Below, piece after piece: positions 1 to 42,176 of a stretch of DNA of 42,176 nucleotides; position 1 is the first letter of the stretch, and every line of letters begins with the position of its first letter. The translations under genes were made by a program, and so were the position numbers. The stretch is taken from sequence record SRR20825019_2882. One strand, written 5' to 3'. The notes beneath the pieces were generated by a model that searched no databases, was not told the origin of the DNA, and worked only from the letters and a program-made list of their open reading frames with translations.

Positions 1-27
1 CAACAACAACAACAACAACAACAACAA
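1..27. repeat. (CAA)9 microsatellite, truncated by the window edge, downstream of the cyclophilin stop
   Basis: Sequence starts caacaacaac... for 27 nt. Confidence 0.9.
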
Positions 28-72
28 AAATAATAATTTTGTGTGAATGTAAAAGTTTACTCGACAACCAGT

Positions 73-643
73 TTAGAGCTGGCCGCAGTCAGCGACGACA
101 ACGGGGGCCTTGGTGGCACCGGAGGAAGAGCCGTAGGACTCGACCTTCTTGACGACGTCCATACCCTCAACAACGCAGCCGAACACGACGTGCTTGCCGT
201 CGAGCCAGTCGGTCTTCACGGTGGTCAAGAAGAACTGGGAGCCGTTGGTGTTGGGGCCAGCGTTAGCCATGGAGAGAACTCCGGGCTTGTCGTGCTTGAG
301 GATGAAGTTCTCATCAGCGAACTTCTCGCCATAGATGGACTCACCACCGGTACCGTTTCCGCGGGTGAAGTCACCACCCTGGCACATGAAGTTGGGAATG
401 ACACGGTGGAAGGTGGAGCCCTTGAAGTGAAGAGGCTTGCCGGACTTGCCGGTACCCTTCTCACCAGTGCAGAGGCAGCGGAAGTTCTCGGCAGTCTGAA
501 CGTGGACTCAGCAACTGGTCTGGGACAAACATAATTGCAAATTAAATTACCTTGGGGACCTTGTCGGCGAAGAGCTCCATGACGATACGGCCGATGGAGC
601 CACCGTTGACGTGGATGTCGAAGTAAACACGAGGGTTGGCCAT
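73..643 (-). CDS. Cyclophilin A-type peptidyl-prolyl cis-trans isomerase, 171 aa; exons 643-551 and 495-73
   Basis: [10 protein letters not shown]...[23 protein letters not shown]...[19 protein letters not shown]...[15 protein letters not shown]...[15 protein letters not shown] intron at 496-550 (55 nt) restores the frame. TATA-like tatataa at ~678-684. Confidence 0.97.
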
Positions 644-1505
644 TGTGATATGATTTTGATAACTACTTTTGGCGCCCTATATAAGTAGAGCCATGGCGAG
701 ACATGACTACGAAAATAAGGGAATATCCAGATTGAGAGAAGGGGTTGGTGACGCAGTGCCCCAGCGTGAATCCCTCTGGTTCTCAGTCTGGCAAGCCTTC
801 GGTCGACCTTGAACGATGATGCACCACGCAGCCATGCAACGCCTTACAGAGTGTGTGAGCAACTGACACTTCCCTCGAACACAGAGTCGAACAACGGCTT
901 TCGTTCTCGAAACGTCGTCAGCCGGGGGCGGGGTCACGTCCGTGCCCCAATGCGGTGTCAGGAGAGAGTGCCCAACAACCATCCCACGACGGCTTGAAGT
1001 GAGTCGGTCAAAATTGAGGGCTCGAACATCATCATGTCGACCTTGTTGTCAGTTCAACTTGAGGGTGTGTGGGAAGGATTGTGATGCGTCCTTTATCCCC
1101 TCGGGGAATTTGAAGACTCCAAACATCGGGCCCATTTGGCTTCCGAGTCCGAGTCCATGATTGGTTCACCGGCCGGACCGGCCGGTGAGCGGACCACGCC
1201 GGGCTGCAGGCCCACTGAGTGTGGCCGTGGTTCACCCCGGGTCCCGTCCATCGATTCGTGTGGTTTCCCTTGCTTGAGAAGCGTGATGCAAACTGAGTGA
1301 GCCCAGCGGCCATTCCGCTCAATGTGGGGGGTGGAGGTGGGTGTGGGGGTGTGGCGCGAACATTCTAGTTCACTCACTGCTAGTTTTGTGGACATACTGA
1401 GTCGCGCGCACGCGGCGATGGTTCACTTGACGTTTTGCAAAAAGCTTTTTGTGTTTAACTTGAAAATAACGTCAATTAGCACGTAAACTTTTTGACGAAC
1501 TCAGC

Positions 1506-3180
1506 ATGGTGGTTCAAGAGATAACTAGCGAGGCTGAGTTTCGCACCTTGATATCAGGACCCGCTGTTGTATTTGTTGACTTCTATGCAACGGTAAGTGA
1601 CGAACTTGTTGCGACGAAGGAGTACTGACAGAGTAAATGATGCAGTGGTGCCCCCCATGGTATTTGTCGAGAGTCCTGTTTCTATTAAGTTGAGAGTGTC
1701 CTTACAGTGTGTGTGTAGCCGTGCCATTGGCCCCTATTTTGAGGAGTTCAGCAAGAAGCATTCTACCAAAGGGAAGTTTGTTCGGGTGGATGTAGACAAA
1801 GTCAAATCGTTGCAGTTGTGGGCTGGTGTCACTGCTATGCCCACCTTCCAAGCCTACTCAGGGAGCAGGAAGGTAATCATCTTTCGACCACTTACGAAAG
1901 GAATCTAAGACTTATTCTTCTTGCCGTAGATTGATGAGATGGTCGGAGCTCATAATGCCGATTTGGAGAAGTTTATTCTTAAGAATGGAAAAGTGGATCT
2001 TGGACCTGGGTATACTCTGGGCGGAGGGCCTGTCGGCGAGGCCCCAGCTTCCTCCACTCAAGTTGACACACCAATGGAAGAGGCGGGCGATGCGGAGTTG
2101 CAGCAAGCCATTGCCATGTCATTGTCACAAGAAAAGGAACAAGCGGCCAAGCCTAATATAGTTTGCGATGGCGACTCATGTAGTATCACACCCAGGGAGA
2201 CACCCGCTGCCCAACCATCCAATGCATCAGGAAAGAAGCTCCCAGATGTTAATGCCAACTTCCTGCAGCAGATTAAGGACATGGGAATCCCCGAGGTGCG
2301 AGCATACAAAGGATTGCTCTTCACCCAGAATGCTTCCGTTCAGCATGCTTTGAACTGGATTATGGAACATGAGTCAGACCCTGACATTGATGAAGAACTT
2401 ATGGTGGTGGATGGTCCGGGAGAGGGCGGGGCTACCCCGGCCCAGCCGGAGTCTAATCTAACGCCAGAAGAAGCAAAGGCCAAGGCCAAGGAACTTGTTA
2501 AGAGGGCAAGAGAAAAGAGGGAAAAAGAGGAGAAAGAGGCTGAACGTGAACGTGAGATGATGATGCGGAAAGGAGGAAAGGATCTTACTGAAATCAAGCG
2601 CAAGCACGAAGAAAAGGAACTGGAAGATATCCAAAAGCTGCGAAAGGAAGAAAAGCGTCGCGAGGCGGAAGAGAAGAAGCGCATGAGGGCTCTCCTTGAG
2701 CAAGACAAACTTCAGCGTCGCGTTGAGCGGGAAAATAGAGAGAGGGCAGCTAAGAACCTCCCGCCCCTGAACTCAGATGAAATTGAAGAGATTCGGCAGG
2801 CAATGTTCCCAGCGAATGCTAAGCCAGCTGCATCAAAGCCGGCCCCAGCTGCTACCCCAGCCGCTGCCGCGGCTCCAGCACGCCAAGTTCCTGCTAAGAG
2901 AGCTGCCCCGGCGGCCGCGGCCGCCCCTGTTCCCAACGCGACCCAGTGTGTTTTGCAGGTCCGCTTGTCCAATGGTAGTGCCATCATGGAGACCGTGACG
3001 CCCACCACAACAATTCGTGAGGTTGTGGATATAGTGACTAGCAAGCGCACGGATGGATCCGCACCCTTCAAGTTGATGACGCCATTCCCGCGAAAAGTTT
3101 ATGGCGATGCTGAACTTGACAGGACTGTATCGGAGGAAGGTTTGGTCCCACGGTCAGTTTTGCAGCTGGTCAACGCATAG
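1506..3180 (+). CDS. Thioredoxin (WCPPC) + UIM + UBA + coiled coil + UBX protein (UBXN1/SAKS1-like C-terminal part); exons 1506-1592, 1646-1659, 1719-1872, 1930-3180
   Basis: Trx fold: VFVDFYAT|WCPPC|RAIGPYF...VDVDK...VTAMPTF. UIM-like: DAELQQAIAMSL. UBA: LQQIKDMGIPEVRAYKGL...ALNWIMEH. E/K/R-rich coil, then UBX: LQVRLSNGS...TPFPRKVY...GLVPRSVL. All three introns are GT-AG and keep the frame. Confidence 0.9.
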
Positions 3181-3225
3181 AGGAATAAAGAGCACAGCCA
3201 CTGCAGAGCGACTTTTGAAGAGTTT

Positions 3226-5507
3226 TCATAAGTATTTCTCTGCGATCGTTGTGAGAAATTCGTGGAACTCATTCTCAAAGATGAGCCTCTTGAGGATGGT
3301 AGTTGCTTCACCCAGTCTCCCTTCCCCTGGCCCACCAAGTTGCGCGACCTCATCAACGATCATGTCATCCAAGAGTTGTCTATCTATGTCCGCACCACTG
3401 TCAAGTTTGCAGGAATGTGCCATCCAGTACCACAATTGAGCACGGGCAATTTCCGCGGTCGCTAGAGTACCTAGTCAGGATTATCGGCATACTCAGAATC
3501 TTCTAGCAAACGTACCTGTCTCCTCCATCATTCCGTTTATCGCAACACATCCCCTCCCGTATATCCAGTTCTCGAGATATTGCAAAAGCACTGAAATGTT
3601 CCCACGCAGCCCTGCCTCAGTTATCTTTCCACCACTAATGGACACATTCACTGTAAAAGATGTAAGTCAAGGTGCTGTTGTTCATAATTAAGTGGGTTAA
3701 CGCACAAAGGTCCGATTCCTTGATATCGACTGATATTGCCTTGTCCTTTTGATGGTCTTTCCCGTCCATTGCTTTCGAGAATATATCCATTACCAACGCA
3801 ACCAGCGCTGGGTGAGCAACCCATGTTCCATCAAAGCCGTCGTTCCCCTCGCGCCCTTTGTCTTCCACGACCATTCTAATTGCAATCTCATTCTTGTGTA
3901 CATCTCTACGGTTGGGAATGTAGGCGCTCATCCCCCCAATAGCATGCGCCCCCCTTTTATGACATGTTTTCACCAAAAGCTATAACAATGTTAGTATCGC
4001 CCACAAGAAGGTTCAAGTTCATGACGCACTCTTGCAAAGGCTCGTAGGAAAGGTGCTTCCATTGTGATTTGATGGCGGTCTGGTAAGAGCCATTCCTTGT
4101 GCTTTTGGTTTCTCTTAATCGAACTGAATATGTAGTCCCAGCGACCCGCGTTTAACTGATTCAAGCATTAGCAATGATATGATCGATGGTCTCGGATGCT
4201 CACCGCAGTGACGTGTTCTTTCAATTCATACAATATTTCTTCCATTTCGAATGCTTTCAGTATACGTCAGCTCTAACGAGTAAATCCATCATTCGCGGCT
4301 TACCAGCTGGTAAAGTTTCAATTAACACACTTGCCCGTATCGTGCCGTGCTGAAGCTGCGCAAAACGAGTCACAAAATGCCCAACGGCAGCAAATCCAAC
4401 CATACTCCCATCCGTTCTTGAGAGAAAATGAAGACGTTGTTCCAGAACCTAGCCTCTTGATGTGATTCTAGCTGCATAATGATTTCAGAACCTCTCCTCC
4501 CGCCATACTGAAAACGGTTAAGGTTTTCATTACCTTAGGCAGGTAGAAGTACGGGCCTGTCTCGTTATCAAGGAGTTCCTGAGAGTTCAGATAAAAGAAG
4601 ATTCCTTCATGATACTCAGTGTGATTGCCATAGTTATCGCGCCAAATCTTACCGAAATCGAAAAGACTGGCTGAAATAGCCTGCCCTGATATCCTATAGT
4701 GTGATTCTTCCATATGCAACCCACGCGGTCGCATCATTAGCACAGCTCCATGCCTAGGCTGCCTCTTCGTTTCGCCGTTAATTTCGGCACTTAACTGAGA
4801 AAAGGGCACGGGTGAGGTTCTAGTTGGCAGCCTGGATCCAATGATCTATTCTCTTACCACCCCTCGAACCGCGTCGTACAGATTGATTTGTGCAGTGACA
4901 ACGTTTGCCCACGTGGGTGCCAGCGAATCTTCAAGGTCCGCCATATAAACATTGGCTCCCTTTGCACCAATCAGATTTTTGTAGCGCGGACTCATGTCTA
5001 CAGGTCAACTTACACTGCCAAGCGCGTTTATCATCATCCGTCTATCGGGAGGGCCTGTATGTTTCACACAGTGTAAGCAACTGCAGGATTGATGGATAGG
5101 CAGACCCACCGGTGATTTCAACCCATCTTTTTGACAGTTCTGAAGGGCACCCCGCAATACTCCAGTCTCCCTTCCTGATGTCCGACGTCTGAGCAGTCGA
5201 ACGTCAACAGACGTCGTTCCGGTGCGCATATATCGTACCTCTTCAATGAACTGAAGTGAGTTACCCGTGTCAAGATGTGTTTGGCGCTCAGTCCTCAACT
5301 TCAGCAGTCTCCTTCTCTCGCCTTCAAAGTTGTGGTGCAGCTCCGCAACAAATGCCAAGGCCTAACCCAAGTGTTAAAGAGAGATTCCAGACGGCCCCAG
5401 TAACATACCTCTGGAGTCAAGACATCTTCTGCTCTATCAACTACTCCTTGCAAACTGTCGACTTGAACATCGTCGTGGACAGCACCAGTTCTGATGCAGT
5501 TTCCCAT
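3226..5507 (-). CDS. Malate synthase A-type, multi-exon
   Basis: Motifs [69 protein letters not shown] and [11 protein letters not shown], spread over more than 10 short exons. Confidence 0.93.
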
Positions 5508-5659
5508 TGTCCCCTAATTTTCTTGTTTAAGAAAAACGAATTAGTATTATATGGAGTCAAAGCCCAGCGTCGAGTGGCTCTGTGCCGGTATGATCAAGGC
5601 CTAAGAACGCAGTTGTGACGACTTGAAGGGTGTACGCCTCGCGGTTTGGCATCTGGAGT

Positions 5660-6530
5660 GCTTAGAGATGTCCCTTGGCGGGCGTGGCTGGTGCCGGTGT
5701 GGGACCCACTGTCCGGACGCTGGGACGGCCGGCGAGAGGGGCGCTCTCCCAGCCCATCACCACGGACTTGCCCCGGCGGGCCGGCCCCCGGGGCCGCTCC
5801 GCCGAGCAACCGGCAACCAGTAAGGCAGCCAAGTGATCAAGTGGAGAACAGCGCGCATCCAGGGCCCCTCAAAGAAGCATCTTTCTTAATCAATTGCTTT
5901 GTATCATATTAGTTCTAAGTGGCCGCATCAACAAAGATACCGTCCTAACCTGAACCGGCTGGTGTCACCCGGCACCAGCGGCCGGGCGGGCCCCCCGGTC
6001 ACGCGCCGCGCCTCACACCACTGTGCCGGCTGGCCGACGGCTCACCGGCCGGCCGGGCGTGGGGGCCGGCCGGCTCGTGGGTCGTCCGGGCCGCGTCAGC
6101 AGTGGAGATGATCAAGTTGCATCGGGCAAGCCGAGCCCCCGGCCGCGGCGATTGCCGCTGCGTGCCAGTCGCCCCCCCGGCCGGGGCCGGCGGCATGCCA
6201 CTGGCCCGGTGCGCTGCGACGCCGTGCGGCGCCGGCTGCCGGCCCGCCGGCCAAACCGGGGCGGGGCGCCGCGGCTCGCGGCACTGGGCGCCGCCCGCCG
6301 GCCCGGCCCGGCCCGATCCCTTGGTTGCCGTCCGGGTCTGCCGCCCGGCTACCGGTCGGCACACGCGACCCGTAGTGCAGCGGTCATTGATCACTGCCTG
6401 GCCCGCCGCCGTGAGCTGAGACCAGCCCGCCCGAGCCGGGGACGGCCACTGGCGCAAGGCTGTGGGGTAGCCCGGTGTGCGAGGCCAAAAGGTCGCTGTG
6501 GCCTTGCGGCAATTGGTGATGGACCATTTT
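5660..6530. promoter_or_regulatory. GC/CpG-rich island in the divergent intergenic region between malate synthase and PFK-2
   Basis: Visibly far more GC-rich than the flanking exons, dense in ccggcc/ggccgg. It yields only low-complexity G/P/A/R ORFs and lies between two 5' ends. TATA-like tatatat at ~6665. Confidence 0.6.
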
Positions 6531-6705
6531 GGAGACCTGGTGAGGGTAGTGGTGGGGGTGTGGCCTTGGGTGGGCCATGCTGTGTGCCGTTTGCCGAGCC
6601 ATTCCCTAGCGCCCGACCACAAGCGACGCGTTTGCCGGCAACCTTTGAGTCACGGCCAGGAGGGTATATATATGTCACCATATCTTCTTTCCATTTGGCC
6701 GAGGC

Positions 6706-8383
<1,678 letters not shown>

Positions 8384-9091
8384 GGACAATAAATATAAAT
8401 ACTTTGAATGGGGATATAGAAAACGAAAATCTATCTATTTATAGAATGATGGGTTAGGGAACCGTAGTGGGGGTTAATCATGTATGTAGTCTAACCGTGA
8501 AATCTCATTCATGAATTTGATTGTTCATGCCCCGCTTTTCTGTCACACTGACCATTCGTTGAAAGGAATGACCAGATTGCCAACGCCTAGCCAGGGATCA
8601 CCCAACACAATTTGAACTTCACAAGGTGTTGGTGGTGTGTGGATGATTTGATCCCCGTGTCTCACACAACGTCTACTTGCGTCGGCGGCGGGCCCAACGT
8701 GGCCGCTGCTGGCCATGGCAGGCCTCAGCCGCTACCTGAGTGCCACTAGCCGGTCCGCCGGGCACGCACCATCGCTGCTGAGACCGCTGCGGCTGCACTA
8801 ACTAATGCATGGTGCACCGGAGGCTGGACGTAAGCCGGGCTACCCTCTGCCGGCCTCCTCTGCCCACTAGGTGTCCACTCGCAGAGCCGCAGGCTCCAAA
8901 ACGATGTCCCACGCCTGTCCAAAGGCACCTCCTCCGCATGGAAAGCACGTGGTTCTTGCTTGCCCTTTCCTTTCATGCGGGTGGAATGAAAGGGACGCCT
9001 GGTGGCATAGTCGTCCTGCGTCCACACTTTAGATATGCAACTGGTAAGAATGAACTCTTACTTGTGCACAGGGGTTGCTTTCCTATCAACC

Positions 9092-9766
9092 ATGGGAAAG
9101 AATCAGGTTGCCGATGAGCAGACAGCTATGGCTGGGGCTGGAGGTGGAAAGCCCCTCCAGGAAAAGCTGAATGACTTGAAGCTAACTGAAGTTTGGTTGG
9201 ACGCTGAGGTGAACGACGGGGATTGGAAGTATAACGAAGAGTGTGAAAAAATCGAAGGTGATATTTGGAAGCCAGCACTTTATGATCAAATTGCTTTGAT
9301 TGTTCCGCGGTATCCTTTGTACAAAGTGGAAAATGAAGAGCGCGACACCTCCACAGCCATTCACCGGATGACTCACGACTGGACTCGCTGGGTACAACTG
9401 TTTTTCAACTGGCTGAATATCACCGCATACCCCTTTGCTGCTTTCCTTAAGGAGTTCATTCGATTCCTCGGCTATATTCTTTACTATTTCTGGGTCATTC
9501 CCACCCGATTTGTCGGAGTAATGATTCTGCAGCCGTTCCTTGATGGCATTTACAGATTATTGAGACCTTGCTATATTTTTGGAAATGTTCTCACGAAACC
9601 GCTTGTGGTTTTGTTGAAGGATTCTTCATCTGCACTGTATCCTGCATGTGCTGGTTATACGACAATGAGGAGCGGAGGTGACACCAAGAAGCAAGAATCA
9701 GCACTGGGCAAGAACAAGCTCTACATCATCCTGTTCGTATTCGTGCTTCTTCTGTTCATGAGATAA
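9092..9766 (+). CDS. Intronless hypothetical membrane protein (~224 aa) with a long amphipathic Pro-punctuated segment and a C-terminal hydrophobic anchor
   Basis: Long ORF of normal composition, good start context (caaccATGg), preceded by a GC-rich patch. C-terminus LYIILFVFVLLLFMR. Confidence 0.7.
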   Translation: MGKNQVADEQTAMAGAGGGKPLQEKLNDLKLTEVWLDAEVNDGDWKYNEECEKIEGDIWKPALYDQIALIVPRYPLYKVENEERDTSTAIHRMTHDWTRWVQLFFNWLNITAYPFAAFLKEFIRFLGYILYYFWVIPTRFVGVMILQPFLDGIYRLLRPCYIFGNVLTKPLVVLLKDSSSALYPACAGYTTMRSGGDTKKQESALGKNKLYIILFVFVLLLFMR

Positions 9767-10249
9767 GTTTTAGTTCTTTAAACACTGTATACGTATTACA
9801 TCACGGTTTGTGGCGGTTCTGGTGATGTCCCAGAAAGGTAGCGAAAGAGAGGTTGCCTTTTTTCATTTCGTATTTGTATCTGCCTTGTTGACGTGCTCAC
9901 ACTCATGGTCTGGGTGGCGGGTGCATCAGTGAAGCGCATTTCTGTACATGCAAACCTCCAAAATTGATTGGTATTCCAACCACGAGGTTGCGGGCGTCAT
10001 GCGGGCTCAATGGTCTTTATTTGTTGAACCCTAAAGTTCAGTCCTTGGGTCGCTCACGCGATGTATTGCCACTGGTCGCCTTTCACTATGTAGTTGTCAG
10101 CACCACTATAGATTTCCGTTCCAAATGGAAGCCTCCACGTTGTGCCCTGAGGACTCGGTCATATGGATGGGCACGTAGGAGCACGTCACGCCAGACTCAC
10201 GAAGACTAGTCAGATTCACTGAGGTGTACCTCTCTAGTCTATAGCACCG

Positions 10250-10980
10250 GCTGCCGGTTGAGTTGGCCTTTACGACTATCCCCGGGCCCGGCCGCGGGTG
10301 CTATGAGGGGCCGGCGGCAGGGGCGTCCATGCCGGTGGCATGCGCCGCCCGCGGAGATGAGCGTCGTCCCGTGGCAGGCCATGATGATGATCACATACCA
10401 GTAAGTGACGAACGAAGTCGTGATCGGGTGTGACCAACTGACGGTTACTCTGGTTATCCACGATGAATGTCAGCAGGCGGCGCCGTGGTGCGTGATCATC
10501 GTCGCAACGATCGCGGCGCCAACTTTCCCCCTGAGCCCCGGCGCCGGCCGGGCGGCGCCCAGGCGGGGAGGTGGTGACCGGCGGGGGGCGGCCGGGTCAG
10601 CGTGCCAAGTGGGGCGCGGCAGCCGCTGCGGCTGGGCCGGGCCCGCCCGGGCGGGCCGTTGCGCCCCCGGCCGGCCGGGCGCCGGCCTGGCCCGCCGAGG
10701 CGTTGCATCGAGCCGGAGTCCCGCACGGCAGGCGGGCCGGGCCCGCCTGCATGCCGGGGCCGAGCGCGGGCGCCGCTCACCGTGGTGGCGGGGGCTTGGA
10801 CCCTTTGGGCTGCCGGGCGCGTCGGGTCAGCTGGCGCGGGGCGTTCGTGCCGGGAGACCCCGCCCAAATCGGGCCCGCGCGGGGGCTAGAGGTCGGCACT
10901 CAGCTGGAGCCGAGCGACAAGCCGCAGATCGCCGCAGGTCGCGCCTGCCCCGAGGCCGGCACTTGGCCGCGTAACTGAAG
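10250..10980. promoter_or_regulatory. GC/CpG-rich island upstream of the repeat-protein gene
   Basis: Extremely GC-rich and ggccgg-dense. Followed by TATAAAT at 11184. Confidence 0.55.
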
Positions 10981-11212
10981 GTGCTCTGCGTAGGCGGTGC
11001 CACTATGACCGGTCACTCGGAGGAAGTTCTACTGGGCGATCGCAATGCTCTGCCAGGCGGTGGCCTGTGCGTGACGCACGATGTGCGACTGATTATACCA
11101 AGCGGCTGGCGCTAAACTGAGCGCTCTCTGTCACTTAAAGCACTGGCCGGGGCAGCCGCTGCGTGAGCGGTGCTGCTCATTCCTATAAATATTTATCCGC
11201 CACACCCCCCAG

Positions 11213-13958
11213 ATGCAGCGTGCAAGCCCGCTCTCTCGGTATGCAACAATATGAGAGTGAGAGTGGTCTAGACTTTTTGAAGTCTACAAGCAGAAATCCA
11301 GATCATGCTCCTGCAGATCCCTCACCAGTCCCTTTTTTGAATAGTTTTACCTTATCTTCACGAGCGGCAGAGTCTCCTGCACGGAGTCATAGATCCGAGA
11401 ACATTGACCTCAATGATTCTCGTACTCTGACTCCGAGAAGGCGGAAAAGAATTGAGGACCGTCTTCTTGAGAGAGCACAATGTTCTCAAGCGAAACTAGA
11501 GCGTAAGAGAGAAGAACAGGCTTTGTCGGAAGTGTTGCAACTTCAAGAGACCCCAAATATTAGCAAAACTTCTAGGGTAAGACAGGCTCACCTTATGTAC
11601 TTAAGTCCCAATGCTTATGTCACGAGCAGGCAATTTTAGCTAACCGAACCGATGAGACCCCGTTTGCCATAAGGAGTCTCAACTCATACAAAGAGAAAAT
11701 GATTCGTCTTAAAATGCAACGAGAGGAGGTCCAAGCGAGAGAGGAGATTGAGAATTCGGTGGCAGATCCGGAGGCAACTTTCACTCCCAGAATCAACAAA
11801 TATAGCTCAGAGATGGACCGCGAGAAGCCTGTGTACATGAGTTGTGCGGAATGGCAAGATAGGCGAGACAAGAAGTTGGCAGCGATGAAGAAGATGAAGG
11901 ATGCTGATGAAACTCCCAAGAGGTATGTAGAGTAGCAAACTTTGATGGGCATGCTGTTTTAACTTGAAGAGTTTAGTCCGTCTATTTCAAAACGTTCCCA
12001 CAAAATTGTAAAAAGGATTGAAGAAAGGGCGGGGCAATCGATCCACGAGATCCTGTCGGAGCGGTACAAGGTCCGTAAACAGGTATTAGAAGAAAAGGCA
12101 GCATTGCAAAGGATGGAAGAAGCACCTGGCTATCCCAAAATCACCAACCATGCGGCTATGATGGAGCGGAACGGAGATGTAGGTGAGAGACTTCACCAGG
12201 AAGCTTGTCTCTGGCAAGAGAAGAAAAAACAGGTGGCGTAACCTGTAGGCGACCACAATTCTGTACACTTTCTGAATTCTTTTTAGGCCATTGAAGAAGC
12301 AGAGGTAGAGGCTGAAAGGCAACGCAAAAGCATTGGTAACTCCTACACACCAAAGTCAACCCATCCAAAATACTTGTGAGCATTTCTTGAGGACAAGGGA
12401 ATGATGTTGTTTGAGAAGCTAACTATTGCCTCCTTTGCATAGTGTTCGGACCAAACACCATGAATGGAGCCATTTGCCCATAGGCGAAGTAATGATGAAA
12501 AGAACTGAAGAGAGCGCACAGAAACGAGTGGATTTGGTAGAGAAGGTTCTTGAAGAATGCGGTATTACTCATAAGCCAAAGATCAATGAGAAATCTCGCG
12601 AGCTTGCAGCGAAGGTGAGGCTCGCATTGATAGAAATGAGTCTGCCTAACATGAGCTATGTAGTGTGGGAAGTCTACTGCTGAGCGCTTGTGGCAACGAA
12701 AGCAGTTGCGCAAGACACATGATGAGCATGTGACAGACCCCGAAGAATTCCCTACATTCACACCAGAAATCAATGAGGTATCGAAACAACTCGATGCTGC
12801 CCGTTATCGGGGTACCCAAATGGATCGCGTGAAGAAGCTGCATAACGACCACAAAAGAATCATGGAAAAGAGGCAGAAGGTAAGGTTGCGAACCTGCGGC
12901 TTAAGGCAATACCCTCAACGCCCGTGCTTTATAGGATGCTGCAGAGAAAGTCGCTGACGAGGAGTCCTTGTCGGAGTGTACATTCAAGCCACGCCTGAAC
13001 GTATCATCGCAGTCACTTGGGTCCTATGCCGACAATGCCAACAGCGAGCCAGTATACGATCGCCTTAAGAAGTGGAAAGAACGAAAAGAAAAATGGGTGA
13101 AAGTTCAACGTCTTATTAGGGTGAGTTGAGTATTGAGCTCACTTTTGGCATTGGCTTCTAACGGAGAATATTCAGGCCGAAGAAGAATCCAAGAACTGCA
13201 CCTTCAAGCCTGCTGCTGAGAAGAGGCGTGTGGTAGACGATGAGCCATCGCTGGAAGATCTTGGAGTTAATCAGTTCGTGGAAAGAATGCAGAAGGGCCG
13301 GGAACAGAGGGCTCAAAAGGAGCTGAAGGCGGACAGAACCGCGGGAAAGTGGAAGAATGAGAGGACAGTACCTATGGAGTTCCAGTTTACTAGGCCTGGG
13401 AAACACAATATCCGCGCCTTACAGAAGCCCGTCGTTCCAGCTGAGATTGACTATGAGACTGAAGCGAATCGCGAACCCGTGCGAAAGCAGGCGTGGCAGG
13501 ATTCCAGCAATACGGAGATGGCCCTCAGAGATTTTGAGGACTCTGAAAGCGCCTTAAGGCAGGCACAGGAGGCTGTTGAGGGAGCAAAGAACGCAGTGGC
13601 TCGAAGCAAGCGGGACAAGCTTGCTCCTGGGCATACTTCATCAAGAACTTCGGTTCCTCAATATGCACAGCCGATAACGCCCCGGTCAGCCCGCAATGCA
13701 ATGTCGGTTAAGAACAGGCAGTCTAATAAGCCTGCCAGCAAGCCCCGCCCACAGACCTCCTCCCGGGCTATACCTAGGGAGCCGAATAGGCAATCCAACA
13801 CTTCTTCCCGGTCCTCTTCTGTGGATCGCAGCCTTGCTGCCGAAACAAGGCAAAGAGAACAAGAAGCTGAAAAACACGGACAACCCGTCCACAACACAAC
13901 TGTGAGGGATGCCCTCATGGAGATGCTTCATCAAGACGTGCTGAACACCGAAAAGTAG
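11213..13958 (+). CDS. Multi-exon charged coiled-coil protein with repeated (C)TFxPxIN..S motifs, probably cytoskeletal; start at 11213 (with intron 11239-11293) or at 11241
   Basis: Repeats ETPNISKTS, ATFTPRINKYS, THKPKINEKS, PTFTPEINEVS, ECTFKPRLNVSS and NCTFKP alternate with 'xxRL' helices. Short GT-AG introns join the ORF pieces. Confidence 0.75.
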
Positions 13959-14030
13959 AGAGTTCGCACAACTGTATAAATGAAATGGTGATACGTTTTG
14001 ATACAATATTTACAGGTATCGCAGGTCCCG

Positions 14031-14644
14031 CTATTGAAGCGGCAAAATTGTGGACATTACCAGTTCTTGACAAAAAGCTGCCTTCATGGCAGCGTCTCTA
14101 GTAGCATCCAAAGTGGCTTCCTCAAAAGTAAGGTTGATAGACTGCTTACGTCTGAGTAGAAGTTAGAGCAGCACCACACCAGTTGTCCACTCGTGTACCT
14201 TAGAGGAGAGGTCGGCTCGGCAGGCTTCTCATCCTTAGCCCCGGCTATCTTCAACCATGCTGATATCGGTACCTGAGTAGGTTGGTGCGCTCCTTGTATA
14301 AAGGCGCACTTTGGCGAGTGCCGCGCATGTTCCTCCCTAAAAAACATCGGTTAGTGTCAAGGGAGTCTCGAAAAGGAGTAGGCACATGCCATGGATCGTC
14401 GTCAGACTCCCAGTTCACGAGGGCTATACCACAGCAGAAGCAGATGCATCTGTCTTGAAACTCCCTCGAACCACACAAAAAGAACCCACTGTCAGACAGC
14501 TACCGGAAGGTCAGTAACCGAACCCTTCATGATAAGCGAGTGTACCTTCTCGGGTGTTGCAAACCTGAAGTCTTTGTGAGGCCAATCTACAAATGTTTTT
14601 AACCTGCTCTCCCGAAACTCCATCTGATGATCAAATATATTCAT
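14031..14644 (-). CDS. Small single-BIR-domain protein (survivin/IAP-like); start at 14644 or 14623
   Basis: RLKTFVDWPH...TPEK|LSDSGFF...DRCICFCCGIALVNWESDDDPW|EEHARHSPKC gives the exact C-x2-C-x16-H-x6-C BIR zinc motif. Confidence 0.88.
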
Positions 14645-14879
14645 CTCGACGATATATATGTACCCCAATGGGTGGTTGACTTCACCAAGACTCTTTCTCT
14701 AACCTCTCACTCAGAAAAAAAGGAGTCTTCCGGCTGCGCTTGGTGTAGTTCCTGGAAGGGTTGTTCGTATTCTTATTGCGGAGTTATTAGTGAGACTCCA
14801 CTGCCAGCCCGAACTCCATGAAACTATCAGCCTGGTTGGCCGTCGAAGCTAGTTCTTCGGCGCCCCACCGACCATCGGA

Positions 14880-15930
14880 GGTGTGCCAGGGTGACTGCTG
14901 GGCCAGTGGTGGCCCAAGCCCTTCAGCATCAACGTAGAGGGCGGCACAGGTGCGGTTTCGACACCGCCATCTCAGGTCCCGACCGGATGATGGACTCCGG
15001 CCTGGGTGAGCCGCCCTTTGGCAGGGACCGGGTTGGTTCAGCATAATCCGGTGCCACCGGCGGTGCCCCGACTGACTCTGCTGGGCCCGCGGGGCACCGG
15101 GCGGTGCGGCCCCGGCCTTGGCCTGCCCTGCCTCGCGGGCCGTCCGGATGCTCACCGGCTGAGCAGTGGGAGGAGCGGACTGTCTTGAGCCAGCAGTTGG
15201 TGCCCGACTTCAACCGGTGCTGATGCCCCCGCCGTGGCAGCCGGAGTGGGCACTCATCACACGGCAGTGTGGACTCGTCCCGTGAGCGGTGATCCCTAAG
15301 CCATCCAATCGTACTCTAAATGCTGGCTCATTGAATGGTACATCGGCACTCGACCCGATTGATCAATGGCCCGCGCCCCGGCCAGGCCCCCCGCGTTCTT
15401 GCGCAGGGCCCCCCGGGGCCGTCCGGGGCGGGAGTCATCAGTGGCGATGGTCACCGGCCCGGCTGCCCGAGGGGGTCGGGTCCGCACTCATAATCGAAGC
15501 GGCAAGCGGTCACGCGAGCCACTGACCCGGACGATCTCGCGCCCGATCAAGTGCCGGGCCCGGACGGCAATCATCACCCTCTGGCCTGCGAGGACCTGCG
15601 TACTGGCATAGGTGCAAAGTTCCCGCTGCCCGGCCGGGTCCGGCCGAGGCGGCTCATCAGTCATGAGCTCGTCACGCCGCGGGTGGCTTGATGATTTTGC
15701 AACCGTAACTCACTCTGACCACCCTGCCAGTGCTGTCTGAAGAGTGACCGGCAGAGCCACCTACTGTCAGTCCCGCGAGCCCCGGCTGGCGGCCCGGCCA
15801 GGGCCTCCCACCAAGTCGGCTCACGCGGAGGCAGCGGGACTACGGATCCATCCCGGAACTTGATTGGGCTCACTGAAGGCCTCAGCCAGCTGAAACGCGG
15901 CTGACACCGCGGCAAGGCCGACTGCTCCTC
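14880..15930. promoter_or_regulatory. GC-rich divergent intergenic island between the BIR and PLA2 genes
   Basis: GC-rich, ggccgg-dense, no credible ORF, between two 5' ends. Confidence 0.5.
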
Positions 15931-16076
15931 CACCATACTGCCTCAGGTTGGATTAGTCTTCTAGGTGTCTTGTCAGACCTAGCACCACCAACTAGGCCAA
16001 CAGTCCCCCCCCCAACCCCCCGGGTACTCCTCACTGCTTGAGTATCGGTGATATTCCATGACAGTGTCTTGTGGTC

Positions 16077-16541
16077 ATGGGCGGCGCTTTGAGGATACTA
16101 GTTGTCGTAACAATCCTAAACGCAATAGAGCAAACCGTGAGCGGAAGCCATATTACCACCTGCCCAAGAGAAAAATGTCCAGAAAAGGAAAAGATGGTAC
16201 GAAGGCCAGGCTATAAGCTGATGGCCAATGGATGTGGACCTTTTGGATCGGCTGATGTCGAAGAGGTCTGGGCGCAGCTCCCTGGTTTCCGTCAGTGTTG
16301 TGACACCCATGACGCATGTTACCAGACGTGCGGGAAGCGGAAAGAGGATTGTGACGAGAATATTCGGTCCTGTCTTCAGGATGCTTGCAAGGGAATAATT
16401 GATGTAGACGACAGATCGTTATGCCTAGGCCATGCCACGAGCCTGACCCAAATCGTAGATGCATTAGGGTGCGCGGAGTATGTTTCAGGTCAAAAGAAGG
16501 GATGTGTATGCTTGCCTCGGGGTGGGAACAAGCCCCGATAA
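16077..16541 (+). CDS. Secreted phospholipase A2, group XII-like, intronless
   Basis: Hydrophobic signal peptide, Ca2+ loop ANGCGPFG, catalytic CCDTHDACY followed by TCGKRKEDCD, and a Cys-rich C-terminus. Confidence 0.88.
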   Translation: MGGALRILVVVTILNAIEQTVSGSHITTCPREKCPEKEKMVRRPGYKLMANGCGPFGSADVEEVWAQLPGFRQCCDTHDACYQTCGKRKEDCDENIRSCLQDACKGIIDVDDRSLCLGHATSLTQIVDALGCAEYVSGQKKGCVCLPRGGNKPR

Positions 16542-16576
16542 ATGGCTACAATGAATCTTGGCCATTTATCATAAGC

Positions 16577-18086
16577 TTACTCCTTGTAGTTGTAGAATCC
16601 CTCGCCAGTCTTGCGACCAAGCTTTCCAGCTGCCACAAGCTCATTAAGCAACGGACTGCATCAAATATCAGAGAAAGTTGATGTCTGCAACTGTGGCGAT
16701 ACCTCGGCTTGAAAAGGGGCTCCTCAGGGAAATCGGCAGCCCATCCGTCAATGATAAACTTCATGGTGTCCAAGCCAACAACATCTCCAAGCTCAAAGGG
16801 ACCTAGATGCCTCAAATTAACGACGCACTCTTCACAGGCAGCATACATTACCCATGGGGTATCCGGCACCAAGCTTCATGGCAGTATCGACGTCCTTAGG
16901 CTGCGCATCACCACGCTCGACCATGCGAATAGACTAAGAGCGATGGCGTCAGATAAACCAGTGAGGCAGCACACTCGTGCGAATACCGCACCTCCATCAT
17001 GTAAGGGACGAGGAGGCGATTGACAATGAATCCCGGGGTATCCTTGCAGGGAACAGGGGTCTTCTTGATGTCCTGCATTGTCGGTTAGTCTAGCTCCATC
17101 TTTTGGGCCAAGTCTTCACCTTGGCAAATTGAGTCAAAGTCGCAATAGTGTCGGCAGAAGTCTTGGGGGCCTGAATGATCTGTGGTGCCGTGAGCGCCAT
17201 TCAATCGTTGTGTGGCAAGTATACCTCCACAAGACGGAGCATGGGCACAGGGTTGAAGAAATGGGCCCCAGCAAACTTGTCCTCACGACCAGTACAGGCC
17301 GCGATGTCACCAATGCGGAGGGAGGAAGTATTAGATGCAAAGATGCAGGACGCTATTGTGAAGGTTAGACATGCTCCTTGCGTAATAATCCTATGCGGTT
17401 ACCTGGGGCGGCATTGTCAATCGCGCTCCACACCTTATGCTTCACCTCCAAATTCTCGGTAATAGCTGGATGGTACACAGCTCATCATCAGCTATTGAAG
17501 GTTTTCTTGCCGAGTTTGCTTACCCTCAATGACCAAGTCCGCGTTTGACACAGCAGCAGCCACGTCGGTAGACGAGGATATGCGAGACAAGATATCGGCT
17601 ATGGAGCGAACGTTGAGAAACTACAGCATAAACTATGATTAAAAAAGCACTCACCCTTGACTCCCTCGACGTCAGTTGCGGGGTCCTTGTCCTTCGCCTT
17701 CTTGAGGACTCGGGAGATGCTCTTGCTGATTGTATCTGCACACGCTCAGCTCAGCACATACACGGCGAAAACACACATAATCAACGCACTGAGACCACCA
17801 TCAACAGCCTTCTGTTGAGCATCCACCATGGTGACGTTGAAACCATTGGAGGCAGTAACCTGTACAATGCCGCTGCCCATAATTCCAGCACCAACAACCA
17901 CGACGTTGCTAATGTTCCTTCAAATCAAATGAATTAAGCGTGCACAACACGTCGGCGGCATCGTCAAATTACCTGCTAAAGTTGAGGGCACTGGAAATAG
18001 AGCTAAGAGTGATACATTTAGATATATAGAATTCGTCAGGATACAAGCAATACCCACCGAGAAGAAGAAAGCACTGAGCGAATCAT
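16577..18086 (-). CDS. HADH: Mitochondrial 3-hydroxyacyl-CoA dehydrogenase, multi-exon
   Basis: Presequence-like [10 protein letters not shown], Rossmann [63 protein letters not shown] and [14 protein letters not shown]. Confidence 0.93.
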
Positions 18087-18249
18087 GGCTATTATTTGTA
18101 TTTCTTGTCCGACCGTGCAAGTGTAAAGTATATGACTACCACAAACAACACCCCACCGACAGTCAAGCCGCCCCAAGCGAGTTCATCAGGTATGCTTTGA
18201 TGGAACTGGGTTACCGCAAGCTGTCCTTCAGGCTGCTGTGCAGTCGGCT

Positions 18250-18830
18250 GGCTTTGTGCAGCGTGAGAGGCGCTCGGCTCGGAGCAAGGTCCAGTCATCA
18301 GTGTCGAGGCGCTGCGGTGGCGTTGTCCGACCGGCCCCGTCCCGCCGATCACTTCAAGCTCCTCAAGCCCCCCTCCGTGCCTGGGCCGTGGACGAGGCGC
18401 CTCAGAGGCCCGGGGGCGCTCCCCGTCCCGCGGCACTGAGGCCCCCCCCAAAGGACGGTCGCGGTCCGGTCAGTGGCAGGGGACCGTTGAGTGATGAGTC
18501 GGAGGTCAGAGGAGTGCAGATGACTGGCCGCCGCACTGTGTCCCCCGGGCGGGGTTTATCGAAAGGTCACCTGATGAGACAAGGTTGGCAACAATATCGG
18601 ATTTTCGGAATACCCGCCCTGGCCCCGGCCGACTCGCCCGGGCCCGGCCGCGCCGGAGCCCGGGCGCGGCCCCCGCGCGGGCGGCCATCCCCAATGGCAT
18701 CGGCGGGCCCCGGGCCGGGTGCCGCGGGGCGCTTCCGCGGGCGGCGAGCCGGCCCGGCTGTTGGCCGAGACTCCCGCTGCGGCCGCCCTCCGACACTCGG
18801 CCGCCCTACAAGCCCCGTGTTGTGGCCTAG
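18250..18830. promoter_or_regulatory. GC-rich divergent island between HADH and the M16 peptidase
   Basis: Very GC-rich, between two 5' ends. Confidence 0.55.
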
Positions 18831-18959
18831 GTCTACCGCAGCGGGAAATCTTCCTGACAGCCAACGACTTGACCTTACTCACACGTCTTGCAAGAGCTCC
18901 TTGTCCAAAAGGAAATAAGTGATAGTGTAAACCGTATATCTGAAACTATAGTGACGGCC

Positions 18960-21900
18960 ATGTTGAAGCGCAGGAAGACTGGATCCAAAGCCGATGGTGC
19001 CCCGTCTGTGAACCTTCCTGAAGGGTGGGCTGAAGTTCAAAGGGAGGGAACTGATTTGAAGCAAGACCTCGTATTCTACCTGCACAAAAGTTCAGGATTC
19101 CGCATTGTGTTGTGCCCCGTCGATGGCCCTATCTGTAGCGCCGCCATGTTCCTCCAGACTGAAGCGAAAGACGACCGTGGACTTCCACACACTCTTGAGC
19201 ACTTGGTATTCATGGTGGGTCTCATGCTATTTTCGTATGTAGTGTTCTTACATTGTAGTGCTAGGGTTCCACCTCAACACCCCATAAGGGGTATCTTGAC
19301 AACTATGCCACCCGGTGCTTTGCAAATGGTACGAATGCCTGGACTGCTGAAGATCATACAGCGTATACTTGCGACACTGCTGGTGACGAAGGTAGGTCCC
19401 GAAGCAACGCGGATCCGTTTGAACCTGATGTTTTCATTTGCAGGTTTAATTAGGGTTCTCCCAGTCTACTTGGAGCACATATTCAAGCCCACCCTGACAT
19501 CGTCCGCATTTATTACCGAGGTCTACCACGTAGACGGTGCTGGCAAGGACCAAGGTGTTGTATACAACGAAATGGCTGGCCGCGAGAATAGCGAGGTATT
19601 GTGACAGGTCGGCTGGGCCATCTTTTCCTAAACTCACGAGGCAACTGCACCAGGGCGATTTGATGTACTTGACGGCCGCTCGCTTACTGTATGAAGGCAC
19701 AGGCTATTCCTATGAAACAGGGGGTCGCACTGACGATATTCGAACATTGACCAATGATGATATCGTTGAATACCATAGCAAGTTCTACGTCCCTTCAAAT
19801 GCTTGTTTGGTAGTGGCCGGCCAGGCCAACGTGACCGAGTTGATTAGTGCTGTCGATCGCGCTATTACTGATGGGGGCCACACCCCGATGGAGACGAATG
19901 CTTTCTTCGATCCTATTCCACCTCTAACCCAGAATAAGAGTAGTCTGGTTCCATTTCCCTCGGCTGATGGTAAGTGTCATGCCCGATATGCTATATGTTT
20001 TCATTTACGTTGTCATTTCATCCAAAGATGATGTTGGTAGTGTGATGCTATGCTGGCGTGGTCCGGATTGGTCGGATGTGCACACGCAAGTTGCAATCGA
20101 CATTCTTATGCGGTATCTTCAAGATACCGGTGCTTCACCGCTGCACCAAGTATGCAATCACTTTGTGACACTTGTTGGAGTATTAATCGTGCTGTTGCAG
20201 GCGTTTGTTGAGAGCGAGACCCCCGTGTGTTCTGATGTAAGTTGGGGATCCCTTTCTTTCAAGCAAGTCGGAATTATGCTTGCTTTCAGTGGCCTGGAGA
20301 TCAAATCGGGAGTGTCTGCAGAGGTGGGTTGAGCAAGTTGTATTGATTGCAGAGCTCTGCTGACATGCCCAAAGGATGTGGCATCAAAGGGCTGCGGTGG
20401 TTGCTTTGCGTCTGCGTGTGACCCCAACCGCGCCAAGTCAGAAGAAGAAGGAGAAGAAGAAGAAGACGACGACGAAGATGATGAAGATGATGAGGAAGAG
20501 AGCAACGATGCTATGGAAGAGGATGACATTGTTTTTGAGAAGTTTTCTCCGCAGCCAGATATTCTCGAAAATGGCGTGCTCCAAGAAATGGTGAAGAAGA
20601 CTCTGTGGACAGTCCATGATGAAGTCTTCGGATCACCTAAGGCAAAGGAGATTATGAAGCGGATTATTCATAAGCATCGGGTCCATTATATTAACGCGTA
20701 GGTGCTCTTCTTGCTTGCTTGCCAAAATACTAATGTTTTCTCTATCTACCAGGCTGGAGGCCCAGCCTACCGACCAGGTTATCGATGCGGTTGGAATCTC
20801 CCTGCTCCGCGATAGCGAGAAAGGTCTGCACTATGCTGCACAACGCATGTCAACGCTAGCAATACTCGACAAGCTCGAAAAGGAAGAAGGCTCCTTCTGG
20901 CAGCGACTGCTCAAGAGCGTTTTCTTAGAAGCCTATTGCGTTGAAGTTCGCATGAAACCAGACACATCTCTGGCTGAAGTTCGCGCGAAAGAAGTTTCAG
21001 ATAGAGAGAATGCCAGGAGCCAGAAATACGGAAAGAAGGGCTTGGAGAGTTTGTCGAAGGCCGCCGCAGATGCCATTGCCATCAACAGCGCCCCAGTTCC
21101 CAAGGATATAGCCCAAACCTATCCGCCGCTCCCCTCGGTTGAGCGAATTCCCCTTCTGAAAATGTCTTCTCGATCGGTAGACACCCCAGGAAGTTCCACG
21201 GGGCGAACCCGCCAATATGTTGGTGTAGACACGCATTTTAGGACTCTCACCATAGTAATTCCGATTGGTAACATGCCTATTGCCCTTGAGCCATATGTGA
21301 ATTTGTTCCAGGAGCTCATATTCCGCACGGACGTGTATCTGCCCGGTGGTTTAGAAATGAAGGCCGGCGCTGAACTCGAGCTTGTCTCACACAAGGATGC
21401 AGTTGAAAGGATATCCGAAGACACTCTTGCCTTCGATTGCGGAAAAGGACTGGGCCCGTCGAAGTTCACGTGTGCAAGTGCCGGTGACGTTTTCACGATC
21501 GAGGGCAAGTGCGAAATGGAAAAGTTTGAGCGCCTTTGCAATTGGGTGTCGGCTATGTTCCATCTAACGGTGTTCTCTGAAGGGCGTATTAAGACACTTC
21601 TCTCGCACTTGCTTTCAGACGTCACCGAGGAAGAACGCTCTGGAGACGATATTGTGAATCATCTGGAAACGCTGGTGTGGAGCCCCTACCTCGAGAACAA
21701 GGTGTACGGCACTGGCAAGATGCCGGCCGATGATGTAATCGCGGAGTTGCCCGTGTGCAAAGAAATGGCCCTGGGTATTTTTACGCAGAAGCCGTTCCTT
21801 ACTCACATCAAGAGCAAAATCTCCACAAAAGTAGGCCTCTGCGAGGTCATCGAATCTCTGGAGCGCGTAAGGGGAATTATTCTCTCCAACTTCACCGAGG

Positions 21901-22932
21901 CAATGGTCCAGTACAGTTCGCCTTTCCACGTGCACGCAGAGGCCGCTTCAAGTGTCTTTGAGGCGTCCTGGAACTCCATGAGGGTTTTGTCGAAAACGGC
22001 AACAGGAAACGAGCATCACCTTCAGTCTAGACCATTGCTGCCATACGAACATGGTTATCAACGGCAGTTACCCGGCAAAGATATTACATTGGTAACCCCA
22101 GTGAAAGGAAGCGAGTCCATTTATTTGAGCCAAACCGTTGCCTGTGAAATCCCCGCAGGATCTGCCGATTACTACGCCGTATGTAATTGCGAGGACCAGC
22201 ATTCCAGTACTAATGCCTTTTTTCAGGTCAAAGTGCTCTGTGAGATGTTGAGCTTCACTGAAGGTCCTATCTACCAGCGCGTGCGTGGAGCTGGTCATGC
22301 CTACGGCGCCTATGTACGTGATTGGTGGTTCCATGGCGGCCTGTGGATATTTGCTCATGTTGTTCTACCAGGTCCATCTGCAGAGCATGCATGGTAGCTT
22401 ATGCTATCAAGTTTCTGAGTGCTCCGCCGCCGGCGCATCCATAGCAGCATTCCACGATATTCTCAAGAATCTCCCTGATGATATGAATGACTTTGACTGC
22501 GATACAGCGAAATCTGCCGTGATTTTTGACATGCAAAGGTAAGGATGTCCATGGTCACTCTCACACTGAGACTAATTTTGTTCTAGGAAACGCTCTACTC
22601 CCTCTCGCATCACTGGATATTCTTTGTACTCCGTGATTTACGGGTTTGGCTCCGCTGAAAAGCGTGTGGATAGTGAGATGGCGATTGAGAAGATCTCTGT
22701 CCAAGGTGTGTGGCCTAACCTCTCCTTCCACACTATTTGACATATACGATGCGATGCAGATTTGCGCCGAGTTTATGACAAGTACTTCACCGCGTTCTTG
22801 AACCCAGGAGATCGTGTCACGGTGTGCGCAACAAGCTTGGCCAGCCAAAATGATGTCGTGAAGTCTTTGAAATCGATAGGACTTGTCCCCGTAGTCAAAG
22901 ACATCGACGCCTTGCGAGTGTGGAAGCCATAG
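18960..22932 (+). CDS. M16 (inverzincin; M16C/presequence-protease-like) zinc metallopeptidase, multi-exon
   Basis: GLPHTLEHLVFMG (HxxEH), GVVYNEM, YETGG, YHSKFYVPSN and C-terminal IYQRVRGAGHAYGA. Acidic insertion at ~20440-20525. Confidence 0.9.
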
Positions 22933-22976
22933 GCACCTAGCCCCAATAAACACAAGATCGATGTTACGGAAAGGTA

Positions 22977-24449
22977 TCACTTCACGTGTGCCTCGACTCC
23001 TATGGTAAGGTAATCTCTGCTTTGCATCTCAATCAGTCTCGAGACGGTGCGGGAATACGCGAATTCCTCATCAGTAGTTCCGGCACTTTCGCCTTCTTTA
23101 GGAACGAACAGCTTCTCTGGCTCAGTCTCTGCACTACAAACCAGTTTCCGACGATGTTCATACACCTGATCCACAAACGTGATGAATCTCCTGACTTCGT
23201 TGATTGTAGACACAAAATTCAATTGGGGAATGTCGTCCACGAATATGGTGTGATACTCCTTACATATCGCGATGTAGTCGACTGCTGAAAGGGGCTGTCG
23301 GCACAGATCATCAAAGGTGAACCGGGCAACTCCATGGGCCGCCCGGGGAATATGAATGGGTCGGTTGAGCGCCACCAACGTGCTCGGGTGGGCATCATCG
23401 CCTTTCGTTACTGTTTTGAAAGTCTTATCAAGCTTGTTCGTGGATGCGGGGCCCAGGGGCGTTTGGTACACATCCGGAGTCCTGCTCCCAACTAGACGGT
23501 AATCGGTGTGCGAGTCCACACAGTGGATTGCGCAACGGTCCTTGAGAGTGTCTATGAACGGAAGGAATAACGATCGCTGCAAACCATTCTTGTATAGGTC
23601 ATCCGGTGGCCTATTGGAGGTTGCAACAACCACAGCCCCTTTCTCGAACATCGAGTCGAAAAGCCGCTTAAGAATCATGGCATCGCCGATGTCTGTTACC
23701 TGAAATTCATCAAAGCACAGGAGCCACCCCTGCGCGAGCAGCTGGTCACGAACCAAGTGAACATGATCCTCGTTCTTCTTCTGCGTTCTGGAATCCGGGA
23801 CAAGCGGTCAGAAGCAGCAAGGACACACAATGCCTTCAATACACACCTCATGTGGTGCAAGCGCTCATGCACGTCCAGCATGAACTGGTTAAAGTGGACA
23901 CGGCGCTTATTCGCCAGGGGTAGCGTATGGAAGAACAAGTCCATACACATAGTCTTTCCCGATCCAACCCCACCATATAAATACGCACCACGAGGGCCCC
24001 TCGTCGCATGGCTTGTAACTGCGGCCTTAGCTTCTTCCTCATGACCACCTCCAAGCCACCCAAACATTCCACCGCTCTTTTTCGGGGCCGCTTGCTTCGT
24101 CGGCGAAGAACTTGACCTTATCTTGCTCACGTCATTGAAGACGCTCTGGAGGACTTGAAGGGCAATAAGTTGGTTCCTGTCTTCTTGTACACGTCCCATA
24201 TCCACAAGCTGCCTGTATAGTCAACCAGAATCAGTACAAGGCTTATGTGAATGAGACTGCCACATACTTATATGCCTCAAGAGGAGGTGTTCCAACCTTG
24301 ATACCTTCGTAAAGTACGGCATTATCGACTTGGTTTTGAGGACTGAAGGTACTCAGATGCTGTACTGCTGCCGTGACTACCGCAGGCCGAGAAAAGAGTC
24401 CCCGCAACCCTAGTGCTCGCCTAGAAAGCGCGCCTTGATTGAGCAGCAT
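22977..24449 (-). CDS. AFG1: AFG1/LACE1 (ZapE family) mitochondrial ATPase, multi-exon
   Basis: Arg-rich presequence, GAYLYGGVGSGKTMCMDLFF, RVHFNQFM, LCFDEFQVTDIGDAMIL, TSNRPPDDLYKNGLQR, RRFITFVD and FAYSRTVSRLIEMQ. Confidence 0.95.
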
Positions 24450-24519
24450 GTCGTTTCACGTATTACTTGGTTTTCCTTGTTATGTATATGTATACAATCT
24501 AGTGGTTGCTGCCAATGCC

Positions 24520-25170
24520 GGGAAGCCCGGCCCGCGGCCCGGCCAGGGCCAGGGCGGCGCCCGGACTTCGGATTGAACCGTCCGGCCGAGGCCCGGCCCG
24601 GCCCGGCGGCCGTGCCCGGGGCCAGCGGCCGCGCCGGCGCTACCGCGGCTGCGGCGCTGGATGGCGCCCCGGCCGCGGCCCCGCCGACAAGTGATCTGTC
24701 AGACAGCCGAGCTGACGATCCCGTTTGGGAATGTGTCACGGTGAGGCCTCAGGCAGGGACGGGAGCATGCCCTCACATGGTCTGCTGGCCAGTCTGGCCA
24801 CCCGTGACCGCCCGTCCGACTCGACGGGGAGCAGTGAGCCGAAGGTCATGAATCATCCGAGCATGAGGGGCCGAGGTGTCGTTCATGATTAGGGTTGTAT
24901 CGATCGGATCCGCGCCCGCCCCGGCGCCCCGCCCGGGGGGGCCCATCGTCCTTGTACAGGCCGGGACGCGGCCCGCTTCCGCCGAGCCGGAGCGAACTGT
25001 CACGGCGGCTGTCGTCCGGCTGACGCCATCGGCGGTGGCACCACTGAGAGCTCGGCCCGCAACGGCCACGGACCTGGCGGTCAGTCGGACTGGTGGGCCC
25101 GCTGTGGCGGCTCACTGCGCCAGCCGCCGGGCGAGAGGCGAGGACGCGCCGAATCGGCCGACGGTCAGAG
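24520..25170. promoter_or_regulatory. GC-rich divergent island between AFG1 and the LRR-AAA-SAM gene
   Basis: Very GC-rich, between two 5' ends. Confidence 0.55.
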
Positions 25171-25258
25171 GTCGTGGGGTGCAGTGCTTCTCACACGCGT
25201 TGTTATTACCATATAGAAGTATTCTAGCTACTGCACTAATAAAATACGTTACTGTAAA

Positions 25259-28110
25259 ATGGCGTTCTTAAGTGCCAACGCCACATTTAACCGTCATCGC
25301 TCAACGTCTAGTCTGAATAACAAGTCGTTTGAAGACCACCTCAGTGAAATTGAGAATAATGTGGCTCTCTCCGTGAATCTCAGAGGGAAGATGAGTGTTG
25401 CGGTATGTTTATGCCTTTGATTTTTGATTGTCTTGGTATTCTAACGGAAGCGAACAGGAGGTAGATAGGCTTGCGCTTGCTCTTCGCCGGAATACGTCTG
25501 TTAGCTCGTTGGATCTGAGCCGGAACAAGTTTGGCGACCATGGTTCCAGCCGCCTTGTGAGGACAATGCAGGCCGGTCTCACAATTCGAATGCTTAATCT
25601 CGCTAACAATATGATATGCGGTACAGTGTTGACTCTTATGCATTGCTTGGATGCTTATCAACTGACATGTAGATGACGGAATGTTGGCGATTGCGGACTT
25701 TCTTAAGCAAGATACGTGTTTGGAGGTCCTGCTGCTAATGAATAACGATGCTGGAGATCAGAGTGCACTTCGATTTGCGGCCGCACTGCGACAAAATAGC
25801 ACCTTGAAAACGCTCAATCTAGAAAACAACGACATTTGCAGGGAGGGGGCGGAGTCATTTATAGAAGTGGTGGAGCAGGGGACATACCTTCACGAATTGC
25901 ACTTGAAGGACAACAATGTCCCGCCCCCTGTCATTGACAGATTAGATCGTCTTCTCGAATCCAATGCCGCTATCTACAAGCGCACCGAAGAACCAATGAA
26001 GGCGTTGATCATTCAAGCGGCAAATTCCGCAGGAGTGAAGGAGCACGAAAGCTGGAATGAGGGTTATTCAGGGCAGAAGGTGGCTGTTAACGAGATGTCA
26101 ACCATAATGGCTGCACTGAAGTGGAGGCCGGACCGAGAGACTAACCGGCCCTACAGAGTACTATTTGTGGGTGAAGATGGCGTGGGCAAGGCGGAGCTGG
26201 CAAGGAGAGCGGCGAGATCGATGCATATGGATGACAAATTTCCAACAATGGATCAACTCAAGGGAGAGGGTAAATACATGGAGTTTGATGTCTCCCAAAT
26301 CAACGGAATGCCGCTTATTGATGCTATGGTGAAGCGCATGAGGGTGATGTCGGGTGAGTTTGCGTGAAGTGGTAAGGTATGGGGCTGACAGATCATGCAG
26401 GCAGGAGAATAGGACCTGTGGTGTTTCTTGAAATGATAGAGAAACTCGATACCAATGCGCTTGCAAGTATCGTGAAGTCTTTTGAGACAGGAATACTCCA
26501 AGCCGGATCGTCACAGTGCGACTGTCGCAATGCCCTCTACATCACATCGGCAGTAGTTGGGTCGGAAGTGTTACGGTCCGTGCTGCAGTCCGATGCCCAT
26601 GCGCGCGATGCCCAATCTCTTGTAGATCTCGATAATCTCATGGTGGGCCCGGAGCGGAAGAGCATTCTCACTGCTCTCCAGGAAAGATCTGCCACCAAGC
26701 GACGAAAGTCAATATCTCTTCTGCCGAATTCGAACGAGAGCGCCGCAGCCCTCAACGATTTTGTTGACCCAGCAATTCTGGCTAAGTTCAACAAGGTGAT
26801 ACCCTTCTGGCCAGTGACGGAAGAAGACATGGCCGAAAGAGCACGTGGTATGCTTAAGGTTCTTCGTCGTGAGTTTATCGAGGAGCGCATATACCTTGGG
26901 TATATGGACCCTGAAGTCGTTAATATGGTTGCCGAAGGGCTTATCAAAGTTCTCCGCGAAAACCCCAGGATTTCGTATATACGCAACTTCATAGCTAAGG
27001 CCATTCAGTCTGCAGAGATAGTCCCCGGTGATGCTGTGTTGCTATATCTTGATGCTAACGGGGTCCGTTTTATTCGGAAGCAAGTGGGACAGGGTTTTGG
27101 AAGGCAGGGCTTGCGTCGTTCCAGCAAGTCGCTGAAGATGCCTGGGCAAGAGGTTCGCGAGACCGAGTTGGCGTCGTCGATCGTAAATTCATGGCAGCGT
27201 ATGACTGCCGAACGCAAGAAGACAAGCTCTCCACAGCCAAACCCCGACTCGAAGGATTCACCATCGAGTGAGAATGACTTGGAGAGGCGGTCACTTCACT
27301 CAATGATACGGCCCTCTCTTGTCAGACAATATACTGAGGACGTAGATTCGGAACAAGGTGATACAGTCGGAGACACCCTCGGAATGTCGGATCAATCGAT
27401 GATTGATAGTCCCCGCAAGTCTGTTGTCGCAAGTCATTCGGAAACGCCAGATCACGAGAGGGCTTCCCCGGAACCTGCAGTGCAGGAACGAGGAATGAAT
27501 AGCGCAGATCCTATGGTACCATCTGGTGGGCACGGCCATCGCCGCACGACATCTGGCTATAGTACATCCATGATGAGCCCCAGATACGCCTCACCCGCCG
27601 GGTCGAGTATGTAGCCTGAACGATGCTATTTTTGTGCAGACATTTACTGATCGTCCACAGAACCAACCCACTGGTCCAAGGAGGATATTGCCACCTATCT
27701 CCGAGAGAGTAACATTGATGGAGCCAGCATCACGGTAGGTTTTACTACTCGCGTGTGTGGGAAACCTTGGCTGACGATATATCAGCGGCTACTGAAGGCT
27801 GGCGTGGACGGTGAAGTGCTCATGATGCTCAACAAAGAAGAGCTCTACAGGGTACAGTATGCATTTCCTTGCCAAGCGCGCCGCCCTAATGCTGCACCAG
27901 GATCTCAAGCTGCCTCTGGGCGCGACAATGAAAGTCCTCGGAGTGAAACAGAAGCTTTTGGACGGCATGAATCAGATGGATGCGAAGGTTGAGGCTGAAG
28001 CGACTCCAACTCAAAGCCCCCCATCATACACCGTGACTATCGATCTCCGGCTAACTGGCGTAATTCTGCTTTCTATAATCGTTGCCTTTCTGGCAGGAAA
28101 GGCCATCTAA
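25259..28110 (+). CDS. RI-type LRR + degenerate ClpB-NBD2-like AAA+ module + Ser-rich linker + SAM domain + C-terminal TM helix, multi-exon
   Basis: LRRs: SLDLSRNKFGDHG, LNLANNMI, TLNLENNDI. AAA module: GQKVAV...NRPYRVLFVGEDGVGKAELAR, VVFLEMIEK, DCRNALYITS, KVIPFWPV. SAM: HWSKEDIATYL...GVDGEVLMML...DLKLPLG. TM: LTGVILLSIIVAFLA. Confidence 0.82.
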
Positions 28111-28158
28111 GCCACTTGGAATCCCAGTGATATTCGCAGCATCGTAGCGATTCACTGC

Positions 28159-29638
28159 TCATCCATCGACAAAGTCACAGATTGCCTGCACAACAAGGAC
28201 TCGTTATTGCGTGTCGCGGCCGACTGGAGAAAGCTTACCTTGGCAAACCATACTGGGCTTTGTAGTTCAGGGTAGTGCCCACCGCCCCTAAGGACGTTCT
28301 CTTTGGTTTGTCCGCTGAGGAGGCCTCGCATCGTTCCCCATTCTGTAAGGAGGGTATATTAGCAAGGACACATGGGTCTGACAAGGAAACCCACCGGTGT
28401 ATTGGTGTGCTTCCTCAGCATCTCCACGTATGAACAGCGTAGGCTGCGTTGGCTTATAATAGGGTGTCATTGCTCTGGTGTACATGGTGGAAAATCATAT
28501 ACGCACGTGCATCTCGCCCATATCGAAAGGGTCGCATCCGGCATAATAAACCTCTTGGAGGAGCGAGGCAAATGGAAATGACGCTCCTTTCTCGTAGACA
28601 CTGCGAAACACCTCAAAGAAGCCGCTGAGATATTGGTGTTGTGTCAACATTCATGTTCTTATCACTGATTCCGAATACAATGCATACCGCCGGAAACCCT
28701 TGGCAGACCGCGCAAAGTCACTATCCGTTCCATTGTATCCTTCCTCGTAGATGCCCCCGTCACTTTCATCAGGGAACATCTGCTCGTACCACGACCAGGC
28801 GACCTCCTTAGCCTTTGTGGCCAACACGATCTGCGAGACGAACTGAGAGGATAGGATACTGTGGTCCACACGCTTCGCCCATCGAAGTTGCTCCAGCCAG
28901 TCGCCCTGCGCCTCCATCCATCAATCGTCACATCAAAGCTAGCTGACCCACTTAGGAGTGGTGATAAAATACTCACCGACTGTATCACTACGAGGTGCGA
29001 AACACGCTCCACATTGTCAATGCGAGCAGCGACCTTCACAGCCATCAGGGCAGTGATTGAGGATCCAACTAAGACATAGTGGTCTCGGTCAAGCTTCTGC
29101 ACCACTTCTTCCATTGCCTCCACATAGTCCTCAAACTGAAAGAGAAATCCGTGGCTAATGGTTGAATACCCAAACCCTGCGTTAGCCGCGTGAGTACATA
29201 TCAGCAACGACGAAACGTTCCCCAAATATTCTGTCAAGGCTCACCCGGCATCTCAACCACTATCACCTCAAAGTCTTGAGCTTCTAGGGCCTGCATTAAT
29301 GGTGTATAGTGCTCCAAAGCATTGGGCGGCTCAGCGAACAGGAGAATGGTTAAGCCCCTTCGACCATTGGCCCCAGCACTCCTGACACGAACCCGTGCAC
29401 TATCAAGTGTAATGAAATAAACAGTGTCTCCCGGTGAAAGTTCTAACCCTGTGGAGGTAACGAGCATCGACGCTTCGTGGCGGGGCCGCTTAGGGGGGAA
29501 CAAAAGGAGGCGTGCAGCGTCGTAGCTGGAACCATGCGGGCCATAAAGTGCAAGAGGAACGAGAATGACGACAACCGGAACCCCAAACACCACGAGGCCA
29601 AATAAAATATACAATGCCTCTGCTGAAACCAAGTCCAT
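28159..29638 (-). CDS. Alpha/beta-hydrolase-fold protein with an N-terminal TM anchor, multi-exon (one internal junction unresolved)
   Basis: N-terminal hydrophobic helix, VVEMPG|FGYS, elbow VLVGSSITALMA, PTLFIRGD and C-terminal GGGHYPELQSP. Confidence 0.78.
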
Positions 29639-29789
29639 TCGACACCAATCTTCCTCGGCTGCTGAGTCTTCAGTTCTCAGCTAAGAGACCTACGCACTGT
29701 CTTCCCCTCCAAAATGAAACTTTATACTGATATGCCTCTTTGGGAAGGCACATTGTGGGGTTGGTGTTCCTACCGGTTGGCTTCAATTC

Positions 29790-30040
29790 GCGCAGCGACC
29801 GGCGGGTGCACCTTTGAGGTGGTTGGTTGGTACGGTCCGGTCTGCCCCGAGGGCCGGGGCCCGGGGTCGCCCCCCGGCCCCCGCGGTGCCGCGGCGTCCC
29901 ACGGGAGACAAAGAAGTTATCGAGCCAAGGCTCAAGCTTGAGCGCCGCGGGCGGGGGGGCGCCGGCAAGGAGACCGGACGCCCGGCCGGCGAGGCGGGAC
30001 GGGAAGCGGGCCGGGCCCGGCCGGGGCCGTCGGGAGAATT
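29790..30040. promoter_or_regulatory. GC-rich island upstream of the hydrolase gene
   Basis: Very GC-rich block lying 5' of the minus-strand hydrolase. Confidence 0.5.
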
Positions 30041-30127
30041 GAAAAGAATGTTTAGTGAATCATCATCATCCATTCATTGCGGTCGTAGCCTGGGCCCCGC
30101 TAATCGGATTGATCACTCCAACCAACT

Positions 30128-33100
30128 TTATTGGACGGTGCAAGCTTTCACATCGCAGCCTTTTCGCTTGAGCCTCTTGGTGTCAAACATGTCTTCAAAG
30201 AAAGTGCGGTGGGTGGTATGATTGACATCCTCTTCCTTCTTCTTTTTCTTCTTCTTCGACGACTCATTGAGGAGCCTCGTAAGAACGCCCATCTTTCCCT
30301 ATGCGCTGTTCAGAACGGACAATAAATCCTATTTTGCTGGTGTCTTTACCTCCACATCGGCATCATTGTCCACATCTGGGTCCCATAATAGCACGCACGG
30401 CTTATCAGTATACGCCAGCACCGTGTATGTACCCCGCGCTGCAGAGGGAGCAGTCAGTCCCGCAAAGTCTCAAAACCACTCGGTGAATACCTGGGTTGGG
30501 CGAGCAGAAAACTAAATTGTACTCAGGATTACTGTCTGTGTTTGCTTCAAGCTCAGCCTCAACATATGCTATCGAAAGGTTTAGGCAAATTGACGGCTGG
30601 TGCGTTCATAGATCATACCAGGAATGCCGTTCTTGTATGTAATATTTTCCCTGAGAACAACAACATCTTCCTGTTCGACCTTCCTTTGAGTTGGGTCTGC
30701 GGCTGCATTACGAGGTAAGGAACCCCCCATAGTCTCATCATCACTCATTGCACCTTTCATTGCTTTGCCCCCTTTCGTGTTCAAAATATAAAAGCATAAT
30801 GACGAATCCATGAGTTTCTCTCCTTGGAGGAAGAATCTGCGCTATGTCAGCTTCGGAAGACCCCCTGCGAGCCATAACATACTTGATGCAAGTCTTTTCA
30901 AGGACTTTCAACTTCATAGCAGGATTATCACAAAAGTGTTCTCCATCAATGCCCCCGCCTGCCCGGTCATCCGTGTCCACATCCCACTGGATCAATTGCT
31001 TGTGGTTGTCAGGTAGTGTGTGGACGGAAAGGTCACAGGTCTTCGTGGCATAAACTGTAGAATCACGGTTAGACGACTACTTACATCAAGAAACGGAAAA
31101 ACGTACTTGACAGAATGAATTTTTGCTCCTCGTTGGGAGAATGTGTGCAAGCAAGCACAATGTATTGCTCACCGTTAGAGACCCCATGGATCTCTCTGGA
31201 CACCTGCATATGGCTGTGAGGTTCTGCAGGCCACAGATCACGCGTCGTTCCGTGTACCTCCCGAGCTGGGTTGAGATATGTCTGTGCAACCACCTCGTCT
31301 TGGGAAGCCTTGAGTATCTTCGCCTTGCCTTCCGTATCTGCATGCACTGTTCAGTGTACTATCCCGTCTATTCCATACTTAGCGCTACCCTTTCTCTTCT
31401 TTTCGTCGGGGTCCAAGTTTGAAGAAGCCGCACGGGGTATTTTGAACACAAAGAAGCCTATGCTCTTGTAATTCAGCTCTTCGTGATTAATGTAGTCACA
31501 ATCAGGCTGCTGGAGGTGTATGAAAACGTCGGAGTTGTTCTCATGAACTGTGAGTAGATACTGTGGGTTGTCCATCCAGGAAAGGAGATTTCTTGTAGAG
31601 CCTCCTGCTGATACATCCTTGATCCATTCTCCCTGGACTAGCAATCAGTACCGTGTGGAGGACTGAAATGTTGGCGGTTAAGTACCTTCCTCATCACTCC
31701 AGTCCAATTGTCCTTGTGTCCTGGGAGCTCGTGGAAGCGGGAGACCACTGCCTTGGTAAAGTTTATCATGACATCCTCCAATTCCATCCAAAAGGTCGAT
31801 TTGTCACTCTCTTCGGCAACATTCAGTTGTCTCTTGAGGTCCGATGTCCAACTCTCATCTCCATTGTGCCATTTCCCTGTCCAGGTTGTGTCCCCCCACC
31901 TATCCCCCCTTTAGATATCGCAGAGAACTGTACATGTAGTTGCAGGAACTCACTGGCTTCTAAACTTAATCATACGCATTCCACGTTTCGGTTCCTTCAC
32001 ATCCAAAATTCCATATGCGTGATTCTGTTGACGGCTTTCCGGTGAGAACTCATATCGCCAAACTATTCCGACAACACTTACTAAGTAGATTCCGTCACTG
32101 TTTACCTTGTTTGACGACGTGGTATCGTCAAGAACCATGCACATTAGGAACCTATTCAACAATTGCGTCAATAATTGCCCGCATCTACCATACATACGCC
32201 GGGTACGCACTCGTTCTCATGGTTGCGAGTCAAAATCTTCCACAGAAGGTCAAGGGCTTCAGCTTCTTGCTCTGCAGCACTCTTGTCACCTCCAGTTTGC
32301 TTCACGAAAGTCGTCAGGTCCTGGAAGAAACTAAACAGCGAGGATGTGAGCAACATCGAAAAAAACACACATTCAAGCCCACATCTTCTCTCCCAAGCCG
32401 CCAGTGAGATCCGCTAGCGCAGCACTAAGTGATCCGCCCTCACTTTGTTCGTATGTTCCATGCTACGCGGTACTCGACGTCAGTGACTGGCGGATAGTCA
32501 AGGCGCAACATACAGCTTTGGCATACGCCTTTTCCATGAGCATAGGCCACACAACATCCGGTTCCGGAGAGACGCAATAAGAGGGCTGGTCTCGGCTCAT
32601 TGGGATATAGTCGTCCACAATCACCTCTTCCCACTTCCCGTTCTTGAAAAATTGACACGCAAAAAGCCCTTGTTCGGGAAAGTAACCGTAGCTCGGGGGC
32701 TCTCCCACCATGATCTGTTCCATCAGCTCCTTTCTCATCGCCACGACTGAAAGGGCGCCAATGAAGAAGTAGTTTGCAATCCCACCCTGCAAGACTGGAA
32801 AGAACTATCAGTGCCTGCATAGCCACTTCCAACACTTCATCACGTACTGTTCATGTTTCCACAGTGACGAAGGAGGTCCTCGGAGGGCTTCATGTTCTTC
32901 TTTTCCAGATACTCTGGTACTCGCAGCCATCCCGTCACCTCAGTCGCGTTTCGGGGGGGTTGCTTGGGGTCTCTGTACAAACTGGCGGCACTGGTGCGGA
33001 ACTCTTCATCAGTGAACTTGCCACTCTTCGACTCTTGGCAAGCCGCAAGAATTGCAGGGTACTTGTACTGCCTGCCTTTGTCCTTCTTTCCCTGTACGAT

Positions 33101-33143
33101 CGGCGTCAGCGTCACCTCTAACACTCTCCAAATAGCCTACCAT
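30128..33143 (-). CDS. Calpain-like protein (CysPc + domain III-like regions) with substituted catalytic residues and a C-terminal CaaX, multi-exon
   Basis: FTDEEF, WLRVPE, QGGIANYFFIGAL, GKWEEVIVDDYIP, WPMLMEKAYAK, NHAYGI, KFRSQ|WG..WTGKW, GEWIKDVSAGG..NPQYLL. Ends KRKGCDVKACTVQ*. Confidence 0.88.
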
Positions 33144-33419
33144 TGGGGAACCAGACTGTTTGGGGGACAATTGTAACCACGAAGTATTTATTCCTGCAAA
33201 CTGCCAAGCGAAGGCCCAGCGTGGGCTTTTGGCGCTGGGCAACGCCCTGGTCAGTTGCTTTGGCAGGCTCGAAGAGTAGCCAGCTGGCCAGCCGGCAAAC
33301 CTGTCGTTCGAGTCTTTGCTGTTGGTCGGAGCCAGCACCGCATTCACCGAAGTGATAGTGGAAACAGAGCAAGCTCATCTCTCCAAAGCGCTCAGACGCG
33401 TCCTCTCCAACGACCAGAC

Positions 33420-33960
33420 TAGCAGCGGCCAGTGTAGCGCGAGCGCTCGGCCACCGCCCATTGATTGGGGGTGCGGCTTGGGTGGCCATGACCGGCATCC
33501 TCGGCCGGGCCGGGGGCCGGGCCCGCGCCGGCGCCCGGCTGCGCCCGCGCGAGCGGCGCCGGGGGCCTTGGCCTGCGAGCCGGCCAGCTGCCCTCCGCAT
33601 GCACCACAGTCAATGGAGGAGGACGGGATGCCGATGATCCTCCTCGAGGATCGGATCAATCACATGGCGCAGTCCACCACCCAGCATGAATTTGTTGCCC
33701 TCACTTGCTGACCACCAATCCTCGGTCTGCAGGGTGCGTAACCCGTAGTGAGCGAGTAGTAATGGGAAACCGCTTTAATTTGCGTAGATTGACACATTAC
33801 TGAGCTTGCTTGGCGGTTGGTGCACTGGGAATGAACGCACGCGCAGGGCACAGTCCGGGATGACTCGGCACGGGGGGCGGGCGCGCGACGACCGGGCTCA
33901 CGGCAGGCTCACCACCGCGGGGCCGCGTCATTGTTAGTCAGGCTGATGACTCGCCCGGCC
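33420..33960. promoter_or_regulatory. GC-rich divergent region between the calpain-like and polycystin-like genes
   Basis: Two GC-rich blocks between two 5' ends. Confidence 0.5.
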
Positions 33961-34297
33961 GGGAGGGATTCTATAGTTGGAGCACCCAACCATCCAAGAT
34001 AGCTTTGGTGCATGATCATGTGAATTTAGAGCTATGTATGGCGACTTGTTTATTTTCTTGTGGAGGTAGGGTCGGCGGAGATGTTGCCCGGTAGAACGGC
34101 AGCCGCGCATGGCCACAACAGGGCCTCGTCAACAGAGTCATATGACGACATGAACTTGGAAGACTGGAAGGGCGCGGTAATGAGTGGCGTGGTAGTTAGT
34201 CTAGAGCTCAGGCTGACGCAGTTTTCCGCTGCAGATAGCGGACGAGGAGGATCAAGCAAACCAAGCGAGCTTGTTCAATGACTGGCTAGAGGGAAGC

Positions 34298-37200
34298 ATG
34301 GGCGGAGAGGGAGCAAGTTACGGTAGGTGTAGCATAGGAGTGAGCTTCGGTGAAGTTGAAGTCAAGATTTCTAATTTTTTTTTGTCAGGGGCTTTCAAGC
34401 GAAACACCAAGAAGTGGTCATTGCGCCACAGTAGCGTCGCCGATATGGAAGCAGGCAAGAACTACGTAGACGAGGCCAGTCATAGCATTACCGGACCGTT
34501 GGATTTGGCTGACGACTCGCATGCTCGTCTCCAAGATGGCGAAGCTGTTGAGGACTCACAAAAGCGGCACACGCGGCGTCAATCCAGCATCGCAGTCATA
34601 AAGAACGAGTTGCAGACCATCGCTCAGATTGCCACCGAGTTGGTCAAGGGAGAAGCAGCCGTGACAAAGAAGATGGAGATGGACGAAGAGACTCGAGAGC
34701 TTAAGAAGGCGCGGGAGGAATATGAGGAAGACGTGACGAGGAGGGTGAGTGTCTCGCCTTTGATGGTGAATCCTGCTCATACTGTTACGGTTAGGTTCAA
34801 GCACTCATTCGTAGAACGCTGGTGCGCAAGGAGTACCATCATGTTCGCCGAGACAAGATGATATCCTTCAACAGAGCCAAGTTAATCCGCAGGCTGAATG
34901 AACTGCCCGATGCCCGCACGAGCTATTGTCTCTTGTTCTTCTACATGATATTCTTCGCTGTTGTAATGACATATTTCCGAACATCTGTGAGCTCTGATGC
35001 TCGATATGCCTCAGGAGGGTTTATGAAGGACACCATTATGACTGAATGGTGGCAGGTGTGTGGATATGCTCTGAACTTTTTCTTGCTGCTTAGCTCTGTT
35101 TAATTAGGCTGGGGATGACGGGTATGAAGTGCGGACCGTTGGCGATTTGTATACATTCATCGATGTAGGTCGTGGATATGGTTTTATCATCCGTAAGCTC
35201 ATGCATCCAAAGAGTGCAATCCTCCAACAGTTTGAGAGTCGGTCAATAACAAGGCAGGATGGAACCGAGGATAGCGAGGTGTTCATGTGGAAGCAAGGGC
35301 AGGGATTAAATGGAGTTGTAATTGCGCAGGTAGCCGCTTTGGCATTATCGCGTAGCTTCTCAGCTGACCCTGGGCCTAGATACGAGGGAATGAGGAATAT
35401 TGCAGTGACAGGTATACCCTGACCCAGGGCACTGACTATAGTGCCAATGTCTGTCAGATGTCGATCGCCAATGGCGGCATCAATACTGAGGCATTTGGAA
35501 ACCTGACGCACAGAGACTTCAATGATTATTTTAATGGAAAAAATATGGACGCCAAGTTCTCCACGAGCGCACCATGCCCCAGCTTTTCTTTTGACACCGG
35601 GGGAGCGAGTGGCAAATGGGGAGAGTCTCACGCTATAATAGTAATGTGTAGCAGCTGTTTACCGCCTCTATTTTGCTGATGTGTTGTTTTTCAGTTTCCT
35701 TATGAAAAAGGTGACAATGAGTTCATCACGTACTTCTCCGATGCCCTTGCTTTAGTCGAGAGATGTGAATTTCTTGATCATAGGACTAGATACCTTACTA
35801 TAGAAGTGATGCTTTTCTTTGGAAATGAGATCCCGCTAGTTGCTATTCTGTGGATAACATATGAATTTTCCATATATGGGCAAGTTATTCCATCATATGA
35901 ACTCTTTATCGTAGATATTCTTCCGGCAACTTGGGGAATGTGGACTTGTGTCATGATCATGTTTTTCTCTTGCATGTTCATGGCCGCGTCGTATGTCTGT
36001 ATGTTATTATACTCGTGTTTGGAAAGGGGCATTGGGAGAACAATATCCGAGTATTTACGAAATTACTGGACTCTCTTCGATCTCATTTTTATCATCATCA
36101 TTTTTTTCTTTTGTTCATACTTCTGGGTAAGATTTCTTCCTATGTTGATGTTGCTTTTGGCTGACAACGGCATTCTTAAGGCCATTGAGTCGGTTCTTTC
36201 ACAACAGTCCGCTGACCGTAATGAATATTCGAAAGAATTCCGGAATAATATTGTATCCATCTCGGATTTATGGAGCACATTCAGGACTGTGCGAGCAATA
36301 ACTGGAGCAATGTCATTTTTGAAGATCTTGGAATATACGCGGCACCGGGGTATGCTTTCCATTCTTACACAAACTCTGTACAAGGCTGCGATGAGGATCA
36401 GTCATTTCCTTCTCACACTTCTTCTTTTCGGCGCCGCTTTCTTGGTACTCAGTGAAGAATGGTTTGGAGATCGACTGCTGAACTACAGTACTTTTGGTCG
36501 GGCTTCTATGACTTTGCTGAGAATGACATTTGGAGACTTCGAATACGAAGAATTAAGACTTGCCGCCCCTACCACCTCCGCACTCTTCTTTTGGGTAGGT
36601 TCACAACGATTAATATCATTACATTCTCTCATCTTTTGCAGGGATTTTTGATTATCATGGGCCTTGTGTTGACGAACTTCTTCATTGCCATCATTTTGGA
36701 TACTTATTCACAGGTATACGATGAGACATCTGGTTGAGTGGCACCGGGTCTGATGTTGTCTTGTGTCCACTTCAGGTCATGTCAGCAAGAAGAATGAACG
36801 AGAACATCGTCGAAGAGGCCCACCGCCAGTTTATGAACAGCTATCATGCTTTTACGAGTCACACCATCCCTGCCCAAGAACTCGCTGCCATTTTGACTTG
36901 GGATCGCCAACTATCAAGGAAACGCTTTGTCACATTGTTTGACATTCGTTCGCGGTGTGGAAGGAACAAGTTATCGGGGGAATGCCAGCTGGTATGCCAC
37001 TTGGCCACGAGCATGTCTTAAGTGTTGACAAATGTTTCGTTTCAGATTTTGTACGAGTATCATGAACAGCCGTCTGTTCCGTTTGTAAAACGTGTAATTG
37101 CCCCGGCATATCGCTACTACAAGATCAAAACGTTCACCACATATCGTCCACCATTGCCTAACTTTCTTCGAGGTACCTGGATAATATATGTCCGTGTGAA

Positions 37201-37936
37201 ATTCACCCTGTTGTACTTCGTATTCACGGCAGCAGAGAGAGTGGAGATGGTGGAGAAAGTCATTGAGAGGCATGGGAAGAGAAGTGCCATACTTGGCTTT
37301 TTGCTGAAGTTGGTCAATCTAAAGAAGAAGTGTTTGAAGAAGATATGCCCTTGTTTCCACAAGGATGCTGATCAAGGCGATTTGAGGTCTCAAAACCGAC
37401 GTAGGTTTAGAAAAGGCAAGAAGGAAGAGGTGCCGAAAGCTGTGGGTCGCCGACTTGAGTCACACGCGTCATCTATTGAACTCCTCCCTCGGACACTAAC
37501 GATGGATAACAACTCCTTGAAGTACAACGCGGCAACATTTGTTCACAAAATCAAGCCTGAGCTAAACAGGTCTATGCCGCCAGTGCTGGAAGAGATCACC
37601 GCCGTTGAGTCTGACGAGATAGATATCACGGGGGAAAATAGCCTGAAGAAACCAAGGTGGAAGAAGCGCCCGACGGATTCGACGATATCCTCTGTAGATG
37701 ACGCTGTTGTGGAGCTCATTCGTAAGGGTGCCACATCTCCACGGCGGAAGCACCGCCCAACTGGCAGCCTTGGCAGCCTTGCAAGTGTTTTGAGTAGCCA
37801 CGGCGACGACAGTCCACTCAGGAAGGTGACAGAGGAGTCTGTGATCGTAGTGGACGACCTGAACACGGACCTGCTGCCTGATGAAGGGGATGCCCCTGGG
37901 GTAACCATCAGTGATCTTGCTTCAGAAGAGAACTAA
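34298..37936 (+). CDS. Polycystin-2/TRPP-like cation channel, multi-exon (start uncertain)
   Basis: S1 followed by a long extracellular loop, RNYWTLFDL, FLKILEY, and pore/S6 FGDRLLNYSTFGRASMTLLRMTFGDFEYEEL...LTNFFIAIILDTYSQV. Confidence 0.85.
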
Positions 37937-38129
37937 GATCTCCCCCTGCTGGACGGACAGATTTATTTAGGGTCATAAACTAACCTCATGGCCTTCGTAA
38001 GGATTCAGCACTAATGTATCGCCGCCCGGGTCGTGATAGCCACTGGAGTGCCTTCACTTCTCGACGGAATGGTCTGGGCGTCCTCATTGGGCGCAGTGCT
38101 TTATAAACCTTGTACTTGCATCTATGACG

Positions 38130-39332
38130 CTAGGGTATGTAAGGGTCGTCGGAGTCATCATCCATGCCATGGCTTGTGTTGCCGTATGGTGACCGCATGG
38201 AAACCATCCCATACTTCGAACCCTTGTCGCTGTGTGGGGAAATCCCTCCCCGGCCCTGGTCTGTATCGGAGAGCCGCGCGCCTTCACCTTCATCTTCCTC
38301 CTCATCGTCGCCCACTATCTGGAACACGGTCGACTCATGCACAGGGCCCTTCCTGGATATCGTCATCTCTAATTCGTGCTCGTCATCAATGTAGTCTCCC
38401 ATGTCCACAGTGGGAATGTTATGGTCCTGTTCAGCCCCGTCCATCGTGCCCTGCTGAATGTATCCCTTCCTACCAACACACACCCCGCACACCCGGCCAA
38501 ACATCATGCGGTACTGCCTGATAAGGCGAGGGTTTACGCCATATATCATCGCATTGAGGAACCCGTGAAAAGGCACAACCACAGCGTGGATAACCTCTAG
38601 AATCGGGATTCGTTCATCAGGAAAGGCTACGGTGTGAAGCCGATGCACCAGTCCAAAGCTCCGAACACCAACAAATACTAGCAAATAGAGGCTCAGTCGA
38701 GTCTGGAATGTCTGCTGCTGTTTCAGAAACTTGTTCATATTGGACTGGTCAGACACATTCTCTGACATGCGCTTGAACTTCTTCCGCAGGTCTCGAATGA
38801 TGCGCACGTACATCACGGCGCAATACATGGTGATTATCACAAGCGGGGCGTAAAATAATGCCCAGCGATAAACCTGGCACACCCCATGATCTTTTACCCA
38901 ACACCACGTATCAGTCTCTCCGAAACAGTTTGAAGCTCCGATAACAATGCTTCCTACCAGTGGGAACCCCCAAGAAGCAATATGGTAATACTTTTCCCTC
39001 TGGCGGGCTTTGTCGCGCTGGTTCTGCACGAATAGAACAAACATGTTTGCAGCAATGCACGCCGTCCATACGAACCCAGCCACGTCGGCGAACTGCATAA
39101 GTGCCGCAGTGACCCTGCACATAAGGTCCAGGCTCGCCAAGCAGAAAGCCAGTCCCGAAAAGAAATTTGCAACAGCCAGATAGGATACCAGTTTTGCTGA
39201 ATACGACTTCAGCTCTCGGCATGTGAAGTAGTTTACCACCACAAATAACGCCCCAGCCATGGAAAACGCTCCGCCAGTCCCAACAGCCAGTCGTATAAGG
39301 GTGTCGTATTCACCATCCTCTTCCGACGTCAT
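38130..39332 (-). CDS. 7-TM GPCR of the cAMP-receptor-like (cAR/Crl/GCR1) family, intronless, with an acidic C-tail
   Basis: Seven hydrophobic segments, KLVSYLAVANF, CRVTAALMQF, WTACIA, YHIASWGFP, WCWV and GFLNAMIYG. Confidence 0.9.
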   Translation of the reverse strand: MTSEEDGEYDTLIRLAVGTGGAFSMAGALFVVVNYFTCRELKSYSAKLVSYLAVANFFSGLAFCLASLDLMCRVTAALMQFADVAGFVWTACIAANMFVLFVQNQRDKARQREKYYHIASWGFPLVGSIVIGASNCFGETDTWCWVKDHGVCQVYRWALFYAPLVIITMYCAVMYVRIIRDLRKKFKRMSENVSDQSNMNKFLKQQQTFQTRLSLYLLVFVGVRSFGLVHRLHTVAFPDERIPILEVIHAVVVPFHGFLNAMIYGVNPRLIRQYRMMFGRVCGVCVGRKGYIQQGTMDGAEQDHNIPTVDMGDYIDDEHELEMTISRKGPVHESTVFQIVGDDEEEDEGEGARLSDTDQGRGGISPHSDKGSKYGMVSMRSPYGNTSHGMDDDSDDPYIP

Positions 39333-39479
39333 TGGTTTGCTCTGTTTCAGGGGCTCGCCCTGGTCACAACATGAACCAGTTATGAAACACGTTTTATTTC
39401 AGTGTTATGCTTGGGAGCTTTGAGGAGTGGCAGTTACTATCGAGGGGGTGTAACGGGGACTAGGCCTGTTTGACTCAGA

Positions 39480-40230
39480 ACTTGCGAGCCGCCAGCCGGC
39501 GCGGACCCTGACCGCGGAGCACCGGCTGCACATCCGTCATCAGGTGGCAGCCCGGCGTGCCCATGGATGTCCGCGGTGAGCTCTTCAATTCCGGTACCGG
39601 TCTGCTGGACGTCAACCCGCTCGGGCGACGGTTGCTGCCCCTGGGCTCCCTCGGTCAGTGGCCGGCCAATTAGTTCGGACGAGGTCGCGAATTTCTGATG
39701 CCGAGCCGGAGTGGCAGTCAGCCAGTGCCAGGCCGACTCAGACGCCGGCGGGGCCGCTCCACCTGGGTTCAGTTCACCGTGTGCCCCGCCCGGCGGCGCC
39801 TCAGTCAGTGCCGGGTCGGGCCGGATCCCGCCACCTGCCGTCAACAGCACACCCGCAGGGCAATTCCGGTTCGGATCAGATTCGGATGCCGAGTGCGGCT
39901 GTCAACACGGCGGGTCGGGTGGCCGGGACCGGACTGCTGGTGGTACCGTGGTGTCTCTCAGCAACACCAGTTCCCGGCATAGTCCCCCCCACCCGGCCCC
40001 CCACCGACATTTGCACAGCCACACCAGGCCGGCCTCGGCCCCGAACCCGGGCGGAGAAGGATTCTTTTTCTTTCTCGGCCTGGCAGTGGACCAGCCGGAT
40101 GACATTGCGACCAGGCCGGGCCGGGCAGAGCCGGCGCCACACATGCAGCACTTCCCGGGAAAGGGGGGGCCGGGTTATGGCCCGCGCTTCGCGTCTACCA
40201 GTGGGCCCCGCCAGTCTAGCCCGACTTTGG
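39480..40230. promoter_or_regulatory. GC-rich divergent island between the GPCR and CLN3
   Basis: GC-rich, no credible ORF, between two 5' ends. Confidence 0.5.
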
Positions 40231-40233
40231 AGG

Positions 40234-41796
40234 ATGGAGAAGGATAAGTACACCGGCTGGTTCTCATAACGACTGCACGTAGTGCCCCACTTTCATAGCG
40301 GTATGGGTGGCGCTTCCAACTTTTTGTATTGGCTTGCCTTTTTTATATTGGGTTCCTTGAATAACCTTGGATTCGTGGTAGTGGATGCTGCCGCAAAGCC
40401 ACTGGCAGCCAGCTTTGGAAAACAGCAAATGGTTGGGTAAGCCTATTGTCCTCTTCTTGACATGACGCCTTCTGAAGCGCACATAGGGCGGTGAAGGGGG
40501 CAAACGTCTCCATGGGACTGGTCATGCGAGCACTGAATACGTTTGTATTTGATGGAACGTCTTACTCGGCTCGGATAGTTGGAAACGGAGGCATGATGCT
40601 AATGGGCTTTGTTGGTGCATGCGTATGTAGGTTACTAGAAGTGGTACTTAGTATCTAACTATGCCTCTCCTTTCGCAGCTCTCAATTTCCCTCTTCAAGT
40701 CTTTCGTCGTTTTCCTGATCTCTGTGGTGCTGATAGGATCGTCCAGCACGTTCGGAGAGAGCGCCTTGCTCACATTCACTCGCGATTTCCCCCCAAATAC
40801 TGTTGGAGGATGGAGTAGTGGTACAGGAATGGCAGGTGTTTTGGGAGCAGCCTTGTTTCTTATTTTGCATGGGGCCCTCGCCCTTGATATTCGTGATGTG
40901 TTTACATTGATGGTACCCACATCATATATCTATATTTGTACATTCTTGGTTTTGAACTGGAAGAGGCCGCGGACGAGGAACTTGGAACCCGGCACAAACG
41001 AAGTCCTGGAGCCCTTGATGCAAGACGAAGGCCATGGAGCCGTTAGTCATGAAAGCGACCGCGAGAGTCCAGACCTGCAAGAACACGTGGCCAAAGAGGT
41101 GGATAAGGCACAGAAGATGGGCTTCGCAGCCACTTTGGCGAAGGCTCATAGGTGCCATAAGCTAGTTCTGTGGAATGCTCTGAATTTGGGCCTTGTATAT
41201 TTCCTAGAATACACCGTAACGACCGGGTTTGCGGCCGTGTCAGGCCCCCCAGCGTCCGAGGTGACAAACAAAATCAGCGAATATGCCCAGAAGAACCACT
41301 TTGTCATTCTGGGGCTGTGCTACCAGGTCGGGGTATTCATATCTCGATCAAGCACCGCGCTTTTCACGATTCGCCAAGTGTGGATCATGACTCTTCTGCA
41401 AATTCTGCTCTTTCTAGTGTGTAAGTGCGACGTGGCTTCGGGCTTCTCGGATGTGGATATGAAGCTGACCCAATGATGGTGCTCCCTTTAGGGTTGGTGC
41501 ACTCGCTCCATTACTTCATGATAATGTGGGTTCAATACCCCGTCATGATCATCGTCGGCCTAATGGGCGGAGCCTCTTATGTGAACGTATTCCTCAACAT
41601 TCGCACCGACACTAGGATTAAGCCCCAGGTAGGAGGGTTGTGTTGGTTCATAGCTGCTCTTTAGCCTTACAAGGAGAAACAGGACAAGGAAATGGCCATC
41701 AATGTCGCCTGCATCTATATTAACGCAGGCATTGTGTCGGCGTGCATATTCAGCCTTATTGCAAACAACACCTTCCTCGTCAAGAATATCGACTAG
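40234..41796 (+). CDS. CLN3: Battenin/CLN3 (Btn1) family MFS-like lysosomal membrane protein, multi-exon; start at 40234 (intron 40248-40298) or 40303
   Basis: FFILGSLNNLGFVVVDAAA, FGESALL, GWSSGTGMAG, LVYFLEY, YQVGVFISRSS and GLMGGASYVNVF. Confidence 0.92.
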
Positions 41797-41972
41797 ACTT
41801 CGCTGCACTGAAATACCACGTCGTCAGTCGTGCGCTGGTGGGGGTTGTGTTTAACCCCTTCAGTGATAGGGTCTTTCCCTAGGTCCAGCAGGCTACAGCA
41901 AGGGTGTATGCGTTATTGTGTGGAGACCATCCTGAGTAAAGCATCGTTCATCAGCTTTCAAGAAAGACAGAC

Positions 41973-42176
41973 TCATGAATCATCGGCACTGATGATAGGT
42001 GAGCGGGATCGGATCAGAGCGGGCGGATAGCTCCGCCGCCGTGCGCGGCCAGGCACGACACAGAGGACTGTCTCAGCCATTGACTTATTCTGTTGCGCCA
42101 TGTCGTGGAGGATTTGATAGATCGGACAGTTGGGCTGGTACTGCAGATACGTATCCAGCACATAACACACCAGCCT
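41973..42176 (-). CDS. Probable 3' exon(s) of a gene running off the window; product unknown
   Basis: An open frame RLVCYVLDTYLQYQPNCPIYQILHDMAQQNKSMAETVL with protein-like composition, convergent on CLN3 like other gene pairs here. The true 3' end is not resolved. Confidence 0.35.
   Translation of the reverse strand, partial: RLVCYVLDTYLQYQPNCPIYQILHDMAQQNKSMAETVLCVVPGRARRRSYPPALIRSRSPIISADDS

What the first reader, a model, noticed from the sequence alone, without database searches (positions are those of the whole stretch)
1506..3180. Thioredoxin-CxxxxC-UIM-UBA-UBX fusion: candidate redox-active p97/Cdc48 adaptor
Seen: an N-terminal Trx with an intact WCPPC dithiol, then a UIM, a CDGDSC motif (2164-2181) in a flexible linker, a UBA, a coiled coil and a UBX with the FPR loop. 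Known: UBXN1/SAKS1 is UBA-coil-UBX with no thioredoxin, and the Trx-like UAS domains of other UBX proteins lack a CxxC. Flexible CxxxxC pairs shuttle disulfides in class II ribonucleotide reductase tails and in Deinococcus FrnE. Inference: one polypeptide that binds ubiquitinated clients, docks on p97 and reduces their disulfides through a CPPC/CxxxxC relay.
Basis: partly seen in the sequence, partly recalled or inferred. Interest (0 to 1): 0.72.

Follow-up and report, generated by a model that had tools for sequence, protein, structure and literature searches.

The report
Thioredoxin-carrying Cdc48/p97 adaptor, protist gene
A spliced, expressed gene of an unidentified single-celled eukaryote joins an active-looking thioredoxin to ubiquitin-binding and p97-docking modules; it belongs to a widespread but unstudied protist family that probably puts a disulfide reductase on the cell's protein-unfolding machine.

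Summary
Assembled cDNA contigs join all four exons, so the stated refutation (Trx exons not joined) fails.

The fusion is not a one-off. Of the 150 best representative homologues, 26 are Trx+UBA+UBX, 6 Trx+UBA+PUB and 2 Trx+UBA. Named members come from red algae, glaucophytes, Amoebozoa, CRuMs and oomycetes. The CxxC is intact in 31 of 31 that cover the site. The second pair is not conserved: 0 of 34 have C-x3-5-C in that linker, and no close orthologue exists to test it.

The reading "redox-active p97 adaptor" is therefore plausible and family-wide. The CPPC/CxxxxC relay is unsupported.

This scan met the same family before on other DNA (e1-555492, a red alga). A Trx+PUB relative, diatom sPUB, is in print with a presumed redox role at Cdc48. 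No biochemistry exists for the family. I rate it a new member of a catalogued, uncharacterised kind, of moderate interest.

The parts
1494..3204 (+). mRNA as seen in assembled cDNA contigs: 12-nt 5' UTR, 24-nt 3' UTR
   Evidence: Both contigs begin at 1494. X2 carries a loose end there that I recognise (recalled) as the end of a SMART-type template-switch oligo. X2 record 3 ends at 3204, 15 nt after AATAAA (3184-3189, read). X1 runs on past 3400, probably merged with the convergent neighbour's transcript.
1506..1592 (+). Exon 1 (CDS residues 1-29), start of the thioredoxin, no signal or transit peptide
   Evidence: The cDNA 5' end at 1494 leaves no room for an upstream coding exon.
1593..1645 (+). 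Intron 1, 53 nt, GT..AG
   Evidence: joint 1591>1645 'skips 53 GT..AG (cut +1)' in X2. It is also absent from X1.
1646..1659 (+). 14-nt microexon that encodes the WCPPC active site (its last codon is completed by exon 3)
   Evidence: table 5c: 13 letters of it lie between 1592 and 1718 in X1..
1660..1718 (+). Intron 2, 59 nt, GT..AG; retained in one cDNA contig, which gives a stop after residue 44
   Evidence: X2 record 2 runs unbroken over 1645-1870; translation of the retained form.
1719..1872 (+). Exon 3, core of the thioredoxin fold including the cis-Pro 'MPTF'
   Evidence: PF00085 3.5e-6 on this exon alone; best solved matches are LECA thioredoxin 2yoi (2.7e-8) and Chlamydomonas Trx h 1ep7.
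1873..1929 (+). Intron 3, 57 nt, GT..AG
   Evidence: joint 1870>1928 'skips 57 GT..AG (cut +2)' in both X1 and X2.
1930..3180 (+). Exon 4 (residues 86-501 plus TAG stop): last Trx helix, SHP-like motif, UIM, CDGDSC, UBA, long helix, Ala/Pro-rich linker, UBX
1996..2025 (+). Degenerate SHP-box-like motif DLGPGYTLGG (residues 108-117). It is the positional equivalent of the family's FxGxGxxLG, with the first Phe replaced.
   Evidence: A strict SHP pattern sits at this place in 25 of 34 Trx-bearing homologues. The window matches only the GxGxxLG core. The consensus F-x-G-x-G-x-x-h is from PMC8181520, section 2.4.
2089..2127 (+). UIM-like helix (residues 139-151)
   Evidence: PF02809 E 0.043, below the cut-off; helix at ORF 54-70; a UIM pattern lies in the same linker in 10 of 34 homologues.
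2164..2181 (+). CDGDSC (Cys164, Cys169) in a disordered linker; specific to this lineage
   Evidence: pLDDT below 50 for ORF 71-101; 0 of 34 homologues have C-x3-5-C here.
2251..2394 (+). UBA domain (UBA_7)
   Evidence: 6.9e-17; best solved match 1whc_A 'UBA/UBX 33.3 kDa protein', 8.8e-10; three helices, pLDDT 96-97.
2464..2751 (+). Single 96-residue Glu/Lys/Arg-rich helix before the UBX
   Evidence: H179-274, pLDDT 93-97. Oligomeric state and ubiquitin binding were not tested.
2938..3168 (+). UBX domain with Arg430 in strand 1 and the FPR loop (3085-3093)
   Evidence: 3.7e-18; top Foldseek hits are UBX domains solved on the p97 N domain (6hd0_D, 5x4l_C, 3qq8_B).

Best explanation
The gene encodes a cytosolic or nuclear accessory adaptor of the Cdc48/p97 unfoldase. 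It is built like UBXN1/SAKS1 (UBA, long helix, UBX). An N-terminal, catalytically competent h-type thioredoxin, a weakened SHP-type second p97 contact and a UIM have been added.

Shown:
- It is one spliced, expressed polypeptide.
- All domains are intact.
- It belongs to a widespread Trx-(SHP)-UBA-(UBX or PUB) protist family that keeps the CxxC.

Inferred:
- The UBX (helped or not by the SHP-like motif) docks on the Cdc48 N domain.
- UIM and UBA hold the ubiquitin chain of a client.
- The roughly 90-residue flexible tether lets the thioredoxin reach the client at the pore entrance. There it reduces intra- or intermolecular disulfides that would block unfolding.
- The thioredoxin is recycled by thioredoxin reductase.

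This would be the p97 counterpart of what is proposed for TXNL1 on the 26S proteasome. CDGDSC is most likely a lineage-specific accident of a disordered linker.
For: - Gene model and expression. cDNA contig X1 joins all four exons, including the 14-nt active-site microexon. The 5' end at 1494 leaves no targeting peptide.
- Domains. Pfam Thioredoxin, UBA_7 and UBX. The AF2 model has confident UBA, 96-residue helix and UBX. The UBX fold is nearest to UBX domains solved on p97-N. The thioredoxin is nearest to canonical cytosolic thioredoxins.
- Family. Of the 150 best of 986 hits, 26 are Trx+UBA_7+UBX, 6 Trx+UBA_7+PUB and 2 Trx+UBA_7.
- Module swap. UBX and PUB are two different p97-binding modules (PMC8181520, passages). 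Their exchange points to p97 docking as the constant.
- Active site. CxxC is present in 31 of 31 homologues that cover the site (28 WCGPC, 2 RCGPC, 1 WCNPC). Three are N-truncated.
- SHP box directly after the thioredoxin in 25 of 34.
- Tree of the UBA-to-C-terminus part, 60 rows. The Trx label needs 12 changes against a shuffled mean of 19.9 (0 of 500 shuffles as low). The window sits in a 34-row set with 25 Trx-bearing rows, SH-aLRT 89.
- Named members (13 of 30 clusters looked up) are red algae, glaucophytes, Amoebozoa, a CRuMs flagellate and oomycetes.
- Analogy. [quoted passage not shown]
Against: - There is no biochemical result for any family member. Four literature searches found none.
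- The SHP-like motif of this protein lacks the Phe that contacts p97 in UFD1 (PMC8181520, section 2.4), so bipartite docking may be lost here.
- WCPPC differs from the family's WCGPC. None of 31 homologues share it.
- The organism's own Cdc48 was not available, so binding is inferred from family knowledge only.
- TXNL1's substrate-reducing role is itself still a proposal.
- The cytosol is reducing, so disulfide-blocked clients may be rare.
- One of the two cDNA contigs retains intron 2 and would give a 44-residue product, so part of the mRNA may be unproductive.
Confidence: 0.55

Rival explanations
1. The tethered thioredoxin acts on Cdc48/p97 itself. Docked by UBX on the N domain, it keeps redox-sensitive cysteines of the ATPase reduced. 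This would restore ATPase activity, cofactor binding or localisation after oxidative stress.
For: Yeast Cdc48 Cys115 lies on the N domain near a modelled UBX-binding site and is reversibly oxidised (preprint 10.1101/733709, abstract and passages). Human p97 Cys522 is S-glutathionylated under oxidative stress, which lowers ATPase activity (PMC5389986, one passage). The same domain evidence applies as for the main reading. The published guess for diatom sPUB is 'a redox regulatory function ... via sCdc48' (PMC3101018, passage).
Against: The UIM and UBA, kept across the family, are not needed to reduce the ATPase. Thioredoxins are poor deglutathionylases compared with glutaredoxins (recalled). 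The organism's Cdc48 sequence was not seen, so the presence of the target cysteines is unknown.
Confidence: 0.2
2. One reading: CPPC and the linker CDGDSC form an intramolecular disulfide relay. The flexible C-x4-C shuttles electrons between the thioredoxin and clients or a reductase.
For: Both pairs exist. CDGDSC lies in a segment with pLDDT below 50, about 130 residues from CPPC on the same flexible chain. A random placement of the three other Cys gives such a pair only about 4.8% of the time.
Against: 0 of 34 Trx-bearing homologues have C-x3-5-C between Trx and UBA; one has C-x6-C. No close orthologue exists to show purifying selection. A canonical thioredoxin needs no second dithiol.
Confidence: 0.07
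3. The thioredoxin is not used catalytically on clients. It serves as a redox sensor that switches the adaptor, or as a holdase or client-binding domain for oxidised or unfolded proteins, as described for TXNL1's chaperone role.
For: Trx-fold domains without catalysis are common in p97 cofactors; the UAS domain lacks CxxC (PMC8181520, section 2.7). A TXNL1 review abstract mentions chaperone function (PMC13531033, search listing only).
Against: A sensor or holdase would not need strict retention of both cysteines, the cis-Pro and the buried Asp across 31 of 31 homologues.
Confidence: 0.12
4. Gene-model artefact: the thioredoxin exons and the UBA-UBX exon belong to separate transcripts.
For: Before cDNA was seen, the model depended on a 14-nt microexon. 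One contig retains intron 2.
Against: X1 joins all four exons and X2 joins exons 1, 2+intron 2+3 and 4 in single contigs. The same architecture occurs in 26 of 150 homologues, several from transcriptomes.
Confidence: 0.02

Closest known systems
Uncharacterised protist Trx-(SHP)-UBA-UBX proteins, e.g. KAA8492603.1 'Thioredoxin' of Porphyridium purpureum, PRP88338.1 of Planoprotostelium fungivorum, and EukProt records of Gloeochaete, Cyanophora and Diphylleia. The scan's earlier finding e1-555492 is of this kind.
   Same: Same order of Thioredoxin, linker, UBA_7, helix and UBX. The CxxC is intact. The best hit P0016 is 40% identical over the exon-4 part, and the Trx domains are 25-45% identical. 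The window groups with them in the tree.
   Different: WCPPC instead of WCGPC. The SHP box is degenerate (Phe replaced). There is an extra CDGDSC pair. A UIM is present, as in only 10 of 34. No member is closer than 40% identity, so this is a deep, separate branch from an unidentified eukaryote.
UBXN1 / SAKS1 (animal UBA-helix-UBX cofactor of p97)
   Same: UBA_7 then a long helix then UBX. The best solved match of the UBA is 1whc_A 'UBA/UBX 33.3 kDa protein'. Nearest Atlas clusters are named 'UBX domain-containing protein 1' at 0.87, a lead only.
   Different: UBXN1 has no thioredoxin and 'apparently lacks a SHP box' (PMC9941556, section 9). In the tree the UBXN1-like rows, many with an OTU1-type zinc finger, form a separate 20-row set with 19 Trx-less rows. 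That split is weakly supported.
[quoted passage not shown]
   Same: A thioredoxin joined to a Cdc48-binding module. A redox role at Cdc48 has been proposed in print (PMC3101018, passage). Related Trx+UBA+PUB forms turned up here in oomycetes (P0035, P0134).
   Different: sPUB uses PUB, not UBX. It is targeted to the periplastidal compartment. Its Trx is reported as YbbN-like (preprint 10.1101/2025.03.31.646294, section 8 passages), whereas this one is h-type. No sPUB sequence was compared here.
TXNL1 / TRP32 (Trx + PITH, 26S proteasome cofactor)
   Same: A redox-active thioredoxin is tethered to a ubiquitin-dependent AAA+ unfolding machine. It is proposed to reduce substrates during unfolding (PMC12700817, passages; PMC12700798, abstract start only).
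   Different: TXNL1 docks through a PITH domain on Rpn11, Rpn10 and Rpn2. No PITH hit appears here at E <= 1, and the machine differs (proteasome, not p97). This is a functional analogy only.
UAS-containing UBA-UBX adaptors (FAF1, FAF2/UBXD8, UBXN7; yeast Ubx2; plant PUX)
   Same: UBA plus UBX plus a thioredoxin-fold domain in one p97 cofactor, with a long helix next to the UBX (PMC12630741, abstract and passages).
   Different: UAS lacks the C-x-x-C (PMC8181520, section 2.7) and sits between UBA and UBX. Here a true CxxC thioredoxin sits at the N terminus. Whether the helix is a ubiquitin-binding UBH was not tested.

Membership tests
Thioredoxin (PF00085), catalytic type | Pfam match above the gathering score | tested here: met
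   Exon 3 alone scores 27.4 bits against a cut-off of 23.5, E 3.5e-6. The full spliced domain could not be submitted to the tools.
Thioredoxin (PF00085), catalytic type | W-C-x-x-C dithiol, cis-Pro loop and buried Asp before the active site | tested here: met
   WCPPC (residues 30-34), 'MPTF' and 'VDF' are read. They line up with the family consensus.
Thioredoxin (PF00085), catalytic type | Disulfide reductase activity recycled by thioredoxin reductase | not testable with these tools
   Needs an insulin-reduction or DTNB assay.
Protist Trx-SHP-UBA-UBX family | Domain order Thioredoxin, UBA_7, UBX in one polypeptide | tested here: met
   The same order is found in 26 of 150 homologues.
Protist Trx-SHP-UBA-UBX family | SHP box F-x-G-x-G-x-x-L directly after the thioredoxin | tested here: not met
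   Only GPGYTLG is kept, and the first Phe position is Asp. 25 of 34 homologues meet a strict pattern, so the feature is common but not universal.
Protist Trx-SHP-UBA-UBX family | Groups with Trx-bearing members in a tree that leaves out the Trx columns | tested here: inconclusive
   The window lies inside a 34-row set with 25 Trx rows. SH-aLRT is 89, the branch is not starred, and this was a quick search.
UBX-domain p97/Cdc48 cofactors | UBX beta-grasp with conserved Arg in strand 1 and the F-P-R loop | tested here: met
   PF00789 3.7e-18. Arg430 and FPR 471-473. Foldseek 6hd0_D TMt 0.86 and 5x4l_C 0.84.
UBX-domain p97/Cdc48 cofactors | Physical binding to the Cdc48/p97 N domain | not tested
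   The organism's Cdc48 is not in the window and no genome is held. No complex prediction was run.
UBXN1 / SAKS1 orthologue | UBA-helix-UBX with no other catalytic domain and no SHP box, grouping with animal UBXN1 | tested here: not met
   It carries a thioredoxin and an SHP remnant. It falls outside the 20-row UBXN1-like set, though that split has weak support.
UIM (PF02809) | Pfam match above the gathering score | tested here: inconclusive
   14.1 bits against a cut-off of 21, E 0.043. A helix is predicted, and the motif recurs in the linker of 10 of 34 homologues.
TXNL1 (Trx + PITH) | C-terminal PITH domain | tested here: not met
   No PITH family appears among hits at E <= 1.
sPUB (Trx + PUB, periplastidal) | PUB domain and an N-terminal targeting signal | tested here: not met
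   There is no PUB hit. The mRNA starts 12 nt before the ATG and the protein starts directly with the thioredoxin.

The most novel reading that the evidence does not exclude
The Trx-(SHP)-UBA-(UBX or PUB) proteins are the Cdc48/p97 counterpart of proteasomal TXNL1. They would be a dedicated co-unfolding disulfide reductase held at the entrance of the unfoldase. They would be ancient in eukaryotes, since named members span red algae, glaucophytes, Amoebozoa, CRuMs and stramenopiles. No animal, fungal or land-plant Trx form turned up among the 13 named clusters, so they may have been lost or replaced there. This window adds a deep, divergent branch with WCPPC. Within it, the still bolder idea that CDGDSC is a second, relay dithiol is not excluded, but I give it only about 0.07.
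Probability: 0.35. Interest if true: 0.65.

Novelty: new member of a known kind. Interest (0 to 1): 0.4.

Why it matters
How AAA+ unfoldases cope with disulfide-linked or oxidatively cross-linked clients is an open question. For the proteasome, TXNL1 has only recently been placed structurally, and its substrate-reducing role is still a proposal. A natural fusion hard-wires a canonical thioredoxin to ubiquitin-binding and p97-docking modules. It is kept with an intact active site in at least five deep eukaryotic lineages. That is genetic evidence that reduction and p97-driven unfolding are coupled.

The fusion also offers a compact, testable reagent: one polypeptide, trapping mutants and in vitro unfolding assays. 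This window itself adds little beyond a divergent member and proof of expression. Its distinctive CDGDSC pair has no support from conservation.

Tried and rejected
- RNA evidence by record. No RNA holder is listed. The two runs that hold the stretch are of unknown kind. Their contigs nevertheless lack the introns.
- Word-indexed protein search with the exon-4 ORF. Candidates were capped at 8000, probably by the Glu/Lys-rich helix. It returned 15 hits, none with a thioredoxin, and so missed the family that the exhaustive search found.
- Word-indexed search restricted to residues 1-175. 486 candidates, none significant. No close orthologue is available to test CDGDSC.
- Protein Atlas. Only UBXN1- and PUX-like clusters at 0.76-0.87, which are leads only.
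- Whole genome. None is held, so the organism's Cdc48, thioredoxin reductase, TXNL1 and UBXN1 could not be looked for.
- Naming the organism from the AFG1-like exon. The best hit is 51% identical. EukProt transcriptomes, Acrasis, Rhodosorus, oomycetes and alphaproteobacteria all lie at 43-54%. The organism stays unidentified.
- The sigma-70 and terminator scan is irrelevant to a eukaryotic gene.
- CDGDSC as half of a zinc finger. Rejected: no zinc-finger family at E <= 1, and no nearby His or Cys partners.
- Earlier-findings look-ups by place and by sequence gave nothing.
- Complex prediction was not used. No Cdc48 of this organism is available and a UBX-p97 pair is a textbook pair.
- Whether the 96-residue helix is a UBH-type ubiquitin-binding helix (PMC12630741) could not be tested without a FAF1 or FAF2 sequence from a tool.
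Full report
**What is in the sequence**

The region is a eukaryotic gene with three short GT..AG introns. I read the exons as 1506-1592, 1646-1659, 1719-1872 and 1930-3180. Joined inside a script, they give a 501-residue protein.

- The second exon is a 14-nt microexon that carries the thioredoxin active site WCPPC (residues 30-34).

Pfam results:
- Thioredoxin on exon 3 alone: E 3.5e-6, 27.4 bits against a cut-off of 23.5.
- UBA_7: 6.9e-17.
- UBX: 3.7e-18.
- UIM: 0.043, below the cut-off.
- No PITH, PUB, UAS or zinc-finger family appears at E <= 1.

**Is the fusion real?**

Two public runs of unrecorded kind hold the stretch. Laid on 1300-3400, their contigs are clearly cDNA-like.

- Contig X1 (3194 nt) covers 1494-1592, then 13 letters of the microexon, then 1718-1870, then 1928-3400.
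- Contig X2 (999 nt) skips 1592-1644 and 1871-1927 with GT..AG ends, but runs unbroken through intron 2.
- Both contigs start at 1494. In X2 that end carries a loose tail that I recognise (recalled) as the end of a SMART-type template-switch oligo.
- A third contig ends at 3204, 15 nt after an AATAAA.

The mRNA therefore runs from about 1494 to 3204, with a 12-nt leader. No room is left for a signal or transit peptide. The intron-2-retaining form would stop after residue 44. Contigs cannot say how common that form is. Both runs come from one sample, so this is one source of evidence.

**Anatomy**

AlphaFold2 on the exon-4 ORF with a 34-row family alignment (A1; model) gave, in ORF numbering (add 85 for the protein):

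| Element | ORF residues | Confidence |
|---|---|---|
| Last Trx helix | 9-20 | - |
| Disordered stretch | 26-51 | pLDDT below 50 |
| UIM helix | 54-70 | - |
| Disordered linker holding CDGDSC | 71-101 | pLDDT below 50 |
| UBA three-helix bundle | 109-146 | pLDDT 96-97 |
| One continuous helix | 179-274 | pLDDT 93-97 |
| Short helix | 282-292 | - |
| Ala/Pro-rich disordered stretch | 306-329 | pLDDT below 50 |
| UBX beta-grasp | 340-415 | pLDDT 95-97 |

- Foldseek ranks UBX domains solved on the p97 N domain first: PUX1 6hd0_D (TMt 0.86), UBXD7 5x4l_C (0.84), FAF1 3qq8_B.
- By sequence, the UBA is nearest to 1whc_A 'UBA/UBX 33.3 kDa protein' (8.8e-10).
- Exon 3 is nearest to canonical cytosolic thioredoxins: reconstructed LECA thioredoxin 2yoi (2.7e-8) and Chlamydomonas Trx h 1ep7.
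- 'Coiled coil' is better described as a long single helix. Its oligomeric state was not tested.

**It is a family, not a one-off**

An exhaustive phmmer search of 1.84 billion representatives with the exon-4 ORF gave 986 hits at E <= 1e-3 and 219 at E <= 1e-10. The best was P0016 at 2e-33 and 40% identity. I scanned all 150 listed hits against Pfam: 65 at E <= 1e-3 and 85 at E <= 1e-6.

- 26 of 150 are Thioredoxin+UBA_7+UBX.
- 6 of 150 are Thioredoxin+UBA_7+PUB.
- 2 of 150 are Thioredoxin+UBA_7 only.
- The rest are UBA_7+UBX (UBXN1-like, several with an OTU1-type or ZZ zinc finger), UBA_7+PUB (plant-like), fragments, or UBA-bearing deubiquitinases.

UBX and PUB are two unrelated Cdc48/p97-binding modules (PMC8181520, passages read). 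Their exchange behind a constant Trx-UBA front is the strongest hint that p97 docking is what the design is for.

I looked up 30 of the 34 Trx-bearing clusters. Thirteen carry an organism name:
- Red algae (group assignment recalled): Porphyridium purpureum, P. aerugineum, Pyropia vietnamensis, Galdieria yellowstonensis, Cyanidiococcus yangmingshanensis, Cyanidium caldarium.
- Glaucophytes: Gloeochaete wittrockiana (checked) and Cyanophora paradoxa (assignment recalled).
- Amoebozoa: Planoprotostelium fungivorum and Ceratiomyxa fruticulosa (checked).
- CRuMs: Diphylleia rotans (checked).
- PUB form, oomycetes (assignment recalled): Pythium insidiosum and Achlya hypogyna.

The sources call them 'hypothetical protein', 'Thioredoxin' or 'UBX domain-containing protein'.

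**Conservation of the two cysteine pairs**

- Three of the 34 are N-terminally truncated before the active site.
- All 31 others keep C-x-x-C: 28 WCGPC, 2 RCGPC (these look like mis-modelled introns) and 1 WCNPC. None has the window's WCPPC.
- No homologue has a C-x3-5-C pair between thioredoxin and UBA. P0035 has Cys166 and Cys173 (C-x6-C).
- Hits of that pattern elsewhere lie in ZZ fingers, in the UBX C terminus, or in a doubtful N terminus.
- A simulation puts the chance of some C-x2-5-C pair among three randomly placed cysteines at 4.8%.
- A word search limited to residues 1-175 found no relative. Nothing closer than 40% identity exists in the representative library.

CDGDSC therefore cannot be tested in near orthologues. 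It is unconserved at family level, and it lies in a disordered linker.

Aligning the spliced protein with the 34 homologues shows a conserved F-x-G-x-G-x-x-L-G directly after the thioredoxin. This is the SHP box, the other linear motif that binds the Cdc48/p97 N domain. Its consensus F-x-G-x-G-x-x-h is given in PMC8181520, section 2.4.

- A strict pattern matches 25 of 34: 20 of 26 UBX forms, 4 of 6 PUB forms and 1 of 2 Trx-UBA forms.
- The window has DLGPGYTLGG at the same place (residues 108-117). It keeps GxGxxLG, but the first Phe is replaced.
- That Phe contacts p97 in UFD1 (same paper), so the second contact may be weakened here.
- A UIM-like pattern lies in the Trx-UBA linker of 10 of 34 homologues. 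An eleventh regex match, in P0035, lies after the UBA and looks spurious.

That prompted me to look, and I confirmed it independently.

**Relationship to UBXN1**

I built a quick IQ-TREE tree on the part from the UBA to the C terminus, leaving the Trx columns out. It had 60 rows: the window, the 26 Trx+UBX proteins and all 33 Trx-less UBA_7+UBX proteins among the 150.

- The Trx label needs 12 changes, against 19.9 on average when shuffled (0 of 500 shuffles as low).
- The window sits inside a 34-row set holding 25 Trx-bearing rows (SH-aLRT 89, not starred).
- 19 of the 20 rows of the other set are Trx-less, UBXN1-like proteins. That basal split is weak (54).
- Several 'Trx-less' rows inside the Trx-rich set are plainly truncated models. 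P0047 and P0105 begin at the thioredoxin's MPTF and then have an SHP box. P0018 has an SHP box and a UIM.
- The window's thioredoxin is 25-45% identical to the family's, whose internal mean is 44%.

I read the window as a deep, divergent member of this family, not an independent fusion. The tree does not prove that.

**The organism**

Earlier notes on the same assembly describe a mix of marine bacteria and an unidentified small-intron eukaryote. Other genes in the window include a Dicty_CAR-type GPCR, a polycystin-type channel, CLN3, malate synthase and an AFG1-like ATPase. The AFG1 exon has no hit above about 54% identity, and its hits are scattered over protists and alphaproteobacteria.

**How it most likely works**

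Shown: one expressed polypeptide, intact domains, and family-wide retention of the CxxC together with a p97-binding module.

Inferred from established knowledge of these domains:
- The UBX docks on the Cdc48/p97 N domain.
- The UIM and UBA bind ubiquitin chains.
- The disordered tether lets the thioredoxin sweep the region above the D1 pore.

My best reading (0.55) is that the thioredoxin reduces disulfides of ubiquitinated clients that would otherwise resist unfolding, and that it is recycled by thioredoxin reductase. This parallels TXNL1. [quoted passage not shown] That role is itself still a proposal.

Rivals:
- The main rival (0.2) is that Cdc48 itself is the target. Yeast Cys115 on the N domain, near a modelled UBX site, is a redox switch (preprint 10.1101/733709, abstract and passages). 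Human Cys522 is glutathionylated with loss of ATPase activity (PMC5389986, one passage).
- A sensor or holdase role gets 0.12.
- A gene-model artefact gets 0.02.

**What is known**

I ran four full-text searches: thioredoxin domain, UBX domain, UBA domain, p97; thioredoxin, UBX, SHP box, WCGPC; thioredoxin, UBX domain, PUB domain, domain architecture; thioredoxin, Cdc48, UBX, red alga. None found a paper that describes a Trx-UBA-UBX protein.

[quoted passage not shown] For it 'a redox regulatory function ... via sCdc48-1/2' was presumed (PMC3101018, passages).
- A recent preprint reports the Trx+PUB combination only in stramenopiles and chromerids, with a YbbN-like thioredoxin (10.1101/2025.03.31.646294, section 8 passages). 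Its supplementary figures were not readable here.
- Reviews of p97 cofactors mention thioredoxin only for the CxxC-less UAS domain (PMC8181520, section 2.7; PMC9941556, sections 5-6).
- They note that UBXN1 lacks an SHP box and has no biochemically shown adaptor function (PMC9941556, section 9).
- Helices next to the UBX in FAF1 and FAF2 bind ubiquitin and boost unfolding (PMC12630741, abstract and passages). Whether the helix here does so is untested.

**Verdict**

A redox-active p97 adaptor is plausible and family-wide. The second-dithiol relay has no support.
- The thing is a new, divergent member of a catalogued but uncharacterised family that this scan has already met once (e1-555492), with a cousin architecture noted in an animal (e1-7393012, not tested here).
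- Interest is moderate (0.4). The family deserves an experiment, but this window adds little that is new beyond expression evidence and an unusual active-site microexon.

Noticed in passing
window 1646-1659 and 1660-1718: The thioredoxin active site WCPPC sits on its own 14-nt microexon. One of two cDNA contigs retains the following 59-nt intron, which would end the protein at residue 44. Skipping the microexon would also shift the frame, so splicing here could act as an on/off control of the whole adaptor.
   Followed up: partly
window 2552: A second cDNA contig start at 2552 carries the same template-switch-like loose end, inside the purine-rich stretch that encodes the long helix. It is more likely an internal strand-switch artefact than a second promoter.
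   Followed up: no
window 3226-3979 and beyond, minus strand: A convergent malate synthase gene (PF01274 1.5e-27 on 3638-3979) lies tail to tail with the adaptor gene. The X1 contig runs from one gene into the other, so the 3' ends are very close or overlap.
   Followed up: no
P0047, P0105, P0018, P0037, P0038 (proteins): Several database models of this family are faulty. Some start inside the thioredoxin (at MPTF). Two carry an in-frame insertion right before CGPC that looks like an unspliced intron near where the window has its microexon introns. Automatic counts of the Trx+UBX architecture will therefore be too low.
   Followed up: partly
P0097, P0150 (proteins): Two Trx+UBA+UBX proteins also carry the ZZ or OTU1-type zinc finger between UBA and UBX that marks UBXN1-like proteins. 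P0150 groups with the UBXN1-like set in the tree. The thioredoxin may have been gained or lost more than once.
   Followed up: partly
window 22980-23807 (-), 35680-36648 (+), 38133-39398 (-), 40652-41473 (+): Neighbouring exons encode an AFG1-like ATPase (4.5e-76), a polycystin-type channel, a Dictyostelium-cAMP-receptor-type GPCR (2e-24) and CLN3 (3.6e-41). Large ORFs at 20658-22394 and 26376-27611 have no Pfam family.
   Followed up: no

Follow-up and report, generated by a model that had tools for sequence, protein, structure and literature searches.

An expressed eukaryotic gene that joins leucine-rich repeats to a catalytically replaced ClpB-type module and a predicted membrane anchor

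Skd3 (CLPB), a protein of animals and choanoflagellates, consists of an MTS, ankyrin repeats, one NBD2-type domain and a CTD, according to the part of its published description used here (PMC7343390). In the portion of PMC12639087 on which we draw, the D2 domain of SMAX1 is ClpB-NBD2-like, has a degenerate Walker A motif and a replaced pore loop, and provides a docking surface. A further combination, the Sordariales group OG0007227, appears in the excerpt of PMC12258605 considered here with N-terminal ankyrin repeats, AAA, UBA_4, Clr5 and ClpB_D2-small. We compare these systems to a gene at 25259-28110 in a stretch of DNA of 42,176 nucleotides (sequence record SRR20825019_2882, hereafter "the window"). 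All coordinates are those of the window, and all features described lie on its plus strand.

The locus is a single expressed, seven-exon eukaryotic gene that encodes a protein of 847 amino acids. The coding sequence (25259..28110, 847 codons) was established from enumerated stop-free splice models and from joints in contigs of public run X1, and comprises exons at 25259-25402, 25458-25620, 25673-26353, 26401-27606, 27661-27734, 27786-27851 and 27901-28110. The introns, at 25403-25457, 25621-25672, 26354-26400, 27607-27660, 27735-27785 and 27852-27900, are all GT..AG, and all six are spliced out in X1 contigs; X1 has no record as RNA, and its cDNA nature is deduced from these exon joints. One contig of 2475 nt spans exons 2 to 7 in a single continuous frame, which rules out a split of the locus into two or more genes. 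With six introns removed and one frame open throughout, the contigs bear out the single transcript that the initial annotation had assumed. The 5' end of the cDNA is placed near 25251, where an X1 contig begins, giving a 5' UTR of 25251..25258; 5' of its genomic match this contig carries a 21-letter non-genomic loose end, which we take to resemble the tail of a template-switch oligo. The frame is closed upstream by a stop at 25214-25216, and ATG is absent between this stop and 25259. Intron 5 reads in frame. Scans of the window for Rfam families, tRNAs and tandem repeats gave no relevant match.

Sequence comparison identifies residues 233-553 of the protein as truly homologous to nucleotide-binding domain 2 (NBD2) in ClpB and ClpC, the D2-small subdomain included. 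Clp chains were found separately by each exon half, on either side of intron 3. In phmmer searches of the PDB, exon 4 matched ClpB residues 729-857 (E = 5.2e-5), and 12 of the 13 sequences that it matched at E <= 10 are ClpB; exon 3 (aa 125-196) matched residues 504-568 of ClpC D2 (E = 1.2e-4), and human CLPB chains were matched by exon 3 as well (E = 1.4e-4). A home-made profile of 122 NBD2 sequences scored 43.9 bits against the spliced protein, while the top score among 2000 shuffles was 8.3 bits. When the spliced AAA region was compared with the same number of NBD2 sequences, 122 of 122 were matched, the best at 54.6 bits (E = 6.6e-17). Some 320 residues align colinearly, beginning with the helix that precedes the P-loop and ending with the small subdomain at the C-terminus.

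The module comprises an AAA+ large (alpha/beta) subdomain of the Clp NBD2 type (aa 233-465, 26062..26807), which is split by intron 3 and holds an insertion of about 37 residues at aa 405-441, and a C-terminal subdomain of the D2-small type (aa 466-553, 26808..27071). The latter aligned with ClpB 750-857 in the PDB search (E = 5.2e-5), and exon 4 has AAA_2/ClpB_D2-small clusters as its neighbours in the Atlas (PF10431; score 0.94, 186 of 256 features in common); an Atlas search with exon 3 gave no usable match. When the exon halves were scanned singly, Pfam AAA_2 scored 15.1 bits (profile positions 77-136) and 12.8 bits (positions 5-41) against a cut-off of 27, and PF10431 gave no match at E <= 10. 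The best Foldseek match of an exon-4 model (pLDDT 75.3) is the NBD2 of T. thermophilus ClpB (E = 1.3e-9), a match that is partly circular because a ClpB NBD2 alignment went into building the model. D2-small appears in this model as helices and a terminal beta-hairpin (pLDDT 84-95). The pre-sensor-1 beta-hairpin is a feature of the HCLR clade, and the same ClpB-guided model predicts one, with strands at 31-34 and 37-40 ahead of the sensor-1 strand at 45-48. A single-sequence AlphaFold model of exon 3 was unusable (pLDDT 40.5). The PDB matches, profile score and exon-4 model agree with the initial annotation, which had described the central region as colinear with ClpB NBD2 and its small subdomain, and whose aligned strings and Walker A coordinates proved correct.

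The elements that serve catalysis and translocation are substituted in six cases out of six, as judged from the profile and PDB alignments. The Walker A lysine is the sole survivor, and none of the six elements that make up the signature of a functional Clp ATPase/unfoldase is intact. In Walker A (aa 269-276, 26170..26193), which reads G-x-x-G-x-G-K275-A276 in the profile alignment, K275 and the glycines are kept and the Mg-binding Thr/Ser has become Ala276. The initial annotation had called the pore loop deleted. The profile and pairwise alignments place an equivalent at aa 314-323 (26305..26334), and the profile alignment has I318-D-A-M at the GYVG position; the aromatic residue is gone and the region is about 3 residues shorter than the profile, so that replacement describes it better than deletion. 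The erosion claimed for four other elements is seen in the alignments: Ala276 in Walker A; Glu340 for Asp and Met341 for the catalytic Glu in Walker B (aa 336-341, 26418..26435); Lys458 at the Arg-finger position (26784..26786); and, at the sensor-2 position (26955..26969), R-E-N-P-R opposite G-A-R-P, with N517 in place of Arg. At the sensor-1 position (aa 378-381, 26544..26555) the Asn is replaced by A380 or V381, depending on the alignment. In AAA+ enzymes, substitution of the Walker B Glu by itself is known to abolish hydrolysis. ATPase activity has thus probably been lost, and the term pseudo-ATPase is a sound reading of the eroded motifs. Since the glycines and lysine of the P-loop are intact, nucleotide binding, with a switch function, may persist.

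The Clp proteins that the module most resembles (ClpB, Hsp104, Hsp78 and ClpC) share its colinear NBD2 homology with D2-small and the predicted pre-sensor-1 hairpin, and provide the best structural match. They differ in that the protein described here has a single module, without N domain, NBD1 or middle domain, and in that this module has all six elements substituted, contains the 37-residue insertion and is fused to leucine-rich repeats (LRRs), a long linker and a membrane anchor. In Skd3, as here, N-terminal repeats are followed by one NBD2-type module. The parallel in plan (repeats, a single NBD2-type module and a C-terminal subdomain), as far as the Skd3 plan is laid out in the part of PMC7343390 used here, and the presence of human CLPB among the exon 3 matches could suggest an active, non-canonical ATPase or disaggregase of the Skd3 type in which LRRs replace the ankyrin repeats. 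With Met341 at the place of the catalytic Glu, and with the pore aromatic, sensor-1, Arg finger and sensor-2 all altered, we consider such an enzyme very improbable. Membership in the Skd3/CLPB family was itself rejected, the protein having LRRs where Skd3 has ankyrin repeats, dead catalytic motifs and no amphipathic N-terminus. It has no clear presequence, and a SAM-like region and an anchor set it further apart; a mitochondrial presequence was rejected on the prediction of a low hydrophobic moment and a non-amphipathic N-terminus.

A module that no longer hydrolyses ATP could act on an enzyme that does. As an adaptor, the dead NBD2 would co-assemble with, or dock, an active ring of the Hsp104, Hsp78 or ClpB type, or another AAA+ ring, and recruit it to the membrane. 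Torsins, with their inactive AAA-like partners, offer a comparison in principle. The module resembles ClpB and does not form a subfamily of its own, and the parts of the fold that make the interface between subunits seem, from the predicted pre-sensor-1 hairpin and D2-small, to be kept; the Arg finger that such a subunit should donate, on the other hand, is Lys458, and we think this role unlikely. Assignment to the Torsins was rejected, neither exon half having matched PF06309 at E <= 10 and the N-terminus being polar.

The N-terminal part of the protein (aa ~35-200, 25361..25965, spanning introns 1 and 2) consists of RI-type LRRs, as the initial annotation had proposed from the letters of the sequence. 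Five canonical 28-residue repeats follow one degenerate N-terminal repeat, and the repeats that start at aa 63, 91, 119, 147 and 175 keep an exact 28-residue period. PDB matches found with phmmer range from a designed RI-like LRR (E = 1.4e-24) to E = 2.5e-8 and include LRRC34 and NOD2. Pfam LRR_6 scored 21.1 and 19.2 bits against a cut-off of 23.4.

RI-type LRRs joined to a P-loop NTPase module are also found in NLR/STAND proteins such as NOD2 and NLRP3, and the initial annotation had seen convergence on NLR-like logic. In an NLR-like sensor, a ligand bound by the LRRs would free the AAA+ module, and nucleotide binding and oligomerisation would lead to a signal from SAM polymerisation on the membrane. 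The similarity of the LRRs to those of NOD2, NLRP3 and RI fits this scheme, as does the position of the SAM-like region next to the membrane, and the conserved Walker A lysine and glycines make binding without hydrolysis conceivable. The NTPase, however, is of the Clp AAA+ type and not NACHT or NB-ARC: STAND assignment was rejected because no NACHT/NB-ARC Pfam profile matched at E <= 10, NLRP3 aligned over the P-loop only (E = 0.003, with no stretch passing alone) and the best matches are Clp. The domain order is opposite to that of NLRs, with the LRRs at the N-terminus rather than the C-terminus, and a death-fold or TIR effector is missing. Residues that NLR-type switches also need (the Thr of Walker A, the Asp of Walker B and those of the sensors) are changed; neighbouring genes in the window are of housekeeping type and do not form an immune cluster, and the window holds no paralogue. 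We therefore regard an NLR-like sensor as unlikely and, the NTPase not being STAND and the domain order being reversed, "NLR-like logic" as an analogy rather than a finding. Still less credence is given to a new class of immunity-like, NLR-convergent protein in which the LRRs would control a nucleotide-binding but non-hydrolysing NBD2 switch read out by SAM polymerisation at the membrane.

Between the AAA+ module and the C-terminus lie a linker, a SAM-like region and a hydrophobic helix. The linker (aa 556-731, 27078..27606), defined by its composition, is rich in Ser, Arg, Gly and Pro and had no Pfam match. It contains four [RK][RK]x[ST] motifs against a shuffled mean of 0.68, and at least four were present in 23 of 5000 shuffles. 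The hydrophobic helix (aa 829-844, 28051..28098) was located by Kyte-Doolittle hydropathy, which has its maximum (2.29) in the 19-residue window from aa 829 and its only strong peak at aa 822-847. R828 and K845 stand on its two sides, and three residues from its end the frame closes with the stop at 28108-28110. With a polar N-terminus, no signal peptide and a single C-terminal helix, the sequence is that expected of a tail-anchored protein, and the transmembrane helix noted initially is retained here as a predicted membrane anchor.

The SAM-like region (aa 733-803, 27663..27975), which extends over exons 5 to 7 and is defined by sub-threshold signals, is likely to be a SAM domain. Pfam SAM_PNT matched helix 1 only (E = 0.11), and in the PDB helix 1 of the ETV6 SAM was matched at E = 0.005 in triple-repeat fusions and at E = 1.7 in single copy. 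Alignment by hhalign with bacterial SAM profiles, SAM_2 from 29 of 30 loci (L083, whose translation was not clean, was left out) and SAM_1 from 6 loci, was colinear over 53-57 columns (P = 0.006 for SAM_2 and 0.017 for SAM_1), and the observed score was reached by 9 of 400 shuffles. When the SAM_2 profile was run with hmmsearch against the spliced protein and 2000 shuffles, the protein was absent at E <= 10 and did not rise above the shuffles; exons 6 and 7 searched alone for SAM gave no match. The domain assignment of the initial annotation is thus favoured by weak but consistent signals from SAM_PNT, ETV6 and hhalign, and the hmmsearch result speaks against it. LRSAM1 and SARM1 combine a repeat-type sensor domain with SAM-mediated assembly; to our knowledge a Clp-type AAA+ module and a tail anchor are absent from both.

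Relatives of the gene were sought in several datasets. An exhaustive HMMER search of 1.84 billion representatives with exon 4 (aa 335-576) returned no orthologue, its only match being the marginal one (E = 5.9e-4) to a bacterial-looking double NBD2 protein, P0001. A word-index homologue search of exon 3 against longer proteins produced 4472 candidates, none at E <= 1e-3, and pattern matches were confirmed neither in a metagenome scan with exon 4 (492 matches) nor in a genome-contig scan with P0001 (33 matches). A homologue search with the neighbouring 560-aa open reading frame gave none. A literature search for ClpB or ClpB_D2-small together with LRR, SAM, AAA+ and a tail anchor did not find the architecture. 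The combination of LRRs, a catalytically replaced ClpB module and a membrane anchor is accordingly absent elsewhere in the searches that were run, and to that extent the architecture is new, as was first supposed; given SMAX1/D53, Skd3 and the Sordariales proteins, it is less isolated than it was thought to be.

The absence of an orthologue among the 1.84 billion representatives, together with the loss of every catalytic motif, is what might be expected of a lineage-specific gene that is young or in decay and has little or no function, expressed while its protein drifts. The window and the X1 contig differ at two coding positions, S367L and K432N, and the fact that both differences are nonsynonymous points the same way, although two polymorphisms are too few for a judgement. 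Drift is harder to reconcile with a frame of 847 codons that is open across six correctly spliced introns, with an LRR register that is perfectly periodic, and with hydrophobic positions of the AAA core so far conserved that ClpB is matched at 54.6 bits. We consider a drifting gene quite unlikely. Because both differences are nonsynonymous and no orthologue was found, the sign of purifying selection is limited to the intact frame.

The best reading, to which we assign a probability of about one half, is that the gene encodes a catalytically dead, Clp-derived scaffold tethered to a membrane. From the N-terminus to the membrane the protein would present five or six LRRs, the dead AAA+ module, a disordered Ser-rich linker of 176 residues, a probable SAM domain and the anchor. 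With the C-terminal anchor in the membrane, nearly all of the N-terminal 828 residues are predicted to be cytosolic. The Clp module would have given up ATP hydrolysis and substrate threading and, by analogy with the dead D2 of plant SMAX1/D53, may serve as a rigid surface for interaction or assembly. The LRRs may bind a protein partner; the SAM-like domain next to the membrane could, if it is real, cluster copies of the protein there, and the linker is a probable target of basophilic kinases.

Among the systems compared, the SMAX1/D53 (SMXL) D2 is the best functional analogy for such a scaffold, being likewise derived from NBD2, dead and, as described in the portion of PMC12639087 cited above, a docking surface. 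The present module still has the glycines and the lysine of Walker A, whereas Walker A of SMAX1 D2 is degenerate. As far as published descriptions allow comparison, SMXL proteins consist of a double Clp-N, D1, M and D2 and are nuclear and soluble, and only the protein described here has LRRs and an anchor. The Sordariales OG0007227 proteins resemble it as a eukaryotic fusion of repeats to a Clp-type AAA domain outside the classical chaperones and differ in their repeats and accessory domains, a comparison made by description with the cited excerpt of PMC12258605.

The finding has no bearing on a long-standing open question, and its general importance is uncertain because no orthologue was found. 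If the scaffold reading is true, the gene would join plant SMAX1/D53 as a second and independent instance of a ClpB-type motor domain withdrawn from ATP chemistry and put to use in interaction, here within a membrane-tethered protein with LRRs of the receptor type. It would extend the range of pseudo-AAA+ proteins known so far, and would offer a natural example of what the Clp fold contributes after catalysis has been lost.

Introns in the window's eukaryotic DNA are short and follow the GT..AG rule, and enumerating candidate donors and acceptors from the ATG at 25259 left few stop-free splice models, of 839-850 codons, all ending at the stop codon 28108-28110. Upstream, the frame is closed by a stop at 25214, and the absence of any ATG between that stop and 25259 fixes the start codon. 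Only one public sequencing run, X1, has matching contigs when 25100-28300 is compared, and exactly six segments of that interval are missing from them. All are GT..AG introns on the plus strand: 25403-25457, 25621-25672, 26354-26400, 27607-27660, 27735-27785 and 27852-27900 (introns 1 to 6). A contig of 2475 nt spans 25460-28187 through five joints, and one of 199 nt comprises 25251-25401 and the first joint (short side 27 letters), preceded by a 21-letter non-genomic tail, presumably the end of a template-switch oligo. The kind of run is not recorded; from these contigs we take X1 to be cDNA, and the 5' end of the mRNA to lie about 8 nt ahead of the ATG. The 5' UTR (25251-25258) would be only that long unless the contig is a truncated cDNA.

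The six joints select the model of 847 codons. A contig that spans two genes is not in itself proof of one transcript. Here the frame stays open through every joint of the spliced contigs, however, which speaks against separate genes at the locus and supports the single-gene model assumed by the initial annotation. X1 and the window differ at two coding positions, 26512 and 26708, both nonsynonymous (S367L and K432N) and both in AAA+ module loops of low conservation, and at 28126 in the 3' UTR.

Intron 3 interrupts the AAA+ module between Walker A and Walker B, and the exon halves were therefore tested separately. Exon 4 (aa 335-576) matched 13 PDB sequences at E ≤ 10, 12 of them ClpB; the best match (E = 5.2e-5) aligned to ClpB 729-857, and a second, weak stretch covered the region from Walker B to sensor-1. 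Residues 125-196 of exon 3 matched ClpC D2 504-568 at E = 1.2e-4, and human CLPB at E = 1.4e-4. On the unspliced halves Pfam AAA_2 scored 15.1 bits (profile positions 77-136) and 12.8 bits (5-41) against a cut-off of 27, and PF10431 gave no match. In a language-model Atlas, exon 4 adjoins the AAA_2/ClpB_D2-small clusters (score 0.94; 186 of 256 features in common). An NBD2 profile, built from 120 short NBD2-type proteins and two modules of the protein P0001 (described below), was searched against the spliced protein and 2000 shuffles of it. The protein scored 43.9 bits (E = 1.7e-12) and the best shuffle 8.3 bits, with a colinear alignment (profile 55-228 to aa 233-404, 227-342 to aa 442-553). 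With phmmer the spliced AAA region matched all 122 NBD2 sequences, at up to 54.6 bits. Exon 4 (aa 331-559) was modelled with AlphaFold on an alignment of 53 NBD2 sequences; the model had a pLDDT of 75.3, a hairpin ahead of the sensor-1 strand and a confident C-terminal subdomain. Foldseek ranked the NBD2 of T. thermophilus ClpB first (E = 1.3e-9, TM 0.56-0.61), with E. coli ClpB, ClpC1 and human CLPB next; this match is supportive rather than independent, because the model's alignment consisted of ClpB sequences. By sequence comparison, then, the central module is a member of the Clp/Hsp100 NBD2 family by descent, and the proposed colinearity with ClpB NBD2 holds for both halves.

The PDB, NBD2 profile and MAFFT alignments agree on the state of the catalytic motifs. 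Walker A (canonically GK[ST]) keeps its glycines and K275, with Ala276 for Thr/Ser. In Walker B (hhhhDE), Asp is replaced by Glu340 and the catalytic Glu by Met341, a change that alone predicts loss of hydrolysis in AAA+ enzymology. The sensor-1 Asn is Ala380 (Val381 in the MAFFT register), the Arg finger is Lys458, sensor-2 reads R-E-N517-P for G-A-R-P, and the pore-loop aromatic residue is Asp. The proposed erosion is thus seen in every motif, but the pore loop, described initially as deleted, is instead replaced, in a region three residues shorter than the profile. A 37-residue insertion at aa 405-441 was modelled with low confidence. Judged by its motifs, the module would not be a functional Clp ATPase; since the P-loop lysine is intact, nucleotide binding is possible.

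Most of the initial annotation stands; of its flanks, part was confirmed. A degenerate LRR precedes five that begin at aa 63, 91, 119, 147 and 175, an exact period of 28 residues, and the first 100 residues of exon 3 match RI-type LRR proteins in the PDB (designed RI-like LRR, 1.4e-24; LRRC34, 4.8e-14; NOD2, 1.6e-12; ribonuclease inhibitor, 2.5e-8). This LRR type is common to NLRs and favours the suggestion of an NLR-like sensor, which we treat as an analogy; the NTPase of NLRs is of the STAND type and their domain order is opposite, whereas the central module here is of the Clp NBD2 type. Hydropathy is highest at aa 829-847, a predicted C-terminal anchor that lies between R828 and K845 and is followed by three residues. 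The disordered linker (aa 556-731; 27078-27606, plus strand) has a high content of Ser, Arg, Gly and Pro. It contains four [RK][RK]x[ST] motifs, where shuffles average 0.68 (at least four in 23 of 5000), which suggests that basophilic kinases phosphorylate it.

The SAM domain is the weakest of the flank assignments. The region is divided among exons 5, 6 and 7, which have 24, 22 and 69 codons. In the PDB, exon 5 matched helix 1 of the SAM domain of ETV6, with E = 0.005 when the target was a triple-repeat fusion construct and 1.7 when it was a single copy; exons 6 and 7 alone gave no matches. Intron 5 (51 nt) is open in frame, which allowed 27663-27851 to be scanned without splicing, and SAM_PNT was the only Pfam family found (E = 0.11). 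Profiles were then built from Pfam-verified bacterial segments (SAM_2, 40 of 401 alphaproteobacterial genomes; SAM_1, 5 of 401 genomes, another phylum). With hmmsearch the spliced protein did not rise above its own shuffles. With hhalign, aa 739-804 were colinear with the whole profile (P = 0.006 for SAM_2, 0.017 for SAM_1), 9 of 400 shuffles reached the observed score, and the top two of 20 windows along the protein were those over this region, which is probably a SAM domain. In the bacterial loci (L081-L110), SAM_2 mostly lies at the front of open frames about 1100 aa long; a single alphaproteobacterial genome accounts for 14 matches.

An exhaustive HMMER search with exon 4 against 1.84 billion cluster representatives returned one protein at E ≤ 1e-3. 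This protein, P0001, is bacterial-looking, 819 aa long, and carries two tandem canonical NBD2-type modules without NBD1; its N-terminus is hydrophobic and its arrangement unusual among Clp proteins. Word-index, metagenome and Atlas searches yielded no relative with the protein's architecture, the 42,176-nt window no paralogue, and the literature search no paper with the domain combination. The gene is an orphan at present sampling, which may reflect fast evolution or an unsampled lineage.

Its neighbours are ordinary eukaryotic genes, with no immune-gene cluster in the window. A divergent AFG1-like ATPase (22977-24205, minus) lies upstream and a convergent alpha/beta-hydrolase-fold gene downstream; Pfam, which identified the former, also found a UBA-UBX protein (1939-3180, plus), a polycystin-type cation channel (35806-36651, plus), a cAMP-receptor-type (Dicty_CAR) GPCR (38130-39332, minus) and CLN3 (40661-41476, plus). 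A CT..AC joint in X1 (28186-28238 / 28662-29638, minus) marks an intron of a minus-strand transcript overlapping the gene's 3' UTR. At 18888-22397 (plus) there are two long open frames (238 and 560 aa), apparently one multi-exon gene, for which Pfam gave no family at E ≤ 0.001 and a word-index search of longer proteins no relative. Intergenic GC-rich islands of 0.45-1.15 kb (63-70% GC against 52% for the window; CpG observed/expected 0.8-1.1) lie at 5551-6650, 10151-11100, 14801-15950, 18151-18900, 24451-25250, 29701-30150, 33351-34000 and 39401-40300, the fifth ending just upstream of the start codon. The only matches among the islands are short and of low complexity, so these are no repeat family.

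Like this protein, Skd3/CLPB has a repeat domain ahead of a single NBD2-type module, but it is active and mitochondrial (PMC7343390), whereas the module here is predicted from its motifs to be dead. An NLR survey (PMC12258605) set aside a Sordariales orthogroup that combines N-terminal ankyrin repeats with AAA and ClpB_D2-small. The closest functional precedent is the ClpB-NBD2-like D2 of plant SMAX1 (PMC12639087), which has a degenerate Walker A and no bound nucleotide, carries a degron-related motif in place of the pore loop, and works as a docking surface. The best explanation of the gene is that a catalytically dead, Clp-derived module would sit in a tail-anchored scaffold, with the LRR as its binding module and a probable SAM domain.
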